Source: an uncultured Victivallales bacterium (GTDB lineage Bacteria > Verrucomicrobiota > Kiritimatiellia > UBA8416 > CAYOBW01). From it: a DNA stretch of 64,000 nt. Where the stretch lies: NCBI GenBank assembly GCA_964555035.1, contig CAZKRK010000002.1, positions 1,968-65,967 of the forward strand. The letters are read 5' to 3'. This document shows, in pieces, positions 1 to 64,000 of this stretch (positions are counted from its first letter, which is position 1; each line of letters begins with the position of its first letter). The translations under genes and the position numbers were made by a program. A model generated the notes under the pieces. That model was not told the origin of the DNA, made no database searches, and saw nothing but the letters and a program-made list of their open reading frames with translations.

Positions 1-2031
1 CTGTCCCCACTTTCCGACCTGTGGGCCGAGCAGCTTCGCGCGCATGCCGGCAATCTTCTGCCGGAACTCGGAATCACGGTCCAGGATTTCGGCCGCCCGG
101 ACGTAGTTGCCGAACAGGTCCCATACCAGTTGCTGCTCGTGGGCTACTCCGTCCTCGATCGGCCCGCGTTCGGGCGACCAACTGTCGGGTGAAACCAGCG
201 TGCCGTCCGGCTCCTCCTTGAGGGTGTCCACCCAGAACTCGCAGAGTTCTTTCAGGATCGGGTAGATTCGCTCAAGGTGCTTGCGGTCATGCGTGAACGC
301 GTAGTGGTCCCACATGTTCTGGGCGCACCAGGCGGCGGCGCCCTTCATCCACTTCCAGGTCGAGTTCCCATAAATGTCGGTGCCGGTCTTGAAGGCCCAG
401 CCGCGGACGCCCGGGTACTTGCGTCGGGTTTCCGCGCGCCGGATGGGCTGGACGGATTCCAGCCAGTCCGTGTACGGGGAGAAGCACTCCGACATATTGG
501 CGATATCGACGAACCAGTAGTTCATCTGGATGTTCACGTCGGGGTGGTAGTCCGAGGCCCAGGGCGGGTTGTTGCTGTCATTCCACAACCCCTGGAGGTT
601 GGCCGCGTTGCACCCCTCCCGCGACGAGCTGATCATGAGGTAGCGGGCGTACTGAAACACGAGCTCCTCGAGGTCCGGGTCTTGCGCGCCTTCCGCGTAT
701 TCCGCCAGGCGCTGGATAGTCGTTTTCGCGGCCCGGTCCGGCGCGGTCTGCCCCACGTCGAGAGAGACGCGCTTGAAAATGGCTTGGTAGTCGCGAACAT
801 GGCGCTCGCGTAATTCCTCGAGGGATCTCCCGGAGGCATTCTTCAAGGTGTCGACCAGTCGCTCGTGCGGATGCGCACCGCGCCAGCCCTTGTCCGGCTT
901 GGCGAGGAAATCCGTGCCCGCCGTGAGCAGGATCGTGAACGCGTCGACCCGGTCGAAAAACAGCTTGTTTCCTTCGGTACGGACCGTGCCGCCCTCATGC
1001 AGCACCTGCATACGAGCCTCGAAGTTGCGCACGAATTCGGGGACCGTACTCTCGGTGGCTCCCCGGAATGAGAGAGTGCTCCCGTCGGCGGTGGTCTCGT
1101 TGCCGTGCGCGCAGCGCAGGTCAATGCGACCGCTGTAGGCGCCCTTCGCGTCCGCCGTAAAACGGAACACCATGACGTTGTCCGGATTGCTGGAGAAACA
1201 CTCGCGGTGATAGGTCGTTCCGTCCCGTTTGTAGGTCAGACGGTGGACGGCATCCCCGATGTCCAGCTCGCGCCGGTAGTTCTCGAAAGGACTTCCCTTG
1301 AGGTCCAACTCAGGCAAGCTAATCTCGGACAGGTAGAGGTTGATGTCGTTGTGCGTCTTTTCAAAAACCAGCCGGTGAAGACGGTAGGCTTTCGCGTTTT
1401 CAAACGTGTAGTTCCGCGTCTCTCCTTCAGACTTCCATTCCGGCTCATCCCGCCGCTGGTCGAGCACGATCCAGGTTTTGCCGTCGGCGGAAGCTTCCAG
1501 TTTCCAGTTCTTGGGCGTGTATCCTTCCCAATCCGGCCGCTTCTTCCCCTCCCGCGCGGGTTGTTTCGCGGAGGTCAAGGAGTAGCGCGTCACCACTTTC
1601 GGTTCACCGAGCGGGGTGCGCAGCATCAGGACGTACGGGAACTTCTGGCTGGGATAGCCCCGCTTCGACGTGACCCACTGGGTCTTGGAATCACCGTCGA
1701 AGGCTTTGGCGAGGCTCTCCGTCTCGATGCTGTAGTGATGCGTTTCGGCATAGGTCCTCGGATGGAAGTAGACATAGACGTCACCGAAAGACTGGTACGG
1801 GCCGCGGACGTTCCCGCGCGGGACATGCCAGAGCGAATCCTCGTTGAATTGGATCCGTTCCCGGTCGACCCCCGAGAAAACCATCGCGCCCAACCGCCCG
1901 TTACCGATCGGCAATGCCTCCGTCTGCCAACTTTCGGCGGGCTGGTCGTAGTGAAGAGTCGGGTTGTCTTCCGCCCGGCAAAAAGGGCCGGTGCCAAGTA
2001 TCATGCAGACCACAACTGTTGTTGTTCTCAT
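1..2031 (-). CDS. GH95 alpha-L-fucosidase, partial. The N-terminal 677 aa are in the window; the C-terminus lies beyond position 1.
   Basis: Manual translation of the minus strand from ATG at 2029-2031 gives MRTTTVVVCMILGTGPFCRAEDNPTLHYDQPAESWQTEALPIGNGRLGAMVFSGVDRERIQFNEDSLW..., which matches the GH95 N-terminal (Glyco_hyd_65N_2) consensus EALPIGNGRLGAMV. An F5/8 type C (discoidin)-like insertion follows (FDGDSKTQWVTSKRGYPSQKFPYVLMLRT...KAYRLHRLVFEK). The gene is absent from the ORF track because it runs off the window edge. The N-terminus looks like a signal peptide. Confidence 0.85.
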   Translation of the reverse strand, partial: MRTTTVVVCMILGTGPFCRAEDNPTLHYDQPAESWQTEALPIGNGRLGAMVFSGVDRERIQFNEDSLWHVPRGNVRGPYQSFGDVYVYFHPRTYAETHHYSIETESLAKAFDGDSKTQWVTSKRGYPSQKFPYVLMLRTPLGEPKVVTRYSLTSAKQPAREGKKRPDWEGYTPKNWKLEASADGKTWIVLDQRRDEPEWKSEGETRNYTFENAKAYRLHRLVFEKTHNDINLYLSEISLPELDLKGSPFENYRRELDIGDAVHRLTYKRDGTTYHRECFSSNPDNVMVFRFTADAKGAYSGRIDLRCAHGNETTADGSTLSFRGATESTVPEFVRNFEARMQVLHEGGTVRTEGNKLFFDRVDAFTILLTAGTDFLAKPDKGWRGAHPHERLVDTLKNASGRSLEELRERHVRDYQAIFKRVSLDVGQTAPDRAAKTTIQRLAEYAEGAQDPDLEELVFQYARYLMISSSREGCNAANLQGLWNDSNNPPWASDYHPDVNIQMNYWFVDIANMSECFSPYTDWLESVQPIRRAETRRKYPGVRGWAFKTGTDIYGNSTWKWMKGAAAWCAQNMWDHYAFTHDRKHLERIYPILKELCEFWVDTLKEEPDGTLVSPDSWSPERGPIEDGVAHEQQLVWDLFGNYVRAAEILDRDSEFRQKIAGMRAKLLGPQVGKWGQ

Positions 2032-2052
2032 ATCTTCTTACGCTTCTTCCTC

Positions 2053-3453
2053 TCATGTGACGTTGAAAACGGCCAATCGGCGGATAATCGGTTCTGCTTG
2101 AGACTTGCCGATCTTCAGACGCACGGAGGCCACTTCGACGCCGTCGAACTTCTGGATCCGCTTGTGGCCGATGCACTCCCCGGAGCACAGTGGCTTCCAG
2201 GTTCCACCGGGAACCAAGCCTTCCAGCGTGTACTCGCGAACGCGCTCACCCTTGGCAATGTCCTCCATGGCCACCATGTGATTGATGCGTTGCGGTTGCG
2301 GCAGTTTGAGCTCGAGCGACTCGCCACTACCCGACGTTTCCGCGATCGGTGTGCCAAAGCAGCGTCGGACCTCCTTGCCGAACTCGACCAGCCGGCCGGC
2401 GTCGTGATCGGGCACCAGGCCTTCCGGGTTGACGACAATACCGAGCAGCAGGTTGCAGTTATGCCCGACCGAGTTGTAGTACATGCCCATCAGCCTCTGG
2501 AGAGAGCTCACGCTCTTGTCGCGGCCCGGCATCCAGAACCAGCTATGGTTGCGCAAAGGCGCGTCCGCCATGCCGGGCGACCAGACCTGGCCGTCGGCAG
2601 AGCCCCGCGCCAGGTACCGTTTCCATTCCCTGCAATTGTGACCGACCGCCCCATCCTTACCCTTAGGCATCGTCGCCCAGCAGGGATACGGCACACGACC
2701 GTGTTCGTTTCCCACCCAGCGGTGATCGGAGCGGCGTGAGCTGTGGTAGAAAACGGAGTTGGGCTGGTGCTTCGCGAAGATCGGGAGCGAGTCGGGCCCG
2801 TCTTCGTGCGGCAGCTTCGTGCCCGCATCGAACCAGATCTGTACGAGCTCGCCGTACCGCGAACAGAGCTCCTCCAACTGCCCCTCCGCGATGCGGTTGT
2901 ACGCCTTCTGCTTATCGCTCTTGCGCCCCTTGCCCCAGTCGACGTAGTGCCCCCACACGGTCTGGTGGACGTTGCGATGGGTACTGAAATAGATGCCGGG
3001 CTTGATGCCGGCCTTGCGACAGGACGCGACGAAGTCTCCGACCACGTCGCCCTTGCCGTCCCGCCAGGCCGCCTGCTTGACGCCATAGGGATACAGGTCG
3101 CTCTGCCACTGCATGAAGCCGTTGAAGTGCGTGGCCGTGAAGACGGCGTACTTCGCGCCGCACGCCTTGGCCGACTCGATCCACTGATCGGTATCGAGCT
3201 TCACGGGGTTGTACAGCTTCGTATCGTACACCTTGCGTGAGGTGTTGTTGTTGATGTGGGTGCCGGCGGCAGTGGGCATGTCGAAGTGATAGACCACCCC
3301 GATCTCGCAATCCTGCCAGGTGATCTGCGCGGGCGTTGGAAGCGGCAATGCCGTGGTCTCGGCCGGTTCCGCGCCCAGAGACAGCTGGGGATTCAGCGCC
3401 ACGCCCCCCAGACATGCACCGCTCACCTTGAGAAAATCTCGTCTTGTCGTCAT
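2053..3453 (-). CDS. GH29-family alpha-L-fucosidase with a twin-arginine (Tat) signal peptide
   Basis: The ORF at 2053..3537 has an internal start MTTRRDFLKVSGACLGGVALNPQLSLGA (Tat motif RRDFLK) at 3453. The catalytic region KYAVFTATHFNGFMQWQSDLYPYG resembles the GH29 (A/T)KHHDGF block. It lies 21 nt downstream of the GH95 start, which suggests an operon. Confidence 0.7.
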   Translation of the reverse strand: MTTRRDFLKVSGACLGGVALNPQLSLGAEPAETTALPLPTPAQITWQDCEIGVVYHFDMPTAAGTHINNNTSRKVYDTKLYNPVKLDTDQWIESAKACGAKYAVFTATHFNGFMQWQSDLYPYGVKQAAWRDGKGDVVGDFVASCRKAGIKPGIYFSTHRNVHQTVWGHYVDWGKGRKSDKQKAYNRIAEGQLEELCSRYGELVQIWFDAGTKLPHEDGPDSLPIFAKHQPNSVFYHSSRRSDHRWVGNEHGRVPYPCWATMPKGKDGAVGHNCREWKRYLARGSADGQVWSPGMADAPLRNHSWFWMPGRDKSVSSLQRLMGMYYNSVGHNCNLLLGIVVNPEGLVPDHDAGRLVEFGKEVRRCFGTPIAETSGSGESLELKLPQPQRINHMVAMEDIAKGERVREYTLEGLVPGGTWKPLCSGECIGHKRIQKFDGVEVASVRLKIGKSQAEPIIRRLAVFNVT

Positions 3454-3552
3454 TGGTAGTCCTCTTCTTTCTATGTTTGGCCACGCCTCACTCACGCAGC
3501 AAATGGTATCATCTATTTCACGTAATTGTGTCAGCAATAGGGGGGAAACCGT

Positions 3553-4227
3553 CTACCGTATAAGCAAGACGGTTCCCGGACGGGGCAACGGCTCGAGCTG
3601 AACCCCGGTGATGACCCCGTTGTCGTTGAAGCTGCCTGCTGCCCAGCCAAAGTTCACCTGGCCGTTGTCGACGTTGACAAGCGACGTGGCGTGCGTATGG
3701 CCGACAACATACTCGCCTGTCCACGCGCGGTTTCCCATCGTACCGCTGAGACCCGCGCCGAAAACTCCCGTCAAAGTGCCCGCGCTGTTGTTCCCGACAA
3801 ACCCGTACACGGTCAAACGGTATCTGCCGGGGAGGAGATGCCGGATCGTGATGTCCCCCGGAACGTCGGGCACGGACCATCCGTCGGTCAACAGGGCCGC
3901 GGCATCCCCCGCGAACCCCGGTTCGGTGTCGTGAACGCTGTGTATGATTTGCGCGAACAACTGCAGCGTGACAGGGCTGAGACGGCCGGCACGGTTGGTC
4001 AGGGCAAGCTCGGGGCCCGTGAAGATGTGCCCGGGAGGCAACGCGACACTCAACTCGATCGCGTGCCACGCTCCCGTCGTCCCGGCAGCGGCAAACGCAC
4101 CTCCCGGAGTGCCGGCACCCCCCCCCAGGTCGATATTGAATGCCTGGCCATGGCAGAATGGGGCGACCTGCGCCATGCAGACGAATAGAAACAGCGACAG
4201 TCTTCTCACAGGTTCACTCATCCTCAT
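3553..4227 (-). CDS. Small secreted hypothetical protein (224 aa) whose C-terminus ends ...EPLPRPGTVLLIR
   Basis: Signal peptide MRMSEPVRRLSLFLFVCMAQVAPFCHG; Gly-rich mature region. Its start overlaps the stop of the upstream gene by 4 nt (4224-4227). No family was recognised. Confidence 0.55.
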   Translation of the reverse strand: MRMSEPVRRLSLFLFVCMAQVAPFCHGQAFNIDLGGGAGTPGGAFAAAGTTGAWHAIELSVALPPGHIFTGPELALTNRAGRLSPVTLQLFAQIIHSVHDTEPGFAGDAAALLTDGWSVPDVPGDITIRHLLPGRYRLTVYGFVGNNSAGTLTGVFGAGLSGTMGNRAWTGEYVVGHTHATSLVNVDNGQVNFGWAAGSFNDNGVITGVQLEPLPRPGTVLLIR

Positions 4228-6377
4228 CTCTCCAATCCTTCTCCCAATGATTCTCCCGCGGAATGTCCCGCGGGACTCACCTGCTGCCCGGCAATGTGCT
4301 CCTGATCTGCCTTTGACAGTTTCCGAAGTGGAACCGCGTATTTCTTTCCGTTTTCGCCGAGAATCATGACCTTGTCTTCCGCGTGTCCGACGTAGCGGCC
4401 GCGGAGTGTTTTGCCGGTCGTACTGGTCCAGGTTCGGACCTCCGTCGCGCCGGGGGAAGAGTCGGTGTCGACGCTTGCGGCCTGCACGCCGCTCAGAGCG
4501 AGCATGGCGTAGGCCGTTGGGACAAGACCCGGCTTCATCGCATGATTGGTAACCAACTGGGTGTTGAGTCTCTTATTCAGACGATCGTATGGCACGTGCG
4601 CATTCGCGCGGGACGTGAAGTTTGTTGTCCGCGGTTTCTGCTTCCCGAACACGCCCAGTGGAAGCACAGCCAACCGTTCGCGAAAACTGGACGTAAGCGC
4701 CGGAAGGCGCCTGCCCGGCAGTACCCACGAACCGTCGATCTGTTGCGTCTCGAACAGGTGAGTGTCGAGCTCGCCGCGCAGCTCGGCGAGATGCCCGCTC
4801 GTGCGCGGCCCGGCAGCGGAGAGAGCGAACACCAGGTCGTACGCCGCATATCGGCCGCCTAGCTCTTCCGGCTTATCTGACAGCGCTTCCGCCATGTTCA
4901 CGTTGAGATACTCCTTGGCGGCGGCGAAGTTCCGGTCAATCGCCTTCAAACCGGACGGCCCCGCCAAATGACTGCAACTGACCAGACAGGACAGCCCCTG
5001 CGCCGTACTGCAGAGTGTGACGGGCGACTTCAACTCCTTGAAACTTGCCGCCTTGGCGGGGACCCCTTCAAAGCCGCCCAGGGCATTGAAATCGGAGATG
5101 GACTGGTGCGTGTTGAGTTCACTGAAACTCCCGTCGCGGTTCTGTTTTCCCGCAATGGCGCGAATCGAAATGGCTGCCAGATCCTGGATCCGTTCCCCCC
5201 GCGGTTTGGATGGCGTTCGCCGCAGTCTGGATATGCTTTGCTTTGGCGCAAGAGGGGAGAAAACGGTTTCAGGAAGAACCCCGTTTCTCTTAGCCACCCC
5301 AAGGGCGTACAGGGCCAACGCCGTGGACTCCATGTCCGTGGATGTCTGATTGTAGATGTACTGTGGCAGGATACCCACGAAAACAGCGTCTCCTCCCTCC
5401 TCAGCCTGGAGTCTCGGGTATCTTGTATAGTCCCAACCATGCCGTGTATAGGCCCGCCTGATATCCCTGCCGACCTGCCGCAGCGCCCTTTCCGCCGCGG
5501 CCAGTCTGCTCTCGCTGCTCTTGCTGTCGTCCCTGGCATGGCGGCTCTTACTCTCGATGAACGCGGCGCTCAGCTCAAGCTGCTTCTTCAACAATCCGGC
5601 CAGCACACGCGTGTCTACGCTTACCGGCCCCCACAGTCCCGCTCCCGGTCCGCCGCGAACCATACCGGCGGCAAGTTTCGCGGCCATTTCGGAAGCCTGT
5701 TGGCGGCGTGACTCGTCCGGAACACTGGCGAACGCCGCCACGGACCAGGCCAGGTCCCAGGTATGATCGGGATAGCCGTAGGTGCTGTAGATGCCGGACA
5801 GGCTGTCGAGCGGCTGGGTCACCAGCCAGTCGCCGGGGTCGACGCCGGCCCGAATCAACGCGTAGATCACCAGCGCATTGTGCCCGAGCTGGTCGGACTT
5901 CCATTGGTCAGGGCCGCCGGAACCGTAGATGGGCTTGTGGTGAACTTTCGCCACGTCACCATCAGGGTCCCGTCTCAACCTCTCAACCTGGACCTTCTTC
6001 GTGCCAATCTTCTTCTTTTCGTGTGTGCGCCTCGTCACCTTTTCGCGCACACCAACCGCATCCACGGAGTCGCCTACCTTCCGGTTCCTGTAGACGTCTT
6101 TCTCGCCTGTGTCGCGACGCTCATAGACCCCCCTTTCGAGTGTCACCGTCACCCAGGAGTAGTAGTTCGTATAGGCCTCACTTCCCACTTTCTTGCGATT
6201 CCGCTTCGGCGGATAGAACCACCCCTCGTCATCCTGTTCAGCCAGGCTCCCGAACCAGGAAACCGCGCGGTCCAACGCGGCCTGTCGCTCATCGACAGGC
6301 GGCGCATCGATCACGGACTCCTGGCCGAGGCCCAACACCGCCATAACCAACCACACAGTGATTGCTACATAGCGCAT
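4224..6377 (-). CDS. Secreted hypothetical protein (717 aa) with a C-terminal SHD1 (SLA1 homology domain 1)-like domain
   Basis: Signal peptide MRYVAITVWLVMAVLGLG. A basic low-complexity segment is followed by a helical repeat region (LGHNALVIYALIRAG). The C-terminus VRTWTSTTGKTLRGRYVGHAEDKVMILGENGKKYAVPLRKLSKADQEHI fits the bacterial SHD1 repeat consensus (TW.D..GK...A.F....DGKV.L...DGK...VPL..LS.ADQ) that is common in Planctomycetes and Verrucomicrobia. Confidence 0.6.
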   Translation of the reverse strand: MRYVAITVWLVMAVLGLGQESVIDAPPVDERQAALDRAVSWFGSLAEQDDEGWFYPPKRNRKKVGSEAYTNYYSWVTVTLERGVYERRDTGEKDVYRNRKVGDSVDAVGVREKVTRRTHEKKKIGTKKVQVERLRRDPDGDVAKVHHKPIYGSGGPDQWKSDQLGHNALVIYALIRAGVDPGDWLVTQPLDSLSGIYSTYGYPDHTWDLAWSVAAFASVPDESRRQQASEMAAKLAAGMVRGGPGAGLWGPVSVDTRVLAGLLKKQLELSAAFIESKSRHARDDSKSSESRLAAAERALRQVGRDIRRAYTRHGWDYTRYPRLQAEEGGDAVFVGILPQYIYNQTSTDMESTALALYALGVAKRNGVLPETVFSPLAPKQSISRLRRTPSKPRGERIQDLAAISIRAIAGKQNRDGSFSELNTHQSISDFNALGGFEGVPAKAASFKELKSPVTLCSTAQGLSCLVSCSHLAGPSGLKAIDRNFAAAKEYLNVNMAEALSDKPEELGGRYAAYDLVFALSAAGPRTSGHLAELRGELDTHLFETQQIDGSWVLPGRRLPALTSSFRERLAVLPLGVFGKQKPRTTNFTSRANAHVPYDRLNKRLNTQLVTNHAMKPGLVPTAYAMLALSGVQAASVDTDSSPGATEVRTWTSTTGKTLRGRYVGHAEDKVMILGENGKKYAVPLRKLSKADQEHIAGQQVSPAGHSAGESLGEGLER

Positions 6378-6401
6378 CGCGATTCTCCTTTCCTGATGAG
6401 C

Positions 6402-8435
6402 CTACTGGCCCGGCGTGACTTCCAGGAACTTGAACATGTTTGGCGAGTAACTGCAGCCAATGGAAGCGAGTAACCTGGGGGCCGGTTTTCCCGGAGGGGT
6501 CCCGGAGTAAACCGTCGCTCCGTCGATGGTGCATGTCAGGGAGCCGTCCGCGTTCTCCGGGTCAAAGTCCAGCCTCAGGGGGTGCCAGGCATCCGGCGCG
6601 AACTTCTCCTGCACGCCGGTCTTCAGCGTCTGCCCCCTGGCCGTCAGTTGCCAGCTTCCGTCTTTCTGAATGACCAGGCGGTAAGGTCCCACGGCCGTTT
6701 CCACGAACCCGTCCACGATCAGGACGGAGGTCTTGAGACCCATGGCAGGCGACGCGGCGCATCCCCCGAAGTAAGAGAGACAGCGCCCGAGCGTCCCTCT
6801 GTGCCACTCACAACCCTTTTCGGGAACGACCTGCTTCAGGACGTTTGCACCGTCGTGATCCGCGATCTCGAAGGTCCCTTCCTGATCGACCCAGTAACGG
6901 GGCGTGTCGTGCAGCTTGTAGCCCTTGAAATCGTCCCGCCGGTGACCGCCCGGCACGGCGGCCGGGATTGGGTTCCCGGGCTTGCCCTTGGCCTGACCGG
7001 TTGTGGTCGTCAAGGTGTAGACGGATTTGCCGTCCAGCGCCATGGCCAGGCGCCCCCCTTCGGGCTCTACCGTCCGGAGCTTCCGGAATTGCTCTTGGCT
7101 GTCGGACTTCCACACGTGCACGAGCTTTCCCGCCATGGCGGGATCGATGTGCAGCTCGATCGTGACCGCTTTATCCGTGGACGCGATCAGGCTCCAGTCC
7201 TTCCCGTTGGGCGCTTTGAGGGCCGCATAGACCCCCAGGTGGGATTCGGGGTCAAAGCGCCCCTGTGCGGTATCCATGAACCGCCAGCCGGGCTCGGCGA
7301 ACTGGGTGACGTGGGCTACACACCACAGCGCCGGCCAGATGTCGTAGTGCCCGTTCCACGGATTCCTGGCATCGATGAAACCCACGTTGCTCCAACGGAA
7401 CCCGGGGGGAAGGGAAGTGAAGGGCGCCCACGCAATGGACTTCGTGATGCGCAGCTCGTTGTACTCGCGGATGATTTTCCGGACCCAATTGCGTCCCGAG
7501 TGGAAGCCGCCGCCGCTCACGCTGTAGTCCTCGCCGGCCCAGATACGTTTGCCCGTCGCCAGGAATCCCTCCGGCAGGGGGCGGTCATCCCTGAACTTGG
7601 TCATGTAGCCGACCGGGTAATGATAGCCAACCACGTCCAGTGCCTTGGCAAACTCCGGGTCCTCCAGGACATCCTTCATGACGCTCCAATTGTACTTCTC
7701 GGGGATGTGTCCGTTGTACAGGTCCGAGGCCTGGATCTGCACGTCGCCGTATCCGTTCTTGTCGAGCGACGGCCGCAGGTGCTTCGTCACAAACCGGCGG
7801 ACCTCGGCCGAGGCCGGATGCCGCAGGTTCTTGTCCCGTTTGCCGTGCTCCCTTCGCTCGATCATCATCGAAAGCTCGTTCTGGCAGCCGCCCACGTATT
7901 GGAAATCCAGCCCGTGGTGTTTCTTGGCGCAATCCAGGAACGCCACGACCCAATCCGCCGCTTCCTGCGTTGTGTAGTCCTTCGTCCAGTAGGGCGTTCC
8001 CCACGGTAGGGCATCGAGGACGATGTCCGGGTTCCGCTTTCGCGCCTCCGCCGCGAGCCAGAACTCGTAGCCGCGCGGCACGGGGTCGGCCAGCTCCTCC
8101 GGCGTGATCGCATGCGAGGGCTCCGCGCCGCAAGTCGAGTTCATGCCCGAGCCGATCTCGACCTTCAGATGCTGGAACCCCGCGCCGAACTTCGGCTTGA
8201 ACAGGAAGTCGAGGACGTCATTCCTCTGGGGCTCCGGGTAATACCGCAGGAGGGCGGAGGTCGCCCCGGCGCTCAGCGCGCCGAGCCCCTCGAACTCGCG
8301 ACCGAGGGAGGCGGTATCGAGTCTTATGACAACAGGTTTCGGCCTCACGGCTGCCGACTCCGCCTGAGTCAGGCAGGCAGAGCTCAGCGTCAGCATCACG
8401 AAAAGCAGGGCTGTCAGCGCCTTCATTGCGGTCAT
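6402..8435 (-). CDS. GH59-family glycoside hydrolase (galactosylceramidase / beta-galactosidase-like)
   Basis: Signal peptide MTAMKALTALLFVMLTLSSACLTQA. LRYYPEPQRNDVLDFLFKPKFGAGFQHLKVEIGSGMNSTCGAEPSH matches the GALC/GH59 block [43 protein letters not shown]. The remainder is collinear with GH59 (NPDIVL..LPWG...). Confidence 0.9.
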   Translation of the reverse strand: MTAMKALTALLFVMLTLSSACLTQAESAAVRPKPVVIRLDTASLGREFEGLGALSAGATSALLRYYPEPQRNDVLDFLFKPKFGAGFQHLKVEIGSGMNSTCGAEPSHAITPEELADPVPRGYEFWLAAEARKRNPDIVLDALPWGTPYWTKDYTTQEAADWVVAFLDCAKKHHGLDFQYVGGCQNELSMMIERREHGKRDKNLRHPASAEVRRFVTKHLRPSLDKNGYGDVQIQASDLYNGHIPEKYNWSVMKDVLEDPEFAKALDVVGYHYPVGYMTKFRDDRPLPEGFLATGKRIWAGEDYSVSGGGFHSGRNWVRKIIREYNELRITKSIAWAPFTSLPPGFRWSNVGFIDARNPWNGHYDIWPALWCVAHVTQFAEPGWRFMDTAQGRFDPESHLGVYAALKAPNGKDWSLIASTDKAVTIELHIDPAMAGKLVHVWKSDSQEQFRKLRTVEPEGGRLAMALDGKSVYTLTTTTGQAKGKPGNPIPAAVPGGHRRDDFKGYKLHDTPRYWVDQEGTFEIADHDGANVLKQVVPEKGCEWHRGTLGRCLSYFGGCAASPAMGLKTSVLIVDGFVETAVGPYRLVIQKDGSWQLTARGQTLKTGVQEKFAPDAWHPLRLDFDPENADGSLTCTIDGATVYSGTPPGKPAPRLLASIGCSYSPNMFKFLEVTPGQ

Positions 8436-8531
8436 GGTTGTCCTCTCCGCGTCTGATGGGTTTTCATCGCCAAGACCCCAATGGGTCCATCGTACCAGGT
8501 ATTCAGTTTCTGTTCTTATCGTAATTGCACC

Positions 8532-8720
8532 TCAGCACGTACGACAGGCCGTCCTGCTCGCGTAGCGCGCCACAAAGAGATGCACCTTGCCATGGTCATA
8601 CTCAGCCCATATCGCATCGTTTATTCCTTCTTCTCCCGGTGTGATCGGTTTCTCGCTGCTCCCCGGAGTGATTCCAACCGCGCCAACCCCGTCTCTTCTC
8701 GTTGCTGCCGACGGTCTCAA
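8532..8720 (-). pseudogene. Remnant (62-aa ORF) of a third paralog of the Asp-box beta-propeller family found immediately upstream
   Basis: The ORF ends ...NDAIWAEYDHGKVHLFVARYASRTACRTC. The paralogs at 8862-9938 and 10077-11210 carry HIWGTSPIMDDAGKVHLFVARFP and HCWGTSPVMDDEGKVHLFVARYPSRT. The remnant has no signal peptide and sits in a lower-GC gap of about 430 nt between the GH59 start and the next gene. Confidence 0.35.
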
Positions 8721-8861
8721 CCCCTGGCAGTGTCATCACGTTCTTTCCCTCACCGATCCGGATCGTGTAACCGACCACATCGGCAACAGTCGCCGTGAAT
8801 CAAAAAGACGCTCAAGAGGAATCCAAAACACAGCGTGGACATTACTTTTGTGGTCATGTGC

Positions 8862-9938
8862 CTAGTTCCTTTTCACTTCCAGGATATAGGACAGGGTCCC
8901 GTCTCCTTCGGTAACGCTTGTGCCGGAAGCCACATAGATGTGGGTCGGACGCCCATCCTGCATCAGGACATGTGGCCGTTGGAACGAACCGGTCAGAAAG
9001 TAGTGTTTGAGCAGATCCGGGTTGACCTTGGGTAGGTAGTGCTCCGGGGGACGCCAGCCGATCTCGGGCCAGGGATCGAACGTGGTGCCGTCCGCGGACT
9101 TCCGCAACAGCCCCCCGCCAAACGCCTTGATGAACTGGTTGTCGGTGGTAAGCAGGTAGACCTTGCCGTCCATCATGAATGCGTGGCCGTCCTCCATCTG
9201 CGTGTACCAGCGTCCTTTCGGCGGGTAGTTCTCGTTGTCGATGACGTACGGTCCCTCGAGCTTCTCAGCCACCGCCAGGCCAATCTTGGCGCCGCCGGCT
9301 CGGAAGTAGAGCAGGTACCTGCCGTCGGGATGCTTGATGAAGGCCGGGTTGATCACCGAACTCTTCCTGAACCAGGCGTCTTCAGACGGCCCGAGGAGCA
9401 TGCCGACCCTCTTCCAGGGACCACCCAGGGATTTGGATGTCGCCATCCCGATGCGCTGCGAGGTCGAGTGCCGCGGCTTCCCTTGTGTCAGGCCAACGGC
9501 ATTCGCGACATAGAACAACACGTACTGCCCATCCACCTTCACGATCAGCGGATCGAACGGGGAGTAGCGGTCCCAGGTGTCCTTTCCGGTTCCTTTCAAC
9601 GCTACATCGACGAACGCGAAAGGACCTTCGGGAGTGTCACCGATGTAGTGTGCGATCTCGGAGTCCTGCCGCCATGAATCGTCAAACGGCTTGGTGTTGG
9701 GAAAGCGCGCCACAAACAGGTGCACCTTGCCCGCATCGTCCATGATCGGGGACGTGCCCCAGATGTGATACCCGGGTTCGTCCACAGCCACGCCGGCGTA
9801 CTCCAGCGATTTGCAGAGTGCAGACTCGCGAAGGTCATTCGGGGTCGGCTCCTGGCGCTTCTCCGCGGCGGTAAGGAGGGTTGTGGCGCACATCAGAAAT
9901 GCCGCCGGCACGAATGGGTATGTTCTATGTTTGGTCAT
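8862..9938 (-). CDS. Secreted Asp-box (BNR) beta-propeller protein, putative glycoside hydrolase (sialidase-like / GH43-like; family unresolved)
   Basis: Signal peptide MTKHRTYPFVPAAFLMCATTLLTAA. Asp-box LLRKSADGTTFDPWP (S-x-D-x-G-x-T-F). Conserved N-terminal block GYHIWGTSPIMDDAGKVHLFVARF. It is 45-50% identical by eye to the next gene. Confidence 0.6.
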   Translation of the reverse strand: MTKHRTYPFVPAAFLMCATTLLTAAEKRQEPTPNDLRESALCKSLEYAGVAVDEPGYHIWGTSPIMDDAGKVHLFVARFPNTKPFDDSWRQDSEIAHYIGDTPEGPFAFVDVALKGTGKDTWDRYSPFDPLIVKVDGQYVLFYVANAVGLTQGKPRHSTSQRIGMATSKSLGGPWKRVGMLLGPSEDAWFRKSSVINPAFIKHPDGRYLLYFRAGGAKIGLAVAEKLEGPYVIDNENYPPKGRWYTQMEDGHAFMMDGKVYLLTTDNQFIKAFGGGLLRKSADGTTFDPWPEIGWRPPEHYLPKVNPDLLKHYFLTGSFQRPHVLMQDGRPTHIYVASGTSVTEGDGTLSYILEVKRN

Positions 9939-10076
9939 GACTCCACCTTGTCTGCATAGTTGTTTCGGTCCGCTCCCCGTAAAACCGTTCTCCAGGACGG
10001 TTCCAACCCACGCGTATTCTCACGGCTCTGCTCGGGCTCTGCTGAACCGTTCTCCAGGGCGGTTCTACGGGATCCT

Positions 10077-11210
10077 TCATTTCGACTTCCCCCAGTTCGC
10101 CTTCAACACATACGACAACGATCCATCCCCACCGGTGACACTACTGCCGGAGGCCACGTAGAGGTAGGTGGGGCGACCGTCAATCAACAGGATCTGCGGC
10201 CGCTGAAAGGTGCCGGCACCGTAGTAGGATTTCCGCCACCCCCCTTTGTTCGACGACGACGGCAGATACGATTTTGGCGACTGGTATCCAATCTTCGGCG
10301 TGGCATCAAAGGTGATCCCGTCATCGGACTTCCAGAGCAGTCCCCCTCCTCGCACGTTAACCCCGTGGTTGTCGGTGGTCAGGAGATAGAACTTCCCGCC
10401 GGACACGAAGGCGGTGCCGTCCTCCACCCGGCGTTCGCTGGTGGAGATGGGCTCGAGTTGGCGGACATAGGGCCCCTCCAGCTTGTCGGCGATCGCCAGG
10501 CCCATGCGGGCGCCCTTGCCCTTGAAGAACAGATGGTACTTGCCGGTGTTGGGATTCTTGGAGAATGCCGGGTTTACACCGCCACCCCTATAATTCCAAT
10601 TCTCCCGGTCCTCGCAGCGAGGGAGGATCAACCCGCCGTCAGGGCCGACCTTTTTCCAAGGGCCGTAAGGCGAATCAGAGACGGCCATTCCCGTTCGCTG
10701 GGTACCGGTATTTCCGGTCGGCCCTTTCGTTATGCCGCACGAGTTGGCGATGAAGATCAATACGTATTTCCCATCGACTCGTTGAATGCAGGGATTGTGG
10801 TAACCATAACGATCCCAGGTGTCCTCGCCTGTACCGCGCATGGCGACATCGGAGAACTCGAAGGGGCCTTCCGGCCCGTCGCCGACATAGTGCGCGATTT
10901 CCGAATCATGCCTCCATCCGGCGTTAAAGCTCCGGGGGTATGAAACCAGATCGATTAAGCCTGTCCGGCTTGGATATCGCGCCACAAAAAGATGAACCTT
11001 GCCCTCGTCGTCCATGACGGGGGAGGTCCCCCAGCAATGGTACCCGGGTTCGTCCACCGCCACCCCGACATACTCCAGCACTCGGCAGAAATCCGACTCT
11101 TTGATGTCGGGAGTGGGGACAGCCGTCTTCTTTCTTGCCCCGAAAGCGGTCGATACGCACGCCAGGCATGCTGCCAGCGCAAATGGGAACATCTTGTTTC
11201 GCATAGTCAT
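10077..11210 (-). CDS. Secreted Asp-box (BNR) beta-propeller protein, tandem paralog of 8862-9938
   Basis: Track ORF 10077..11270. The likely start is MTMRNKMFPFALAACLACVSTAFG (signal peptide) at 11210, or MRNK at 11204. Asp-box LLWKSDDGITFDATP. N-terminal block GYHCWGTSPVMDDEGKVHLFVARYPSRT. Confidence 0.6.
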   Translation of the reverse strand: MTMRNKMFPFALAACLACVSTAFGARKKTAVPTPDIKESDFCRVLEYVGVAVDEPGYHCWGTSPVMDDEGKVHLFVARYPSRTGLIDLVSYPRSFNAGWRHDSEIAHYVGDGPEGPFEFSDVAMRGTGEDTWDRYGYHNPCIQRVDGKYVLIFIANSCGITKGPTGNTGTQRTGMAVSDSPYGPWKKVGPDGGLILPRCEDRENWNYRGGGVNPAFSKNPNTGKYHLFFKGKGARMGLAIADKLEGPYVRQLEPISTSERRVEDGTAFVSGGKFYLLTTDNHGVNVRGGGLLWKSDDGITFDATPKIGYQSPKSYLPSSSNKGGWRKSYYGAGTFQRPQILLIDGRPTYLYVASGSSVTGGDGSLSYVLKANWGKSK

Positions 11211-11294
11211 GTGTCCTTTCTCTTCTTCGGTCACCTCGCGCACATAGTCACGTTCGTCCAGCTTCGTCATGCAGACGGCTCCTCTGACAGGTGT

Positions 11295-14200
11295 TTAGAT
11301 ACTGCCATGATCCGCCCCCCCCCTCCTACGCCCGACCTGGAATGGTCGGTGGAAGCGCAATTCGCGAAGCGTGGCGCCACTACAGGTCACCCGAACCTTC
11401 CGCGCACCAATCGGCTCCGGCAAACGCTGGAGCGTTCCTTCTTGCCTCGAAAGACCGACATAGCCGGAAGCCACCAACTCCCACCCGCCGTTGCGCCATG
11501 CCTCGATCCGATAGCCGGGCACGACGCCTCCTGTTCGTGCCGCATTGATGTAGATCCAATCCGAAGCGAGAGGCACCTCAAATTCGTACACCGCTGTGGA
11601 TGATCCGTTCGTGGCGGAGAATGCCGGCCCGGTTTCGAAGTCGAAGTCGCTCAGGGAGTCGACATCTGCTTCGGTGCCCTTTTCCCCGTTTTTGCTCATA
11701 AGGCTCGGAGTCACAACAGTTGCATCGAGATTCTGACGCGTGAGGTAGGTGCGAAGCAGTCGCTGTTCCCAGAATGACTGTCCCCCAATCTCGATCTCCG
11801 CCTGTAGTCCGGGCGGAAGCACCGCGTAGTCTTCGCGCGGCTCACCGTCCAGTACGCGTTTCATCCCTCCGCCGTTGAGGTCCAGCACGTACCCGTTCCG
11901 CAGCATGAAGCAGGTGCTGTAACGACCGTAGGGTCGCACGAAGTGTCCCTTCAGTCTGAGTGTCAATCCACCCGTATAGTGCTTCTCGTGTATTTGCTCC
12001 CGTCTGGTCGACATGTTCATCACGATCGGTACTTCGTACTTGAACGCCGTCTCGCCGATCCTGTAGTCGCACTTCAATACCAGGTCGGGATCGAGAGACC
12101 TGTCGAACGGGTATCGGGGTCCCTGGCGCCCCTCCCTGTCGGCAAGATCCACAGTGATCGGCTCCCGGAGCATTCTGCGGCTGTGGTCCTCGATTGTCAC
12201 TGTGCCCGTCACGCGAGGAAGGAACTCATCCGTCCTCTCGTTGAAAGCTCCCCTCAGATGATTGAGACGCCTGTTGCAGGCAAGCATGGTGTTGATCATC
12301 AGCGACCCGTCGGGCGCTGGCTTGGCGGTGTTGAGGATCTCCACATTGTATCCGAACGCGAGATGCCGACAGGTCGCTGTTTCCAGAGCCGACAACCCGC
12401 GGACGCGTTTGAGTGCCGCATCGATCCGCGGGCCGTAGTCCCGCGCGATCTCCGCGGCTCGCTCGCCATACTTGCGTGGCGATACGGGCAGTGCTTCGAG
12501 CGCCCGCAACCCTTCCTTGAGCACCGTGGGGCTCTGCTGGCCGAGAAACGCGTCCAGAATGATCCAGCTACGGTGGTAGGTCCGGTGCAAACGCCGGGAG
12601 CTGCGATGCACGAACTGGAAAGGTCTCGCCGATTCGGTCTGATATTCTGCTTTCCCGGTGATGGCCAGATTCCGTTTGCCGGCATTGAGCATGAAGATGC
12701 TGTTGCCCAGGCCGAAAAAGGGCTGCCCCAGCGGCAAGCCACCCAGTGCCATTGACGCGTCGCCGGTGTTGACCCCGAGATACCCGTGGAATGGGCGCTT
12801 GTAGGAGAGCAGCCACTGTATGGCGGTCATCGAATCGATATAGTGTTCCCGGTTTACGTTCGCGGCCGCGGCAGTAGCCCACGTCATCGACAGTTCGCCG
12901 CCGCCATGCGCCTGGTCGCAGTTGCCATAGGGCGGCGTGGTGTAGATGCGTTGCGCCGCTGACCGGAAGGGCTCTGTGCCGCCGCGCAACCGACACGCAA
13001 TGAAGCAGGGCGCATTGCCCAATGCGCCGGCCTGCCCGTGCGACGTCAGCGCATCTCCGGGGTTGTTCCTGTAGAACCCGTCACCGCGGCCATAAGGGAG
13101 TTTTCCCGCCGGCCCGATTTCCGATGCCCGTTCGAGCAGGCGGTCGAGATTGTACATCAGCTCATCATTCTCACCAATCGGCGTGTGCGAGCAGAGCGCC
13201 CAGGCAGCGGCCAATACGCCACTTGGACCAATCCACCCATATCCGCTATAGCCGGGACCGGACTTGTGGCCGGCGAGGTAGTCCGGCTGAAGGTACTTCG
13301 TCAGGTTCAGCGCAAGAAGTTCCAAGCGCCCGAAGATAACGGGGTCCCGTGTACGCAAGTAGTATTCGGCGAGGAAGACCACTTCAAAACTGTCGATGTA
13401 TGTCCATGTCGTTCTTCCGCCATGCTCCGCAACAAAGTAGGCCGCCTTCCTGATCGCGTCGTCATACCCGGGGTCTCCCGTAGCCATGAGTCCCAGTCCA
13501 CACATCGACGTACACAGCGTCGGACCGCTGTACGCCCCCGTTCTCGGGCTCCAGCGCCCATCCTCTTTCTGCTGTTGAAGCAGGCCTAGCGCCAGCATGG
13601 CCGAGTAGTTGCGAACCTTGAGACCGTCGGGGTCAAATTCACGGCCGAACGATCCAGTCCGGTCAACAGGCACCCGCACCTTCTTGATGTACGGCTTCCA
13701 CTGCGCCGGGGGGGTCCATGGCTCTGCCCCTTCGATTACGAATGTGCGGGCCACGCTGTTGTCGACAGCCACCTCCCCCTCCAGGCGCCATTCCCCTTGC
13801 GGAAGGTCCACGATCATGCTCACCGCGGCATCGCGAAGATACAAGCCGCCGTCCCGTGATAGTCCATTGTTTCGCAAAGCCCCCGGCTCGCCGTCCACCT
13901 CTGTCCACGCGACATTCCAGTCTTCAGCGCCCAGCGACACCCCGGACCTGTCGACCAACCTGACGTCGGTAAGCTCCAGCGGCCTATGCTTGGGTGGTTG
14001 TCGACGGCCACGCTCGGTCCGAGCAGCGGGAGCAGGTCTGGGTTCCAGCGATATACGAAACCGGTCGTACCCGGACAGCGACACGGAAAACGGCCCATCC
14101 CCAACAGCGCGATGGAGCGGTTTCCAGGTGCTCGTGCCTTGCAGTCGCACCGGATGCCGCCCACTGTAAAGCGTGAAACACGGATCTACGAACTCCCGCC

Positions 14201-15272
14201 GATCCCTGTACTCCCTGTGAGTGCGGGCAACCACCTTCGCACTCCTTGCTATGAGCAGCCCGCATTCGAAATGGTCGTACCCCTCGGGGATGGAATAGAC
14301 GAATGAGGCACCAACCTGGGTTACGTAGAAATCAGTGAGAGGCTTCCCGTCAGCTCCAACCAGGGAACCCTTCTCGGCCCTCCATCCACCTTGGCGCCCG
14401 TCCCGGATCATACTCTTGCGCTTGTTGTCTGCCGCCGACATCTCGAGGGGCGAAACCTTCGTCAAGCTGAGTTCGCCGGCCCGACCTGTGAGCCGCGCGG
14501 CGATGACGTGCACCATGGCCGCAACCGGAACTCCGCGTTTCCTTCCTCCTTCAATGCTGGATAGCGGGAAATGCAGCCGTATCGAGCTCGCCCCCCTGGT
14601 TGGGATTGACACCTTACGGATACGCGAAGTGTAGTCGATCAGCCCGACCTTGCGTGTCGCAATCGCCACCGGCTCATCCTTCGGGAATCGAAACACAGAC
14701 AGGTCCATGTGACCGCGCTCTTCCGCGGCATCCAAAGCCAGACCGGCGTTGATTTTCAGTAACCGTATACTCGTGAAGCCAATCTTGTCTCTACGATCCA
14801 GGAAGAAGTGCCGACCGTCACGCAAACGTTTGCCGTCCATTTCGTATATGAGATCCCCGACATCCAGTCTGCCAAGAGACGGTGAGCGCTCGTAAATCTT
14901 GGTAACCTCCAGACAGTTGACGGCCAGCCCATCGTCATACTGCAGCTCCAGTGGCCAAGCCTGGCGCATCTGCATGCTCCCGAACTCGCGCTGCGACTGC
15001 ATGAGCACGTGCACGCCGATCGGACCAAGATCGATATCCCGGCCGCCCTTGACCGACTTGATCGCCGTGAACTGCCTCTCAGATATATCTCTTTCCCCGG
15101 CCTGGCTGCTGGGTTGCACGCGGTCCAGCCGTGGAGGAATCTCGCGCTCGTATTTCGCCACCCATTGAGCAAGGTCAAAGTCAGCGCCCGGGCGGTTCTC
15201 GGCCACACCTGGAGTTCCCGTTCCAGCCAACACAAATGCCGATAGCATCCAACCTGCCGCGCGTGGTCTCAT
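11295..15272 (-). CDS. Large secreted protein (about 1326 aa) of unknown function, with an alpha-helical (toroid-like) central region and a C-terminal F5/8 type C (discoidin)-like domain. Putative glycan-active enzyme.
   Basis: Track ORF 11295..15431. The internal start MRPRAAGWMLSAFVLAGTGTPGVAE (signal peptide) at 15272 avoids overlap with the sulfatase gene at 15313. The C-terminal block AVYEFEVPLASDWIYINAARTGGVVPGYRIEAWRNGGWELVASGYVG...RKVRVTCSGATLRELRF is discoidin-like. No catalytic family was assigned. Confidence 0.6.
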   Translation of the reverse strand: MRPRAAGWMLSAFVLAGTGTPGVAENRPGADFDLAQWVAKYEREIPPRLDRVQPSSQAGERDISERQFTAIKSVKGGRDIDLGPIGVHVLMQSQREFGSMQMRQAWPLELQYDDGLAVNCLEVTKIYERSPSLGRLDVGDLIYEMDGKRLRDGRHFFLDRRDKIGFTSIRLLKINAGLALDAAEERGHMDLSVFRFPKDEPVAIATRKVGLIDYTSRIRKVSIPTRGASSIRLHFPLSSIEGGRKRGVPVAAMVHVIAARLTGRAGELSLTKVSPLEMSAADNKRKSMIRDGRQGGWRAEKGSLVGADGKPLTDFYVTQVGASFVYSIPEGYDHFECGLLIARSAKVVARTHREYRDRREFVDPCFTLYSGRHPVRLQGTSTWKPLHRAVGDGPFSVSLSGYDRFRISLEPRPAPAARTERGRRQPPKHRPLELTDVRLVDRSGVSLGAEDWNVAWTEVDGEPGALRNNGLSRDGGLYLRDAAVSMIVDLPQGEWRLEGEVAVDNSVARTFVIEGAEPWTPPAQWKPYIKKVRVPVDRTGSFGREFDPDGLKVRNYSAMLALGLLQQQKEDGRWSPRTGAYSGPTLCTSMCGLGLMATGDPGYDDAIRKAAYFVAEHGGRTTWTYIDSFEVVFLAEYYLRTRDPVIFGRLELLALNLTKYLQPDYLAGHKSGPGYSGYGWIGPSGVLAAAWALCSHTPIGENDELMYNLDRLLERASEIGPAGKLPYGRGDGFYRNNPGDALTSHGQAGALGNAPCFIACRLRGGTEPFRSAAQRIYTTPPYGNCDQAHGGGELSMTWATAAAANVNREHYIDSMTAIQWLLSYKRPFHGYLGVNTGDASMALGGLPLGQPFFGLGNSIFMLNAGKRNLAITGKAEYQTESARPFQFVHRSSRRLHRTYHRSWIILDAFLGQQSPTVLKEGLRALEALPVSPRKYGERAAEIARDYGPRIDAALKRVRGLSALETATCRHLAFGYNVEILNTAKPAPDGSLMINTMLACNRRLNHLRGAFNERTDEFLPRVTGTVTIEDHSRRMLREPITVDLADREGRQGPRYPFDRSLDPDLVLKCDYRIGETAFKYEVPIVMNMSTRREQIHEKHYTGGLTLRLKGHFVRPYGRYSTCFMLRNGYVLDLNGGGMKRVLDGEPREDYAVLPPGLQAEIEIGGQSFWEQRLLRTYLTRQNLDATVVTPSLMSKNGEKGTEADVDSLSDFDFETGPAFSATNGSSTAVYEFEVPLASDWIYINAARTGGVVPGYRIEAWRNGGWELVASGYVGLSRQEGTLQRLPEPIGARKVRVTCSGATLRELRFHRPFQVGRRRGGADHGSI

Positions 15273-15312
15273 CTTCAGTTTCCTGTCTTGTTTGCACCTG
15301 TCTGTCCGGGCC

Positions 15313-16848
15313 TCAAGGCCGCGATCGACCGCCGGTGACAATCTCGTTAAGCTGAGCCAGAAGGCGGCTGACGACCTTCGGGTTCTTTGCCGACACCTCC
15401 TGCTTCTCCATCTTGCCCATGGAGAGATCATACAGCCTGCACACTACCGGTTTGCCGTTCAGCTTGCCCTTGGTGCCCTTCTTCGATTGCCCGCACATTA
15501 TCTTCCAATTGCCGGCCCGCAACGCAAAGCCCTTGGTTGATGTGACCTGCTGAACGACGTGGTCGCGTCCCTCTGCATCCGCTTCCCCCATCAGCGCATC
15601 AAGCACGTCGAGACTATCCGGACAAGCCGTGTCGGGGAGCTCCACCCCCACAAGCGCTGCCATGCTGGCAGGCAGATCGACCGTGCTCACCATCTTGTCC
15701 GACACGCCGGGCTGTATGTGCCCTTTCCAGTACGTAATGAACGGCGTACGTGTGCCACCCTCGAGGATGGTGTATTTCCCACCACTGTAGAGACCGGCGG
15801 GCCTATGCCCCTTGAGCAGTTGCGCGGCGCCGTCCTTGTAGCCATCCGTGACCACCGGTCCGTTGTCGGAGCAGAATACAACCAGGGTGTTCTCCGTCAG
15901 TTCCAACCGATCAAGCGTCTTCATGATCTCGCCGACACCCCAGTCCAACTGGATGATCGCATCACCTCGATAGCCGTGGATTGTCTTCCCCTGGAAACGC
16001 TCGTGCGGCATGCGCGGCGTGTGGATGTCGTGAGATGCGAAGAAGAGGAAGAACGGCTGATTCTTGTTCTCTTCGATCCATTTGACCGACTCCTCCACCC
16101 ACTTCAAGCCCAAGTCCTCGTCGCGCCAACGCGCCGAGTGGCCGCCCGTGTAGTAGCCCAGCCGGCTGATTCCGTTGTGAATCGTCAGGCTGTGCTTCTT
16201 CGTGTAATCCATCCGGAGGGTGTGACGATGCGTTTTGCCGGTCGGATGATCGGGCTCATGGGGCGGCTTGGTGAAACTGCCCACCCAGAGCGGATCCTTG
16301 GGGTCCAGGTTGACTACACGATGATTCCGCACGTAGACATTCGGCACCCGGTCATTTGTGGTCGGCAAGATGAAGCTGTAGTCAAAGCCAATCTCACGCG
16401 GCCCCGGCTTGATGTCGCCGTTCCAGTCGGGTCCGTTTTTCGGGTCGTCACCCAGCCCCAGATGCCACTTCCCGATCACCGCTGTCCGGTAACCGGCCTT
16501 CTTGAGCAGGGAAGCGATAGTCTCCGTGCCGGGCATGATCCAGGCGGAGTCGTTGGAACCCGCTACACCCCGCTTTTTCTGGCGGAAAGCATAGGTGCCG
16601 GTCAGGAAAGAATAGCGCGTGGGTGTGCAGGTAGAGGCCGTACAGTAGCCGTCCGTGAAACGCAGCCCGCCGGCCGCAAGCCGGTCGATGTTCGGTGTTT
16701 CAAATGTCTTGGCGCCGTAGCACGAGACATCGCCGTAACCGAGATCGTCGGCCATGATGACAATGATATTGGGCCGGGCGGCATGCGTTCCCCCGGCGAT
16801 CATGCTCACCATACACACCACTATCAGAAGTAGATTCCGCATCCCCAT
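15313..16848 (-). CDS. Formylglycine-dependent sulfatase (S1 family arylsulfatase-like)
   Basis: Track ORF 15313..16953. The likely start is MGMRNLLLIVVCMVSMIAGGTHA (signal peptide) at 16848, or MRNL at 16842. Signature residues: PNIIVIMADDLGYGD, STCTPTRYSFLTG (C-x-P-x-R), GKWHLG. Confidence 0.85.
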   Translation of the reverse strand: MGMRNLLLIVVCMVSMIAGGTHAARPNIIVIMADDLGYGDVSCYGAKTFETPNIDRLAAGGLRFTDGYCTASTCTPTRYSFLTGTYAFRQKKRGVAGSNDSAWIMPGTETIASLLKKAGYRTAVIGKWHLGLGDDPKNGPDWNGDIKPGPREIGFDYSFILPTTNDRVPNVYVRNHRVVNLDPKDPLWVGSFTKPPHEPDHPTGKTHRHTLRMDYTKKHSLTIHNGISRLGYYTGGHSARWRDEDLGLKWVEESVKWIEENKNQPFFLFFASHDIHTPRMPHERFQGKTIHGYRGDAIIQLDWGVGEIMKTLDRLELTENTLVVFCSDNGPVVTDGYKDGAAQLLKGHRPAGLYSGGKYTILEGGTRTPFITYWKGHIQPGVSDKMVSTVDLPASMAALVGVELPDTACPDSLDVLDALMGEADAEGRDHVVQQVTSTKGFALRAGNWKIMCGQSKKGTKGKLNGKPVVCRLYDLSMGKMEKQEVSAKNPKVVSRLLAQLNEIVTGGRSRP

Positions 16849-16925
16849 TCGAACTCCTCTCTCCCATACCCACACACGCTCTCTCACTTTCTCAGTCCCA
16901 TCCTTCTTCTCACCCGTTTCCCGCG

Positions 16926-17618
16926 CTAGCGGACCAACAAGACCGTTCCCCACAAGGACAGCGTCTCGAGGTGAACGTCGTCGAAGTTGACCTCAAAGAG
17001 GGTGGGCGGCGCTTCGGCGATAAGCCGGATCTCCAGGGATTGTCCAAGCTGCGCGTGAGCATCGTCCGAATCGTAGGTCAACCCGCAGACTTCCCACTCC
17101 CCGGAATCCGGAGTGGGTCCGCTGTCGTAGGCCAGAAGCACGCCACCGGCCAGTAGCTCGATGCGATGATCGCCTTCGGATGCGCCGTTCTCAACCGCAT
17201 TGACAAGAGGGTTGCCCACTTGGACGCTCAGCACGTATCTGGTAAAGGGCCTCAATGTCTCGGACAGGACCTGGCCAAGGCCCACCTCATCCTCTTCACC
17301 ACCACCCCAGTCCTCACCAAAGCTGTAGGCCACGTTTGTGCCTTGAATAGCGCCGGCCGCGTACCCCTCTCCCCCCGTCTCGGGGTGTGCACACCCGGCA
17401 TAGTGGTCCGGACTGGTAGGAAGCCATTCGGAGGGATCTCCCTGCAGTGCATAGTATCCATTGGTCCATCCGGGTGCGCTCTCAGTCCAGTCCCCCTCCT
17501 CGAGCGGCGGATCCTCGAACCCGGCATTCACGATGGCGATGTCATCCGCCCGGCCCCCGCCGACTGAAGCCAGGACAATCACCGCGGCAGAAATCCTCAG
17601 CATGGCCTGTTCCTTCAT
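16926..17618 (-). CDS. Secreted DUF642-like / PEP-CTERM-protein-like hypothetical protein with an abbreviated C-terminus ...FDDVHLETLSLWGTVLLVR
   Basis: Track ORF 16926..17678. The probable start is MKEQAMLRISAAVIVLASVGGGRA (signal peptide) at 17618. The IVNAGFEDP...W start and the FDDVHLE end are typical of DUF642 / PEP-CTERM cargo domains, but no PEP motif or transmembrane tail follows. Confidence 0.55.
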   Translation of the reverse strand: MKEQAMLRISAAVIVLASVGGGRADDIAIVNAGFEDPPLEEGDWTESAPGWTNGYYALQGDPSEWLPTSPDHYAGCAHPETGGEGYAAGAIQGTNVAYSFGEDWGGGEEDEVGLGQVLSETLRPFTRYVLSVQVGNPLVNAVENGASEGDHRIELLAGGVLLAYDSGPTPDSGEWEVCGLTYDSDDAHAQLGQSLEIRLIAEAPPTLFEVNFDDVHLETLSLWGTVLLVR

Positions 17619-17742
17619 GAGTCTCGTCTCCCGTTCAACAGAATGACCGTGCTGCTCATTGTTCGTTTTCCTTCTCATTCCGCCCGGAAAGCCACGGTGG
17701 CGCCCGGCCGAGCGACCGGCGTGGTCAATTGACTGCGTCGTT

Positions 17743-18840
17743 TCAGTGGCGTTCTGCGTTTTCAGTAGAATTGGTTTTGGCGCAGTCCTCTGCCAGTGCG
17801 GCCTTGAATACCTCCAAATTGCCTCCGTGAAAATCGTAGCCGTGTTCCGGGGACTTCTCGATAATTCCCTGCTGTACGTCTATGGCTTCCTCGATCTTGC
17901 CATTCATGAACAGCGCCATCGCGTATCTATCCAGAACAAAATCATCTTGGCTCCCAGCCTCTGTCTGCGCAACAAGGGTCATGGCTTTCAGAGCGATTTC
18001 GTAGTCTCGGTTGACGTCTTCATCGAAGACCCCCTCCAAGATCCCTCGTGCCAACTCTTCAATGGGTCTCGAGGCGCCGAGATCAAGGATCTCTTCGGCA
18101 ATCGGCCGGGACTCCTCGAAAGATGCTCCATCCTTTACAGCGTCAAAGTACTTGGCGAACAGCTCCCGGTTCTTCTGTAGGAGTTGCGCGTCCTTCTGGT
18201 GTACGGTCTGCTTCTCAGCGTTAGCCTTGGCGAGTGCTTCGGTGTCAAGTGTGCCGTCGACCGCCTGCGACAGGACACTGTCCATTGTCCCAGGATGCCC
18301 GAACCAAGCGACACGGCCCTTGTTGTCCACGATAAATGCCGTCGGGATGCTCCTTTGATTAAACGCCTTCAGATACGCGTCGGCAACCTTCTTTTCCGGG
18401 TCGATCGCGACGGTATAGCCCATCGCCTCTCCCTGCTCTGTTACGAAGGCCCTCACCTTTGCGAGATTCTCCTCTGAAGTGATGCCGATGACGGTAACGC
18501 CCCTATCCTTGAGCTTCTTCTGTAGCGCGGTCAGGTGGGGCATGCTCTTCTTACAGGGCCCGCACCAGGTCGCCCAGAACTCCACGACATAGACCTTGCC
18601 CTCTTCAAAGGTAACCGGTTCGCCCTTGATATAGGTCAGCCCGTCCAGCGGGGCGGCCTTGTCACCCAGCGTGGCCACCGTATCAGTAGTTTGAGTTGGT
18701 GCCGGTTCAGCTGCTGTCGGTTCCACGATAGCGGCTGCGTCAGTATCGGCCGGGGTTGGCAGCGGCGCCGGATCTCTCTTGCTGCATCCGGCTACCAGCG
18801 CGCCAGCTGTGCATAGAACAATGGTAACGGTGTATTTCAC
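17743..18840 (-). CDS. Thioredoxin-fold lipoprotein (TlpA/ResA-like thiol:disulfide oxidoreductase) with a C-terminal helical domain
   Basis: Lipoprotein signal MKYTVTIVLCTAGALVAGCS. The EFWATWCGPCKKSMPHL block carries the CxxC active site of TlpA-like thioredoxins. Confidence 0.8.
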   Translation of the reverse strand: MKYTVTIVLCTAGALVAGCSKRDPAPLPTPADTDAAAIVEPTAAEPAPTQTTDTVATLGDKAAPLDGLTYIKGEPVTFEEGKVYVVEFWATWCGPCKKSMPHLTALQKKLKDRGVTVIGITSEENLAKVRAFVTEQGEAMGYTVAIDPEKKVADAYLKAFNQRSIPTAFIVDNKGRVAWFGHPGTMDSVLSQAVDGTLDTEALAKANAEKQTVHQKDAQLLQKNRELFAKYFDAVKDGASFEESRPIAEEILDLGASRPIEELARGILEGVFDEDVNRDYEIALKAMTLVAQTEAGSQDDFVLDRYAMALFMNGKIEEAIDVQQGIIEKSPEHGYDFHGGNLEVFKAALAEDCAKTNSTENAERH

Positions 18841-18872
18841 TTCACATCCTCCCGTGTATCATCGAAGCATAT

Positions 18873-20423
18873 TCAATTGCGTAGTTTCACCGCGGTCTTG
18901 GCGGCCTCGCTCTTCCACCATCGCGGCACCCGGCCAGCCGAGCGTGCTTTCGCGCTGGTCCTGTCGGCGAGCTTGTACTCAAAGTCGTCCGGAACGTTCT
19001 TGGTTTCAGGATCGTACTTCGGGTTCGGGTCCGTCGGTACAGGGGCCGCCGTCTCTCTCCGCCACTCCTTCATCATCCCGTGCAGGCGTGCGACCTCCGC
19101 GGGGTGTTTCTCCGCAACGTTGTTCTGCTCGGAGATGTCTTCTTTCAGGTTGTAGAGTTCGAGCTTCCCGTCCTCGAAGTACTCCATTAGCTTCCAGTCG
19201 CCATGACGGATGACGCCAACCGGCGTGGTGCGGAAATAGGGTGAGATGGAGTCCGGGCTGCTGAGTCCCGTTTCGTAAGCGCTGTAGGTTGGAAAATGCC
19301 AGTAGAGCGCACGATTGGGCAGAGCTTCGCCCCTGAGCGCCGGCATCAGGCTTATGCCGTCAATCGGCTGAGCGCCTTCAGGAAGTGCCGTTCCGGTATA
19401 CTCGAGAACCGTTGGGTAGATATCCACCTGGTGGACCGGCGCCTCATTCACGCTGCCCGCCCTGGTAATACCCGGACAACGCACAAAGAAGGGCTCGCGA
19501 ATCCCGCCCTCGTAGTACATCGCTTTCCTGCCACGTAACGGCCTGGCCGTGGAGACCCTGCCGTGTGGACCATTGTCTGATGTGAAGATCACCATCGTGT
19601 TGTCGGCAAGTCCAGACTCATCCAGGTAGGCAAGCACATCACCCACGGCCTGATCCATACCCTCCACCATAGCCGCATAGGTCACGTGGAAGTGATTCTC
19701 CGCCGCCGGCTTCTTCTCGTACTTCTTAGCCAGATCATGGCGAGCGCCAAACGGGCCGTGAACCGAGTAAAACGACAGGTAGACGAAGAACGGTCCGCCA
19801 TCCTTCTTCTCCTTCATCCATTTGCACGCCTCCCTGGCCAAGCGGTCCGGCAAATGCTCGCCTTCCGGTCCGTCAGGCAGATTCCTGTTCTCGTAGGGAG
19901 AGAAATAGGATCTCGGAAACCCACTCCCATGACCGCCGATGTTGATATCAAAGCCATGCTTGGTCGGGTCGGAATCGAGATGCCACTTTCCCACGTGGCA
20001 GGTCTGATAGCCGTTCGCCTTGAGGGCTTCGGCCATGGTGACCAACTCGGGTTTAAGCTTGCTCCGTCCTCTGGAAGATATCAGCTTGCGCCGTGTGATC
20101 GGCCCCAGGAACCTGGACTTAGCCACGGTGTAGACTTCGGTGCGCGGCGAGTAGGCGCCGGTCAGGAGGGCGGCCCGGGACGGAGCACAGTTGGCGGCCG
20201 CCGCATAGCCATCGGTGAACACCATGCCCTCTTTCGAAAACCGGTCCAGATTGGGTGTCTCGTAGTAGTCCGAGCCCTGGCAGGCCAGATCCGTATAGCC
20301 AAGATCGTCTGCATAAAGAATGAGGACATTCGGCCTGCCTGCCTTCGCGGGATCGTCCGCCGCCCGGAGCGTGGTAACGGAGAAGAGGGCTATCCCAACG
20401 ACAAGTCTTACTACTGTCTTCAT
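18873..20423 (-). CDS. Formylglycine-dependent sulfatase (S1 family)
   Basis: Track ORF 18873..20483. The start MKTVVRLVVGIALFSVTTLRA (signal peptide) is at 20423 and overlaps the upstream sulfatase stop by 4 nt. Signature residues: PNVLILYADDLGYTD, ANCAPSRAALLTG, GKWHLDSD. Confidence 0.85.
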   Translation of the reverse strand: MKTVVRLVVGIALFSVTTLRAADDPAKAGRPNVLILYADDLGYTDLACQGSDYYETPNLDRFSKEGMVFTDGYAAAANCAPSRAALLTGAYSPRTEVYTVAKSRFLGPITRRKLISSRGRSKLKPELVTMAEALKANGYQTCHVGKWHLDSDPTKHGFDINIGGHGSGFPRSYFSPYENRNLPDGPEGEHLPDRLAREACKWMKEKKDGGPFFVYLSFYSVHGPFGARHDLAKKYEKKPAAENHFHVTYAAMVEGMDQAVGDVLAYLDESGLADNTMVIFTSDNGPHGRVSTARPLRGRKAMYYEGGIREPFFVRCPGITRAGSVNEAPVHQVDIYPTVLEYTGTALPEGAQPIDGISLMPALRGEALPNRALYWHFPTYSAYETGLSSPDSISPYFRTTPVGVIRHGDWKLMEYFEDGKLELYNLKEDISEQNNVAEKHPAEVARLHGMMKEWRRETAAPVPTDPNPKYDPETKNVPDDFEYKLADRTSAKARSAGRVPRWWKSEAAKTAVKLRN

Positions 20424-21781
20424 TTTGCGCCGCTCCCATGCTTCATGCGCGCGAGGCCTGTGTCTTTCGTGTCGGCAATCCATCCGTCAAGTAATCCACG
20501 CAGTCTCGCGATTGTGGCCCGATGCTCGGCAGCCCCGATCCCTCCTTCGCCTTGCAGGCTACGGCGGGCAAGCAGGTTGGTGACCTCATGCGGGTCCGAC
20601 TGAAGATCGTAGAATTCCTCTTTCGGTTTCGTTGTCGCCAGGATGAGTTTCTGGGCAGCGGTGAGCTTGCCCTGGGCATCCAGCTTCTTGATGACCGACA
20701 GCATCGGGCGATGTTTTTGGACATATCCGCACTCCCGATACCCAAGCTCCGGTTTGTAGTTGCGGATGTACTTGAAGCGCTTCGTTCTGACACAACGAAT
20801 CACATCCCGGACATTGTCAATCTTGTCCCGCGCCGCGAAGATATGGTCGCGCGTCTGTGCGCGCGGCCCCAGGATGGGGTGACCGTCGAGATACGTGGGC
20901 AGCTCGACGCCCGCGATGTCCAGGATCGTCGCCGAAACATCGATCATGCTGACCATGTCGTCGCTGACCGTGTTCGGCTCGATTCGACCCGGCCAGCGGA
21001 TGATGAGCGGGACGCGCAACCCGGCATCGTAGAGCCAGCACTTGCCACGCAGGTGACAGCGGCCGTTGTCGCCGATGAAGATCACCACGGTATTATCGGC
21101 GATTCCTTCCTCCTCGAGGCGGTCAAGAATCTCGCCGACCAGAGAATCCGCCTTCTGCATGGCATCCAGATACGTTGCCCAGTCCATTCGCACTGCCGGG
21201 TGGTCGGGAAAATAGGGCGGCAGCTCCACCTCATCGGGATTCACCGGATTGTCCGACTTTTCACGAGCAATCGCCCAGCTCATGTTGTCATGCGTGATCT
21301 TCTTATGGTTATTGTCCTTGCGGTGAGTGATGAGCAGCGTCGTCTGAGCGAAGAAGGGCTGTCCCGCTTTTCGTCTCTTCCAGTCCGGTCCGTCAAAGAG
21401 GTACTTGACCTTGAAGTTGAGATCTGTTTTCCCGTGATAGCCACAACTATTCGCCGTGTAGTAGCCGGCCTCCTGAAGGAGGTGCGTAATGGGCTTCATG
21501 CCTTCCGGCAGCACGATCCCGCGGCGGCGCTGATCCTGCGTGTCCGTCCGGGTCTGGTAAACGCCGGTCATCATCGCATTCCGCGACGGCGTGCAGGATG
21601 GCGCTGTGCAGAATGCGTGTGTATAGCGCGCACCCTCTGCTGCCAGCGCGTCCAGCACCGGTGTCTTGACGGCCGGATGACCGTAGCAGGCCAGCTCGGT
21701 ACTGATATCCTTCGCCATGATCAGCACGATGTTGGGCTCCTTGTCCGCCCACGCCGCGGCGCATACGCACAGGGACAGCAA
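20420..21781 (-). CDS. Formylglycine-dependent sulfatase (S1 family), paralog of the sulfatase domain encoded at 30600-31932
   Basis: PNIVLIMAKDISTELACYGHP, CTAPSCTPSRNAMMTG (C-x-P-x-R), GDNGRCHLRGKCW. The track start is an apparent TTG and the signal peptide looks N-truncated (LLSLCVCAAAWA), so the start is uncertain. Only 33 nt separate it from the stop of the CotH giant. Confidence 0.75.
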   Translation of the reverse strand: MLSLCVCAAAWADKEPNIVLIMAKDISTELACYGHPAVKTPVLDALAAEGARYTHAFCTAPSCTPSRNAMMTGVYQTRTDTQDQRRRGIVLPEGMKPITHLLQEAGYYTANSCGYHGKTDLNFKVKYLFDGPDWKRRKAGQPFFAQTTLLITHRKDNNHKKITHDNMSWAIAREKSDNPVNPDEVELPPYFPDHPAVRMDWATYLDAMQKADSLVGEILDRLEEEGIADNTVVIFIGDNGRCHLRGKCWLYDAGLRVPLIIRWPGRIEPNTVSDDMVSMIDVSATILDIAGVELPTYLDGHPILGPRAQTRDHIFAARDKIDNVRDVIRCVRTKRFKYIRNYKPELGYRECGYVQKHRPMLSVIKKLDAQGKLTAAQKLILATTKPKEEFYDLQSDPHEVTNLLARRSLQGEGGIGAAEHRATIARLRGLLDGWIADTKDTGLARMKHGSGAK

Positions 21782-21814
21782 GATGCATAGTCTGAGTTCT
21801 CTCGCTTCATATCC

Positions 21815-24800
21815 TCACTGCTCCACGCTGATACGATAGAATGCGGCGGGAATGCTATCCTGCCCAACCGTGTGAACGTTTTCGGGTGGCGTGGCGGGCA
21901 AGGGACCCGCCTTGGCATCGCCCAGCGGCTGTGCAAGATTCGTCCCCCGCCAGATACGATAGAAACGACCTGACGCACTGTGCCACCTCAAAACACAGTC
22001 CGATCCGCCGGCTTCCAGAGAGTCTATGGAGAAAACGGACATCGCGTTGGTGGGGTCTGTCCCCGCGTACCACTCCTCACGGTTGCTGGCCCCGTCCCCG
22101 TCGCGATCTTCGTCACTGCCGCCGTTTACGGCGTTTGTACTCCCGAAATGCGTGATCTCCCACGTGTCGGGCATACCGTCACCATCCCGGTCGCTGTTGT
22201 CAACTGCTGCCACCCCCGGGGTCGGGCCATTCGTGCTTGCCGCCCAGCTCACGCCGTCATTGGCGTACGCCAACAGTTCGACGCGCAAGAGCGAACTGCC
22301 GCCCCCATCGGGTTCGGTCGGCCACGGCGCTTTGCTATCGTAGTCGACCCACTCGACCGGGATCCACGGGATATCGCCCGTGACGGGATCCGGGTCCCCG
22401 GGGCGTTTGAGGGAGAGCCTTTCACCCGCATTGTTCAGCATGCCCTCATAGGGACTCAGAACACGCGTTCCCGAGGGGACCGTGTACATGTTCGTGAAAG
22501 CCGCGGCATTTGTCGGCGCCACGAGCAGCGTTTCGCCCGCGGCCATCACCACTCCCGTTGGCATGGAAAAGCGAACCGCACCCCGCAACCGCCACGTATT
22601 CGATGGGTACGAAACGTCGTAGAGCGGCACACTGGTGTCCGCCGTGTTGTGCAACTCAATGAATTCAAACGCGTTGCTGTCTGACGGATGATAATGGATC
22701 TCGCTGATTACCACCGGCCCGACCCGCGGGGCGGTATTCCCGCTTCCGGAACTCTGCGCACGCATGGGCGCGAAATCGACGGTGCCGTCGCGGCAAAGGT
22801 GGCGCCCGTACGTCTCGTCGCGCGGGGCCGCCTCGAACTCGCGGTAGTCGCGGTAGCCGGTCATAACCCCGGACTCACCCGAGGTCAGGCAGACGGCATC
22901 CCCCAACTCACTGAAAGCAAAGCCGTTGGTCGCGACGGCATTGGTGCCGAAATGGGCATGTTCGGTCAGCACCGCGTAGCTGCCGGGCAGAATCGCCGCC
23001 ACGTTGCTCACCGCGATCTTCGTTGGTTCGTCCTCGTCGTCGCTGAGAAACCAACCATTGATGTCGAGCGTGTTCGTGCCGGCGTTGTACAACTCGATCC
23101 AGTCACCGGGATTGTCATGGTCCTGGTGCGAGAGCACCTCGTTGATCACCAGGGAATCCGCACTGATGAACGCCTCGGGCGCCCTCCCGGGCGTTCCGCC
23201 CGTTCGGGCGCTGGCACGCCAGGACGAAGCGTTGCTCCAGGCGCCGGCATCGGCCTGGGCGTCGAGAAGCGTAAGCGAGAAATCATCGCCATCTGTCAGA
23301 ACATACCAGTCATCGTCGTAGCGGAAGGACTGGATGGTACGCTCGGCGCCGTCGCGCAGCGCCAGTGTTTCGCCCGCATCGTCGAGCGCACCCGGCAGGA
23401 AGAAGCGTCCCCTGTACTCGCCGGCGATGTTCGTCGTGTGCCAATTCGTGTGACGGCTCTTGAACCCATCGATATCCTGGACAAGAACAACGTACTCGCC
23501 GGGATCCAGGGTGGCGACATCGCCTTCCGTGAAGTCAAAGCGAATGCCGTTGGTGAACGCGATTCCGGCCAGGCCGACGGTCTGTGTTCCCGTGTTGAGA
23601 AGCTCGATGAACTCGTGACTGTTCGCCGTAAGGTTCGACTGCGCCGGACTGGGCGCGGCGGGATGGTACATGATTTCGGTCACGCGCAGAGTGGTAGGTG
23701 TGTCGATGGTAAAGACGGCCTCGGTCAGCGCGCTCCAGACACCTCCGGCGCCAAAGGCGCGGGCCTTGACCACGGTGTTGCGGGTGAGCGGAAGGGGGGT
23801 GCTGTAGAGGGCGCCCGCGATGCCGCCACCTATCGCGCGCGGGTCGCTGCCGTCGAGCGTGTAGTAGACGCTATCCGTGGACGAAATGCTCAGCGCGAAA
23901 CCGCTCGTGAAGAGTCCCCCGTGCTGCGCGAACACAGGCGCCGCCACGCCCGGGTACAACCCCGCTCCCTTCAGTTGGTTTAACACAATCTCTGTTCGGG
24001 ACTCATGAGCAGCCCTGATGTAGTGGTTGAGAATACTGTCAACGACGGGCAGCCAGTCATCGTCGCGCGTGTACGGATTGTGGATAGTTACGGCGTCACC
24101 CCAGCGAGCCGACTCCGCAATGACCGCGAGATCGATTTCGGCTTTGCGCTTGCTGAAGAGCGCTCCAGCGACGTCCGGCGTGAGCACGCCATCATTGAGG
24201 AAATGCCGATGAATGCGATCGGCAAGGCGCATCTTGTACTCGGTATTACCCGTTAGTTTTACATGCAGCCACCAAGGATTGAAGTTCTCTCGTTCGTCGA
24301 GTGACGGACCAAGCTGAACCGAGACACGATTGATGGTAAGGGCATCCGCTTGGCTCACCTCCAGCGAAAACTCCGAATCGTGGGCGATATACTGGAAACC
24401 GACCGGGTCGTTGCGATTGAACACCGCGATACAGTTGCGAGGCTGATCGACTGAGCCGGGAGGCCCGAGTGGTGAATCGCGGTTACCGGTGTAGAAGACG
24501 GTCAGCATGTAATCTATCACGTTGTCGACGTCAAGATAGCAGGGGTAGTCGGGGTTGCGTGTACCGTCCGCGTTCATGCCCTGCAGCCGGAAGTAGACGG
24601 CATTATCGGTGACCCCGTCGTCGATCCCATCCCTGAACCGACCGCAATAAGCGTTCGTAGTGCCATCTGCCGCATACATCCGCCCCGAGCCGGCGTCCGC
24701 CTTGACCGTGTCGTAGTCATCGGAATCGCCGCCGAAGTAGGATTCGCCGAAGCGTGCATCGGGGCGTTCCTCGGACTGGTACAGCCCCCAGTACACCCCG

Positions 24801-26764
24801 TTGAGATAGAGGTGGTAGTAGCGACTGCGCGCATACGGCTGCCCCATTTCGCGGTGTACATCGCGCGTGAAGACGTCGTATAGCCAGGTAGCATACTGGG
24901 TATTCATGAACGCCCATGAGAAGTTCTGCCCTGTCCGCAGATCGAGACGCTTGTACGAATCCGCGCCCTCGTCACCAAACAGATCATACCGTAACCGAGG
25001 GGTGCCATACTCGGTCCTGAAGAACAGGCGGAACGAGTGCTTCGGATTGCCGGTCATTCGGCTCACACCACCCCGAATGCGCATTCCCCCGTCAATCTGA
25101 AACCCATCGCTTCCGTCAGGATGAAGCAGCTCCACGGACACGTCCCGCTCCCAACCCCTTCCGTCCTGCCAGGGATTCATGTAAATGCCGGTCATTTCAT
25201 CGAAGAAGTTACCCAGCTCGGAGACTAGCGATATGCTGGGTATGGCACGCAGAGCATCCACCATCAATCCGGAGTAACGCGAATCGTTCACGACATCCGG
25301 GTCCATGCCGTAGTCCATTGTCTGTCTTCCCAAGGGCTCACCCGCAGTCGGCCACTCCTCTGTGGGCCGAGTATCCGACTGCATGGCAACATCACTCGGA
25401 AAAAGGTAGGTCTGGGTGTCGATATCGCTCGGCGCGAATCCGGTCTTATAGGCCGCGGCACGCAGGATCGTCGTCCTGGCGATATGCACTGCCCCGATGT
25501 AGGCAGTCCCCGATGCGGGCGTAGGCTCAGACCCGTTGAGTGAGTAGTAGATCTCCGCACCTGCCGTCTTGCAGCTAATCGCCACATCGAATGCGTTCGA
25601 GTAAACTCCGCGCTTCACCGAGAACGTAGTGTCGGCAACATACCCATCTACTCCACTCGAATTGACCTCGCCCGGGCTGGGGGTAGTCAGAAAAGCCATA
25701 CTGGCCGGCTCCGTGTCATCGACCTTCACGCCACGCAATTCGGGAAGAATGAGTAAGTCTGAGCTATTCACAGAAGCGTTCAACCCCTGGATGGCGAGGA
25801 CATTCGTGCCGGCTACCAGTGCGGCCATAGCTGCCGGGGGAACCGTGAAGCTATCGAACCTGGACAGATTGGCTTCGTGGTTTGCGGTGGCGGAGCTGTT
25901 CCACTGCAGGAGCGCCGGGGCATTGGCTGAAGCCAATGGCACACCGTTGAGCCAGGCAGCAAAGCCATCGTCATACTGGATGCGAAAAGCCAGACTGGAG
26001 AACTCGGAGACACTCGAGACAACAAAGGGTATGCGAATGTAGGCAGACGGGGTGACGCCCCGCATCCCCCCAACATCCAGACCGATGACACCCCCGTAGC
26101 CGCTTTCATGCTCGTAGCCTGCCCCGGTCACGCCGCTCAACCAAAACGCATCATCGTAGGTGCGTTCATACCAACCTGCAACCGAGTCTATCGGAACCAG
26201 TCCCCTCGCATCACTTCCCCGGAGCACAAAGGGCGTGACATTGAGCAGGGAAGATCGGCCATAAGAGATGTCCCTGTCCTGCTTCGGGTAGTCGCTGATC
26301 ACATCGACAACCGTCACGCCGTCGGAAGCGGTGAGAACAACACTCTCGTGCTGCTCCCCATCGTTGCTGGAAAGCCTGTAGGTTGTGTGCAGGTAACCGA
26401 GAGAATCGACATACTCGTCTGTATCCTGACCCGAAGCGAACACAAGAAGATAGGCGCCCGCGGCAATGTTCGTGGAAGGAAACCGCCACTTCCGCGGATC
26501 GGTCTCATCGTCGCTCAAGTACCATCCGGTCAGATCAACCGTGTTACTGCCCGAGTTATGCAGCTCAATCCAATCCGATGACGCACCGTCGCCATCATCG
26601 ATCGTGGAACTGTTGCGCGCCATGAACTCCGTGATCAGCACGTCCGCCGACAAATACGGGACGGCGATGCAGAGAAACATCGCGTACAGGAGAGCGGATA
26701 GCGGCTGCGACCTCAGGGCCGGGAGAGATAGAGGGAGCGTTCTCAAACTTGGCATTCCTTGCAT
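21815..26764 (-). CDS. Giant secreted CotH-kinase-family protein (1649 aa) with four or more lamin-tail (LTD) domains and a C-terminal TSP3/dockerin-like calcium-binding segment
   Basis: LTD motifs: ITEFMARNSSTIDDGDGASSDWIELHNSGSNTVDLTGWYLSDD, RVTEIMYHPAAP...HEFIELLNTGTQTV, LVINEVLSHQDHDNPGDWIELYNAGTNTLDINGWFLSDD, VISEIHYHPSDSNAFEFIELHNT. CotH block: GGMRIRGGVSRMTGNPKHSFRLFFRTEYGTPRLRYDLFGDEGADSYKRLDLRTGQNFSWAFMNTQYATWLYDVFTRDVHREMGQPYARSRYYHLYLNGVYWGLYQSEERPDARF. C-terminus: DRDGDGMPDTWEITHFG...DEDRDGDGASNREEWYAGTDPTN...FYRISVEQ. Confidence 0.8.
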   Translation of the reverse strand: MQGMPSLRTLPLSLPALRSQPLSALLYAMFLCIAVPYLSADVLITEFMARNSSTIDDGDGASSDWIELHNSGSNTVDLTGWYLSDDETDPRKWRFPSTNIAAGAYLLVFASGQDTDEYVDSLGYLHTTYRLSSNDGEQHESVVLTASDGVTVVDVISDYPKQDRDISYGRSSLLNVTPFVLRGSDARGLVPIDSVAGWYERTYDDAFWLSGVTGAGYEHESGYGGVIGLDVGGMRGVTPSAYIRIPFVVSSVSEFSSLAFRIQYDDGFAAWLNGVPLASANAPALLQWNSSATANHEANLSRFDSFTVPPAAMAALVAGTNVLAIQGLNASVNSSDLLILPELRGVKVDDTEPASMAFLTTPSPGEVNSSGVDGYVADTTFSVKRGVYSNAFDVAISCKTAGAEIYYSLNGSEPTPASGTAYIGAVHIARTTILRAAAYKTGFAPSDIDTQTYLFPSDVAMQSDTRPTEEWPTAGEPLGRQTMDYGMDPDVVNDSRYSGLMVDALRAIPSISLVSELGNFFDEMTGIYMNPWQDGRGWERDVSVELLHPDGSDGFQIDGGMRIRGGVSRMTGNPKHSFRLFFRTEYGTPRLRYDLFGDEGADSYKRLDLRTGQNFSWAFMNTQYATWLYDVFTRDVHREMGQPYARSRYYHLYLNGVYWGLYQSEERPDARFGESYFGGDSDDYDTVKADAGSGRMYAADGTTNAYCGRFRDGIDDGVTDNAVYFRLQGMNADGTRNPDYPCYLDVDNVIDYMLTVFYTGNRDSPLGPPGSVDQPRNCIAVFNRNDPVGFQYIAHDSEFSLEVSQADALTINRVSVQLGPSLDERENFNPWWLHVKLTGNTEYKMRLADRIHRHFLNDGVLTPDVAGALFSKRKAEIDLAVIAESARWGDAVTIHNPYTRDDDWLPVVDSILNHYIRAAHESRTEIVLNQLKGAGLYPGVAAPVFAQHGGLFTSGFALSISSTDSVYYTLDGSDPRAIGGGIAGALYSTPLPLTRNTVVKARAFGAGGVWSALTEAVFTIDTPTTLRVTEIMYHPAAPSPAQSNLTANSHEFIELLNTGTQTVGLAGIAFTNGIRFDFTEGDVATLDPGEYVVLVQDIDGFKSRHTNWHTTNIAGEYRGRFFLPGALDDAGETLALRDGAERTIQSFRYDDDWYVLTDGDDFSLTLLDAQADAGAWSNASSWRASARTGGTPGRAPEAFISADSLVINEVLSHQDHDNPGDWIELYNAGTNTLDINGWFLSDDEDEPTKIAVSNVAAILPGSYAVLTEHAHFGTNAVATNGFAFSELGDAVCLTSGESGVMTGYRDYREFEAAPRDETYGRHLCRDGTVDFAPMRAQSSGSGNTAPRVGPVVISEIHYHPSDSNAFEFIELHNTADTSVPLYDVSYPSNTWRLRGAVRFSMPTGVVMAAGETLLVAPTNAAAFTNMYTVPSGTRVLSPYEGMLNNAGERLSLKRPGDPDPVTGDIPWIPVEWVDYDSKAPWPTEPDGGGSSLLRVELLAYANDGVSWAASTNGPTPGVAAVDNSDRDGDGMPDTWEITHFGSTNAVNGGSDEDRDGDGASNREEWYAGTDPTNAMSVFSIDSLEAGGSDCVLRWHSASGRFYRIWRGTNLAQPLGDAKAGPLPATPPENVHTVGQDSIPAAFYRISVEQ

Positions 26765-26773
26765 CTCCGGTAC

Positions 26774-27450
26774 TTATGGCATTGACACTTCAAGTCGATA
26801 GTAGCGCTTGGGCACGGCGTTGGTGTCGATCATCATGTCATTCGTGCCGGATCCCGGCCGCGGGCCCTGCCCCAATATGTTGTCCCAGTTGGTCTGCATC
26901 AGGTCATCAATGAACTGCAGGACATACACCCGTCCCGTACTGGAATCGAAACGGACCGCCATGGAATTGGTCACCAGCAAACCCGTCAGACGGAGGTAGG
27001 AATTGGAGTCGGTTGGGTCCGTATCCGCAATGTACTCCTGAAGGTCCGAGTGTGGGTCACTGTCATGGGCCGTCGTGTCGTTGGCGTTGGTTGTGCTGCC
27101 CCAATACAGCAGCTCCCACGTATCGTCTATGCTGTCCCCGTCATCGGGCGGAAAGCCACCCGCATCTACTGTAAACCCGAAGTTGAGGTTCCCGACCCAG
27201 CAGCAGTTGGCGCCGGATTCCTCGGTGATGGTGCAGACGGTCTGCGGCGCGGTGAACACGTAATTATCGACGTCGGCGCCCAGACTATCACCGCCCACGC
27301 TCCAGGTACCCGAACTGAACCAGTCGAAATCAAGTCCCGTAAACCCGGCAAATGTCAGGCCGGTGGTCTCCGTTGCGGCAGCCCCATTCAGGCCGTAAAC
27401 CGCATTGCTCACTGAAAAGACCAAAGTCTCGTAGCTGTCGATGCGTTTCG
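26774..27450 (-). repeat. Direct DNA repeat (about 0.7 kb, high identity) encoding the C-terminal domain plus the end of the last module. The closest copy is at 32138-32830. Lower-identity copies lie at 36994-37450, 43486-43930 and 50250-50700.
   Basis: By eye, 27100-27300 and 32480-32700 are about 90% identical or better (example shared string: ccagcagcagttggcgccggattcctcggtgatggtgcagacggtctgcggcgc). The antisense ORFs in the track are near-duplicates: 27075..27263 versus 32376..32636, both ending QQQLAPDSSVMVQTVCGAVNT, and 27166..27351 versus 32539..32724. Confidence 0.7.
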
Positions 27451-30400
27451 GCTTACCTCCGCCATCACCCGTACTCGCCACACCAAAGTAGGCGGAGGCG
27501 TCTTTGCGTGTTGGGCGACATTCAGTCTTCGTAGTGGCGGCTTCGATCCATACCTCAAAGCTCAAGGTATCGGTATCGTTCCCGTCATCATCGAGATTGG
27601 CGTCAGTCACCGTGAACGTCCACTTGTATGGATTGGGAGTGCCGCCGATCGCCATGCTCAGCCACTCACCCGTGGGCGTGTTGGTGATCGCCAGCGATCC
27701 ATTCGTGCATGTAGCCGAAGCGGCGAAGCTGCCTCCGTCGGCAGCGCCAAAGTCCGTAATCAGAACCTGCATGCCGCCTCCCGACGGTGCCGTGACCGTG
27801 CCGGTCAGCGAAACGTCCAGTGGGTCGGTGTCAGGATCGTTGGATCCGATCTGCAGTGTGGCGGTGTGCGTCCCGGTATCTGTGCCCGGCGCATACTCCA
27901 CCGTCAGGTTGGTCTCCCCTCCGGCAGCTACCGTACCGGTGCCACCGGCAACGACCGAGAATTTGCCCGTATCCGTTCCACTGAAGCTAAGATTCGTGAT
28001 GGACAAAGGTAGTGTACCCACATTGCTCACCGTTACGACCAGGTTGCTGATTGTGTTTGTCGGCATCGTGCCGAAATCCAACGACGACGGAGACACCCGG
28101 ATATCGGGCTCGGATAGGGCCGTCGTATCGACCTGGAACGCGATGTTGCCGATACGCCACTGCCCAGATGCCACCTCAGCGGTCAATGTGCCCACGGGCG
28201 AAGCAAAAGTCAGATCGACATTATCGCCGCTCATCGTTTCGCCGCCTATGTTGATCGTCCCTCCGGAGAATCGGTCTATGAACACATAGGTAAACCCGAG
28301 GAACGAACCCATGTTGGCGCCCACAGGTTCCCCGTCCAACCCATAGGTCACGCTGCTGACAGAGAAGGTCAGTATTTCACCGGTATCCAGCCGATCATTG
28401 GCGCCTCCTGAATGGGTAAAGTAGTCGAATCCACTCCGCGTGGGCTTGAAGCCGCTGTTCGCCTCGATCGACACAAGCCACTGCATGGTGTCGTTCGCGC
28501 CGCCGACCCCGTTAAGGTCGGCACCGGTAATGGTGAAGGTCCAGATAAAGGGATTCGGACTGCTTCCGCCAGCCGTCGAAAGCCACTCGCCCGTCGGTGT
28601 ATTGGCAACCGTCACCGTTCCGTTGTCGGAATCCGCGTTAGCCCCTGGATTGAATTCATTCGCTTGGAAATCACTGATCGTGACCGTCGTATCCGGGAGG
28701 GACTTCGTGGCCGCGATCAGGGCAAGGTTCGTCGGGTTAGTATCCGGGTCATTGGACCAGATATGCAGCACGGCACTGTGCGTTCCCGGACTCGCTGCGG
28801 CCGAATATCGCACGGTGATGTTGGTCGAGCCCCCCGCCCCGACCACACCCACGCCACCCATGACGGAAAACCTACCCGCATCCGTTCCGGTGAAGGTGCA
28901 GTTGGTCACATTCAACACGGCCAGTCCCATATTGGATATCTCTGCCGCCAAGTCCCTGGTCCTGTTGACCGTGTTGCTGCCGAAATCCAGCGGCGAGGCC
29001 GTAATGATGGCGATGTCCGGCTCGACGGTATCCAGCGCCCGGCCTTGGAGTGAGACCTCCGCAGGGTTAGTGTCCGGATCCGGGGACCAGATCCGCAGTG
29101 TGGCAGTGTGCGTGCCCACCGCCGCGCCCGGCGCATATTGCACCGTCAGGTTGGTCTCCCCTCCGACGGCGACCGTACCGGTGCCGCTATCGACAATGGA
29201 GAACTTGCCGAAATCCGCTCCGGCGAAGGTCAGATTGGTGATGGGTAGCGGCTGGCCGCCCATATTGAGCACGTCTACGCTCAGATTGCTGGTCGTTCCG
29301 GTCAGGAGCGTTTTGTAGTCAAGCGCGGAGGGTGTCACATCGATGTCGAACGGAGGCAGGCTCGCCATGTCCACTCTAAACCCGAAGTTCAGGTTGCCAA
29401 CCCAGCAGACACCGCCGGCGGTGTTGGTCACGAGCAATTCGCTCTGATCCTCGCTCAGGACAAGATCGGCAACATCCTCGACGACACTGTCCCCACCGAC
29501 ACTCCAGACACCAGAGGCCCAATCGACGTCTCCGCCGCTGAAACCGTCGAAGATCAGACCGCCGGTCCGATTGGTGGGCCCGCCGTTCAGGCTGTAGGCC
29601 GCGTTGGTCACCGAGAATAGCAGGGTCTCGGTCTCGGCGAGCCGCGTCGGGTTTCCCCCGCCTTCGCCTTCGCTCCCCACCCCGAATCTCCAGGTCGAAC
29701 CATCACGGGTTGGTCGGCAATCCGCTCCCGAAGCCGTCGCCGTGACCCAGACTTCCCAGGTCAGCGTGTCGTCGTTATCGCCATCGAGGTCGGCTCCGGT
29801 AACCGTGAAGGTCCACCTATACGGGTTGGGTGATGATCCGGCTGTCTGCTCCAGCCAACTGCCGGTGGGCATGCTGCTGATGGTCAACGTCCCATTCGCA
29901 CAGGTCGCCGAAGGCGCATTGCCACCGCCATCGCCCGCGCCAAAATCGGTGACAAGGACCTTAGCACCGGGCGGTTCCGTGCCCGTCACAATGTTGGTCC
30001 AGTCAGAATAGCCCGAAAAACTCCCACCCAGGTTGGCGTTCGTCGCACCAACACGATAGAAGAATCGCGTGGACTCCATGCCCGTTTGGTGCACCCATTG
30101 CGTCGCCACAAGCTCGTGATGACCGGTCACCGCCGATCCCTCCTGATAGTACTCCACCACGAATCCCGTGCCGTGGTCGTCTTGGTCACTCCATCCGAGA
30201 ATGACTCTCGAGTCGTTTGTCGAGATGCCGGTGATCGTCGGGGTCTGGGCCGCCGATAGATCCGTTACCAAGCTCATCTTCGCTGATGGCATCGGATTCC
30301 ATACCTCATTACTGGCCATGAATCGCAGCCAATACTCGGTGTCCGCATCAAGCCCCGTAAGCCAGGCCGTAACCACACCGCCCGTGGTCACCGGAAGCGT

Positions 30401-31408
30401 CGCGTTGGTGTAGGCCCATCCGCCAACCGGTTTCTCTATGACATCCCACTCCAGCGTCACGGTGGTATTCGTCGGAGGATCCACGTACAGAGATCCCACA
30501 GCCAACGCATTGGACGTGGTGATCGTCTCGTTGGATACCGCCGCGCTATCCCAGCGCAAGTAGAGATCGTCCACCCCCATGTCTTTTGTATCGGCAATCC
30601 ACGCGTCCATCAGTGCCCGCATCTCATCGACCCTGGTCTGGTGTTCCACCGCATCGATGAGGTTGGTGACCTCATGCGGGTCAGTCAACGTGTCGTAGAA
30701 CTCCTCGTCCGGCTTGGGACTCGTGAAGAAAAGAGCTTGGTCCGCATTGAGTTGCCCAAGGTCGAACATCTCCAGCATAGTCGGCCGCATCGGTCGGTGC
30801 GACCTGATGTAGCCGCAGTCCCAGTACCCCAGCTCCGGCTTGTAGTTACGGATGTATTTGTAGCGGGTATCTCTAACGCTCCTGATTATGTCAGTGACTG
30901 AGTCGACCCTATCGCGTGCACCGTAGATATGGGTGCGTGGAACCGCATTGGAACCAATGAATGGGTGCCCGTCGTACCAATCCGGCACCTCCACCCCCGC
31001 GATATCCAGAATGGTCGCCGTCACATCAATCTGACTGAGCAGGTTCGTGTCGGTCGTGCCGGGTGCCAAATGCCCCGGCCAGCGGATGACAAGCGGCACG
31101 CGCATTCCATAATCGTAGAGCCAGGTTTTGCCACGCAGGTGACAGATCCCATTGTCACCCATGAAGATCACGACCGTGTTGCTGGCGATACCCTCGCTCT
31201 CGAGACGATCAAGGATCTCGCCAACCTGGGCATCCATGTACTCCATGGCATCCAGGTAAAGCGCCCAGTCGTCGCGGACGACCGGATGGTCTGGATAAAT
31301 AGGCGGGAACACGACCTCATTAGTGCTGACAGGGTCCGCCGATGCATCGCGGTACGGCTGCCAGCCGGCACCGTCATGCCGGTGCGTGGCAGTCAGCGTG
31401 ATCTGGGC

Positions 31409-31413
31409 AAAAA
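31409..31413 (-). other. Frameshift site: T5 homopolymer on the coding strand (AAAAA on the plus strand). The paralog implies T6.
   Basis: Frame N reads cag ccg ttt ttg ccc aga tca cgc tga. Frame C reads cca gcc gtt ttt gcc cag atc acg. Only about 10 codons are open in both frames, and they bracket the run. Confidence 0.6.
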
Positions 31414-32137
31414 CGGCTGGCTATTAGCGGCGGACCAATTGCCCCCGTCAAAGAGAGGGCTCGTCGTAACGAAATTATGGTCTGTTTTGTCGCTGTAGTC
31501 GACACCGCAGCCGTTGGCCGTGTGGTAGCCATTCTCCTGAAGCAGATGCGTGAAAGGCTTCATGCCTTCCGGAAGAACGATGTTCCTGCGCCGCTGGTCC
31601 TGCGTGTCCGTCCTCGTCTGGTAGACGCCAACTAACATCGCGTTGCGGCAAGGCGTGCAGGTCGATGAAGTCCCAAAGACTTCCGTGTACTTGACGCCCG
31701 CGGCAGCCAACCCGTCTATGTTGGGCGTCTGAACAGCCGGATGACCATAGCACGATTGCTGTTTGCCGATGTCCTCGGCCATGATCCATACGATATTGGG
31801 CACATCTCCCGCAGCTTTCGCGCCGCCGAACACGCACGTGGCCAGCGTTATGCCGAATGCGGCGGCATAGAGACAGCACCGCACGGCCTTGCCAAAGAAT
31901 CCAAATCTGTTTCCCATTCCTGTGCCAATCACCCTTCCTGCTTTCTCTCGTCACCCGCCGCTTCTTCGTCTTCGCCAACAGTCATGCCCATGCTTCACAT
32001 ACACCCGCTCTCCCTTATGCATACCTCAAAAGGACCACGTGCACAACCGTGCCGGTGGCAACGTATCGGCCAGAAACATGCACGTCGCGCAACTTCCCGC
32101 TTGCGTTGCAAATGGTGAGCGGCCACAGGACTCAATG

Positions 32138-32830
32138 TTACGGAAGCGGCGGCAATGAGACCTCAATCCGATAGTGTCGCTGAAGCGGGTCATTGGTATC
32201 AATCATCACATCATTCGCACCAGATCCCGATCTCGGCCCCTGCCCGGGCACATTGCTCCAGGTCGTCTGCATCAGGTCATCGATGAACTGCATCACGTAA
32301 ACGCGCCCCGTGCTGGAGTCGAAGTAGACCGCCACGGAGTTGGTCGCGAGTAGACCCGTCAGACGGAAGTAGGAATTGGAGTCGGTCGGGTCCGTATCGG
32401 TGATGTACTCCTGCAGATCGGTGTGCGGATCCGTGTCGGACTTAGAGGTGTCGGTGGCGGTGCTGGTATCGCTGAAGTACTTCAGCTCCCAGGCATCGTC
32501 TATGCCGTCCCCGTCGCCGGGCGGAGAGCCACCCGCATTCACCGTGAACTCGAAGTTGAGGTTGCCAATCCAGCAGCAGTTGGCGCCGGATTCCTCGGTG
32601 ATGGTGCAGACGGTCTGCGGCGCAGTGAACACGTAATTATCGACATCGGCGCCCAGGCTATCACCGCCCACGCTCCAGGTGCCTGCGTCGAACTGGTCGA
32701 AATCAAGACCCGTAAACCCGGCAAACGTTAGCCCGAGGGTCTCCGTTGCGGCGGCTCCATTCAGGCCGTAGGCCGCGTTTGTCACAGAGAACGTCAGCGA
32801 CTCGCCATTATCATCAATCCGCCCTCGGGT
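32138..32830 (-). repeat. Second copy of the direct repeat described at 26774-27450
   Basis: Same evidence as for 26774-27450; these are the 3' ends of adjacent giant genes. Confidence 0.7.
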
Positions 32831-35800
32831 GGAGTAGTTGTTGTCGCCGGAGCTGGCCACACCAAACCACATACTGTCGTCCTCATGCTTGTGAGAAGGC
32901 TTCAATACAGTCCCGTTACCCCCCGCCGCCGTAATCCAGACTTCCCATGACAGGGTGTCCGTATCGTTCCCATCGCCATCCAGATCGGCATTGGAGATGG
33001 TGAACGTCCACTTGTAGGTATCGTCCTTGTCCGTGGCATCGTTGGGTCCAAACCACTCCCCGGTGGGGGTATTGGCAATGCTTAGGCTCCCGCTATCACT
33101 CGTGGCCGAAGGCGCGCCCGACCCACCGTTGGCCGCACCGAAATCGGTGATATGCACCGTAACGATAGAGGAGGACAGGGAGGTTCCCGTCAGCACCACA
33201 TTGGTCGGGTTGCTGTCCGGATCATCCGACCAGATATGCAGTGTGGCGCTATGTATTCCCACATCCGGCCCGGGCGTGTAGCGCACGGTGAGATTGGTCG
33301 ATGCCCCGACGGCTACCGTCCCCGGACCGCTCACAACGGAGAACCTGTCCGCGTTCGTTCCGCTGAAGGTGAAATTCGTAGTAGACAAGGGTTGTGACCC
33401 CACATTGTCCGCCGTCACGACCAGGTTGCTGGTTGTGTTCGTCAGTATCGTCCCGAAGTCAAGCGCCGTGGGAGCGGCGATAATATCGGGTTCATTGGAG
33501 TATATGACCTCGACGGTTACCTCCTCCGAGGCATCTGAGGCATCATTACACCCGATGGTCAGATCGACCGCATAGCCGCGGTTTCCACCACCGGGCAGCG
33601 TCGTGTCGAGTTGCAGATTGATGTGGCCGTTAGCGGCCGATTCCAGGTTGTTCGAGTAGCTCGCAACGCTGAAGTAGTTGCTGTCCGCACCACCTATCTC
33701 GATGGGCGGCGCCCAGAACAGCCGCAGTGTGCCCGCGCCGTTGTTGGCGAAAGCTACCGGCAAAGCCTTGGGAGAGCCGGCGTGCACAAATTGCTGCGTG
33801 CGCGCCGCCGCGAAATCGGGTCCCGGAGCCGTTGGCCACCAGCCAGGCACCCCGCCTTTCACCGATCGGTAAGTGGAGTCAGTTGGATCCGGCACACTAT
33901 ACACATGCCCTGCCGGCAGGTGCTCGGTTGTCGGGTCCCAGAACGGATTCAGTTCGGTCGGCACAGGGGCTTCGGTTGCCGTGCGCCATGCCTGCATCTT
34001 CGCGACAAGTTCCTCAAGCACAACGGGATGGGTTGAAGCAAGGTTGTTCGTCTCGCCAATGTCGCTGCTCAGGTCATACAGCTCGAAATGCTCCGTGTCG
34101 AAAAACTCGAGCAGTTTCAAGTTGCCCTCACGCATCACCGTACAAGGCATGCCCTTGAAAAAGATTGAAATGGAGTCCGGATCATCCTTCCCCGGAGAAT
34201 TCTCAATGTAGGTCGGGAAATGCCAGAATATCGGACGCGTCGGCGCGGCCTGAGCGCGCAGCAACGGCATCAGGCTGATGCCATCCAGAGGCTGCACGCC
34301 GGCGCCGGTCGGCGGTTCCGTTGACGTATAGTCAAGGAAGGTCGGATAGAGGTCGATCTGGCTCACCGGCGTACTGTTCGTCGTGCCGCCCGTTGTTACA
34401 CCGGGACAGCGTACCATGAAGGGCTCACGAATCCCTCCCTCGTAGAGCATGCTCTTCCCGCCGCGCAAGGGATCTGCGTTGGAGTGCAACTTATGTGTGC
34501 CGTTGTCGGATGTGAACACCACCATGGTGTTCGATGACAGACCGGCGGCATCCAGGTAGCCAAGGATGTCACCGACCGCGATATCCATCGCTTCGACCAT
34601 GCCGGCGTAGTTAACATCGAAATGCTCGGCATTATAGGGCTTGGCCTCGTACTTCTGACCGATGTCGTAGCGGCTTTTCCACGGACCATGAGGCGAGTAG
34701 AAACAGAAATTGAGGAAGAACGGACCCGTATCCTTGTGCGTCTCCATCCAATCGCATGCCTCTTCCGCCAGGCGCGCGGGAAGATGCTCGCCGGTGAGTC
34801 CGTCGGGAAGATTCACGTTCTGATACGGGGAGAAATAGGAATTCGGGAATCCCTTTGAGTGCCCACCGATATTGATGTCGAATCCATGCGGAGTGGGATC
34901 GCCACCCAGATGCCACTTCCCGAGATGACAAGTCTGATACCCGTTCGCTTGCAAGGCTTCCGCAAGCGTAACGTGACTGGCTGTCAACTTAGAACCGCTG
35001 CCAATGGGCTTGAGTCTGCGACGGGCCAGGGGGCCCAGATCGGCCGAGTTCACCGTGTATATCCCTGTGCGAGGCGGATAGGCTCCGGTCAACAGTGCCG
35101 CACGTGAAGGCGCGCAGTTACCGGCGGGCGCATACGCATCCGTGAATACCATGGCATCTGTCGCAAAGTGGTCGATGTTCGGTGTCTCGTAATACTCGGA
35201 CCCCGCGCAGGACAGGTCCGTGTAGCCCAGATCATCAGCATAGATCAGCACAATGTTCGGGCGCGGCGTAGACGCGACACCCGTACCGCGAAGCAGGATA
35301 TTCGTCGAAGGCGTGTCCGGATCATTGGACAAAACATGCAGCGTAGCATTGCTGAATGTGCCCAGTCCCGTTCCCGGCGAGAACCGTATCAGCAGGTTGC
35401 TCATGCCTCCGACCGGAATCGTGCCGGTTCCGCTCACGAAGGAGAACTTGCCCGTATCCGTACCGCTGAACGTCACATTGGTGATGTCCAAATCGATCAC
35501 GCCCGTATTGTCGACCTTCACCGCCAGCGTCTTGGTCGTGCTGGTTCCGACCTGTCCGAAGTCCAGCGGCGAAGGGGTCCGGATGTTGATATCGGGAGCA
35601 GGAACAAACGCTTCGCCCTGAAGCACGATGTTGGTCGGGTTCGAGTCCGAATCGTTGGACCAGATATGCAGCGTGGCCGAATGGTTCCCCGCGCTACTGC
35701 CTGGCGAGTAACGCACGGTGATGCTGGTCACTCCCTCTGCGCCAACGGCGCCGGTCCCACTGACCACGGAGAACTTGCCCGTATCCGCACCGCTGAACGT

Positions 35801-36979
35801 GAAGTTAGTGACGTTCAGAACACCCGCACCGCTATTGATCACCGTCACGGCGCGATCGTCGGTCGTAGTGACCGCAATCACGCCAAAATCCAGTGGCGAG
35901 GTCGTAGAAATCGCAATATCGGGCTCAATGTCCGTAACCGTCCTCCCCCGCAGGGCCACATCCATCGGACTCGCCTCAACATCATCGGACCAGACATGCA
36001 CGGTTCCCGTGTGGGTCGCGTCGCTACTGCCCGCGCTGTAGCGTACTGTGATACTCGTCGACGACCCGACCGCAACACTGATCGGCATGCTTTCCAGAAC
36101 GCTGAAGGCATTCGATCCGCTGAAGGCGACGTTGGTTACGTTCAATACCCCCAACCCCGAATTGGTGATCGTCAGGATCAGGTCGCTGGTGGTGTTCGTC
36201 AGGATCGGCCCGAAATCCAGATCGTCGGGTGTCACGCCGATGACGGGAGACGCCGCAAGAACCACACTGAAATCGAAATTGATCTCGCCGGGCCGGGCAA
36301 ATCCTTTGGCTCCGGGTACCACGCTCATCGAGTTCACGGGCGTGCCGAAGACGGCCTCGGTGTGTGTGCCAACATCAAAGGTCTCGCCTCCGATGGTCGC
36401 ACTGTCGTTGCCCACTTCGAAGTCGCCACCCGCAAAGCCATCGAAGGTCAAGCCGGAAACACGATTGGTGGCTCCCCCGTCCAGGCTGTAAGCCGCATTG
36501 GCTACCGTGAAGGTCAGGGTCTCGTCGTTATCGATGCGACGCCGTTTGCTCGCATTATCGCCCTGACTTGCGACACCAAACTGCTCGGTATTGTTGTTCT
36601 TGGACGGCATCAGCAGCGGTCCCGGACCGGTCGCCGCCATCCAAACCTCCCAGGTCAAGACATCACCGCCGTCGCCGTTCAGTTGAAGGTCGGTGACACT
36701 GAAAGTCCATTTGAAGACGTCGTCTTTGTCGACGAGATCGTCCATCAGCCAGGAGCCCGTCGGCATATTTGCAATGCTCAGCGTGCCGTTGGCGCAAACG
36801 GCCGTGGGCCTACCGGCACCATCGTCGGCGGCGCCGAAATCAACGACGGAAACCGTTGTCGTAGTGGACTCCGCAAGAGCAACCACTCCGCCAATCCGCA
36901 ATAGGAGCAAACCTGCAAGCAACCCGCCGCGGGAAATGCTTGACCTCAAGAATGCACTATTCACCCTTCCGTCCTCCAC
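32138..36979 (-). CDS. Giant secreted protein (1613 aa) with an S1 sulfatase domain embedded mid-protein (about 33950-35263). Upstream of it: one novel module and five choice-of-anchor-D (ASH) domains. Downstream: a sulfatase-associated beta region, one ASH domain, a second novel module and the conserved C-terminal domain.
   Basis: Signal peptide-like GGLLAGLLLLRIGGVVALA. ASH repeats such as PDIAISTTSPLDFGVIAVTTTDDRAVTVINSGAGVLNVTNFTFSGADTGKFSVVSG...ATLHIWSNDSDSNPTNIVLQG. Sulfatase block: RPNIVLIYADDLGYTDLSCAGSEYY, GNCAPSRAALLTG, GKWHLGGD. C-terminus: DGDGIDDAWELKYFS...DTDPHTDLQEYITDTDPTDSNSYFRLTGL...RHYRIEVSLPPLP. Confidence 0.8.
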   Translation of the reverse strand: MEDGRVNSAFLRSSISRGGLLAGLLLLRIGGVVALAESTTTTVSVVDFGAADDGAGRPTAVCANGTLSIANMPTGSWLMDDLVDKDDVFKWTFSVTDLQLNGDGGDVLTWEVWMAATGPGPLLMPSKNNNTEQFGVASQGDNASKRRRIDNDETLTFTVANAAYSLDGGATNRVSGLTFDGFAGGDFEVGNDSATIGGETFDVGTHTEAVFGTPVNSMSVVPGAKGFARPGEINFDFSVVLAASPVIGVTPDDLDFGPILTNTTSDLILTITNSGLGVLNVTNVAFSGSNAFSVLESMPISVAVGSSTSITVRYSAGSSDATHTGTVHVWSDDVEASPMDVALRGRTVTDIEPDIAISTTSPLDFGVIAVTTTDDRAVTVINSGAGVLNVTNFTFSGADTGKFSVVSGTGAVGAEGVTSITVRYSPGSSAGNHSATLHIWSNDSDSNPTNIVLQGEAFVPAPDINIRTPSPLDFGQVGTSTTKTLAVKVDNTGVIDLDITNVTFSGTDTGKFSFVSGTGTIPVGGMSNLLIRFSPGTGLGTFSNATLHVLSNDPDTPSTNILLRGTGVASTPRPNIVLIYADDLGYTDLSCAGSEYYETPNIDHFATDAMVFTDAYAPAGNCAPSRAALLTGAYPPRTGIYTVNSADLGPLARRRLKPIGSGSKLTASHVTLAEALQANGYQTCHLGKWHLGGDPTPHGFDINIGGHSKGFPNSYFSPYQNVNLPDGLTGEHLPARLAEEACDWMETHKDTGPFFLNFCFYSPHGPWKSRYDIGQKYEAKPYNAEHFDVNYAGMVEAMDIAVGDILGYLDAAGLSSNTMVVFTSDNGTHKLHSNADPLRGGKSMLYEGGIREPFMVRCPGVTTGGTTNSTPVSQIDLYPTFLDYTSTEPPTGAGVQPLDGISLMPLLRAQAAPTRPIFWHFPTYIENSPGKDDPDSISIFFKGMPCTVMREGNLKLLEFFDTEHFELYDLSSDIGETNNLASTHPVVLEELVAKMQAWRTATEAPVPTELNPFWDPTTEHLPAGHVYSVPDPTDSTYRSVKGGVPGWWPTAPGPDFAAARTQQFVHAGSPKALPVAFANNGAGTLRLFWAPPIEIGGADSNYFSVASYSNNLESAANGHINLQLDTTLPGGGNRGYAVDLTIGCNDASDASEEVTVEVIYSNEPDIIAAPTALDFGTILTNTTSNLVVTADNVGSQPLSTTNFTFSGTNADRFSVVSGPGTVAVGASTNLTVRYTPGPDVGIHSATLHIWSDDPDSNPTNVVLTGTSLSSSIVTVHITDFGAANGGSGAPSATSDSGSLSIANTPTGEWFGPNDATDKDDTYKWTFTISNADLDGDGNDTDTLSWEVWITAAGGNGTVLKPSHKHEDDSMWFGVASSGDNNYSTRGRIDDNGESLTFSVTNAAYGLNGAAATETLGLTFAGFTGLDFDQFDAGTWSVGGDSLGADVDNYVFTAPQTVCTITEESGANCCWIGNLNFEFTVNAGGSPPGDGDGIDDAWELKYFSDTSTATDTSKSDTDPHTDLQEYITDTDPTDSNSYFRLTGLLATNSVAVYFDSSTGRVYVMQFIDDLMQTTWSNVPGQGPRSGSGANDVMIDTNDPLQRHYRIEVSLPPLP

Positions 36980-36993
36980 ATCTTCTGATTCTC

Positions 36994-39900
36994 TTACTCC
37001 GGCAACGAGACCTCAACGCGATAGAATCGCTGAAGTGAATCGTTGCTGTCGATCATCATGTCGTTTGTGCCGGTCCCCAGCCGCGGCCCCTGTCCCGGCA
37101 CGTTGTCCCAGTTGGTCTGCATCAGGTCATCGATAGACTGCATCACATACACGCGCTCCGTGCTGGAATCGAAGGTGACGGCCATGGAGTTGGTCCTTCG
37201 TAGATCGGTCAGCCGGAAATATGAGTTGGAGTCGGTCGGATCCGTGTCGGTAATGTACTCCTGCAGATCGGTGTGCGGGTCCGCGTCGGAGAAGGTGGTT
37301 TCGTTTGCGTTGGTCAAACCACTCCAGTACCTCAATTCCCACGCATCGAGAATTCCGTCTCCATCGGTGTCGCCAGCATCGACCGTTCCGGCCTGCCGGA
37401 CCTCGAGTTCAATGGCTCCCTCACCATCAATCTTCATTCCCAAGCCATTGTTGGCGGTCAAAGTTGCCTGCTTCAGGAAGAACCCATGATTCACAGCGCC
37501 GCTAATCCAGTTGCTGACAATGACCGTCACATCCACGCTGAAATTGGTGCCGGTGGTCGGTGCCCCCGAAGTCCTGATGGGTCCGGCATTGATCGTAGCG
37601 GTCGTCGCCGGCCCGAACGGATCGGCCGCCGTTGCCCAGTCCTCGGTCAGGCGAAGCACCTCCAAATCCGTATTGTACGATCCTCCGCCTTTATCATTCA
37701 AGGAGTATCCACGAAAAGAGAGCGTGGCGCCGGTAACCTGCCTTTCGCCGAGAGATGCTAAGTCGAACTTTACATAAGCTCTCACCCTTTTGTCCAGATC
37801 GCTGCCGTTGCCGCGCGTGTACAGCGTTGTTGTGAACTCGGCAGGATCACTGCCGCCAACATCGAACTTGTCGATGTTGTTGGAGTCATCGCCGGGGATA
37901 TCGCCGTGGCCGTCAACTGTATTAAACGCAGGCGACGTGAGAACCGTCGTGGTTCCCGTGGAGACGACGGCCTCACCCGTCACCTGATTGGTCCAGTCGG
38001 AATAGCCCGAGAAACTGCCGCCGAATTCGGCGTTTGTCGCGCCAACGCGGTAGAAAAAACGTGCGGATTGCACACCGGTGTAATGGGTCCAGTTCGTCGA
38101 TGCCGTCTCTTGATGCCCGGTTACGGCCGAACCCTCCTGGTAGTACTCCACCACGAATCCCGTCCCGTTGTCGTCCCAATCCACCCACTCCAGAGCGATA
38201 TCCGTGCCGTTTGACAAAATACCGCTGATAGCCGGGATCTGAGTCACCGAAAGATCGGTTACCACTCTGGTCGCCATCGATGTGTCGCTTCCGTCCACCT
38301 CATTGGTGGCTGTAAACCGGAACCAATACTCCGTATCAGCCACGAGCCCCGTAAGCCATGCGGTGACTATTCCGCCCGTGGTATCGGGTAGCGACGAGTT
38401 CGTGAACGCCCAACCACCAGTGGGAGCATTCGTCGTGTCCCACTCCAATGTTACGGTCGTATTCGACCCCGAAGGCACTTCCAACGTGGCGTAAACTTGC
38501 GCATTGGTGGTCGTCACCGTCTCGTTCGATACCCCCGCATCCGACCAGCCAGACACCGTCGGCGCCACGTATACCGTGTCACTATTGACCGCATCAATCC
38601 ATGTTTCCAGTTCGAGCTGGAGCCGTGCCGCCACCTCTGGCTCCGACGCGGCGATGTTGGTTGTCTCCTTGACGTCGGCAAGCAGGTCGTAGAGCTCGTA
38701 CGAACTCCCCCCGTTCTTACTGATCAGCTTGTATTGCTGTGTCACCCACGAGCGGTCATTACCAAACCGGAATCCGATCGGACTCAACCGAGAGGAACTG
38801 AACGTCTCGTTGGTGATGAGCGGCATCAGGCTGACTCCGTCGATCGGCTTCTGGTTCGTGACGCTCAGATCCAGAGCATCGATAATCGTGGGGTAGTAGT
38901 CGCTCGTCACGCAGGGATAATCGGTAGTCCGTGCGATAGGCACCTTCGCCGGCCACTCCAGCAAGCCCGGCACACGCACCCCCCCCTCATGCAGACTGCG
39001 TTTTCTCGCGCGCAAGCCCCCGGACTTGCCAGGCCCGTTCTCAGGCCCGTTATCGCTGCAGAACCACAGCATCGTGTTGGTGCGTACACCCAGGCTGTCG
39101 AGTTCCGTTCGCAATCGTCCGATTTGCGTATCCATACCCTGAATCGCATCCGTATAGGCATCGGGGGAGTCCGCGCCCGACACCTGTTCCGGATCCATCA
39201 CCGGGCGGTGCGGCGTGTGGAACCAGACCACCGCGAAGAATGGCTGGTTGCTTGCTACGGCATTCTGGATAAACGGGACAACGCGGTCCATCATCACCCT
39301 CGAATCGTCCCCGCTCATGTTGTTGGTAACGGCCACGGCTACCCCTTCACCCGTGCTGTTGGTCCAGGTAGCGGGATCAAGCGGCGGCGTCCAATAGTGT
39401 GTCCCATAGAAATTGGTGTCTGCAAAATCAACCGGCTCCGGTAACCCGTTTTGATCCATGCGCATCGGGTGGTAGGTGGGCACCTTCGCCTCGGTAGCAA
39501 AGCAGGTGTCGTATTGGTGATGCCAGGGCGGCGAGTAGTGGGCCGTCAAGCCGGGCTCACCACGGTTGGAGTCATTTCTTAGCGTCGTCAGCGTGCCGAG
39601 ATGCCACTTTCCGAAGTGAGCACATTGGTAGCCCGCATTGTCCAGGACTTCAGAAAGCGGGGTTTCGTCTCGCCCAAGGTGGCCCGCATTCGCGTTCTCA
39701 ACACCCACCCGAAACGGGTTGCGTCCGGTCAGGCAGCTCGCGCGTGTCGGGGAACAGACGGCACAGGCAGCATAGAAGCGGTCAAAGCGCAGCCCGCTCG
39801 ATGCCATGCTGTCAAGACTCGGTGTGTTGATCCAGCCATCGTTGTAGCTCGGATCGCCCCAGCCCATGTCATCCGCCATCATCAGAATGATGTTGGGATG

Positions 39901-40011
39901 GTTGGTTGCCGCCTGAGCAGCAAAGGGAACACAACACACCGACAGGAGCATTACAGGAAGCAACCACCTCGCCGCACAATATGATCTTTGCGTCCAAATC
40001 CACATAAACAT
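36994..40011 (-). CDS. Large secreted S1 sulfatase (about 1005 aa) with C-terminal fn3-like domains, an unknown beta domain and the conserved C-terminal domain
   Basis: Track ORF 36994..40074. The probable start is MFMWIWTQRSYCAARWLLPVMLLSVCCVPFAAQA (signal peptide) at 40011. Sulfatase block: PNIILMMADDMGWGD, CAVCSPTRASCLTG, GKWHLG. The C-terminal fn3-like stretch (TVTLEWDTTNAPTGGWAFTNSSLP...GFVVEYYQEGSAVTGH) is shared with 26774-31312. C-terminus: DGDGILDAWELRYWSGLTNANETTFSDADPHTDLQEYITDTDPTDSNSYFRLTDL...QRFYRVEVSLPE. Confidence 0.8.
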   Translation of the reverse strand: MFMWIWTQRSYCAARWLLPVMLLSVCCVPFAAQAATNHPNIILMMADDMGWGDPSYNDGWINTPSLDSMASSGLRFDRFYAACAVCSPTRASCLTGRNPFRVGVENANAGHLGRDETPLSEVLDNAGYQCAHFGKWHLGTLTTLRNDSNRGEPGLTAHYSPPWHHQYDTCFATEAKVPTYHPMRMDQNGLPEPVDFADTNFYGTHYWTPPLDPATWTNSTGEGVAVAVTNNMSGDDSRVMMDRVVPFIQNAVASNQPFFAVVWFHTPHRPVMDPEQVSGADSPDAYTDAIQGMDTQIGRLRTELDSLGVRTNTMLWFCSDNGPENGPGKSGGLRARKRSLHEGGVRVPGLLEWPAKVPIARTTDYPCVTSDYYPTIIDALDLSVTNQKPIDGVSLMPLITNETFSSSRLSPIGFRFGNDRSWVTQQYKLISKNGGSSYELYDLLADVKETTNIAASEPEVAARLQLELETWIDAVNSDTVYVAPTVSGWSDAGVSNETVTTTNAQVYATLEVPSGSNTTVTLEWDTTNAPTGGWAFTNSSLPDTTGGIVTAWLTGLVADTEYWFRFTATNEVDGSDTSMATRVVTDLSVTQIPAISGILSNGTDIALEWVDWDDNGTGFVVEYYQEGSAVTGHQETASTNWTHYTGVQSARFFYRVGATNAEFGGSFSGYSDWTNQVTGEAVVSTGTTTVLTSPAFNTVDGHGDIPGDDSNNIDKFDVGGSDPAEFTTTLYTRGNGSDLDKRVRAYVKFDLASLGERQVTGATLSFRGYSLNDKGGGSYNTDLEVLRLTEDWATAADPFGPATTATINAGPIRTSGAPTTGTNFSVDVTVIVSNWISGAVNHGFFLKQATLTANNGLGMKIDGEGAIELEVRQAGTVDAGDTDGDGILDAWELRYWSGLTNANETTFSDADPHTDLQEYITDTDPTDSNSYFRLTDLRRTNSMAVTFDSSTERVYVMQSIDDLMQTNWDNVPGQGPRLGTGTNDMMIDSNDSLQRFYRVEVSLPE

Positions 40012-40120
40012 GTTTCGAATTGCTCGTACTTGATATGCTATTCTGTGCTTCACCTTTCCCGTCCTGTTAATCATCTTTTCTCAGCGAATCATTACTTCAC
40101 CCAAACTTCCGCACAAACCA

Positions 40121-43100
40121 TCATGGGCGTTGGGGAGCGTTGGCCTTGATTCGATAAAACGCCTTCCTCTGCAATGAAGAATTGAGAAGTACGCGGGTCG
40201 TGTTTGTGTCCAGTGTGCCTCCTATGTGAGATCGGACAGTGCTCCACATTGCCGAAACAAGATTGGTCGAGCGCTCAATGTCGTAAAGGAAGCACTCGCT
40301 AGACTCGAAGCCGATGCCAAAGGCTTCACCGTTTGGGTCGGTTACCAACTCCGTGACCTGAAACGATCTGGGGTCAGGCACATCCCACAGGGGTTGAAGC
40401 TCACCAAGAGCCAGAAAGCCATCGGTGATGCTAAACTCGTCGATAAGGCCGTCGAAAGCACTGTCGATAACGCCCGAACCATTGAAATGCGCCCCAATAA
40501 CCAGCGGGCCATCGTTAGCCGTACCGGTGGACGTCGTGGAGTGCGTCTCCGCCCTGTCGTTGAGGGTGAAACGTACCGTGTTCGAGACGGAGTCCAAGGC
40601 GACACTGATATGGTGCCAGCCGGTGTCGTCGATCGAAAGAGTGGAGATCACGACCGCCGAACCGAGGTGTAGCGCAAGATTGCCGTAGGTCGTCGCATCA
40701 CCATAATTACCTGCTGCCGCCAGGAACATGTAATCCAGGTCAGTATCGACGCCACCGATAACGTTCTTTGTCGCAACCGGCATGCAACTGGCGGCGTTGG
40801 GGCCCGTGGGCAGCGTCTCACACTTCACCCAAGCCTCAATCGTGAATGGAGCGTTGCCGAAGTCGAGCTCACGCGCATCCGAAACCTGCACGTAGTTCTG
40901 ATCATCTCTCTCAAAATCGAGTGAAAGTGCATTGGTCTCACCCACGACGAAGTCGGACGTCGCGGGCACGTCGGAAGAAAAGACCGGCAGCGTACCGCCA
41001 TTACCGCTGTTCGCGCTGCCGTCGTTGCCGAACGGGAAGCGATCGACCAGAGTTTCAGCAACCCCGCCGACGACACCGTCCTCGAAACGCAGCAGAGTAC
41101 GGTCACCGAGAAATGCATATGGATCGCCATTATCGACTCGCTCCTGCATGAGGATTTCTTCCAGGTGCTGGCGCACGAGGGCGTAGGCGGGCCAATTGGC
41201 AAGGTTGGGAGCGCCATGCTCGGGCAGGAGTTCAAAGGGATTCTCATGCAAATCGAATAGCTGCGTGACCTGGGTTGCGTCGGCACCGACGTCATACTTG
41301 ATCATTTTGAAGCGCCCGTCGGTGACGGCACGCATACCCGGCTTGCTACCGCCGGAGTAAAAGCCGTAGAGATGATCACGGTGGGTTGCACCGGGGTTTT
41401 CAAGCACAGCCCCAAAGCTGCGCCCGTCGTTGCCGTCAATGGTGGCAGGGAGATCCAGACCTACGAGATCACAGAACGTGGGAAATGTATCATGGAGGTA
41501 AATCAGTGCATCGGTTTCGGTCCCGGGAGCGATACCGGGGCCGCGCACGACATATGGTACGCGCCAAGTGTGTTCGTAGAGATTCTGCTTACCCTGGAGA
41601 CCGTGGCGGCCGATCGCGATCCCGTGGTCCGTAGTGAAAACGATGTAGGTGTTGTCAAGGACGCTGTCGTCCTGGTTGCCGTCACCATCGGGGTCATCCA
41701 ATCTCGCAAGGACGCGGCCGATCTGTCGGTCAATCCAGTCCACGCAGGCAAAATGGCGCCCGACTTCATTGCGAATCACCGCCTCGGTGCGATACTTACC
41801 GACCCCGCTGACGCTTCGCTCGTCACGGACATTGAGGTGGCCGTGGTCGAACGGGTGCGCTGGATAGGTCAACGGCGTGCACGAAAGGTGGCTGAGAGGT
41901 AGCGGGGGGGCATCAGGATCGAGCACCAGGCTGTCCGGACTGGTGGTATTGATGCAATGGTAGCGGCCGGCCAGGTCCGGGCTGGTTCGGGCGCTCCGTG
42001 TGTCATGCGGGTGGGAGAAACCGAGATAGATCAGGAACGGCTTATTGCCCGGACGATGATTGGCCTGCCAGTGGTCGATGTAATCGATGCCGTGATCAGC
42101 GTGCCACTCGCTGCCATGGCCATCAGTGTTCCCGCGCTTGGTGACATCGTTCCTGATGTTGAACTCGTCGTTCGCGGTGTCATAGGTGTTTGCGTACTTG
42201 CAGGTACGATACGTGGCGTACGGAATATCGTTCGTTCCGCTGCGCACCCCACGATTGAAGATGCCGGGAAAAGTCACCGCTCCGGTCACGCCTTCGGTAC
42301 GTTGCCAACTGTTCTTGCCGCTCATAATGCAGGTGCGTGACGGCGCGCAGACCCCCGCTTTAGTAGAACCCATCAGGCGCATCTGATGAAAAAGCATGCC
42401 CTCATCAGCAAGCCGGTCGATGTTAGGCGTGTCCACAACATACGGGTTGCCCGCGGCATCCGTTTCGGAAGGTTCAGTGCGACGATACGCGCCAACTGAG
42501 TAGGTGTCCTGGTCGTCGGTGATGATAAACAGGAAATTGGGCGGCGCGACGGCTGGATACGGCACGGCAGACACCTCGCTACTGACAGCGGACTCCGCAC
42601 TGTCCACGTTAACGGCAGACAGCACGTAGTAGTAAGAAACACCGTTTGTGAGACCGGTGTCGGTATGGGTGCTCGCTGTCGGGGTCGCAATCTCGCTGTA
42701 CGGGCCGCCGGCAGTTACGGATCGCCACACGATGAAATTCGAAAACCCGTATTGGGTATTGTCATTCCAGTCCAAAACAACGGCTTGATTGACTGGTGTC
42801 GCAATAAGATTACTGGGCACATCGGGAGGCTCCACCGATCCCAGCTTGGTTACCAGAATCGCATTGAAATGCACGTTGCCGAAACCATTGACGGCATGGG
42901 TCAGCAACTGAGTACTGCCGGAGGCCGTAAACGAGCCAACAGAAAACTCTCCCCAACCGCTACCATCCGACATGATGTCAACATTGCCGGGAGAAGCCTC
43001 CCCGTCACCGTACGTCATAACGCGACCGCTGGTGCTGCTACGCTGATCGTTGTAGAAGACCTGAATCAGGTAGTTTGTGCCTGTCGTCAGCCCGCCAATA

Positions 43101-43468
43101 GACTGCGTGCCGATGGTGATCCCCGACTTGCTGTCCGAAATAGACTTGAGAATGGTATCGAAGCCGACATCTCCCGTACTGGGAGCCCCCTCGGAAATAT
43201 TGGCCATTGTGCGATTGCCGGGAGACGGCGTAAAGATCAGATCCCGGTAGTTCACCCCGGTAAAGGTATAGGTATGCACACCGCCGGCGCCACCGCCGGT
43301 AATCGTAGCGCCATTGCCACCGCTGACAGCAACAATCACAGCACCCTCGATCAGATCGGCCTTGCCCGTTGTGGCCGTTGGTGTCCCCCAGGTGATGGGA
43401 GCGGCGGCCACCGAGAAGGGAAGAAGTGTTCCTGCTATCACAGTGCCTAGAGTTATCTTTCGTTTCAT
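40121..43468 (-). CDS. Large secreted protein (1115 aa): N-terminal unknown 'ITW' beta domain + fn3 + S1 sulfatase + LamG/concanavalin-A-like domain + divergent C-terminal beta-sandwich
   Basis: Signal peptide MKRKITLGTVIAGTLLPFSVAAA. Sulfatase block: PNFLFIITDDQDTYS, AGVCAPSRTCIMSG. LamG-like block: NALSLDFERDDQNYVQV...FTIEAWVK. C-terminus: ...FESSECFLYDIERSTNLVSAMWSTVRSHIGGTLDTNTTRVLLNSSLQRKAFYRIKANAPQRP. Confidence 0.75.
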   Translation of the reverse strand: MKRKITLGTVIAGTLLPFSVAAAPITWGTPTATTGKADLIEGAVIVAVSGGNGATITGGGAGGVHTYTFTGVNYRDLIFTPSPGNRTMANISEGAPSTGDVGFDTILKSISDSKSGITIGTQSIGGLTTGTNYLIQVFYNDQRSSTSGRVMTYGDGEASPGNVDIMSDGSGWGEFSVGSFTASGSTQLLTHAVNGFGNVHFNAILVTKLGSVEPPDVPSNLIATPVNQAVVLDWNDNTQYGFSNFIVWRSVTAGGPYSEIATPTASTHTDTGLTNGVSYYYVLSAVNVDSAESAVSSEVSAVPYPAVAPPNFLFIITDDQDTYSVGAYRRTEPSETDAAGNPYVVDTPNIDRLADEGMLFHQMRLMGSTKAGVCAPSRTCIMSGKNSWQRTEGVTGAVTFPGIFNRGVRSGTNDIPYATYRTCKYANTYDTANDEFNIRNDVTKRGNTDGHGSEWHADHGIDYIDHWQANHRPGNKPFLIYLGFSHPHDTRSARTSPDLAGRYHCINTTSPDSLVLDPDAPPLPLSHLSCTPLTYPAHPFDHGHLNVRDERSVSGVGKYRTEAVIRNEVGRHFACVDWIDRQIGRVLARLDDPDGDGNQDDSVLDNTYIVFTTDHGIAIGRHGLQGKQNLYEHTWRVPYVVRGPGIAPGTETDALIYLHDTFPTFCDLVGLDLPATIDGNDGRSFGAVLENPGATHRDHLYGFYSGGSKPGMRAVTDGRFKMIKYDVGADATQVTQLFDLHENPFELLPEHGAPNLANWPAYALVRQHLEEILMQERVDNGDPYAFLGDRTLLRFEDGVVGGVAETLVDRFPFGNDGSANSGNGGTLPVFSSDVPATSDFVVGETNALSLDFERDDQNYVQVSDARELDFGNAPFTIEAWVKCETLPTGPNAASCMPVATKNVIGGVDTDLDYMFLAAAGNYGDATTYGNLALHLGSAVVISTLSIDDTGWHHISVALDSVSNTVRFTLNDRAETHSTTSTGTANDGPLVIGAHFNGSGVIDSAFDGLIDEFSITDGFLALGELQPLWDVPDPRSFQVTELVTDPNGEAFGIGFESSECFLYDIERSTNLVSAMWSTVRSHIGGTLDTNTTRVLLNSSLQRKAFYRIKANAPQRP

Positions 43469-43485
43469 GTCGGTCTCTATGATGC

Positions 43486-46400
43486 TTACGGCCGTTCAAC
43501 CTCAAGCCGATAGTACCGCTGGGGAACGGCGTTGGTGTCGGTCATTGTGTCGTTCGGTCCCAGGCCGAAACGCTGCTCCTGGCCCGGCACGTTGCTCCAA
43601 ACCGAACCCTGTAGATCGTCGATGAACCGCATTCTGTACAACCGACCGCTGCTCGAATCGAAACAGACACGCACACCGTTCGTGTACCCTATGCTCTTGA
43701 TACGGAAGTACGATGCTGCATTGGTCGGATCGGTATCCGCGATGAACTCTTGCAGATCGGTGTGCGGGTCCGTGTCTGAAGATGTTGTCTCGTCCGCATT
43801 TGTCACGCTGTTCCAATGCTCCATCTCCCATGCATCGAGAATCCCGTCACCGTCGGAGTCCGGCAACAGCTCATCGGCGCCGATATCGGGCGCCATGCCC
43901 ATGATCCGTGTCTCGCCATCCATATCGTGAGCACCGTTATCGCCGCGGCTACGGCCGGCGTCTCGGGCGCCCGACGACGCCTGGAGATGGCCGTTCGTGG
44001 CCGACACTAACAGCGGGTCCACATCGTACGTCCCGTTCGTCTCGTGATTCCGATTCCGCCACCAGCTCCACGCATAGCCCTCGTTGCTGCCCCAACGGAA
44101 GGACGGGCCACCGTGCGTCGCATCATCGCAGTAGTACCAGTTGTAGTCGAACCGGGTGTTCGCCGGCGTGCTGCCGCTGCCGCCCGAACCGCCGACATAC
44201 ACGGCATCGCCGCCTTCGTTCTTGAGCGCGACTATCAGGTTGTTCTCGAACTCGCAGTCCGAGATGTGCCACTGCAGGCATATCTCGCCGGTGTAGTCCT
44301 TTGCCGTGTCGTTGTGGTAGAGCGTGTTGCCGATGAAGGTGCAGTACTGCGCATTACCCCGGCCACTGTCGTATCCACCAAGGAAGATGCCGCCGGTGTA
44401 ATTGCGGCAGATGAGGTTGTTCCGGACCGTGATGTAGGACGCGTACTTGCCACTGTGTTCGGAAGCCACTTCCAGCCCGATATCGCAATCGTGGATCGTA
44501 TTGCGCTCGATGACGATCTGCTTGCCGCCATCGACATAAATGCCGCCCGCGGAACGGTCGTAGCTGCCCCCATCCCGGTAGGCAGGATTGCCCGTGGTGT
44601 TGATATTGTAGACCAGGTTATCGGTACAGATCCCGTTCCTGGCCTGGTCGAGCGCTCCATCGGAGCAGGTGCCCTCGTGGCCGATGAAGTCGATGCCGAT
44701 GTTGTCGTTATCATGCACCGTACAACCGGTCACTTCGAAGCCGTCGATATTGCCGTTGAGCACGAGCGCTTCCGACGAACCGAGCTTGCAGTCGTGGATC
44801 TCGACGTTTCGGACCACCAGGTTGGTGATCGGATTCGAGGCGTGGTCGCCATAGACCCCGACGCCATGTGCATCGGCTCCAGTAACATAGCTGCCGCCGC
44901 CGTCGTAGTTGGACTCAATGCGGTGGATCTTCAGATTCCTCAGTCGTATAAACGAAGAGTCACCGTTGATGTACACGCCCATCGGCACCCTCCACCGCGT
45001 GGCGGTAATGAAATCGCGAATCTCCAACCCGTCCAGGGTGATGTAGTCCTGGCTGTTGAACGTGATCAGACCGTCCGTATCGCCGACGGTAATCCCCGTC
45101 CCGTCGATAACGGGAGTCTCGCCCGCATAGTTGGTAACGGTGATGTAGCCCCCGGCAGCCGACCCGGACCGGTACAGTGTAACCCGCTCGTTATAGACCC
45201 CGCCGCGGATGTAAAGCGTATCGCCGGCCATCACGTTGCTCACGCCATACTGAACAGTTGCCCACGGCGTGGCCAGCGAACCATCCCAGGTATTGTTGCC
45301 GTTGGTGGCCACGTAGTACCCCGTGGCACGCACTGTCGCCGCGCCCGTCAGTGGGATGTCCTTCGGGTTGTTGCTCGAGTCGTCGGACCAGATCGACAGT
45401 ATCGCCGCATGCGTCGCCGCATGGGTGGGTGCGTACTGAACCGTGATATTCGTCGATCCGCCCACAGCAACTGCACCGGTGCCGCTCAAGACGCTGTATT
45501 CGTTGGTGAACGCATCAAACGTGAAGTTCGTGATGTTCAACACCGCATCGCCCGAGTTCGTCACCATCACGCTCAGGTTGCTGGTCGAGCCGACCGTGTT
45601 CGTCCCGAAGTCCAGCGAGGAAGGCGTCACTCCGATGTGCGGAGCGCGTACCGGCGCGAAGGTAGCCACGACCGTCCGCGCCTGGTCCATGGTCAGATCA
45701 AGCGGGCTATCGTTCGTGTTGGCTGGCGGCACGTCGCCCATCCAGCCTGCGAACAGGTAGCCGCCATCCGGCGTAGCCGTGATCCCGGTCGCCGCTACCC
45801 CGTTGGTATACCAGCCGTTCACCACTCCGCCGTTCACCGACCCGTTCGCACCCGCGGACACCGCCAGCTCGTACTCGTTGGTCCACTGCCACGTCAGCGT
45901 GGAGTCGGCCGTGATGGTGAAGGTCGTGCTGTTGGCGGTCCCACTGGCCGGCGTGCTGCCCGTGCCCGCCCAGCCCGTGCAGGCCCAGCGCTGCCCGGCG
46001 GCCTCGTCGGCCGGTGTCGCCACGCTGTTGGTGACACTCGCTCCGTAGTCGTTGGTATGCACGCCCACCGTCGGATTCGGCGAACCGTGTGCCGATACAA
46101 TCTCCAGCGTATTGGACGCGAGCGGCGCGGGTGGGCCCGTTCGGAGTTGGAAGTCGAAGCCGCCGCCTCCCCTGCCGCTTCCCGCAGTTACCTCGGTAAG
46201 CAGGGATTGGAGGTTGGTGAACACCAGGCCGGGAAAGTACGCTCCGGATCCTCCAGTAGAGAACCCCTGTCCGCCGACGGTACCGGCGGACTGCTTGAAA
46301 AGATGGAAGTCGGCTCCGGTGAAACCGAGGAACTCACCGGTCCGGTCGGTGGCGGCGGCACCGTTCAGACCGAAGGTCACCGTGGGCACCGTCAGCGTCA

Positions 46401-49400
46401 GCGTCTCGTTCGCTCCTCCCGCCGCCACTCCAGCCTGAATCCGGTTGTTAACTCCGCCCTGCACGGCAAAGTACATGTTCTGGCCCGCCCCGGTCTCGAG
46501 ATTGCCTCCCGACGTCGTGAACACCAGGTCGAACTGCATGCTGTCGTTGGCAGTGCCGCCCCCGTCGAGGTCGGCTCCCGTGACCTGAAGCGTCCACGTT
46601 ACGGGGCTGGGGGAAGGCAGTCCGCCCGGATCGCTCGACCCCACCAGGGCCAGGGCTCCGTTGTCGGCGCCGGCGCCGGCGTTGGTCGTCGCGGTCATGT
46701 CGTCGTTGATGTCCGCAACCGTAATCGTCGTGCCAAACGCAGACACGGCGTCGCCCCGAAGGCCAACGCTGACAGGGTTGTCATTCGGATCGTCGGACCA
46801 GATGTAAAGCGTACCAGAATGTGACGTCACGCTCGCGCCCGCTTCGTACTGTACGGCGATCTCCGTTGTTGCACCGACGGCAACCGCCCCGATGCCGCTC
46901 AGTACCGAAAACGCGCTCGATCCGCCGAACGTGAAGTTGGTGATGTTCAGCACGCCGTCCCCGCCGTTGGTAACCGTCACGCTCAGATGGATAATCGTAC
47001 CGGTACCGACCACCCCGAAATCCAGCGGCAAAGGGGTCAGAATGCCAATGTCCGGACCGGGCATTACAGCCACCACGACCTGCAGATCGCCGTCCATGCT
47101 ATTGGTCAACGCAAAGCCGTACTCGCCCGGGTGTGAGCCCAGCGCAAAGCTATCGGAGGTCAGTCCGAGCGAGGTGCCGGTGACGAGATCGTAGGTGCCC
47201 AGCGCCATGCCAGCGGCTTCCGACAGGTTCACGGTCACAGCCCCGTCGGTGGTCACGGCCCCCCCCACAGCAATCGAGTCTGCCGTCACGCCGATATCGA
47301 ACGTCAACGCGCTACCCGCCTCCAGTGTCAGGTTGCTGGACAGTGAAAGGGTCCCCAAGGCAACATCGCCGCTCAGGTCCACGGTGCCCACAACGGTCAC
47401 CGCGCCGGCCACCGTGCCGTTGCCGGAGAGTGTGCCTGCCACGCCAACCGTAACGGTGCCCGTGCCGCCGATCGAACCGTCGACATCGAGCGTGCCGCCA
47501 TGAACCGTGGTCATGCCAGAGTAGGTGTTGGCGCCGCCGAGCACGACTGTGCCCTCATTGGTCTTAGTCAGATTACCCGTCCCCATCACGACGCCCTGGA
47601 CATCAACCGTACGCGACGGGCCGACATTCAAGCTCAGCGTATCGCTGCCCAGGTCGATCATGACCCCTGACTCGACCGAGAGATCGCCGCCGCCCGTCAC
47701 GTCCCACCTCTGGTCGCCCGCAACGATGCACGTCCACGGATGGGAGGTCCCCACAAACATGAAATCCTTCGTCGCCACACTCATGTCCATACCGACAACG
47801 TTGCTGGTTGCAACAGGTTGGACGGTCAACGTATTCGCCGGATTGTTGGGACATCGGATTCCGACAACCGTAGCGGGCGACCGTACCACGATCTGAGCGA
47901 TGTCGAAGGAACCCTGGCGCATGTCGAGACGCGTCTGCGAGTTGTTGTCACCATCGAAAACCGCCGCCTCGCTGGCGCTGTCAGGAATGTCATTCGGATC
48001 CCAGTTGAGCGTCCTCCCCCACAGCGGATCGCCGTTGCCGCCGGTGAAACGTCGCTCCGTCAGTGTCGTGTAGATCATGATCTCGCCGGTCAGGACCAGC
48101 TTCCCGCCCTTCCGGTCGGACACCGTGACACTGAAACCCTTGATCCCGGCGCTGTTCCAGGTGTTGGTGAGCACCGGATGGCTCGGATGTACCACGCCGT
48201 CTGAGAAGTCCCAGAAGTACGACAGCTCATCACCGTTGGGATCGCCCGCACTGACGGTCATCACCACTGCTTCCCCGACATCCCCACTCGCAGCTACTTC
48301 GAGCGTACCGGTAGGCGCCAGGTTCCCGGCGAACGGCCCATAGTTCACGGCCACGTCGATCCACTCATTGGGCGTTGTCCCGCCGCGGCCAATCGGTGTG
48401 ATATGGATATCGTGGGTCGTATCTGACCAGGTCTCCCCCACCGGCAGGCCCGCGTCGTTGATCGTACCGCCCGGGTGCAGATCCAGCAGGTTGCCATTAA
48501 CGCTCGACGAGCGCACCCACAGCACCTGGATTCCCTTCTCGTAGTACTGGAAGGTGTCGTTGGTCCATAGCTGCCGGTAGCCAACATGGTAGTAGTTGCC
48601 CGCATTGCGATAGACCTCCACCGCGCGCATTGTATTGGTATCGGTGTCGCCATGGTCCATGCGATAGATCCGATTGGTCGCCGATGTGCTGATGGAGTGG
48701 ACCTTCGGTAACTCCAGCCAGTTCAAGATCCTTTTCTGCCTGGCGCTGAAATGCCCTGTTGGGAGGTCTCCTCGCCCCATGTTGTCGGTATTGTCCCCGT
48801 ATTCCACGCTGGATCCAGTGGGATCGACCGGGTTGGCGCTACCGGCAGGTGGCAGCCACCGATTCGCGTGGTACAATCCGAAATTGTGGCCAAGCTCATG
48901 AGCTATCGTCTTCACGTTGCTGTAGCGCAACCAGACCCTCTGTCCGCCAATGTAGGCGAATCCAGACCAGCTCACCCCAATCGCCCCATGGAGCACGAGA
49001 ACATGATCGTAATCGTCAAGCGTGACCCCGGCTGCCGCCATCGCCTCATCGTGCAACTCCACGCGATTGTCTGCGTAGTACGTGCTGTTACTTGACATGC
49101 GGTAGACGTTCGTGTCGATCGTGGAGGCAAAGCCCGTCTTGTGCCACGACATCTCGTCGTAGAAGTTGCTCACCGTATTCATCCGCTCGCTCATGAGCGT
49201 GTGGTCATAGTTCGTGACCGGTCTGTCCGAAAAGTCCACCCTGATGAGGACCGCGGTCTTGACCGTCTCCGTCCAGACGCCCTGAACGGCCGGAAACACC
49301 CCTTCAGCCGCGGACGTGTTCCCGGCGGAATCGAGCATCAGAGCCAGCACAAGCCCAGACCCGTTGTGCGGACCGATGCTGCTCTGCTCGAATCCCCGCG

Positions 49401-50190
49401 CACGCGTTTCGAACGTCTGGTAGGCCGCTTCGTCCGGAAAGCGAAATACCTTGCCACCCAGCGTGGCGAGAACGGGATACTCCGCTGCTTCGTCACTGTG
49501 AACATCCTCGAACCATGATCCCGCATCTTCCACCGGTATGGGTTGGAGCACCTCTTCCCGCAGGACTGCCACATCGCCGAGCTGAATGCCCTGGGCGGGC
49601 AGCGCCATGCGCGTCAACTGCGCGTGCCGCCAGCCGTAAACGCGGGTCCGCGCACGCGTGCCGTCCGCAAAGCGGACATGGATTCTGTCCTCCTCGCGAC
49701 CGCCGCAAATGTGCTCCTCGTCTTCTGCGCAAGCGGCACACACGGGCAGGACATTCACTTCAACCGTCTCGCTGAACGGCCGTTCCACAAGGGCCTGCAC
49801 GGCTTGTGGCAACGCATGCCATTCGTGATAACCGATCGATTGCTCGATGGCCGCCCGCGGGTCCCGCGCGATCAGTTCTCGCATGGCCGTGCTGCGTGCC
49901 CGGGCTCGTTCGATCCCCGCGGCAACAAGCGCATCCCGGTCGTCATCCGGGGACTCGGAGTACGCATCAAGCCATACCCTGAAGTCCGAGAAGTCTGTCC
50001 GCGCCGGCCCCGGAGTCGTCATGTCCGCTTCACTCGCGTCGACCGCCTCGACGAATCCCTGTACCGGCGCTCGCGGCCTTTCCGGAGTCGTTGAGGAGTT
50101 CTTGAGAAGGACAAGGCCCACCGTGCAGAAGACACCGGCCGTAGCGACCGCGGCAGGCACCTGCCACACATTCCGCACGCGTTTCCTCAT
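43486..50190 (-). CDS. Giant secreted protein (2234 aa): zinc metalloprotease (HExxH) + PKD-like domain + autotransporter-associated beta-strand repeats + three choice-of-anchor-D (ASH) domains + novel module + InlB-B-repeat-like domain + right-handed parallel beta-helix (pectate-lyase fold; candidate GH/PL domain, about 44000-45330) + conserved C-terminal domain
   Basis: Signal anchor AVATAGVFCTVGLVLL. HELGHNFGLYHA at about 48886-48900. PKD-like ELSYFWDFSDG. Beta-strand repeats GNLTKTNEGTVVLGGANTYSGMTTVHGGTLDVDG. GSVNGGVVNGWYTNGVAATGITATPDGGYLFAGWMGD. Beta-helix NLVVRNVEIHDCKLGSSEALVLNGNIDGFEVTGCTVHDNDNIGIDF...NTIHDCDIGLEV...NNLICRNYTGGIFLGG. C-terminus: DSDGDGILDAWEMEHWNSVTNADETTSSDTDPHTDLQEFIADTDPTNAASYFRIKSI...QRYYRLEVERP. 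Confidence 0.8.
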   Translation of the reverse strand: MRKRVRNVWQVPAAVATAGVFCTVGLVLLKNSSTTPERPRAPVQGFVEAVDASEADMTTPGPARTDFSDFRVWLDAYSESPDDDRDALVAAGIERARARSTAMRELIARDPRAAIEQSIGYHEWHALPQAVQALVERPFSETVEVNVLPVCAACAEDEEHICGGREEDRIHVRFADGTRARTRVYGWRHAQLTRMALPAQGIQLGDVAVLREEVLQPIPVEDAGSWFEDVHSDEAAEYPVLATLGGKVFRFPDEAAYQTFETRARGFEQSSIGPHNGSGLVLALMLDSAGNTSAAEGVFPAVQGVWTETVKTAVLIRVDFSDRPVTNYDHTLMSERMNTVSNFYDEMSWHKTGFASTIDTNVYRMSSNSTYYADNRVELHDEAMAAAGVTLDDYDHVLVLHGAIGVSWSGFAYIGGQRVWLRYSNVKTIAHELGHNFGLYHANRWLPPAGSANPVDPTGSSVEYGDNTDNMGRGDLPTGHFSARQKRILNWLELPKVHSISTSATNRIYRMDHGDTDTNTMRAVEVYRNAGNYYHVGYRQLWTNDTFQYYEKGIQVLWVRSSSVNGNLLDLHPGGTINDAGLPVGETWSDTTHDIHITPIGRGGTTPNEWIDVAVNYGPFAGNLAPTGTLEVAASGDVGEAVVMTVSAGDPNGDELSYFWDFSDGVVHPSHPVLTNTWNSAGIKGFSVTVSDRKGGKLVLTGEIMIYTTLTERRFTGGNGDPLWGRTLNWDPNDIPDSASEAAVFDGDNNSQTRLDMRQGSFDIAQIVVRSPATVVGIRCPNNPANTLTVQPVATSNVVGMDMSVATKDFMFVGTSHPWTCIVAGDQRWDVTGGGDLSVESGVMIDLGSDTLSLNVGPSRTVDVQGVVMGTGNLTKTNEGTVVLGGANTYSGMTTVHGGTLDVDGSIGGTGTVTVGVAGTLSGNGTVAGAVTVVGTVDLSGDVALGTLSLSSNLTLEAGSALTFDIGVTADSIAVGGAVTTDGAVTVNLSEAAGMALGTYDLVTGTSLGLTSDSFALGSHPGEYGFALTNSMDGDLQVVVAVMPGPDIGILTPLPLDFGVVGTGTIIHLSVTVTNGGDGVLNITNFTFGGSSAFSVLSGIGAVAVGATTEIAVQYEAGASVTSHSGTLYIWSDDPNDNPVSVGLRGDAVSAFGTTITVADINDDMTATTNAGAGADNGALALVGSSDPGGLPSPSPVTWTLQVTGADLDGGGTANDSMQFDLVFTTSGGNLETGAGQNMYFAVQGGVNNRIQAGVAAGGANETLTLTVPTVTFGLNGAAATDRTGEFLGFTGADFHLFKQSAGTVGGQGFSTGGSGAYFPGLVFTNLQSLLTEVTAGSGRGGGGFDFQLRTGPPAPLASNTLEIVSAHGSPNPTVGVHTNDYGASVTNSVATPADEAAGQRWACTGWAGTGSTPASGTANSTTFTITADSTLTWQWTNEYELAVSAGANGSVNGGVVNGWYTNGVAATGITATPDGGYLFAGWMGDVPPANTNDSPLDLTMDQARTVVATFAPVRAPHIGVTPSSLDFGTNTVGSTSNLSVMVTNSGDAVLNITNFTFDAFTNEYSVLSGTGAVAVGGSTNITVQYAPTHAATHAAILSIWSDDSSNNPKDIPLTGAATVRATGYYVATNGNNTWDGSLATPWATVQYGVSNVMAGDTLYIRGGVYNERVTLYRSGSAAGGYITVTNYAGETPVIDGTGITVGDTDGLITFNSQDYITLDGLEIRDFITATRWRVPMGVYINGDSSFIRLRNLKIHRIESNYDGGGSYVTGADAHGVGVYGDHASNPITNLVVRNVEIHDCKLGSSEALVLNGNIDGFEVTGCTVHDNDNIGIDFIGHEGTCSDGALDQARNGICTDNLVYNINTTGNPAYRDGGSYDRSAGGIYVDGGKQIVIERNTIHDCDIGLEVASEHSGKYASYITVRNNLICRNYTGGIFLGGYDSGRGNAQYCTFIGNTLYHNDTAKDYTGEICLQWHISDCEFENNLIVALKNEGGDAVYVGGSGGSGSTPANTRFDYNWYYCDDATHGGPSFRWGSNEGYAWSWWRNRNHETNGTYDVDPLLVSATNGHLQASSGARDAGRSRGDNGAHDMDGETRIMGMAPDIGADELLPDSDGDGILDAWEMEHWNSVTNADETTSSDTDPHTDLQEFIADTDPTNAASYFRIKSIGYTNGVRVCFDSSSGRLYRMRFIDDLQGSVWSNVPGQEQRFGLGPNDTMTDTNAVPQRYYRLEVERP

Positions 50191-50249
50191 ATCTACTCTC
50201 TGCTATGGCTCTGAAATCCCGATCCTGAGCTCCCGCACAGGACTTGAAG

Positions 50250-53200
50250 TTACGGAACCGCCGGCACCGACACCTCGACACGGTAGGACCGCTGAGGCGG
50301 ATCGCTGCTGTCGATCATCATATCGTTTGTACCCAATCCCAACCGCGGCCCCTGCCCGGGTACGTTGCTCCAGCTCGGCCACAGTAGGTCGTTTATGAAT
50401 TGCAGAGTGTAGACACGGCCGGTGCTGGAATCGAAGGTGACGGCCATGGAATTCGTCATCACCAGCCCCGTCACCCGGAAGAACGAGTTGGAGTCGGTCG
50501 GGTCCGTATCGGCGATGTACTCCTGCAAGTCGCTATGCGGATCCGTGTCGAAGCGCGATGTGTCGTCCGCGGTGGTCGTATTCCCCCAGTACCGAAGCTC
50601 CCATGCATCGAGTATCGCGTCACCGTCCGAGCCGGGACCCCCTGGCGGCTGAACATGAAACTCGAAATTGAGGTTGCCCGGCTTCGCGTTCCCTGTCCCG
50701 GATGGTCTGAAGATCGACAGCGCCTGCTGCGGAGCGCTGAACACGGCGTCGGTCGTGTCGACGGTGAACGTATCCCCGCCGTATGTCCACGGGGACGTGT
50801 TGTAGTTGTCGAAATCGCCGCCTGTGAACCCTGCGAAGGTCAGTCCATCGGTCTGGTCGGCCACCGCGCCGTTCAAGCCGTACAGGGCATTCGTCACCGT
50901 GAAGGTCAGGGTCTCGTTCCAGTTGAGCCGTTTCCTGTTGGCCAGATTCTCGCCGGTACTGGCAACCGTGAACCACTTGTCGTTGGCGTTCTTCGCCGGA
51001 CAGCAGTCCGTCTTGGTCGACGTTGCCGTGATCCAGACCTGCCACGTCAGCGTGTCCGTATCGTTGCCGTCATCGTCGAGGTTGGCCCCGGTAACCGTAA
51101 ACGTCCACTTGTGCGGGTTGGGGCGAGTAGGGACATCGTTGTTCAGCCATTCACCCGTGGGCGTGTTGGCGATGCTCACCGATCCGTTGTCGCAGCTCGC
51201 GGCGGCGGCGCCGGCAGGCGTGCCACTGGCCCCGCCGAAATCCGTGATGTGAACCACGGACGCCAGCGTTGCCCGCGCTTCGCCGTCGAGCGTGACGGTT
51301 GCCGGATTGGTGTTCACGGCATCGGACCATACGTTCAGCGTCCCGCTATGCATAGCCACACCCGTTGGCGCGTAGCGCACGGTGACGTTCGTCGAGTTCC
51401 CGGCGGCGAGGCTGAATGGTGTGCTCTCCAACACGGCAAACGCATCTGAGCCAGTGAGGGTGAAATTGGTAACGGTCAATGCGGCGCCACCTGTGTTTGC
51501 CACCGTCACCGTCAAGTCATGGGGCGAACCGACCAGCCGGGGCCCGAAATCGAGCGACGACGGGACAAGACCGATGTAGGGATCGTTCGGGAGTTCCCTG
51601 AGCTGGTAACCCATCAGCAGGATCCACTTGGTTCCGGTCATATCGATATCCTGCGCCACCCCACTGGCCGTGAAGCTGCCCTTCACGGCATAGGCCGGTC
51701 TGTGGGTTATTGCCCCGCTGCCGGCACCGGTGCCGGCATGCGTTATCGTGTCTCCTCCCCGGTTGGGAATATCCGTGTGGAAGAGCTGGACCGAATACAC
51801 CGTCCCGGCGGTCAGCCCCGTCACGGTCAGCGTACCGGCAAGCTCCACGTTCATAAACCTGTCCATCATGGCTTCGAAATCCCCCCCGATGCCCCCCTCG
51901 CTGTACGTGTCCCCATTGACGTTAACGACATTCCACCCGGGATCGACTGACGTCTGCGCCATGAACGTGACGCCATTGACCGTGCGATTGTCGCCTGCAC
52001 TCGGCGTGTAGTTGACGGCCCTGACAAGCGTGCCGACCGTGCTCACGACACTGTCCCCATTGGCCGCGATTCCCTCCGGCGCGCTCCACGTGATCGTCGT
52101 CGTCTGCATCGCCTGCGCACTCAGTGCAATGTTTGTGGGGTTGCTATCCGGATCGTCGGACCAAACGGACAGAGTGCCGGTGTGTGTGCCCACGCCTGTG
52201 GGCATGTATCGCACGGCAAAGGCAGTCGACCCGCCAGCCGCAACGGTGCCGGTGGTGACGGCGACGGAGAATTCGTTCGAACCGTCGATCGTCATGTTGG
52301 TGATGCTCAACGGCCCCGTGCCGCTGTTGGCCACGATCAGGTCCAAGGTGTTGGTTGTGTTGACTGTTCTGACACCAAAATCGAGGGGAGGTACGTTCGC
52401 AATGGAGATGTCGGGCGTCGGGACATAAGACGATCCCTGCAACAGAACGTTGGTCACGGGCGTGTCCGTGTCATCAGACCCGATGTGCAGTGTCCCCGTA
52501 TGCGAGCCCGCGTTCGCGCCCGGGGTGTACGCCGCGGTGATGTTGGTCGATGCGCCCACATCAACCACGCCGGACCCACTCGTCACGGAGAACACGTTCG
52601 ATCCACTGAATGTGAGATTGGTGATACTCAGTGGGCCTGTCCCCATGTTGGCCACCGTAATGTCCAGGGAGTTGGTCGTGTTGACGGGGATCGGCCCGAA
52701 GTCAAGGGGCGATCCGACCGTGACAGCGATCTCGGGAGTCGGAACCACGCCCTCGCCCTGCACCGTGATATTCGTGGGGTCAGTATCAGGATCGTCCGAC
52801 CATATCGACAGGACGGCGGTATTGGAAACCAGAGCCGTCGGGGCATACTGCACCGAGAGGTTGGTCGATGTGCCGGAAGCCAGCGTGCCGGTGCCCCCAC
52901 TGACAACAGAGAAGACTCCGGGAGTTGCTCCGCCCCATGTCAGGTTCGTAATGCTCAGCAGCGCCGACCCGACATTCCGCACGGTCACATCCAGCGTCCG
53001 GGTCAGGTTGGTGCCAACCTCGCCGAACTCCAGGGGGGACTCGGTAATGATGGCAATGTCGGGCTCCGGCTCCTTCCCCATCTGGAAACTGATGTTGCTG
53101 AGACGATAACTCGCACCGGATTCCGCGCCGGCTGTCAGTACCGATTGCGCTGAACTGAAGGTTACCTTGAATGCATCGTTGCTGACCGTCTCGCCGCCCA

Positions 53201-55466
53201 CCAGCGCGTTGCCGCCGCCCAGGTCCTCCACGTACGCAGCCGTAAAACCATAGAAATGCCCTGTCTGCGGCGCCCCGCCATTCAGCACATAGCTCACCGT
53301 GCCGGGCGTGAACGTAACGACTTCGTCGCCATCGATACGGGTCGGATCGTTCGTACCTACCTGAAAGTAGGCGATCTGCGCATTGGTCGCCGTCCTGTAT
53401 CCGGCGATAAGCTCGCTCACCCCGGCGCCGGCCAGATCCGACTTCAGTTCAATATCCAACGTAATGCTGTCATTGGCGCCGCCCACGGCATCCAACACCG
53501 CATTGGTAATGGTGAATGTCCACGTGGTCGTGAACGGATCGGCGGCAGGGAGCGAGTTCAGACTGGACCCCGTGATGACCACGTCACCGTTGTCGGAGAT
53601 TGTGTCGAACGTTCCGTTGAAATCGGTCGATGTCTCCGCCTGGAAATACCGAACCGTGACCGGCCGCGAAGGCTTCATCGCGTCCGCATCCGCCCGGGAG
53701 TCCGGATCCAGACCGTTCGCCAGTTCATAGGCATTCTGCATTCCGTCGGCATCGTTGTCGGGATGACGCTCGGACAACGCTGAAGCGACCCATGTCCGTA
53801 GGTCATCGAACTTCTCCACCAGGTCGACGCCCACTATGGCCAGAGCCTGCGTATTGGCAACATCCGGATCCGCCTGGTTCGACAGTAGATCAACGTCCTC
53901 GTGAATGTCCTCAGCTTGGCGGAAAAGCCGGTGGCTGTTGCCAAAATCGATTAACTTCCATCCATCCATGGTCTTCATGATTTCATCCGGATCGTAGGCG
54001 CCCGCGCTCATAAAGGGTCGATTGTTCTCCCTGCGCTTCTGTTGACCGCGCAGCAGGTTGAGGAACGACTCGCCGTCGGGGGCCGTGCTATCCGGCAGTT
54101 CGACATGCAGGTATGCCGCGATCGTAGGGAAGATGTCCACCTGGGAAATGGGGTCGTTCACCATGTATCCGGCCGGTGCCTGCCCCGGCCACCTCACGAT
54201 AAACGGAACCCTGTGTCCGCCATCCCAAGGATCTGTCTTTCTGCCTCTCAAGGGACCCGTCTGTTGGCCTGTCGTGTTGTTAGCAGACTGATCCGTGCCA
54301 TTGTCAGAGGTCAGAATTACGACCGTATTGCTGCCGAATCCGTTGGTGTCAATGGCCGAGATGAAGCTTCCCACCCGGTCATCGACCTCCGCCATGAACT
54401 TGGAATACGTCGTCAGCCCCGGCAGGTTCTGATACGGCGGGGTTACCGCCCAGGGCTTGTGCGGCGAATGCATCGCAATATAGGCGAAGAACGGATCCGT
54501 GTCGCCCGACGCCGCCCGGTTCGCGATGTATTCCTCAACATCGGCAACCAGCTTCGGACCGACCTCCACCGACTTGTACGACGGATCCCCAAGAGACCCC
54601 GTTCCGTCGCCGGCCCCATACACGGTCGAAGCCAAATCCTCCTTCGTGAACCAGACAAACGTGTCCGAATTGCGCGCATTGCGGTATCCGCCGGCGCCCC
54701 CGTTAAGCGTGGCATCCCAGAACTGTATGCGGTCGTCATGCAGATACGCATACGGTCCCCGATTGATGGCCGCCGGCATGCCTCGGAAATAGTCAAAGCC
54801 ATGATCCGTGGCGTGTAGTTCGACTGGCCGTTCCCAGTCAACGATCGACTCGTCAGCGGGATTGTCGTACTGCCCCCCCACGCCAAGACGATCGCCACCG
54901 GTTGTATAAAACGCGCCGCCCATGTGCCACTTGCCGAAAGCGGCCGTATCGTAGCCCTCTGCCTTCAATAGCTCCGCGAACGTAACGTCATCGACGCGCG
55001 GCACTTCGTCCCCGCCGATCGTCCCGCCATATTGATGCGTGACCTTGTGGAACTCCCGCCAGTGGTACTTGCCGGTGAGCATCGCATAGCGGCTCGGTGT
55101 ACAAACCGCGCAGGAAGAGTGTCCCTGCATGAACATAACCCCTTGCGCGGCAAATGCATCCATTTTCGGGGTACGCACACCGGGCGCCGTGCCATACACA
55201 TCGCCGTAGGCAGAAATCTCTCCGAACCCCATGTCGTCCGCATAGATGATCACGATGTTGGGCTTGACGGGAGTCGGCGCGAAATCCGGCATCGACGCCG
55301 GATCATTCGTGGCGGACCCGAAGTATGCTTCCGCTTCATCGCAATAGCTATCGCCGTCCGTATCGACGAACGGAAACGCCGGCCCGGGATCCTGCCCCAT
55401 ACTCACCGGCACAACAACCGTTGACAGCACAAACAAGGCAAGGACGCCCCTCATCTTCATATTCAC
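50250..55466 (-). CDS. Giant secreted protein (1738 aa): N-terminal S1 sulfatase (about 53790-55265) + novel module + four choice-of-anchor-D (ASH) domains + 'ITW' beta domain + ASH + second novel module + conserved C-terminal domain
   Basis: Signal peptide MNMKMRGVLALFVLSTVVVPVSMG. Sulfatase block: PNIVIIYADDMGFGE, SSCAVCTPSRYAMLTG, GKWHMGG. ASH repeats PDIAIITESPLEFGEVGTNLTRTLDVTVRNVGSALLSITNLTWGG...VLSIWSDDPDTDPTNITVQG. C-terminus: DGDAILDAWELRYWGNTTTADDTSRFDTDPHSDLQEYIADTDPTDSNSFFRVTGL...QRSYRVEVSVPAVP. Confidence 0.8.
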   Translation of the reverse strand: MNMKMRGVLALFVLSTVVVPVSMGQDPGPAFPFVDTDGDSYCDEAEAYFGSATNDPASMPDFAPTPVKPNIVIIYADDMGFGEISAYGDVYGTAPGVRTPKMDAFAAQGVMFMQGHSSCAVCTPSRYAMLTGKYHWREFHKVTHQYGGTIGGDEVPRVDDVTFAELLKAEGYDTAAFGKWHMGGAFYTTGGDRLGVGGQYDNPADESIVDWERPVELHATDHGFDYFRGMPAAINRGPYAYLHDDRIQFWDATLNGGAGGYRNARNSDTFVWFTKEDLASTVYGAGDGTGSLGDPSYKSVEVGPKLVADVEEYIANRAASGDTDPFFAYIAMHSPHKPWAVTPPYQNLPGLTTYSKFMAEVDDRVGSFISAIDTNGFGSNTVVILTSDNGTDQSANNTTGQQTGPLRGRKTDPWDGGHRVPFIVRWPGQAPAGYMVNDPISQVDIFPTIAAYLHVELPDSTAPDGESFLNLLRGQQKRRENNRPFMSAGAYDPDEIMKTMDGWKLIDFGNSHRLFRQAEDIHEDVDLLSNQADPDVANTQALAIVGVDLVEKFDDLRTWVASALSERHPDNDADGMQNAYELANGLDPDSRADADAMKPSRPVTVRYFQAETSTDFNGTFDTISDNGDVVITGSSLNSLPAADPFTTTWTFTITNAVLDAVGGANDSITLDIELKSDLAGAGVSELIAGYRTATNAQIAYFQVGTNDPTRIDGDEVVTFTPGTVSYVLNGGAPQTGHFYGFTAAYVEDLGGGNALVGGETVSNDAFKVTFSSAQSVLTAGAESGASYRLSNISFQMGKEPEPDIAIITESPLEFGEVGTNLTRTLDVTVRNVGSALLSITNLTWGGATPGVFSVVSGGTGTLASGTSTNLSVQYAPTALVSNTAVLSIWSDDPDTDPTNITVQGEGVVPTPEIAVTVGSPLDFGPIPVNTTNSLDITVANMGTGPLSITNLTFSGSNVFSVTSGSGVVDVGASTNITAAYTPGANAGSHTGTLHIGSDDTDTPVTNVLLQGSSYVPTPDISIANVPPLDFGVRTVNTTNTLDLIVANSGTGPLSITNMTIDGSNEFSVAVTTGTVAAGGSTAFAVRYMPTGVGTHTGTLSVWSDDPDSNPTNIALSAQAMQTTTITWSAPEGIAANGDSVVSTVGTLVRAVNYTPSAGDNRTVNGVTFMAQTSVDPGWNVVNVNGDTYSEGGIGGDFEAMMDRFMNVELAGTLTVTGLTAGTVYSVQLFHTDIPNRGGDTITHAGTGAGSGAITHRPAYAVKGSFTASGVAQDIDMTGTKWILLMGYQLRELPNDPYIGLVPSSLDFGPRLVGSPHDLTVTVANTGGAALTVTNFTLTGSDAFAVLESTPFSLAAGNSTNVTVRYAPTGVAMHSGTLNVWSDAVNTNPATVTLDGEARATLASVVHITDFGGASGTPAGAAAASCDNGSVSIANTPTGEWLNNDVPTRPNPHKWTFTVTGANLDDDGNDTDTLTWQVWITATSTKTDCCPAKNANDKWFTVASTGENLANRKRLNWNETLTFTVTNALYGLNGAVADQTDGLTFAGFTGGDFDNYNTSPWTYGGDTFTVDTTDAVFSAPQQALSIFRPSGTGNAKPGNLNFEFHVQPPGGPGSDGDAILDAWELRYWGNTTTADDTSRFDTDPHSDLQEYIADTDPTDSNSFFRVTGLVMTNSMAVTFDSSTGRVYTLQFINDLLWPSWSNVPGQGPRLGLGTNDMMIDSSDPPQRSYRVEVSVPAVP

Positions 55467-55810
55467 GTTCTACCTCCATGCTTCTTTCCGGTAGTGTCAA
55501 GACTGACAGTACGTTTTCTTGCCCACCACTTGTTCTCGTAACGGGTTGGCAATCTGCCTACCTTCTCCCCCGTTTTCCTGCCATTTCGGTGGACGGGAAC
55601 GGCGACGATAACGGTGGACGATTGGGACGATTTCTACTCGTCATCCGTTCTCGTCGCCGTTCTCGTCCACCGATTCCCCGTCTTCATTCCCTCATACGAC
55701 CCCTGGCAGTTCCACGACGTGGATCATTCAAGTTGCGCGTCATATCCGCAACATGCCGTGCTTTTGCTGAGGGCTGAACTGATAGGGTTCTCTGACGGGT
55801 GACACCACCC
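55467..55810 (-). promoter_or_regulatory. Noncoding gap of about 340 nt upstream of the giant gene 50250-55466. Candidate promoter / 5' leader region.
   Basis: This is the only sizeable noncoding stretch inside the giant-gene run other than 31933-32137. No credible ORF, and no sigma-70-like motif identified with confidence. Confidence 0.2.
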
Positions 55811-56191
55811 TTACCGGTGTTCAACGGTAATGTGCACCCCGATGGAGGCCAGGTCATCCGCTGGATTGTGGCTGTCCCACGGAGTGCCACAAGGCAGGGC
55901 AAAGGTCAACGGCATCTCGAAGGGGGGTCCGAACTCGACCGTGCCGATTAGCGACGGTATGCCACCTGGCGGTGATTGGCGACGCAGCGACACCATGATC
56001 CGAGTGAGGCTCTCTACATCGGCCCCGTCACGAGATACGATCTCCCCTGCAACGACGTGATCGGCGGACGCTCCGCCTTGGATCGCAAGGGACGCCACCC
56101 TCACGGCAGCGCCGCCCCGCGGACCATGCCCGCACGACTCCTCCGTCCCATCGAGCTCGTGCACTACCGGTATGTCAGAACTCGTCTGCAT
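55811..56191 (-). CDS. Small hypothetical protein (126 aa), possibly translationally coupled to the upstream gene
   Basis: The ATG lies 1 nt after the TGA of 56193..58268 (TGA-A-ATG). No signal peptide and no recognisable domain. It could instead be a chance ORF in high-GC sequence. Confidence 0.3.
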   Translation of the reverse strand: MQTSSDIPVVHELDGTEESCGHGPRGGAAVRVASLAIQGGASADHVVAGEIVSRDGADVESLTRIMVSLRRQSPPGGIPSLIGTVEFGPPFEMPLTFALPCGTPWDSHNPADDLASIGVHITVEHR

Positions 56192-56192
56192 C

Positions 56193-58211
56193 TCATCTCA
56201 CCATCAGGACCATGCCCTCGGGCTTGGGCGGAACGTCGCCGGTCGTGGAGACCTCGAAGACAACATTCCCGAACCGGAACCTGCCGCCCGGCATCGAATC
56301 CACGACCAGCACGTCGGGTTTGGTGCTGAAGGTCACCGCGTCGGAGCCCGAGACCGTTTCGCCGCCGATCACCGCCGTCGTGAAGGGCCCGCCCGCGCCG
56401 CCCCAATTGAGCACGCTGCCCCGCACGAATCCGCGGAAGCTCCCCGTCCCGCTGGGGCCGCCGTTCAGCGAATACGTGACTTCACCTGGCGTGAACGTCA
56501 GGCGCTCGCCGTTCTTGTAGTCGATCCGTAAGGCATCGCCGGGGCCCATGATCCAATGGGCCGTGCTGACAGGAACATCCACCACGACGTTGGCACGGAT
56601 GTCGCAGTTCCCCCCGTCCTCGCGCTCTCCCGTCATCGTCATGTCCCAGGTCATGCTGTCGTTGGCGAAGCCGACGTCGTCGAGCGTGGCATTGGTAAGT
56701 ATGAACGTCCAGGTCACGGAGGAAGTGGGCGCCGACGCGGTCGGCAGTTTGACACCCGAAATCGCCACCGTACCGTTGTCTGCCACCGTCGAGAACTCGC
56801 CCCAGGGCTCGTCGCTGGTCTCCGCCTGAAACTCGGTAATCGTGATGTAGTCCGCGTATCTCGCTCCCGTGGGCGGATCGTCCTGCTGGTAGTTCATCAA
56901 CGCGCCGTCGGCCGCGTAGCCAAAGACGGCGGCGTGGTAGGTCGTGTTCGTGGTAAGGCCGGTAACTTCGACGCTTGCGCCGGTGCCGGAAAAGACGACG
57001 TAGGCGTCCCCGAGCTCTGTGCCGAGACTGCCGTATCTCGCATTCGTCGCGTAGGTCGTGTCGTCCTCCGGCACCCCTGTCGGCGCGGGCCCCTGCCGCA
57101 CGAGCACCAGGCTCCCGTCGCAACCCGCGTTCGTCGTCCAGGAAACCGTCATCGAGGTGTCCGTGAGCGAGGTAAGCGCAACACCCGAGGCCTGTATGGG
57201 CTCTGTCAGGAAGCTGCTCTCGTTGGTCGACCAGACGACGCCTTCCGCCGCGTTGCTGGCCCAGCCGAGGAAGTTGTACACCGTTCCGACGACAAGGCCG
57301 GTTACCGTGCCTGAGTACACCTTGGGCGGCGGAATGGTCGGCGAGTCCACGATGACATGCATGTTCGTCGTCACGTCACCCGGCAGGTGCCAGCCGATGC
57401 CGTAGTTCGTGATGCCCGCTCCCGACTGGATCGTGGCGCCCAGCGTCGCTGAGGCGGTCGAGATGTCCGCCGCGGTCAGCGTGTCGACGACGATGTCCGT
57501 GATAGGCGCATTCGTGCTGACCTGGAAATCGATGTCATAGAGGCGACATCTCTGATTCCGCGTGCCCACCTGCCCGCTAAGCCATTCCGCCCGGAGGGCT
57601 TTGGCGCCATGCAGGTCCACATCGCCCGTCCCGGCAGCCGTGGACGTGGTCAGCCCACCATCCAGGGTCCACGCGGAACCACCGGTCTTGTGCCGGTGCG
57701 TCATCGCCGTGGTGAACCCCACAAAAGACCCGGTGTTCGTCACGCCGCCGTCAATCGTGTAGGTCACCGGCCCGGCTATGAACTCCAGGACTTCCCCCGC
57801 GTTGATCAGGTTGTCCCCGGTATCGCCGGCGGACTTTACACCGAACTGGCCGTCGGGTCCCGCCGTATGGACGACCGGGCTCGACAATCCCCCTGCCTGG
57901 CCGAAGGGAGCCAACGACGCGGCAAGCGTGATGGTCCACGTCATGGTATCGTCGTCGTCCCCCACGGTGCCGCCGAGGTTCGCGTTGGTCAGGCTGAACG
58001 TGTAGACGACAACCGGGTCGGTGTCCAGAGCGCCCGCCGTCACCTGGTTCGTCAGCGTGCCCACGTTGTCACTCGTGGCGTAAGCCCCGTCATTCCCCGA
58101 GTCCCAGTCGGAGACCGTGACGGTCGCCGCGCCGGCCTGCAGTGCGAGTGCGAATAGCCCGACCGTCAGGCCGACGCCAAGTCTAAGTCCAAATGTATGC
58201 ATCCGATTCAT
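56193..58211 (-). CDS. Secreted protein (about 672 aa) with two copies of the novel ~170-aa module flanking an fn3-like domain. The C-terminus ends ...PPKPEGMVLMVR.
   Basis: Track ORF 56193..58268. The probable start is MNRMHTFGLRLGVGLTVGLFALALQAGA (signal peptide) at 58211. Module example: SVTWTFILTNATLDDVGFANDSMTWDMTMT...ERLTFTPGEVTYSLNGGPSGTGSFRGF. fn3-like block: SMTVSWTTNAGCDGSLVLVRQGPAPTGVPEDDTTYA...TTYHAAVFGYA. Confidence 0.65.
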   Translation of the reverse strand: MNRMHTFGLRLGVGLTVGLFALALQAGAATVTVSDWDSGNDGAYATSDNVGTLTNQVTAGALDTDPVVVYTFSLTNANLGGTVGDDDDTMTWTITLAASLAPFGQAGGLSSPVVHTAGPDGQFGVKSAGDTGDNLINAGEVLEFIAGPVTYTIDGGVTNTGSFVGFTTAMTHRHKTGGSAWTLDGGLTTSTAAGTGDVDLHGAKALRAEWLSGQVGTRNQRCRLYDIDFQVSTNAPITDIVVDTLTAADISTASATLGATIQSGAGITNYGIGWHLPGDVTTNMHVIVDSPTIPPPKVYSGTVTGLVVGTVYNFLGWASNAAEGVVWSTNESSFLTEPIQASGVALTSLTDTSMTVSWTTNAGCDGSLVLVRQGPAPTGVPEDDTTYATNARYGSLGTELGDAYVVFSGTGASVEVTGLTTNTTYHAAVFGYAADGALMNYQQDDPPTGARYADYITITEFQAETSDEPWGEFSTVADNGTVAISGVKLPTASAPTSSVTWTFILTNATLDDVGFANDSMTWDMTMTGEREDGGNCDIRANVVVDVPVSTAHWIMGPGDALRIDYKNGERLTFTPGEVTYSLNGGPSGTGSFRGFVRGSVLNWGGAGGPFTTAVIGGETVSGSDAVTFSTKPDVLVVDSMPGGRFRFGNVVFEVSTTGDVPPKPEGMVLMVR

Positions 58212-58433
58212 CGTCCGTCCCCCAGTTTCTTCCGCAGCCAATCCCGTTCGCCGTAACACAGTTGACACCTTTTTCCTCGTTGCAGGCCGGTACCCCTTTG
58301 CGCGGATAGCCTCTATTTAAGGCGAAACACGCTACCGTCCTTGTGCGTAGTCGTAACCACCGTCAGATTGTTCAGATCGGTCAGAAACATACCGATGATG
58401 CAATGCTTGCTAAACATGCCATCCCCTCCAAGG

Positions 58434-61400
58434 CTATTTAACAATGAACAGCGTCGGTGCGGCGAAGCGCTTCACCTCGACCTTAGTCGTCGTGTACCGT
58501 GGCTCATACCGACCCGTGGCGCTTCCGTTCTCCGTGAGGTCGCTGAATGTGCCGCTGATCGTGCCGCCGGACTCTATGACCGTGACCCACTCCCCGTACG
58601 GCAACTCGCTGATTTCGTTCAGGTCCAGCACCGCACTCGCGCCAATCGTGACGTCATTGGTCACATTCAGCAAGTCCCAGGAAGAACTGCCGGTCCAATC
58701 CAGATCGACACTCAGCGTGCCCGCGAGCACGACAGCAATGCTGTTGCTCACGTTCAGCGTGGCAACCGTGCCCGTGTCCCCGACCGCCAAAGTGGCGCCA
58801 TTCGTAACCGTCAGGCTCGCGTAGTTTGTAACCGAACCGTATCCGGTGCCGTTGCCGGAGAGATACAGCATGCCGTTGGGCACGTCGACGTAGATCGTGC
58901 CGTCCGTGGGTGCCGACCATGGACAACTGTGAAGAGCGGGATCGCCGTTCGCCACGTCAACACGGCTTGTGAGCGCGCCCGAGACAGTCAACGTATCAGC
59001 ATAAACGGCAACTCGACCGCCACCACCGGATCCGCCATCCCGTGAGGCCGTGGTGCTATCGCCCCCCGCGCCGCCCCGCGTGCCCACCAGAGCCGAAGCG
59101 CCAAGATTCACCGTGTCCGCGCTAAGCAGGATGCCGCCACCCGATCCGCCTCCGCCACCGCGCCTCGTGTTGCAGTAATGTCCGGACCCGCCATCGGCAA
59201 GCAGTGATGCATCGAGGGTTATCGTGCCGACCGCTGTCAATTCAATGGTTCCGCCACCGCCGGCGCCTGCGCCATCATTGGCATTGTCGTTGCCGGCGTC
59301 GTATTTCCCGGTGCCACCGCCCGATCCGCCCAAAAGATCAGTGAGCTCCATGTCGCCGTACGTGTAGGTCGCCGATTCCGCGCCGCCTACGCCGCCGTAA
59401 CTGCCACCGTCACCCGGCTCATGGTTGGTTTCCTGCCCTTTTCCGCCACCGTAGCCCTCGCCGTCATCCACCGACACATCGCCGCCATCGCCGGCGGTGG
59501 AAATTGGCGGGGCGCTGCCCAGCGACGATCCCCGCACGCCACCTTCCGCGCCCGGACCACCTTCTCCGGGTTCGTTCGCGGGCCAAACCGAGACAGTCGC
59601 ATCTGTCCCGGACACGTCTATGTCAGACGCAATGCTGATGTCGCCGGTCGACCCGATCACGAGCCCCAGGTTACCGGTGACCGTGATGGTCACTCCCGCG
59701 CCAATATTGACATCGTCGAAGTTGTACAATGCCAGCATGACATCACCACTCTCGTTGAGCACATCAACGCCCACGCCCATCGGTATCCCGTTTGTGGCGA
59801 CCATCGCATTGCCACCGCTACCGGTATCGAAAGTAATGCTGGTTATGCCTGCGCCCAGACTCCCGAGGGTGGCGTAGGCGGTCGGATCGAAAATCGATCC
59901 ACTGGGCCCACCCGTCGTGGTCTCGTTCGCTGCCTGCGCTGCGTCCTGCTGATAGTTGGTCAGCCCGCCGCCAGTCGCATAGGCGTACACCGCCACGTGG
60001 TATGTCCCGCCAGGATTAAGCCCCGTGACGCCCACCGGGCTGCCGCCGGATGCGCCGGCATAAACGACATAGCCGTTGCCTAGCGAATCGCCAAATCCAT
60101 ACACTGAATTCCCAGTGTAAGTGGTCCCGTCCACCGGTCCAAAGGAAGGTGCCGACCCTGCCCGCATGATGACCACAGCCCCGTCGGCAGTCGCATCATC
60201 CGTCCAGGCTACGGTAATCTCGTTGTGCCCGACCACCGTCAGCGCAAGCCCCGAAGCCTGTATGGGCTCGGTTAGAACTGCGCCTTCAGACGCGCTCCAG
60301 TTCGTTGTACCGTCGTAGGCAAACCCACGGAAGTTATAGAGCGTGCCCTCCGTCAACCCGGTGCGCTCATGCATGAACGCCCTGCTGGCACCCGCGGTCA
60401 GGTTGCTCACGATAGCCAGCGAATTCGTCGAACCGGTCGTGTAGTAGCCCGTACCGTACTTGCTGACGGCCAGCGCGCCCGCCGCGGCTGTCGCGCCAAT
60501 GTTGGCAGTGGTGCTCTCCACCGCCCCGGTAGTCAGGCTGTATACCGTCGTGGGCGGCACGTTCGTATCGCGAACCTGGAATGCCGAGAGCGGGCTCTGG
60601 AGGCTCATGTCGAAGGCCACGCGCGCATTCGTGCCTAGGGCCGTGAATTCGCCCACGATCGCGTACGCCGGTACGTTCGAAACGGCCACGCTGTTGCCCG
60701 ACCCCAGATGCGCGATCGTAGAAGTGGGGTACGAACTCTCAGCGTGGAAGAGCTGCACGCGGTATACTTCACCCGAGGTCAACCCCGTCAGCCTCAGCGT
60801 CGGGTCCGTACGGCCGGTGCCACTGTACATGCCCGTGTCGAGCAGTTCATCCATGGCGCTGCTGACCGGGGGCTCTATAGCCTCGTCATACAAACCGTTG
60901 GCGCCATAATAGTCAGGCGATCTCCACACCGGATCGCCCGTCGTATCTTCCGTGAAGATGACGCCGTTCACCGCGAAGTCGCCCGAGGCCCCGTCCGACA
61001 GATTGCGCGCACCCTGAGAGGTCAGCGTCCCCGACAAGTTATCCAGCACAATGCTCTCGCCGTTCGTCGCGTGCTGCTCGGCCGACCATGTGATGCCACC
61101 CGGCGTGAGCTGACTGCCCGTGCCGGCGGTTTCCTGGTAGTTGGTCATGCCCACGCCGACCACGTAGCTGTAGACCGCCGCGTGATAGGTCACGCCGTCC
61201 GCAAGTGCCGTCACGGCCACGTTCGTCGCCGTGCCACAGTAGACCACCTGCTGCCCGCCGATGCTGTCGCCGGTCATGGCATCATCGTATGCCGTCACGG
61301 CATCTGTGTAGTCCGCGTTATCCGTCGGAACCCCGGTGACCGCGGCATTCTGCCTCAGAAGGACCAGGCTGCCGTCCGTGCCGGCATTCGTCGTCCAGGA

Positions 61401-64000
61401 GATCGTCATCGATTCATGCGTGATCGACGAAAACGACACGCCGCTGGCCGGGGCCGGTTCCGTCAGGAAACTTCCTTCCTCCGTCGAGTACCGGATGCCG
61501 TACGTGGCATTGCTCGCCCAACCGCGGAAGTTGTACAGCGTGCCTCCGTTCAAGGAACTCACGGCACCCGTGTAGACCAGCGATGGCGCGGCCGGCCCAG
61601 TTCCAATGGTCACGTCGGTCGTCGCCCCGGAGGGCTCGTAGTAGGCCACACCGTAGCTGTCGATCGGGTATCCCGAGGCGACGGTTGCCCCCAGTACGGC
61701 GGTGTCGGAATCAACAGAGACCACATACGGATCAACCGTTTCGCCAGGCCCATCCGCAGGTGGCACGGTGCTGAGCGTAAAATCGATATCCTGGATCCGA
61801 AGTCGGTGGTAATTATGGTTACTAGTGTCCTGAATCGACCACTCCATCTCCAGAATGGACGTGCCAGTCAGGTCCCTGGTGCCGCTCGTCCATGTATTGG
61901 AGGTGATCCCGCCATCGTACGTCCAGTACTTTGAACTGTTGTTCTGAGCGAAGAGATACGCTTGATCGAATCCGACGAACGATCCGAAATTCGTCGCTCC
62001 GCCATTAAGCGTATAGGTCACCGTCCCGGGGGTGATAAACAGCGTCTCGGCGTTTCTTATCAGCCGGTCGTTTCCGTCAGAGTCCGACCTGACGCCAAAG
62101 TAGTCATGCTCAGAACCTACTGGGCCGGCCGCGGAAGCGACGGCATTTCCCGTGAGCGACGCAGCCCTCACGGTCATGGTCATCGTCACCGTATCGTTGG
62201 AAACGGCATCGCCCTCAAGATCCGCGTCCGGAATAGTGAAGGTGTAGACAACCGTGTCGTTGGTGTCCAGCGCGCCCGACGTCAACGAGGTAGCCAGCGT
62301 ACCGATACTGGAGACCGCGTTCGAGGGAACGCCATCGAACTCGGTAATGGTTACAGTCGTTTCAAGCACACCGATTCCCTGAACGTTCACGTTCGTCGGG
62401 TCGTCGTCCGGATCGTCCGAGTTGATCACCAGAGTGCTGGAATGCGTGAGGCCCGTGACGCCGCCCGGCGCATACTCGATAGTGAAGCTGGTGGTCCCTC
62501 CCGCCGGGACTTCGATATTCGGCGGCGGCGCGGAGACAACCGAGAAGTTGGCCGCATCGTCTCCCGAGAACACGATGTTCGTGAGATACAACGACAAGAC
62601 GCCCGGGTTCGCGTTGCTCACGACCACGCTGAACGTTCCGGTTGAGTTCTCGCCGACATCGCCGAAGTCCACTGGCGTCGTCAGGACCACGATATCCGGC
62701 GTCCCAGGATTCACGCCCTCGCCCTGAACCGTGATGTTGGTCGGGCTGTTCGCGCTATCCGTAGAGAGAATGCTCATCAGCGCCGAGTCGGCGCCCAAGG
62801 TTGAGCCGGGAGCGAACTCGACGGTGATATCCGCCGTTGCTCCGGCAACCACCAGCAATGGAGCTACCGTCGCAGGTTCGTAGAACTTGACGTTATCGAA
62901 CGTAATATTCGTAACGATCACGTTGCCAGGCCCCGAGTTGGTTACCGTCACGATACCGGTATCGGTCGTGTTGGTGGCAACCTGACCAATGTCCATCGTG
63001 GCGCCGTTGACAATAGCGATGCTCGGCGTGCCCGGATCGAGTGTAATCTGTGTGGCTCCATAAGTGAGCGTGTAGCCGGCCGGCATGTCGTTCGTCGCCG
63101 CGAATTCGCCTGTCAGTTGGCCGGAGGCGTACTGCGCAATCACATGCGTATCGACATCCGGCGTCGTGATGGCATCGAAGTCGATCGTGGCGGCACTGAT
63201 GTCCAGCGCGCCTGTCACGGTCAGTGTGTCCTCAGATCCTGTTCCGGTGCCGTCCACGTCCACAAAGAGCGTACCCGCGATCGTAACGGTCGCCGCGTTG
63301 CTAACGGTCAGCGTAGCAATCGCGCCCGCGCCGCCAATCTCCAGGCTCTGGTTGCTGGCTACGCCCAGGCTGGTGTAGTTGCCGTACGCATTCGACGCAG
63401 TGCCTGCGCCACTCATCGAAAAGGCGCCGCCCAGCACATCGCTAAGCACGCTGCCGTCCGCGCCTTGGGAAATGGAGGAGTTATACCCCGGATCTCCTAC
63501 CCCGCCGCCGGCGCTTGTGGTACCGGTGACAATCGCCGCACCGCGAAGCACGATACGGCCGCCACCGCCGCCGCCGGATCGATTGAGTGTGGTGTCGCCG
63601 CCCTGCGCGCTGGCAGTCGCCCCGCTCATCGTCAAGGTCCCGGCCCCATTCAAGTCCGAATCCGCCAACAAGCGAATAGCGCCACCCGATCCTGCACCAC
63701 CCGAGCGAGCAGTGGCTCCCGAGTTCGCGGCTCCACCATCACTGGAAATCGTCACACCATTGTCCACGGTGATGTTGTTGAGCGCGATAAGCTGGATAGC
63801 GCCACCACCGCCTGCACCGGTGCCCCGCTCGCCGCCGCCGCCGCCGCTGCCCGCGACCGGACCGCTAGCCGTGCCCAGTTCGCCGAGGTCAAGACGTCCA
63901 TACGCGTCGCCACCCGCATGCGCGAAATTGTTGCTGGAATTGAACACTCCATCACCACCATCGCCGCCGAAAGCGCCGCCGCCGCCGCCGCGATAGTCAT
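58434..64000 (-). CDS. Giant secreted protein, 5'-partial (more than 1855 aa; the N-terminus lies beyond the window end). Layout: Gly-rich / autotransporter-associated beta-strand region + ASH domains + novel module + fn3-like x2 + 'ITW' domain. The C-terminus ends ...APTLFIVK.
   Basis: The track shows an M at 63947, but that codon is GTG and the frame stays open to 64000 (...DYRGGGGGAFGGDGGDGVFNSSNNFAHAGG...), so the protein continues upstream. ASH example: PDIVVLTTPVDFGDVGENSTGTFSVVVSNANPGVLSLYLTNIVFSGDDAANFSV. fn3-like blocks: ESMTISWTTNAGTDGSLVLLRQNAAVTGVP and EITVAWTDDATADGAVVIMRAGSAPSFGP. Confidence 0.7.
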   Translation of the reverse strand, partial: DYRGGGGGAFGGDGGDGVFNSSNNFAHAGGDAYGRLDLGELGTASGPVAGSGGGGGERGTGAGGGGAIQLIALNNITVDNGVTISSDGGAANSGATARSGGAGSGGAIRLLADSDLNGAGTLTMSGATASAQGGDTTLNRSGGGGGGRIVLRGAAIVTGTTSAGGGVGDPGYNSSISQGADGSVLSDVLGGAFSMSGAGTASNAYGNYTSLGVASNQSLEIGGAGAIATLTVSNAATVTIAGTLFVDVDGTGTGSEDTLTVTGALDISAATIDFDAITTPDVDTHVIAQYASGQLTGEFAATNDMPAGYTLTYGATQITLDPGTPSIAIVNGATMDIGQVATNTTDTGIVTVTNSGPGNVIVTNITFDNVKFYEPATVAPLLVVAGATADITVEFAPGSTLGADSALMSILSTDSANSPTNITVQGEGVNPGTPDIVVLTTPVDFGDVGENSTGTFSVVVSNANPGVLSLYLTNIVFSGDDAANFSVVSAPPPNIEVPAGGTTSFTIEYAPGGVTGLTHSSTLVINSDDPDDDPTNVNVQGIGVLETTVTITEFDGVPSNAVSSIGTLATSLTSGALDTNDTVVYTFTIPDADLEGDAVSNDTVTMTMTVRAASLTGNAVASAAGPVGSEHDYFGVRSDSDGNDRLIRNAETLFITPGTVTYTLNGGATNFGSFVGFDQAYLFAQNNSSKYWTYDGGITSNTWTSGTRDLTGTSILEMEWSIQDTSNHNYHRLRIQDIDFTLSTVPPADGPGETVDPYVVSVDSDTAVLGATVASGYPIDSYGVAYYEPSGATTDVTIGTGPAAPSLVYTGAVSSLNGGTLYNFRGWASNATYGIRYSTEEGSFLTEPAPASGVSFSSITHESMTISWTTNAGTDGSLVLLRQNAAVTGVPTDNADYTDAVTAYDDAMTGDSIGGQQVVYCGTATNVAVTALADGVTYHAAVYSYVVGVGMTNYQETAGTGSQLTPGGITWSAEQHATNGESIVLDNLSGTLTSQGARNLSDGASGDFAVNGVIFTEDTTGDPVWRSPDYYGANGLYDEAIEPPVSSAMDELLDTGMYSGTGRTDPTLRLTGLTSGEVYRVQLFHAESSYPTSTIAHLGSGNSVAVSNVPAYAIVGEFTALGTNARVAFDMSLQSPLSAFQVRDTNVPPTTVYSLTTGAVESTTANIGATAAAGALAVSKYGTGYYTTGSTNSLAIVSNLTAGASRAFMHERTGLTEGTLYNFRGFAYDGTTNWSASEGAVLTEPIQASGLALTVVGHNEITVAWTDDATADGAVVIMRAGSAPSFGPVDGTTYTGNSVYGFGDSLGNGYVVYAGASGGSPVGVTGLNPGGTYHVAVYAYATGGGLTNYQQDAAQAANETTTGGPSGSIFDPTAYATLGSLGAGITSITFDTGSGGNAMVATNGIPMGVGVDVLNESGDVMLALYNFDDVNIGAGVTITVTGNLGLVIGSTGDISIASDIDVSGTDATVSVWPANEPGEGGPGAEGGVRGSSLGSAPPISTAGDGGDVSVDDGEGYGGGKGQETNHEPGDGGSYGGVGGAESATYTYGDMELTDLLGGSGGGTGKYDAGNDNANDGAGAGGGGTIELTAVGTITLDASLLADGGSGHYCNTRRGGGGGSGGGILLSADTVNLGASALVGTRGGAGGDSTTASRDGGSGGGGRVAVYADTLTVSGALTSRVDVANGDPALHSCPWSAPTDGTIYVDVPNGMLYLSGNGTGYGSVTNYASLTVTNGATLAVGDTGTVATLNVSNSIAVVLAGTLSVDLDWTGSSSWDLLNVTNDVTIGASAVLDLNEISELPYGEWVTVIESGGTISGTFSDLTENGSATGRYEPRYTTTKVEVKRFAAPTLFIVK

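Follow-up and report, generated by a model that had tools for sequence, protein, structure and literature searches.

A rare, unnamed family of predicted beta-sandwich modules in sulfatase fusions and adhesin-like proteins of an uncultured PVC-group bacterium

[quoted passage not shown] The best structural neighbour of the module described here belongs to this group, namely the putative CBM of an Aeromonas salmonicida RTX adhesin (9q5u), with 14-15% identity in a structural alignment that covers about two-thirds of the module. There is no detectable sequence similarity between the two, as profile searches of the PDB were empty at E <= 10, and 9q5u was not ranked in our Foldseek search with the module, in which solved PA14 CBMs scored poorly as well. 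While RTX CBMs bud from a “split” Ig domain of T1SS substrates, the module lies in line in proteins with an N-terminal signal peptide, and no RTX repeats were found in its carrier proteins with Pfam. We also compared it to other beta-sandwich CBMs, including a porphyran-binding one (8xmz), CBM6 (2cdo), CBM22, CBM29, CBM35, and CBM4. The beta-sandwich CBMs of CAZy are about 130-160 aa long and are carried by glycoside hydrolases or lyases, whereas the module has about 205 aa and 14 strands and is carried by sulfatases. It shows neither sequence homology nor clear structural homology to CBM4, 6, 22, 29, 35, or the other families of this kind. By the CAZy definition, a CBM is a discrete fold within a carbohydrate-active enzyme. 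The module is predicted to fold discretely, and it is carried by S1 sulfatases and adhesin-like proteins of a sulfatase/fucosidase locus rather than by classical CAZymes. A further point of comparison is provided by PEP-CTERM proteins, which are recognized by their tail (TIGR02595/PF07589). In some of them the globular part is a homologue of the module, with E 1e-26 to 1e-4 in an hmmsearch of 1.84 billion proteins, and shares the motifs [LI]D[LI]DGxGGxND[ST], GExLxF, LNGG, and FxGFTG with the copies described below. These distant homologues have a PEP-CTERM tail that our copies lack, and the tail alone matches Pfam and NCBIfam models above cut-off, leaving the globular part unnamed.

Extracellular sulfatases of the PVC group help to degrade sulfated polysaccharides of algae, which are recalcitrant, and little is known of how these enzymes locate their substrate. 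The locus studied here lies on a stretch of 64,000 nucleotides from an uncultured Victivallales bacterium (contig CAZKRK010000002.1), hereafter the window, which has 60% G+C and carries very large minus-strand ORFs from 21.8 kb to its end. The genes alongside the module carriers include the following:

2053-3537, GH29 alpha-L-fucosidase
6402-8435, GH59 enzyme
15313-16953, free-standing sulfatase
18873-20483, free-standing sulfatase
20420-21781, free-standing sulfatase
21815-26764, CotH/LTD protein

Two GH43-like proteins are also encoded, and the sulfatases total at least eight, with sulfatase fusions in proteins B, C, D, E, and G. The locus looks like one for the breakdown of a glycan that is sulfated and contains fucose or galactose, and its host is an uncultured bacterium of the PVC group. 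For one of the window sulfatases, the nearest named relatives come from Planctomycetota (76% identity, partial), Phycisphaerales, and Akkermansiaceae metagenome-assembled genomes (MAGs). We take the organism that hosts the module to be marine.

An earlier sequence-only reading of the window had proposed an unassigned repeated module of ~170 aa, with at least 11 copies across seven proteins and its exemplar at 36409-36850. This stretch encodes the module only when read on the minus strand (SVVDFGAADDG...GGDFEVG), the plus strand being riddled with stops. To delimit the family we used an HMM obtained from two rounds of building from the window copies and then searched every six-frame ORF. This bore out the repetition, as 11 copies were recovered with domain E-values between 1.3e-27 and 1e-86, and beyond these no window ORF scored E < 0.5:

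29345..29959, minus strand, copy B1, protein B (ORF 26774-31312) aa 452-657, HMM E 1.8e-80
28097..28687, minus strand, copy B2, protein B aa 876-1073, HMM E 3.5e-72
27140..27766, minus strand, copy B3, protein B aa 1183-1391, HMM E 1e-86
36239..36856, minus strand, copy C1, protein C (ORF 32138-36979) aa 42-250, HMM E 2.9e-75
32516..33160, minus strand, copy C2, protein C aa 1274-1489, HMM E 1.5e-81
46120..46728, minus strand, copy F1, protein F (ORF 43486-50190) approximately aa 1155-1357, HMM E 8.3e-54
53055..53660, minus strand, copy G1, protein G (ORF 50250-55466) aa 603-805, HMM E 5.3e-63
50628..51254, minus strand, copy G2, protein G aa 1405-1614, HMM E 3.5e-85
57504..58124, minus strand, copy H1, protein H (ORF 56193-58268), right behind the signal peptide, HMM E 3.1e-52
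56223..56846, minus strand, copy H2, C-terminus of protein H, HMM E 1.9e-60
61755..62357, minus strand, copy I1, protein I (ORF 58434-63947), HMM E 1.3e-27

The carriers are thus six minus-strand ORFs rather than seven, with three copies in protein B, two each in C, G, and H, and one each in F and I; a second copy that had been considered for protein F was sought and not found. The giant adhesin-like protein I continues beyond the window edge, and its full-length form holds a 12th copy outside the window. The length and boundaries of the module also had to be revised. An extended exemplar of 230 aa matched copies in ORFs 26774-31312, 32138-36979, and 50250-55466 with phmmer (domain E 1e-23 to 1e-53), and the similarity spanned about 205 residues, well past the end point set earlier. 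The full module measures ~200-215 aa per copy, and the 147-aa exemplar had lacked the last ~57 C-terminal residues of copy C1, which occupies 36239-36856 in full.

Pairwise identity among the 11 copies ranges from 22% to 71%, and only 12 positions are invariant over all of them. A tight FGA/PTGEW/WEVW subfamily is made up of B1, B3, C1, C2, and G2, with B2 intermediate, while the divergent copies G1/H2, H1/I1, and F1 show 22-41% identity to this subfamily and to each other (41% for G1 and H2, 40% for H1 and I1). The consensus first read by eye (FGA, PTGEW, DxDGNDTD, WEVW) accordingly describes the tight subfamily and in part B2, but not G1, H1, H2, F1, or I1. The closest pair is C2 and B3 (71% identity), and the DNA of proteins B and C is 81% identical over 606 bp, a stretch that covers the latter half of the module and the C-terminal tail.

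Pfam domains of the carriers include Sulfatase/SGSH_C, Ig-like domains of the ASH/HYDIN/DUF1573 type, fn3-like, PKD, and PATR domains, an M11-like peptidase, and InlB B-repeats; protein F alone combines the M11-like peptidase, PKD, PATR, ASH, and InlB B-repeat domains. In the sulfatase fusion protein C, C1 is the first domain behind the signal peptide. Proteins C and H thereby share with the PEP-CTERM homologues a module that directly follows the signal peptide. B2 has ASH/HYDIN Ig domains on its flanks, and C2 is placed between the last such domain and the C-terminal TSP3-like tail of protein C. The module had been said to sit always beside ASH arrays, but protein H gives no ASH/HYDIN match and still carries two copies. 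G2 immediately precedes the C-terminal tail of protein G, and behind H2 there is nothing but the short tail PKPEGMVLMVR. Some carrier proteins end in a TSP3-like region plus a [FY]YR[ILV]xV tail and others in a short hydrophobic one, with the ends ...YYRLEVSMP, ...PEGMVLMVR, and ...PTLFIVK seen in the window, and this conserved C-terminal tail looks like a sorting or anchor element.

None of our searches linked the module to a named family. Isolated copies gave only chance matches in Pfam (E 0.15-0.26, far under the cut-offs, with a maximum E of 10) and a best NCBIfam match of E 0.078, also far under the cut-off at the same maximum. Whole-protein Pfam scans of the six carriers left the module regions empty, and no Pfam CBM model matched any copy. 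Profiles from the 11-copy alignment and from a 40-sequence family alignment found 0 matches among PDB chain sequences at E <= 10, and a literature search found no description of the module. The sequence-only reading had likewise placed it in no named family, with a family match at E < 1e-5 as the contrary outcome; as Pfam, NCBIfam, and PDB sequence searches gave none, that part of the reading stands. The sequence family is therefore undescribed, with no Pfam, NCBIfam, or PDB sequence relative, although accessory binding modules with a beta-sandwich fold, the kind of domain closest to it, are already familiar.

The family is also very rare. When 1.84 billion representative proteins were searched exhaustively with hmmsearch, 85 matches were returned at E <= 1e-3, 20 at E <= 1e-10, and 9 at E <= 1e-30, which corresponds to about 70 true clusters. 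Patterns derived from close copies turned up no relative among 185,579 GTDB species genomes. The top four matches are proteins of the source organism itself or of a strain nearly identical to it. P0001 equals protein B in length and in where its modules lie, P0002 is part of protein G, P0003 is protein H with one substitution, and P0004 (3328 aa) is the full-length protein I, with copies at aa 2022-2222 (I1) and aa 63-247. Other matches show the module in different company: with a sulfatase and Big_2 in P0021, whose locus holds three further sulfatases, with a beta-helix in P0039, with PA14 and Big_9 in P0012, and with DNRLRE/CBM96 and a TSP3 tail in P0006. In P0068 the module lies at a position matching that in P0039. 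Approximately 11 of the 85 matches are He_PIG (PF05345) repeat proteins that cover only ~50 residues, at profile positions ~33-84. They share the hairpin 'WTFTVTxADLDGxxxxDTLTW' with the module, and we rejected them as members, since the likeness is confined to this ~50-residue motif, the score is built from 5-15 repeats, and no module copy matches PF05345 in Pfam.

The largest group of matches (~48 of 85) consists of proteins of 215-265 aa with a signal peptide, the module, and a PEP-CTERM tail, such as WP_143183992.1 of Rubritalea squalenifaciens and MBT3279762.1 of a Phycisphaerales MAG. For these homologues we also considered FxDxF, floc_PepA, and THxN and rejected them, as the weak NCBIfam matches stayed far under the cut-offs and owed most of their score to the PEP-CTERM tail. 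The module forms the entire mature globular part of these proteins, which argues for a head displayed at the cell surface. The PEP-CTERM class (TIGR02595) is linked to exosortase and exopolysaccharide (EPS) systems, and the module might instead have as its ligand an exopolysaccharide or envelope glycan made by the producer itself, so that secreted enzymes and PEP-CTERM proteins would stay in the cell's matrix rather than on the substrate. PEP-CTERM proteins making up the majority of the family would fit such retention, as would the acidity of the modules, which resembles that of the remaining parts of the carriers. However, the window proteins already have their separate anchor-like C-terminal tail, no EPS-synthesis genes were seen in the window, and the PEP-CTERM homologues own an anchor, so that the module is more likely to be their functional head. 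We therefore consider retention at the producer's own surface distinctly unlikely.

To gain insight into the fold, we modelled two copies with AlphaFold2. The model of B3, based on the 11-copy alignment, consists of one domain with 14 strands and no helices (pLDDT 88.0, pTM 0.87), and an independent run for C1 with the 40-sequence family alignment reached a pLDDT of 90.2 and a pTM of 0.88, with all five models scoring at least 88.9 and showing identical strand order. A Foldseek search against the PDB gave nothing at E <= 1e-3, only insignificant matches to cupins, lectins, and CBMs. From these models and this search, the module is predicted to be an all-beta beta-sandwich of the broad lectin/CBM class without a close solved relative. 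Nearly all of its structural neighbours are carbohydrate binders, if remotely similar ones, and as its predicted shape is like that of sugar-binding modules, it may represent a new sugar-binding family. Conservation follows the strands and three short loops, while the loops at 31-46, 79-92, and 99-108 are variable and rich in indels. This resembles CBMs, in which the loops set specificity, and is consistent with a CBM-like role.

Across the family we found the motifs [LI]D[LI]DGxGGxND[ST], with an Asp conserved in 97%, and R[IL]DxGExLxF, with a Glu conserved in 87% (Asp66 and Glu113 in B3 numbering), as well as LNGG, a GG turn, and FxGFTG (F 93%, G 89%, F 92%). It has been suggested that the conserved W/F/Y and D-x-D-G-N-D positions could indicate a calcium-dependent role in glycan binding. 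F/Y residues are indeed conserved, but F51, F94, Y124, F139, F142, and F196 all lie in predicted strands, as expected of a hydrophobic core rather than of a surface on which sugars stack, and these are probably core residues. The DxDGND motif is confined to the FGA subfamily, and family-wide conservation is limited to G-x-x-[ND]-D-[ST] and one Glu; the argument for calcium is weak, and any calcium role would be presumptive. With pI values of 4.05-4.35 the modules are strongly acidic, and at a pI of ~4.1 direct binding of a sulfated polyanion is disfavoured unless a cation bridges the contact. Counting against a glycan ligand are this marked acidity and the fact that 9q5u is itself only a “putative” CBM.

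The same residues bear on two other possible roles. The near-invariant Asp and Glu might serve catalysis in an undescribed beta-jelly-roll enzyme, perhaps one that hydrolyses glycans or acts as a lyase, and beta-jelly-roll enzymes do exist (GH16, PL7). This we regard as very improbable, since two to three copies per polypeptide, appended to bona fide enzymes, would be unusual for a catalytic domain. It is also conceivable that the module is a pure structural spacer or scaffold without a ligand, like the neighbouring Ig-type domains, with which it alternates in long multidomain proteins. The most conserved residues are mostly core aromatics and glycines of strands and turns, as would be expected of a spacer, yet the Asp, the Glu, and an N/D-D-S/T loop are kept across very divergent members, other spacers are already present in the same proteins, and a spacer makes little sense as the only globular domain of ~48 small surface proteins. 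A purely structural role is therefore improbable.

Taken by itself, the module is an independently folding domain of ~205 residues, presumably extracellular, from a rare and unnamed family. We tentatively favour, at somewhat less than an even chance, the reading that it is a non-catalytic lectin- or CBM-type domain that would bind a glycan and be aimed at the substrate. It would act as a putative ligand-binding “head” strung between ASH/HYDIN Ig-like spacers, carried in this locus by what appear to be secreted S1 sulfatases, a peptidase/beta-helix protein, and two adhesin-like proteins, and through it the enzyme or the cell would stay attached to a polysaccharide substrate. The occurrence of several copies per chain with Ig-like spacers, on enzymes whose substrates are polysaccharides, points to a binding module, as do the independent fusions to a sulfatase (P0021), a beta-helix (P0039), PA14 and Big_9 (P0012), and DNRLRE/CBM96 (P0006). 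The fold neighbours suggest a carbohydrate as the presumed ligand, and the GH29 fucosidase, the GH59 enzyme, the GH43-like proteins, and the many sulfatases of the locus are consistent with a glycan, which from this context could be sulfated and contain fucose or galactose. Multivalency, with two to three copies per protein and 12 in the locus, might provide avidity, and the divergent loops might provide a range of specificities.

A more specific form of this reading appears doubtful to us. It would make the module a new CBM family, found mainly in the PVC group, that binds a marine sulfated glycan such as a fucoidan-like polymer or sulfated galactan, possibly via a cation bound by the Asp and Glu, and that both targets extracellular sulfatases and heads small PEP-CTERM surface lectins. 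If a new family of binding modules is indeed present, it would offer a handle for CAZy-type annotation of these proteins and a candidate probe for sulfated glycans, and it would suggest a function for dozens of “hypothetical” small PEP-CTERM surface proteins; binding of sulfated glycans in particular would be the first function for a set of PEP-CTERM proteins. If the module is structural, it would be a routine new “domain of unknown function”. In either case the family would be of interest to specialists in CAZymes and marine glycans, and existing views are not overturned.

Another possibility is that the module is an adhesin head for a non-glycan ligand such as particles, cells, or proteins, and that its linkage to sulfatases arose by secondary recruitment. 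Many PEP-CTERM surface proteins have no other domain, and a second organism encodes a protein like H with two modules and a giant protein like I with one (P0005, P0010), the conserved core of its locus consisting of these two and a CotH/LTD protein. We nevertheless consider an adhesin head of this kind unlikely, because the independent sulfatase, beta-helix, and DNRLRE/CBM96 fusions fit carbohydrate targeting better and the structural neighbours are nearly all carbohydrate binders. As the modules of the second, related organism occur only in the adhesin-like I/H pair beside CotH/LTD, the ancestral ligand need not be a sulfated glycan, and an adhesin-like rather than a sulfatase context is apparently ancestral. 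The gene order in this organism is the I-like gene (3065 aa), the H-like gene, a 130-aa gene, and the CotH/LTD protein, with no sulfatase fusions between them.

In a related organism, represented by three loci (L002, L003 and L004, from JGI metagenomes 3300009128, 3300013118 and 3300009314), gene order is kept, with a giant protein resembling I, the adhesin-like protein that runs off the window, followed by an H-like two-module protein, a 130-aa gene and a CotH/LTD protein. In the window, a block of sulfatase-fusion genes (~30 kb) separates H from the CotH/LTD gene; its absence from these loci suggests that the fusions were inserted or expanded in the window organism. Two of the fusion genes, those for B and C, are 81% identical in DNA sequence across 606 bp at the 3' end.

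The sulfatase domain of B lies in two pieces (window 31312-31932). The ORF of B is open from 31420 with a GTG start at 31312, and its Sulfatase match begins at Pfam profile position 204, while the N-terminal part lies in a separate ORF:

31393-31932, N-terminal part of the Sulfatase domain, 179 aa

The frames of the two ORFs overlap, indicating a frameshift. As the public ENA contig shows identical gene calls here, the split either reflects a genuine pseudogene or frameshift or comes from an assembly error that both sequences share.

A C-terminal tail of ~120 aa is common to seven window proteins:

21815-26764, CotH/LTD protein, tail
26774-31312, minus strand, B, tail
32138-36979, minus strand, C, tail
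36994-40074, tail
43486-50190, minus strand, F, tail
50250-55466, minus strand, G, tail
40121-43468, tail in divergent form

It consists of TSP3-like DxDGDGxxDxWE / DTDPxxD repeats, then ~75 aa with a terminal [FY]YR[ILV]xV, and its family matches were limited to TSP3_bac and a weak Amuc_1099 hit. Comparable endings, of the form ...F[LF]R[LV]..., also occur in unrelated module-bearing proteins of other organisms (P0021, P0026, P0039, P0044, P0068 and P0085). The tail may serve in C-terminal sorting or anchoring, as a domain specific to the PVC group. The two-module protein H and protein I end in short hydrophobic and basic tails:

56193-56222, minus strand, end of H, PKPEGMVLMVR
58434-58470, minus strand, end of I, AAPTLFIVK

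Their homologues P0005, P0009 and P0010 end likewise (GGMFLLVR, PEGMLLLAR and APTVFIFK). A PEP-CTERM signal is far longer than any of these tails, which could act as a signal for C-terminal sorting that is degenerate or of a separate kind. In Rubritalea squalenifaciens, a PEP-CTERM homologue of the module proteins, P0015, adjoins an ECF-type sigma factor gene (locus L005, 7210-9588); after it comes a second 241-aa gene, which has no match to the module profile.

Another unassigned module of ~170 aa, with the pattern ITW...NGVxF...LTGLTxGxxYxVQLFH, is common to G and I and, weakly, to the sulfatase fusion E:

aa 1123-1290 of G, about window 51597-52100, minus strand
aa 952-1127 of I (window ORF), minus strand
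aa 71-187 of E, weak

The copies in G and I are 36% identical (blastp E 2.6e-18), similarity to E is weak (E 2e-4), and Pfam gave zero matches in these stretches. Two further genes lie amid sulfatases and glycosidases:

11295-15431, minus strand, 1378-aa protein, basic (pI 9.5), carrying a DUF6288 domain
16926-17678, minus strand, HpiC1-cyclase-like (CBM-fold) protein

What the first reader, a model, noticed from the sequence alone, without database searches (positions are those of the whole stretch)
36994..37450. Shared C-terminal unit: dockerin / TSP3-like calcium-binding motifs followed by a beta-sandwich ending Y-R-[VLI]-E-V. Candidate sorting / anchoring / complex-assembly domain.
Six proteins (stops at 26774, 32138, 36994, 43486, 50250 and, more divergent, 21815) end with D-G-D-G-I-[LD]-D-A-W-E-[LM]-x-[YH]-[WF] ... 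D-T-D-P-H-[TS]-D-L-Q-E-[YF]-I-[AT]-D-T-D-P-T-[DN] ... F-R-[LV]-T-G-L ... A-V-x-F-D-S-S-T-G-R-V-Y-x-[LM]-Q-F-I-D-D-L ... V-P-G-Q-G-P-R ... Q-R-x-Y-R-[VLI]-E-V. A seventh (stop at 40121) keeps only the terminal beta part (...LYDIERSTNLVSAMWSTV...RKAFYRIKA). The first half resembles dockerin / thrombospondin-type-3 calcium loops (D-x-D-G-x-x-D followed by a helix). The last strands resemble the terminal strands of T9SS C-terminal sorting domains (..G..V......DL.......YfvkV). Neither assignment is secure and the rest of the locus points to a PVC-type genome, where T9SS is absent. Identical placement at the extreme C-terminus of seven neighbouring cargo proteins is what one expects of a sorting or assembly tag.
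Basis: partly seen in the sequence, partly recalled or inferred. Interest (0 to 1): 0.8.

Follow-up and report, generated by a model that had tools for sequence, protein, structure and literature searches.

The report
Uncurated C-terminal tag on secreted PVC enzymes
Seven neighbouring giant secreted enzymes end in the same ~125-residue module (two calcium-loop repeats packed on a small fibronectin-like sandwich), which belongs to a large family found mainly in PVC-group bacteria, has no curated model, and sits where related proteins carry known anchoring signals, so it is probably a surface-anchoring or assembly tag.

Summary
Seven tightly packed minus-strand genes (five sulfatases, a CotH/lamin-tail protein, a metallopeptidase-like protein) end in one shared unit. 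An HMM built only from outside sequences finds all seven and nothing else in the window.

The beta part defines a large family: 5,973 clusters at 50% identity. Named members are mostly Verrucomicrobiota, Kiritimatiellia and Lentisphaerae, including cultured Pontiella.
- In 145 of the 150 best hits, and 71 of 75 genomic ORFs, it ends at the protein's C-terminus, usually as ...FYR-x-x-V-x-[LV]-P.
- The cargo is very diverse.
- Homologues of one cargo protein end in this tag, in PEP-CTERM or in dockerin.

This supports a C-terminal anchoring or assembly tag, but I found no partner and there is no experimental evidence. About 15% of the best hits carry tandem copies, which fits a binding module better than a secretion signal.

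Verdict: a new variant of a known kind; interest 0.6.

The parts
36994..37371 (-). C-terminal unit of the 1026-aa sulfatase (the flagged copy), residues 902-1026 plus the stop codon
   Evidence: AF2 model of exactly this segment: pLDDT 93.5, pTM 0.84.
37225..37371 (-). TSP3 half of the flagged copy: DTDGDGILDAWELRYW (loop plus helix) and a degenerate second repeat DADPHTDLQEYITDTDPTD
   Evidence: PF18884 at 19.1 bits, E 0.0012, below the cut-off of 25. Two short helices predicted at residues 9-16 and 35-40 of the unit.
36994..37224 (-). FN3-like beta sandwich of the flagged copy, ending FYRVEVSLPE
21815..22192 (-). Divergent copy of the unit on the 1649-aa lamin-tail/CotH protein, ending FYRISVEQ
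   Evidence: PF18884 at 47.5 bits in 2 stretches. External HMM E 8e-13. 85 of 120 listed homologues of this protein end in the same tag.
26774..27145 (-). Unit on the 1512-aa sulfatase remnant (split gene), ending YYRLEVSMP
32138..32518 (-). Unit on the 1613-aa sulfatase with Ig-like repeats, ending HYRIEVSLPPLP
40121..40375 (-). Beta part only (no TSP3 half) on the 1115-aa sulfatase/LamG protein, ending FYRIKANAPQRP
   Evidence: External HMM E 1.8e-8.
43486..43860 (-). Unit on the 2234-aa metallopeptidase-like/PATR protein, ending YYRLEVERP
   Evidence: A choice-of-anchor-Q-like segment lies directly upstream.
50250..50630 (-). Unit on the 1738-aa sulfatase with Ig-like repeats, ending SYRVEVSVPAVP

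Best explanation
The unit is a self-contained C-terminal module of about 125 residues. Two acidic TSP3-type loop-helix repeats, presumed to bind calcium, pack onto a roughly 75-residue FN3-like sandwich. The sandwich's last strand and the free C-terminus are conserved as FYR-[VLI]-x-V-x-[LV]-P-COOH.

I think it acts as a non-covalent surface-retention or assembly tag.
1. The giant enzymes are exported by their N-terminal Sec signal peptides.
2. They are carried across the outer membrane by a general pathway.
3. They are then held at the cell surface, or in a shared multi-enzyme assembly, because the module binds a common receptor (a surface protein or a surface glycan).

In function it would resemble a dockerin, an SLH domain or another cell-surface anchor more than a cleaved secretion signal.

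Shown here: the module's existence, its compact predicted fold, its terminal position, its cargo diversity, its exchange with other anchors in homologous cargo, and purifying selection.

Inferred only: calcium binding, surface location, the receptor, and the absence of cleavage.
For: 1. Terminal position.
- In 145 of the 150 best family representatives the last copy ends within 8 residues of the C-terminus, and in 126 it ends at the last residue.
- 71 of 75 tagged ORFs in 60 genomic loci run straight into the stop codon.
- 109 of 132 scored proteins end in Pro, mostly LP or VP, at a fixed distance of 6 residues after FYR.

2. Cargo diversity. Tagged proteins include sulfatase, LamG, FG-GAP, DUF11, Calx-beta, CBM96, BNR, beta-helix, RCC1, reprolysin, GH5 and M6 domains.

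3. Anchor swapping.
- Of the 120 listed homologues of the lamin-tail/CotH cargo, 85 end in this tag.
- Others end in classical PEP-CTERM (P0335, P0337, P0343, P0368) or dockerin (P0341, P0342, P0351, P0358) at the same place.
- Tagged proteins match NCBIfam choice-of-anchor Q (8 of 55), choice-of-anchor D (5 of 55), a 'T9SS-dependent M6-like' family (2) and a 'T5SS/PEP-CTERM-associated repeat' (1).

4. Selection. The unit is 59-73% identical between window proteins whose sulfatase domains are 26-38% identical, or which share nothing else. dN/dS is 0.11-0.24 with near-saturated dS.

5. One compact fold. AF2 gives pLDDT 93.5 and pTM 0.84 over TSP3 plus sandwich together.

6. Export context. All six intact tagged proteins have N-terminal signal-peptide-like sequences (read). 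Three short sulfatases in the same locus also have them but lack the tag, so the tag separates two classes of exported enzyme.

7. Tandem copies, up to 5-8 per protein, in some members. This is typical of binding modules that gain avidity, not of secretion signals.
Against: - I identified no receptor or partner. The only recurrent 'neighbours' in 60 loci were alternative-frame artefacts.
- Tags within one genome are not generally more alike than tags from different genomes (median 35% against 34%). There is therefore no sign of species-specific co-evolution with a partner, as seen for dockerins.
- The FN3 fold is generic and often serves as a spacer.
- Calcium binding is inferred from repeats that fall below the Pfam threshold in most window copies.
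- There are no localisation or proteomic data. I found no paper describing the module.
Confidence: 0.45

Rival explanations
1. It is a true sorting signal. A dedicated, still undescribed outer-membrane export or attachment machinery in PVC bacteria recognises the folded C-terminal sandwich, as the T9SS recognises its C-terminal domain. The tag may then be cleaved and the cargo attached covalently.
For: - Strict terminal placement and a conserved free C-terminus.
- Diverse Sec-dependent cargo.
- Cargo families that depend on T9SS or PEP-CTERM in other phyla.
- Size and beta-sandwich nature comparable to T9SS C-terminal domains.
Against: - 22 of the 150 best hits carry two to eight copies and a few have internal copies, which is unusual for secretion signals.
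- No candidate machinery was seen in the window or in the flanks.
- No homology to any known sorting-domain HMM.
Confidence: 0.2
2. It is an ordinary FN3-like domain with TSP3 repeats and no targeting role. It would be a structural stalk, a stabilising cap, or a module binding substrate glycans, which simply tends to sit last in large extracellular proteins.
For: - Weak sub-threshold hits to FN3-class Pfam models in tandem-copy members.
- Tandem and internal copies.
- No partner found.
- TSP3 repeats are common in many extracellular bacterial proteins.
Against: - A spacer or substrate-binding module would not be expected at the very end in 95% of cases with a conserved terminal dipeptide.
- It would not be expected to alternate with PEP-CTERM or dockerin in homologous cargo.
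- It sits on non-carbohydrate-active cargo such as RCC1, FG-GAP, CotH and peptidases, which argues against one shared substrate.
Confidence: 0.25
3. It is a divergent member of the T9SS C-terminal sorting domain family, or a true dockerin paired with a cohesin.
For:
- Terminal placement.
Against: - PF18962, TIGR04183 and PF00404 give no hit at E<=10.
- The family lies mainly in Verrucomicrobiota, Kiritimatiellia and Lentisphaerae. T9SS is known from the Bacteroidota lineage (my own knowledge, not tested here).
Confidence: 0.03

Closest known systems
Type I dockerin (PF00404) of cellulosomal enzymes
   Same: - A small module, usually C-terminal, on many different secreted enzymes.
- Built from Asp-rich calcium-loop-plus-helix motifs.
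- Occupies the same position as this tag in homologues of the lamin-tail/CotH cargo.
   Different: - No HMM match.
- Here the loop-helix repeats are TSP3-type and are fused to an FN3-like sandwich that dockerins lack.
- No cohesin-like partner was seen.
- No within-genome homogenisation of tags.
T9SS type A C-terminal sorting domain (PF18962 / TIGR04183)
   Same: - A 70-100-residue beta sandwich at the extreme C-terminus of diverse Sec-exported cargo, with many copies per genome.
- Some tagged cargo belongs to a family that NCBI names T9SS-dependent.
   Different: - No HMM match.
- Preceded by TSP3 repeats.
- Tandem copies occur.
- Different phyla.
PEP-CTERM / exosortase sorting signal
   Same: - Found in environmental Gram-negative bacteria on large extracellular proteins.
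- Replaces this tag in some homologues of the same cargo.
   Different: PEP-CTERM is a short motif plus a transmembrane helix and a basic tail. This unit is a folded, soluble 125-residue module with no hydrophobic helix.
Fibronectin type III superfamily (e.g. tissue factor, C. thermocellum Fn3-like 3mpc)
   Same: - Weak Tissue_fac and fn3_SORL1 hits in tandem-copy relatives.
   Different: - No curated FN3 model reaches its threshold.
- Its own conserved signature (SS..R.YTL ... W.NVPGQ ... FYR.xV.LP) and a terminal-position rule that ordinary FN3 domains do not have.
Thrombospondin C-terminal signature domain (type 3 repeats wrapped on a C-terminal beta sandwich)
   Same: Calcium-binding type 3 repeats immediately followed by, and predicted to pack on, a beta sandwich at the extreme C-terminus of a large extracellular protein. 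The comparison rests on my own knowledge of the thrombospondin structures; the packing here is inferred from pTM 0.84.
   Different: - Only two repeats.
- The sandwich is a 75-residue FN3-like domain, not an L-type lectin domain of about 230 residues.
- No sequence relationship beyond the repeats.

Membership tests
Bacterial TSP3 repeat (Pfam PF18884) | HMM score at or above the gathering threshold of 25 bits | tested here: inconclusive
   Four tails carrying the first half were scanned (genes ending at 21815, 32138, 36994, 43486). Met in the protein ending at 21815 (47.5 bits, two stretches). Below threshold at 36994 (19.1) and 43486 (17.5). No hit at 32138. The tails ending at 26774 and 50250 were not scanned. 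In 55 tagged proteins from other genomes, 33 hit the TSP3 part of NF042425 and 15 hit NF047639 at E<=0.001; the hits examined individually were far below cut-off.
Dockerin type I (Pfam PF00404) | HMM match to the duplicated F-hand calcium-binding segment | tested here: not met
   No PF00404 hit at E<=10 in any of the five tails scanned.
Dockerin type I (Pfam PF00404) | A cohesin-bearing partner protein in the same genome | not testable with these tools
   Only a 64-kb window is available. No cohesin domain among the window ORFs scanned.
T9SS C-terminal sorting domain (PF18962 / TIGR04183) | HMM match | tested here: not met
   No hit at E<=10 in Pfam or NCBIfam.
T9SS C-terminal sorting domain (PF18962 / TIGR04183) | Beta-sandwich domain at the extreme C-terminus of Sec-exported cargo | tested here: met
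   This feature is shared with other tag families and does not define membership on its own.
T9SS C-terminal sorting domain (PF18962 / TIGR04183) | T9SS machinery (PorU, PorV, Sov/SprA etc.) in the genome, and cleavage of the tag | not testable with these tools
   No whole genome and no proteomics are available.
PEP-CTERM | PEP motif, hydrophobic helix and Arg-rich tail at the C-terminus | tested here: not met
   The sequences end ...YRVEVSLP(E) with no hydrophobic helix. No NCBIfam PEP-CTERM hit.
Fibronectin type III superfamily | FN3 fold | tested here: met
   [not shown]
Fibronectin type III superfamily | Match to a curated FN3 sequence model (PF00041 and relatives) above threshold | tested here: not met
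   No hit in the window copies. Only sub-threshold Tissue_fac and fn3_SORL1 hits in tandem-copy relatives.
T1SS RTX-type C-terminal secretion signal | No N-terminal signal peptide; GGxGxD nonapeptide repeats upstream of the C-terminal signal | tested here: not met
   The tagged proteins have N-terminal signal-peptide-like sequences and no RTX repeats (read directly).
Amuc_1099 pilus-like system protein (NF042425) | Score at or above 50 bits over the 321-position model | tested here: not met
   12.7-26.6 bits in the window tails and 15.7-23.5 bits in four tails from other genomes, covering only profile positions about 101-158 (the TSP3 stretch).

The most novel reading that the evidence does not exclude
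The TSP3-FN3 unit is the address tag of an undescribed surface-display or secretion pathway specific to PVC-group bacteria. It would be a functional counterpart of the T9SS C-terminal domain or of PEP-CTERM. In this locus it would gather five giant sulfatases, a CotH-type protein and a metallopeptidase, all apparently encoded in one operon, into a cell-surface multi-enzyme assembly for sulfated glycans (a cellulosome-like 'sulfatasome').
Probability: 0.2. Interest if true: 0.85.

Novelty: new variant of a known kind. Interest (0 to 1): 0.6.

Why it matters
Kiritimatiellia, Lentisphaerae and Verrucomicrobia are leading degraders of sulfated algal and host glycans. They encode hundreds of sulfatases per genome, yet how their very large extracellular enzymes are placed on or outside the cell is essentially unknown.

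A recognisable C-terminal tag would help in three ways:
- It would let annotators separate surface or extracellular enzymes from periplasmic ones directly from sequence. This locus holds both classes.
- It would give a handle, as pull-down bait or reporter fusion, for finding the receptor or machinery.
- It would fill a gap in the catalogue of bacterial C-terminal anchors for a whole superphylum.

The family is large (about 6,000 clusters at 50% identity). It matched no model in the Pfam or NCBIfam copies searched. It occurs in a cultured, growable organism (Pontiella), so the hypothesis can be tested directly.

Tried and rejected
1. A word-indexed homology search with the single unit of the flagged protein found nothing. 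The family appeared only with a profile search of all representatives.
2. The first AF2 run, on the seven window sequences alone, was unusable (pLDDT 47). It was repeated with a 108-sequence alignment.
3. The profile search through the word index returned only short fragments. These were useful for the alignment but not for architectures.
It was rerun with 10 closer sequences, so the 60 loci sample only the 'DTDPT[ND]..S' subfamily.
5. The AFDB Foldseek library was not available.
6. Foldseek against the PDB gave nothing at E<=1e-3. The PDB sequence profile search gave only a spurious match to a TEV-site tag.
7. I looked for a partner gene among the flanks of 60 loci by all-against-all clustering. 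The only recurrent clusters examined were low-complexity alternative-frame ORFs overlapping the tagged genes.
8. I tested for genome-specific homogenisation of tags, as dockerins show. It was not seen.
9. The Amuc_1099 link was rejected, because the hits cover only the TSP3 stretch and are far below threshold.
10. Seven literature searches, and text searches within two of the papers found, turned up no description of the module.
11. Two metagenome scans for relatives of the proteins with the short hydrophobic tail found nothing.
Full report
**What is in the window**

The region 21.8-55.5 kb holds seven large minus-strand ORFs separated by only 9-59 bp. The exception is an 825-bp gap upstream of the ORF at 26774-31312, where that gene is split.

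| ORF | Length | Pfam content |
|---|---|---|
| 21815-26764 | 1649 aa | Lamin-tail / CotH / CHB_HEX_C |
| 26774-31312 | 1512 aa | Sulfatase remnant plus Ig-like repeats |
| 32138-36979 | 1613 aa | Sulfatase plus Ig-like repeats |
| 36994-40074 | 1026 aa | Sulfatase (the flagged gene) |
| 40121-43468 | 1115 aa | Sulfatase plus LamG |
| 43486-50190 | 2234 aa | M11/reprolysin-like, PKD, PATR, Ig-like |
| 50250-55466 | 1738 aa | Sulfatase plus Ig-like repeats |

- The rest of the window encodes a GH29 fucosidase, GH59, GH43-like proteins and three short sulfatases. This is a locus for sulfated-glycan degradation.
- All six intact large proteins start with signal-peptide-like sequences, read directly.

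- All seven proteins end in the described unit.
- Five copies are 59-74% identical to the flagged one. The copies at 21815 and 40121 are 26-28% identical, and the latter lacks the first half.
- A profile built only from 52 sequences from outside the window hits the extreme C-terminus of all seven: E about 1e-34 to 1e-35 for five, then 8e-13 and 1.8e-8. Nothing else in the six-frame translation scores.
- Between window proteins the unit is the best-conserved segment. It is 59-73% identical where the sulfatase domains are 26-38% identical or where nothing else aligns.
- dS is about 1-2.6 and dN/dS 0.11-0.24. The copies are old and under purifying selection.

**What the two halves are**

First half:
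- It is a pair of bacterial TSP3 repeats (PF18884).
- The score is 47.5 bits in the protein ending at 21815, 19.1 and 17.5 bits (cut-off 25) in two close paralogues, and no hit in a third.
- Dockerin (PF00404) gives nothing at E<=10.

Second half:
- It has no hit in Pfam or NCBIfam at E<=10, including the T9SS and PEP-CTERM models.
- It has no relative among PDB sequences.

Structure:
- With a 108-sequence alignment, AlphaFold2 models the whole 125-residue unit at pLDDT 93.5 and pTM 0.84. It shows two short helices followed by a sandwich of five main strands plus two short bridges.
- The high pTM suggests one compact body rather than beads on a string. I could not inspect the coordinates.
- Foldseek finds nothing significant.
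- Tandem-copy relatives give weak, sub-threshold hits to Tissue_fac and fn3_SORL1.

The beta part is therefore a divergent FN3-superfamily domain that none of the curated models searched captures.

**The family**

- A profile of the beta part, searched against 1.84 billion representatives, finds 5,973 proteins at E<=1e-3 and 732 at E<=1e-10.
- In 145 of the best 150 the last copy ends within 8 residues of the C-terminus, and in 126 at the very last residue. 22 of the 150 have two to eight copies.
- The consensus is Y-[IV]-A-D-T-D-P-T-N-x-x-S-x-F ... F-x-S-S-x-x-R-x-Y-T-L ... L ... W-x-N-V-P-G-Q ... G-x-G-G-x-D ... D-T-N ... F-Y-R-x-x-V-x-[LV]-P.
- 109 of 132 scored proteins end in Pro, and 96 have exactly six residues after FYR.
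- The subfamily on lamin-tail/CotH proteins ends instead in acidic residues, for example ...FYRLTVEDE.
- A genome scan gave 60 loci from Verrucomicrobiota, Kiritimatiellia (including cultured Pontiella sulfatireligans F21), Lentisphaerae/Victivallales and Tichowtungia.
- In those loci, 71 of 75 tagged ORFs run straight into the stop codon. Several loci have adjacent tagged genes.
- Source names elsewhere include Akkermansiaceae, Limisphaerales, Phycisphaerae, Bryobacteraceae and Binatia.
- The window matches an ENA metagenome scaffold. Its proteins have their closest relatives in a Victivallales MAG (the pre-tag region of the flagged sulfatase) and in Pontiella (51-52% identity across the full length of the CotH protein). 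The host is a PVC bacterium of the Kiritimatiellia/Lentisphaeria neighbourhood.

**Why I read it as a tag**

- The cargo is extremely diverse.
- It includes families that NCBI names for their association with alternative C-terminal anchors:
  - choice-of-anchor Q in 8 of 55 and choice-of-anchor D in 5 of 55;
  - a T9SS-dependent M6-like protease family;
  - a T5SS/PEP-CTERM-associated repeat.
- In the window's metallopeptidase-like protein a choice-of-anchor-Q-like segment lies directly before the unit.
- The most direct evidence comes from the 120 listed homologues of the lamin-tail/CotH protein. 85 end in this tag, four end in textbook PEP-CTERM, four end in dockerin-type sequences, and others stop after the last lamin-tail domain.
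- The same cargo therefore uses this unit where other lineages use recognised anchors.
- Within the window, three short sulfatases with signal peptides lack the tag. The tag thus marks a subset of exported enzymes: the giant multi-domain ones.

**Which kind of tag**

I favour a non-covalent retention or assembly module (0.45) over a cleaved secretion signal (0.2). My reasons:
- The domain also occurs in tandem arrays, as binding modules do.
- It is a stable, compact fold joined to presumed calcium-binding repeats.
- No machinery is in sight.

A plain structural or glycan-binding FN3 domain with no targeting role remains possible (0.25). Points in its favour:
- The fold is generic.
- No partner was found in the flanks.
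- Tags are not homogenised within genomes.

Membership of the T9SS sorting-domain or dockerin families is not supported (0.03).

**Novelty and limits**

The unit matches no model in the Pfam (2025) or NCBIfam (June 2026) copies, and no solved structure. It appears in none of the papers my searches returned. These searches cover only open-access text and a few phrasings, so prior description elsewhere cannot be excluded.

All functional statements are inference from comparative sequence data. Calcium binding, surface location, cleavage and the receptor are untested.

The census figures come from the best 150 of 5,973 hits and from a pattern-limited genome scan. They describe the query-like subfamily best.

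Noticed in passing
window 3553-4227, 16926-17678, 56193-58268, 58434-63947 (all minus strand; the motif is at the low-coordinate end of each): Four other proteins in the window, which lack the TSP3-FN3 unit and share no C-terminal domain, end in a short hydrophobic tail plus a basic residue at the very C-terminus...PRPGTVLLIR...SLWGTVLLVR...KPEGMVLMVR...AAPTLFIVK. It looks like a second, very short C-terminal tag and is too short to be a PEP-CTERM helix. The pattern occurs in 4 of 104 window ORFs, against 0 of 1,166 ORFs in 60 loci from other PVC genomes. Two metagenome scans for relatives found nothing.
   Followed up: partly
window 26774-31312 and 31393-31932 (minus strand): The sulfatase ending at 26774 starts inside its catalytic domain (profile positions 204-301). 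The missing N-terminal 179 aa, including the signal peptide, is a separate ORF upstream. The gene is therefore split or frameshifted. An ENA metagenome assembly makes the same two gene calls.
   Followed up: partly
window 15313-16953, 18873-20483, 20420-21781 (minus strand): Three short sulfatases (453-546 aa) in the same locus have signal-peptide-like N-termini but no C-terminal unit. The locus therefore holds tagged giant enzymes and untagged short ones side by side.
   Followed up: partly
window about 43870-43989 (minus strand), residues about 2068-2107 of the 2234-aa protein: A segment matching the NCBIfam choice-of-anchor Q domain (23.4 bits, cut-off 25) lies immediately upstream of the unit. 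The same domain passes E<=0.001 in 8 of 55 tagged proteins from other genomes.
   Followed up: partly
window about 55295-55380 (minus strand), N-terminus of the 1738-aa sulfatase: Directly after the signal peptide there is another TSP3-like acidic loop plus helix (FVDTDGDSYCDEAEAYFGSATNDP). This protein therefore carries such motifs at both ends (read).
   Followed up: no
L005 3163-6261 and 6248-9631 (Victivallales MAG); also L006, L010, L017, L025, L029, L032, L059: Adjacent genes in other PVC genomes also carry the tag. The first L005 protein shares the flagged sulfatase's pre-tag region almost word for word (GLGIKTDGVGAIELVVTQAGTVD...), so it is probably its orthologue.
   Followed up: partly
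window 16926-17678 (minus strand): A 250-aa secreted protein with a strong HpiC1-cyclase-like (carbohydrate-binding-module-like) domain (E 9e-36) sits among the sulfatases. It carries the short GTVLLVR tail.
   Followed up: no
window 17743-18840 (minus strand): A thioredoxin/AhpC-TSA-like protein with a lipoprotein-like N-terminus (...LVAGCSK) is embedded between sulfatase genes. Its role in the locus is unclear.
   Followed up: no

Follow-up and report, generated by a model that had tools for sequence, protein, structure and literature searches.

Within the 64,000-nt stretch of DNA that we analysed (the window), one gene on the minus strand (43486..50190) encodes a 2234-aa protein that carries a gametolysin/InhA-like metzincin protease near its N-terminus and a right-handed parallel beta-helix near its C-terminus, a lineage-specific combination that is absent from the ~230 relatives examined. 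The catalytic motifs are intact, and the protein shares stalk modules and a C-terminal tail with the sulfatases encoded next to it. We read it as a modular enzyme that is exported, serves degradation and has two candidate catalytic domains, and the whole array as one extracellular toolkit for a sulfated glycoconjugate (probability about 0.5). In such a toolkit the sulfatases would strip sulfate, the beta-helix would cut the glycan and the metzincin would cut the peptide core, and a joint attack of this kind is plausible.

An intact gene within a sulfatase array

The gene is a single uninterrupted ORF of 2234 codons plus a stop codon (all features below are on the minus strand, as the gene is). 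Its flanking genes encode sulfatases, as a first-pass annotation of the sequence had stated when it placed the protein between sulfatase giants. Five sulfatase genes run in the same direction as this gene and at close spacing (intergenic gaps of 17 and 59 nt), and their products have the same stalk modules and tail, so the array is most likely one extracellular toolkit. One of the neighbouring sulfatases is close to GalNAc-6-O-sulfatases, and one is split by a frameshift. Scans for promoters and terminators around the gene gave nothing above chance, and no tRNA genes were found within the window.

The tail itself (aa 2143-2234, 43489..43764; ~90 aa, ending in YYRLEVERP) has no Pfam or NCBIfam model, and it is preceded by an Asp-rich, TSP3-like putative calcium-binding linker (aa 2108-2142, 43765..43869; weak matches to PF18884). 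The last ~125 aa of the protein are 57-59% identical to the ends of four flanking sulfatases, so the earlier remark that the protein ends in the same terminal domain as its neighbours was right. According to local jackhmmer searches over the fetched sequences, the tail is found at the extreme C-terminus of seven window proteins, which are encoded by consecutive genes (five of them sulfatases), of the 19 closest stand-alone beta-helix homologs and of 40 out of 150 protease relatives; a word-index search with the tail gave only four matches. Most likely, the shared tail directs export or surface attachment. At its other end the protein starts with basic residues that lead into a hydrophobic segment of 19 residues (aa 1-30, 50101..50190; MRKRVRNVWQVPAAVATAGVFCTVGLVLLK, read directly from the translation), together a putative signal peptide or signal anchor. 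Export is uncertain because this segment is long and has no obvious cleavage site.

That a reading frame of this length is an artefact, i.e., a chimeric assembly or a pseudogene, is extremely unlikely. The frameshift in the adjacent sulfatase does indicate that lesions exist in the assembly or the genome, but the 6.7 kb of the ORF contain no stop codon, its GC content (0.62) is near that of the window (0.60), and the catalytic and invariant residues are all intact. Moreover, the identical 2234-aa protein is encoded by eight contigs from at least four JGI metagenomes, with 3300013118, 3300013119, 3300009320 and 3300009008 as source samples, and the four contigs that were fetched equal the window DNA base for base, which led us to reject an assembly chimera and to accept the 2234-aa polypeptide of the first-pass annotation as real. 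The fetched contigs show no sequence differences and so carry no population evidence on selection maintaining the fusion. Pattern scans of GTDB genomes and JGI metagenome contigs found no close relatives of the whole protein, although the same scans also missed the identical JGI contigs.

The metzincin head and its family

In the N-terminal unit, an M11/M6-like metzincin stands between a pro-region and a PKD domain; this unit would represent the ancestral 'head' of the protein and is probably made as a latent zymogen. The pro-region (aa ~60-300, 49291..50013) is conserved and has no Pfam or NCBIfam match. It is found in 143 of the 150 top relatives, with E136 conserved in 97% and C151 in 59%, and is a putative latency prodomain. 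The catalytic domain and the beta-sandwich that follows it (aa 301-620, 48331..49290; model pLDDT 88) contain the zinc site HELGHNFGLYH (48868..48900), in which HELGH (aa 431-435, nt 48886-48900) lies inside HELGHNFGLYHA, exactly where an HExxH motif had been reported in the first-pass annotation. The zinc ligands (H431, H435 and H441), the loss of which had been named as a possible refutation of the protease, are kept together with the catalytic Glu (E432), and all are 100% conserved in 150 relatives (distant ones, at 30-42% identity). A Met-turn methionine, M471 in YGDNTDNMG (48778..48780), is present in all 23 sequences of alignment A1 and in 97% of the 150 relatives. The PKD-like domain proposed earlier was recovered as PKD_4 (aa 625-697, 48100..48318; PF18911, 30.4 bits), and 140 of the 150 top relatives have it. 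With residues intact and the zinc motif, Met-turn and predicted fold all fitting a metzincin, the protease looks functional.

The first-pass annotation had called this domain a reprolysin or M12-like zincin. The zincin part of this assignment stands. Among the reprolysin models, Reprolysin_3 is marginal (23.4 bits against a cut-off of 22.4), and Reprolysin_2, _4 and _5 are below their cut-offs and match just ~20-30 residues at the zinc site. Among the families, gametolysin matches best (PF05548; 30.7 bits against a cut-off of 21), although only profile positions 36-172 of 303 are covered, and the M6 model TIGR03296 aligns over nearly its full length, though at 31.8-38.5 bits it is below its cut-off of 110.8. 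Structure prediction had been suggested as a check, and it placed the protease model among the metzincins and the beta-helix model among the pectate-lyase-fold enzymes. For the protease, the best Foldseek match is the InhA2 zymogen (4yu5/4yu6; E 5e-7, TMq up to 0.66), and it also takes in the domain that follows the catalytic core; further fold matches are adamalysins (TMq 0.3-0.38), ADAMs, fragilysin, snapalysin, MMPs and AMUC_1438. The protease is thus a gametolysin/InhA-like (M11/M6-like) metzincin, not specifically a reprolysin.

Its family is large. An exhaustive HMMER search (E<=1e-30) gave 910 representative clusters and revealed a family of giant proteins; a word-index search with the protease domain had been misleading, returning only proteins of up to 560 aa. 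The pro-region, protease and PKD unit stands at the front of hundreds of giant proteins, most of them from Verrucomicrobiota and Kiritimatiellota, and from this distribution of relatives we place the source organism among uncultured marine PVC-type bacteria. Usually, the protease is combined with a propeller of the Asp-box type (SxDGxxW), and because such modules often go with glycans, this pairing suggests glycoconjugate targets. Of 80 related loci, only 8 have a sulfatase at a distance of up to 10 kb from the protease gene, so the sulfatase link is specific to the present locus rather than a property of the family.

That the family is spread through Verrucomicrobiota whatever the sulfatase context would also fit a different role, in which the metzincin processes the tail-bearing proteins encoded beside it (for maturation, tail removal or shedding from the surface) and the beta-helix is the sole nutritional enzyme or a mere glycan-binding anchor. 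Members of the protease family often bear the tail themselves, the long relatives contain only binding-type modules (e.g. Calx-beta, PKD and propellers), and the structurally closest enzyme, InhA2, reportedly modulates the secretome. In the tails we found no conserved cleavage motif, which weighs against such processing, and we regard this role as quite doubtful; the evidence on the anchor is given with the beta-helix below.

The beta-helix, the stalk and the origin of the fusion

The long parallel beta-helix that had been proposed at about 44000-45330 was located at aa 1621-2107 (43870..45330), with PF13229 (36.2 bits against a cut-off of 25.9), a precomputed match to PF22842 ('Pel9A-like_beta_helix') and an AlphaFold (AF2) model that consists almost wholly of beta-strands at pLDDT 93. 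The repeats described as NxxIHDC and NNLI are there as well (RNVEIHDC, RNTIHDC, RNNLI and ENNLI). We consider the domain a putative glycan-active catalytic domain. With its model, Foldseek gave 147 PDB matches at E<=1e-3, and the 50 listed are almost all beta-helix proteins. The top ones are GH136 (5gqc, E 3e-13) and GH120 (3vst, E 3e-11), at 14-16% identity and TMq of 0.45-0.63, and every one of the nearest folds belongs to a carbohydrate-active enzyme (GH136, GH120, PL9 and PL6). The fold that was said to be shared with GH28, GH141 and polysaccharide lyases was therefore found, and an assignment to GH28, GH141 or any PL was not: GH141 BT_1002 (5mqp) ranks 41st or lower (E 2e-5, 9-11% identity), with no GH141 match in PDB sequence searches, and the PL9 model PelN (NF041899) gives 49.9 bits (cut-off 740) over the first 220 residues only, with 13-16% identity to the PL9 structures 1ru4 and 5olq. 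No CAZy family can be assigned to the beta-helix; the closest characterised enzymes share at most 16% identity. The PDB sequence alignments cover mainly the generic N-terminal cap (3vst adds one weak central rung), and consequently catalytic residues are not transferable from GH120, GH136 or PL9.

The family to which the beta-helix belongs is made up of more than 3500 homologs, which are secreted stand-alone enzymes of ~500-680 aa; literature searches found no characterised members of PF22842 and no characterised Pel9A-like or DUF1565 enzymes. Ten residues (S1806, E1807, E1839, R1851, Y1871, Y1885, D1887, E1907, E1911 and Y1940) are 100% invariant in 121 homologs and all are kept here, so that this candidate, too, looks functional. 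Hydrolase, lyase, epimerase or mere binding are all compatible with its putative activity. Beta-helix adhesins do exist, and PfbA is among the fold matches, which would suit the glycan-binding anchor mentioned above, but the invariant acidic residues are enzyme-like and point to catalysis rather than just binding, and one of the stand-alone relatives lies in a sugar catabolic operon (ABC-transporter, GH4 and kinase genes).

The alginate epimerases AlgE and AlgG, also among the fold matches, bring in the possibility that the substrate is an exopolysaccharide or surface glycan made by the cell itself, which the beta-helix would remodel as alginate epimerases or Pel/Psl hydrolases do, and that the protein serves surface architecture instead of nutrient acquisition. 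The genomic surroundings of the homolog P0039 (74% identical), which adjoins nucleotide-sugar epimerase/dehydratase genes and a gene for a PEP-CTERM protein, agree with this, as do the sulfated GAG-like exopolymers that related Kiritimatiellota reportedly produce (PMC7356697). The window locus, however, has five sulfatases, and the gene has neither glycosyltransferase nor export genes as neighbours. Sulfatases are catabolic enzymes, and we consider a role on the cell's own glycan very unlikely.

Between the two candidate enzymes lies a long stalk. It begins with a passenger-like beta-strand region (aa 706-1045, 47056..48075; PF12951 and TIGR02601, with an EprS passenger model on aa 871-991), in which one autotransporter-associated (PATR) repeat was detected above cut-off (aa 874-903, 47482-47571, including GTVVLGGANTYSGMTTVHGGTLDV; PF12951 33.5-36.5 bits against 27, TIGR02601 34.7 against 19.85); several such repeats had been described. 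Two ASH/HYDIN-type Ig domains were detected, not three as first annotated: domain 1 (aa 1056-1146, 46753..47025; PF22544, 33.5 bits), which shares 51% identity with one domain of the 32138..36979 sulfatase, and domain 2 (aa 1518-1614, 45349..45639; PF22544, PF15780 and NF012200). The 'novel module' corresponds to ~195 aa without Pfam or NCBIfam match (modX; aa 1151-1345, 46156..46740), which by BLASTP is common to the neighbouring giants at 26774.., 32138.., 50250.. and 56193... The InlB-B-like repeat was confirmed as a divergent InlB B-repeat (Flg_new_2; aa 1440-1513, 45652..45873; PF18998, 49.1 bits). The segment before it (aa 1346-1439, 45874..46155) has no Pfam match; we rejected a second InlB-like repeat there, as its similarity to the next repeat is not significant (E 0.85).

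No Pel9A-like beta-helix was found on any of the 150 top protease representatives or on any of the 82 protease ORFs at 80 genome loci (~230 relatives), and the closest relatives of the beta-helix (73-76% identity) are stand-alone genes, which together make the fusion lineage-specific. The C-terminal unit (Pel9A-like beta-helix, TSP3 linker and ~90-aa tail) corresponds to a separate secreted gene in the closest relatives: P0039 aligns at 66% identity over 619 aa, tail included, and the signal peptides of the stand-alone homologs end right before the YYVATNG cap. In the proposed scenario, a protease protein with its stalk of PATR, Ig, modX and InlB modules would have replaced the signal peptide of such a beta-helix gene.

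The same observations may be explained by a recent neutral accident, i.e., a deletion that joined two adjacent tail-bearing secreted genes, so that the enzymes would be independent, act on different substrates and perhaps be separated by (auto)proteolysis after export. The tail is common in both parents (40 of the 150 protease representatives, and all 19 of the closest beta-helix homologs), genes with the tail normally stand in tandem at this locus, the nearest relatives of the beta-helix stand alone, the fusion is seen in no other sampled relative, and the chain includes a metalloprotease. We nevertheless consider an accident unlikely. The junction is clean, passing from the end of the ASH domain to the beta-helix cap within ~6 residues with no remnant of a tail or signal peptide, the ORF is intact over 6.7 kb, and the intervening stalk modules are the same as in the adjacent sulfatases, which suggests ordered module shuffling and not a simple deletion.

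The toolkit reading can be taken further, to a dedicated 'glycoproteinase' in which the beta-helix, as founder of a CAZy-type family that is not yet classified and counts more than 3500 members, would remove or cut a sulfated glycan coat, so that the tethered metzincin could attack the peptide core thus exposed in sulfated glycoproteins of algae or animals, with the seven-gene array exported or anchored by an undescribed, cargo-independent and PVC-specific C-terminal sorting domain of ~90 aa. This detailed version is a long shot. Marine PVC bacteria are major degraders of sulfated glycans, and we know of no enzymes in them that open the protein-linked fraction (sulfated glycoproteins and proteoglycan-like exopolymers). 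The protein links three very large uncharacterised families, the M11/M6-like head (910 clusters), the Pel9A-like beta-helix and the cargo-independent tail, in one experimentally testable context beside sulfatases. Their characterisation could show what thousands of 'hypothetical' proteins do, and it might establish both a CAZy-type family and a sorting signal that are new; with independent or inactive domains, the protein would be just another modular giant.

Comparison with known systems

Gametolysin and VMP (M11; Chlamydomonas and Volvox) have the HExxHxxGxxH motif in common with the window protein, which matches PF05548 above the gathering cut-off. M11 enzymes are made as zymogens and cleave cell walls of (sulfated) hydroxyproline-rich glycoproteins, a substrate class that by analogy would suit the locus. 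Unlike them, the window protein comes from a bacterium, its family has a PKD domain, long C-terminal extensions and a conserved pro-region of its own, and its match is confined to part of the M11 profile. As no M11 structure was solved as of PMC7518263, the M11 likeness here is one of sequence profile only. With InhA and PrtV (M6, thuringilysins) the likeness is structural, InhA2 being the best structural match, and almost the whole of the M6 domain model can be aligned. In Vibrio PrtV, the domain order is also pro-region, catalytic domain and PKD, and the profile matches of the protease include a PKD-domain chain labelled only 'Protease' (4l9d), which we take to be the PrtV PKD1 domain. The differences are the TIGR03296 score below its cut-off, 12-17% identity and a pro-region unrelated by sequence; to our knowledge, no M6 enzyme is fused to a beta-helix.

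The Akkermansia O-glycopeptidases OgpA and AMUC_1438 have a metzincin centre as well and come from the same phylum-level group (Verrucomicrobiota). OgpA is annotated as M11 by NCBI (PMC7518263), and AMUC_1438, which carries a glycan-binding module, belongs to a large environmental family from Verrucomicrobiota, Planctomycetota and Bacteroidota (PMC9513282). Both are a precedent for glycan-dependent proteolysis. The similarity of the window protease to them is limited to residues around the zinc site: AMUC_1438 matches weakly over ~40 residues there (profile E 5.8e-4; TM 0.38-0.40, rmsd 10-11 Å), and OgpA is absent among the protease matches listed.

On the beta-helix side, Pel9A, PelN and rhamnogalacturonan lyase (PL9), GH120 XylC and GH136 LnbX share the helix fold and the N-terminal cap (YYV..G.D...G....P..T), with Foldseek E-values of 3e-13 to 2e-8. 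Past the cap the sequence alignment is negligible, and E1807, E1839, D1887, E1907, E1911, R1851 and Y1885 of the invariant set are the beta-helix family's own.

In its overall design, the protein resembles multi-catalytic polysaccharide-degrading enzymes, which likewise carry several catalytic and binding modules on one exported chain, and its locus resembles the sulfatase-rich loci of marine PVC bacteria in the clustering with sulfatases. PVC bacteria have exceptionally many sulfatases (PMC6388578). What sets the window protein apart from multi-catalytic CAZymes is that its partners are a protease and a putative glycanase instead of two CAZymes, and that it has its own stalk modules and an unannotated C-terminal tail.

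Reading frame and domain anatomy

The gene at 43486-50190 (minus strand) is read as a single uninterrupted ORF of 2234 codons in the translation of the window, as the first-pass annotation had it, and its HELGH motif (aa 431-435, nt 48886-48900) lies exactly where it had been placed. Pfam and NCBIfam models found along the protein are Peptidase_M11 (Pfam; aa 338-476; 30.7 bits against a cut-off of 21), PKD_4 (aa 625-697), one copy of the PATR repeat (aa 874-903), two HYDIN/ASH Ig domains (aa 1056-1146 and 1518-1614; three ASH domains had been claimed), Flg_new_2 (Pfam; InlB B-repeat, aa 1440-1513), Beta_helix (PF13229; within aa 1621-2107; 36.2 bits against 25.9) and a weak match to the TSP3 repeat (aa 2111-2125). 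Neither collection has a model matching aa ~60-300, aa 1151-1345 (a module we call modX), aa 1346-1439 or the last ~90 residues (the tail). An identical protein is encoded on 8 contigs from at least 4 JGI metagenomes, and the DNA of four fetched JGI contigs equals that of the window base for base, so an assembly chimera is ruled out; that the ORF is an artefact has a nearly negligible probability.

Protease and beta-helix families

An exhaustive HMMER query with aa 1-720 matched 4766 representative clusters at E<=1e-3, of which 910 reach E<=1e-30; the matches are mostly 1100-3000 aa long. Among the top 150, the pro-region is present in 143, the catalytic domain in 149 and PKD in 140; pro-region, metzincin and PKD thus form a conserved head of giant proteins. 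The catalytic motif is intact: H431, E432, H435, H441 and Y464 are 100% conserved in these 150 relatives (30-42% identity), and M471 of the Met-turn 97%. E136 (97%) and C151 (59%) of the pro-region are candidate latency-switch residues of a presumed zymogen. The AF2 model of the protease unit is a metzincin (pLDDT 88), whose closest structural match is the InhA2 zymogen (family M6; E 5e-7, TMq up to 0.66), followed in order by adamalysins and ADAMs, fragilysin, and the Akkermansia glycopeptidase AMUC_1438 (E 1.5e-4, TM ~0.4); profile searches against PDB sequences agree. By these matches, the initial label "reprolysin/M12-like" is right at the clan level, but for the family M11/M6-like is the better description (Pfam M11 match, InhA2 fold).

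Scanning GTDB genomes with the head alignment gave 240 relatives, of which the best 80 are nearly all from Verrucomicrobiota; the others belong to Pontiella (Kiritimatiellota, 36-38% identity) and, in small numbers, to Planctomycetota, Myxococcota and Acidobacteriota. By this distribution, the DNA of the window very probably comes from a PVC bacterium. Ordinary family members (alignment A3; loci L010-L089) have the consensus order head, SxDGxxW (Asp-box/BNR) beta-propeller, TSP3-like linker and tail. This usual architecture of an uncharacterised family spans 1000-3500 aa and is found almost exclusively in Verrucomicrobiota and Kiritimatiellota. Long members have extra Calx-beta, PKD and DUF1349 modules, and none contains a second catalytic Pfam domain.

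The beta-helix unit (aa 1618-2110) has >3500 homologs. Its three top matches, at 73-76% identity, stand alone and are 640-704 aa long; one stand-alone homolog, P0039, shares 66% identity over 619 aa, a stretch that takes in the TSP3 linker and tail, and another, P0038, likewise starts with a hydrophobic leader of its own. In more distant homologs (e.g. Paenibacillus, ~45% identity), which are secreted and ~510 aa long, the signal peptide stops directly before the YYVATNG cap. Since the beta-helix is absent from all protease relatives examined (0/150 top representatives, 0/82 protease ORFs of 80 genome loci) and its closest relatives stand alone, the fusion is lineage-specific as far as sampling allows. 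In the simplest history, a secreted, tail-bearing beta-helix gene would have lost its signal peptide and become appended to a protease-headed stalk protein. Such a joining of two independent enzymes may also be recent and neutral, which we consider unlikely. The protein keeps every residue that is invariant in a 121-sequence beta-helix alignment, namely S1806, E1807, E1839, R1851, Y1871, Y1885, D1887, E1907, E1911, Y1940 and the asparagine ladder (all 100%). Judged by sequence periodicity, E1807, D1887 and E1907 occupy equivalent positions of consecutive rungs (SEALVL / IYVDGG / LEVASE), as would be expected of a catalytic groove; the beta-helix may cleave glycans.

The protein carries PF22842 (Pel9A-like_beta_helix) among its precomputed Pfam assignments. 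With the AF2 model (pLDDT 93, pTM 0.93), the top Foldseek matches in PDB are GH136 lacto-N-biosidases (E 3e-13, TMq 0.63, 16% identity), with GH120 XylC, PL9 Pel9A and rhamnogalacturonan lyase, and PL6 chondroitinase B below them; GH141 BT_1002 ranks just 41st. PDB sequence matches are mostly limited to the N-terminal cap and the best NCBIfam match, the PL9 enzyme PelN, reaches 49.9 bits where the cut-off is 740, so no CAZy family could be assigned from PDB fold and sequence or NCBIfam matches. Both protease and beta-helix are new members of large uncharacterised families.

One Paenibacillus homolog, secreted and stand-alone (P. macerans, 45% identical; L007/L008 1-11539), terminates a DeoR / ABC sugar transporter / GH4 / PfkB operon, which supports a role of the beta-helix in carbohydrate catabolism. 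The transporter part of this cluster comprises a sugar-binding protein and two permeases, and genes for SIS, a class II aldolase and PfkB adjoin; the cluster could be used for guessing the family's substrate. The 74%-identical homolog has nucleotide-sugar epimerases and a PEP-CTERM protein as neighbours, which leaves room for a function in exopolysaccharide; that the protein remodels exopolymer of the cell itself is very unlikely in our estimate.

The sulfatase array and its shared tail

The gene has the same direction as its neighbours, with gaps of 17 and 59 nt, and promoter-like and terminator-like sites around it are not more frequent than by chance. Its placement among giant sulfatases and the common terminal domain both hold: five neighbours are S1 sulfatases (from positions 26774, 32138, 36994, 40121 and 50250), one is a CotH/LTD protein (from 21815), and all seven array proteins end in the tail. 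The ASH and modX modules are common to the 2234-aa protein and four of the five sulfatases. modX (~190 aa, 46156-46740; signature ...TPTGEWL...PNP(Y/F)KWTFT(V/I)TGADLDGDG...) is found in 1-2 copies per giant array protein, with copies in 26774-31312, 32138-36979, 50250-55466 and 56193-58268. Sulfatase 50250-55466, the upstream neighbour, is closest in its sulfatase domain to S1_15-type GalNAc-6-O-sulfatases (E 1e-44 to 1e-46; most similar Bacteroides entries 7oze, 6s20 and 7p26), a hint that the array may target chondroitin- or mucin-type glycans bearing GalNAc-6-sulfate; sulfatase 40121-43468 is distant from all solved enzymes. A sulfatase at 10 kb or less from the protease gene is seen in just 8 of 80 related loci, so the association is a feature of this locus, not of the family.

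Sulfatase 26774-31312 lacks its N-terminal half, which, with signal peptide and CTPCR active-site motif, lies at 31393-31932 in another frame; the split is a frameshift, reflecting either a pseudogene or a sequencing error. The 1649-aa protein at 21815-26764 (four lamin-tail domains, CotH kinase-like and chitobiase C-terminal/Fn3-associated domains, tail) is the odd member of an otherwise hydrolytic array.

The tail (~90 aa) is coded by the last ~275 nt of each of the seven minus-strand genes in 21815-55466 (43489-43764 in the gene under study); it comes after Asp-rich TSP3-like repeats, starting with ...TDPT(D/N)..S(Y/F)FR and ending with ...(F/Y)YR(L/V/I)EV. Local jackhmmer found it, always terminal, on these seven proteins, the 19 closest stand-alone beta-helix homologs, 40 of the 150 protease representatives and 11 of the 82 protease ORFs, i.e. 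frequently at the ends of both parent families. Carried by seven consecutive giants with differing catalytic heads (five sulfatases, the CotH/LTD protein and the protease/beta-helix protein), it looks, judging from sequence, like a cargo-independent export or anchoring tag; this unannotated candidate sorting domain is perhaps the feature of most potential. The protease might process or shed its tail-bearing neighbours, a distinctly unlikely role in our view. Four other minus-strand proteins (3553-4227, 16926-17678, 56193-58268 and 58434-63947) have short hydrophobic-then-basic C-termini (...GTVLLIR, ...GTVLLVR, ...GMVLMVR, ...PTLFIVK), which may be a second, distinct sorting motif of the organism.

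Proposed role and known systems

We favour, at a probability of roughly 0.5, an exported bifunctional degradative enzyme, its two domains presumably cooperating, in a sulfatase-rich extracellular toolkit for a sulfated glycoconjugate. O-glycopeptidases occur among Verrucomicrobial metzincins, as OgpA (annotated as M11) and AMUC_1438 demonstrate (PMC7518263, PMC9513282), but the protease studied here is too weakly similar to them for a claim of membership. In PVC bacteria, both modular proteins with several enzymes and loci rich in sulfatases are familiar (PMC6388578); a metzincin and a putative glycanase on one chain are an unusual combination, unique within the sampling here.
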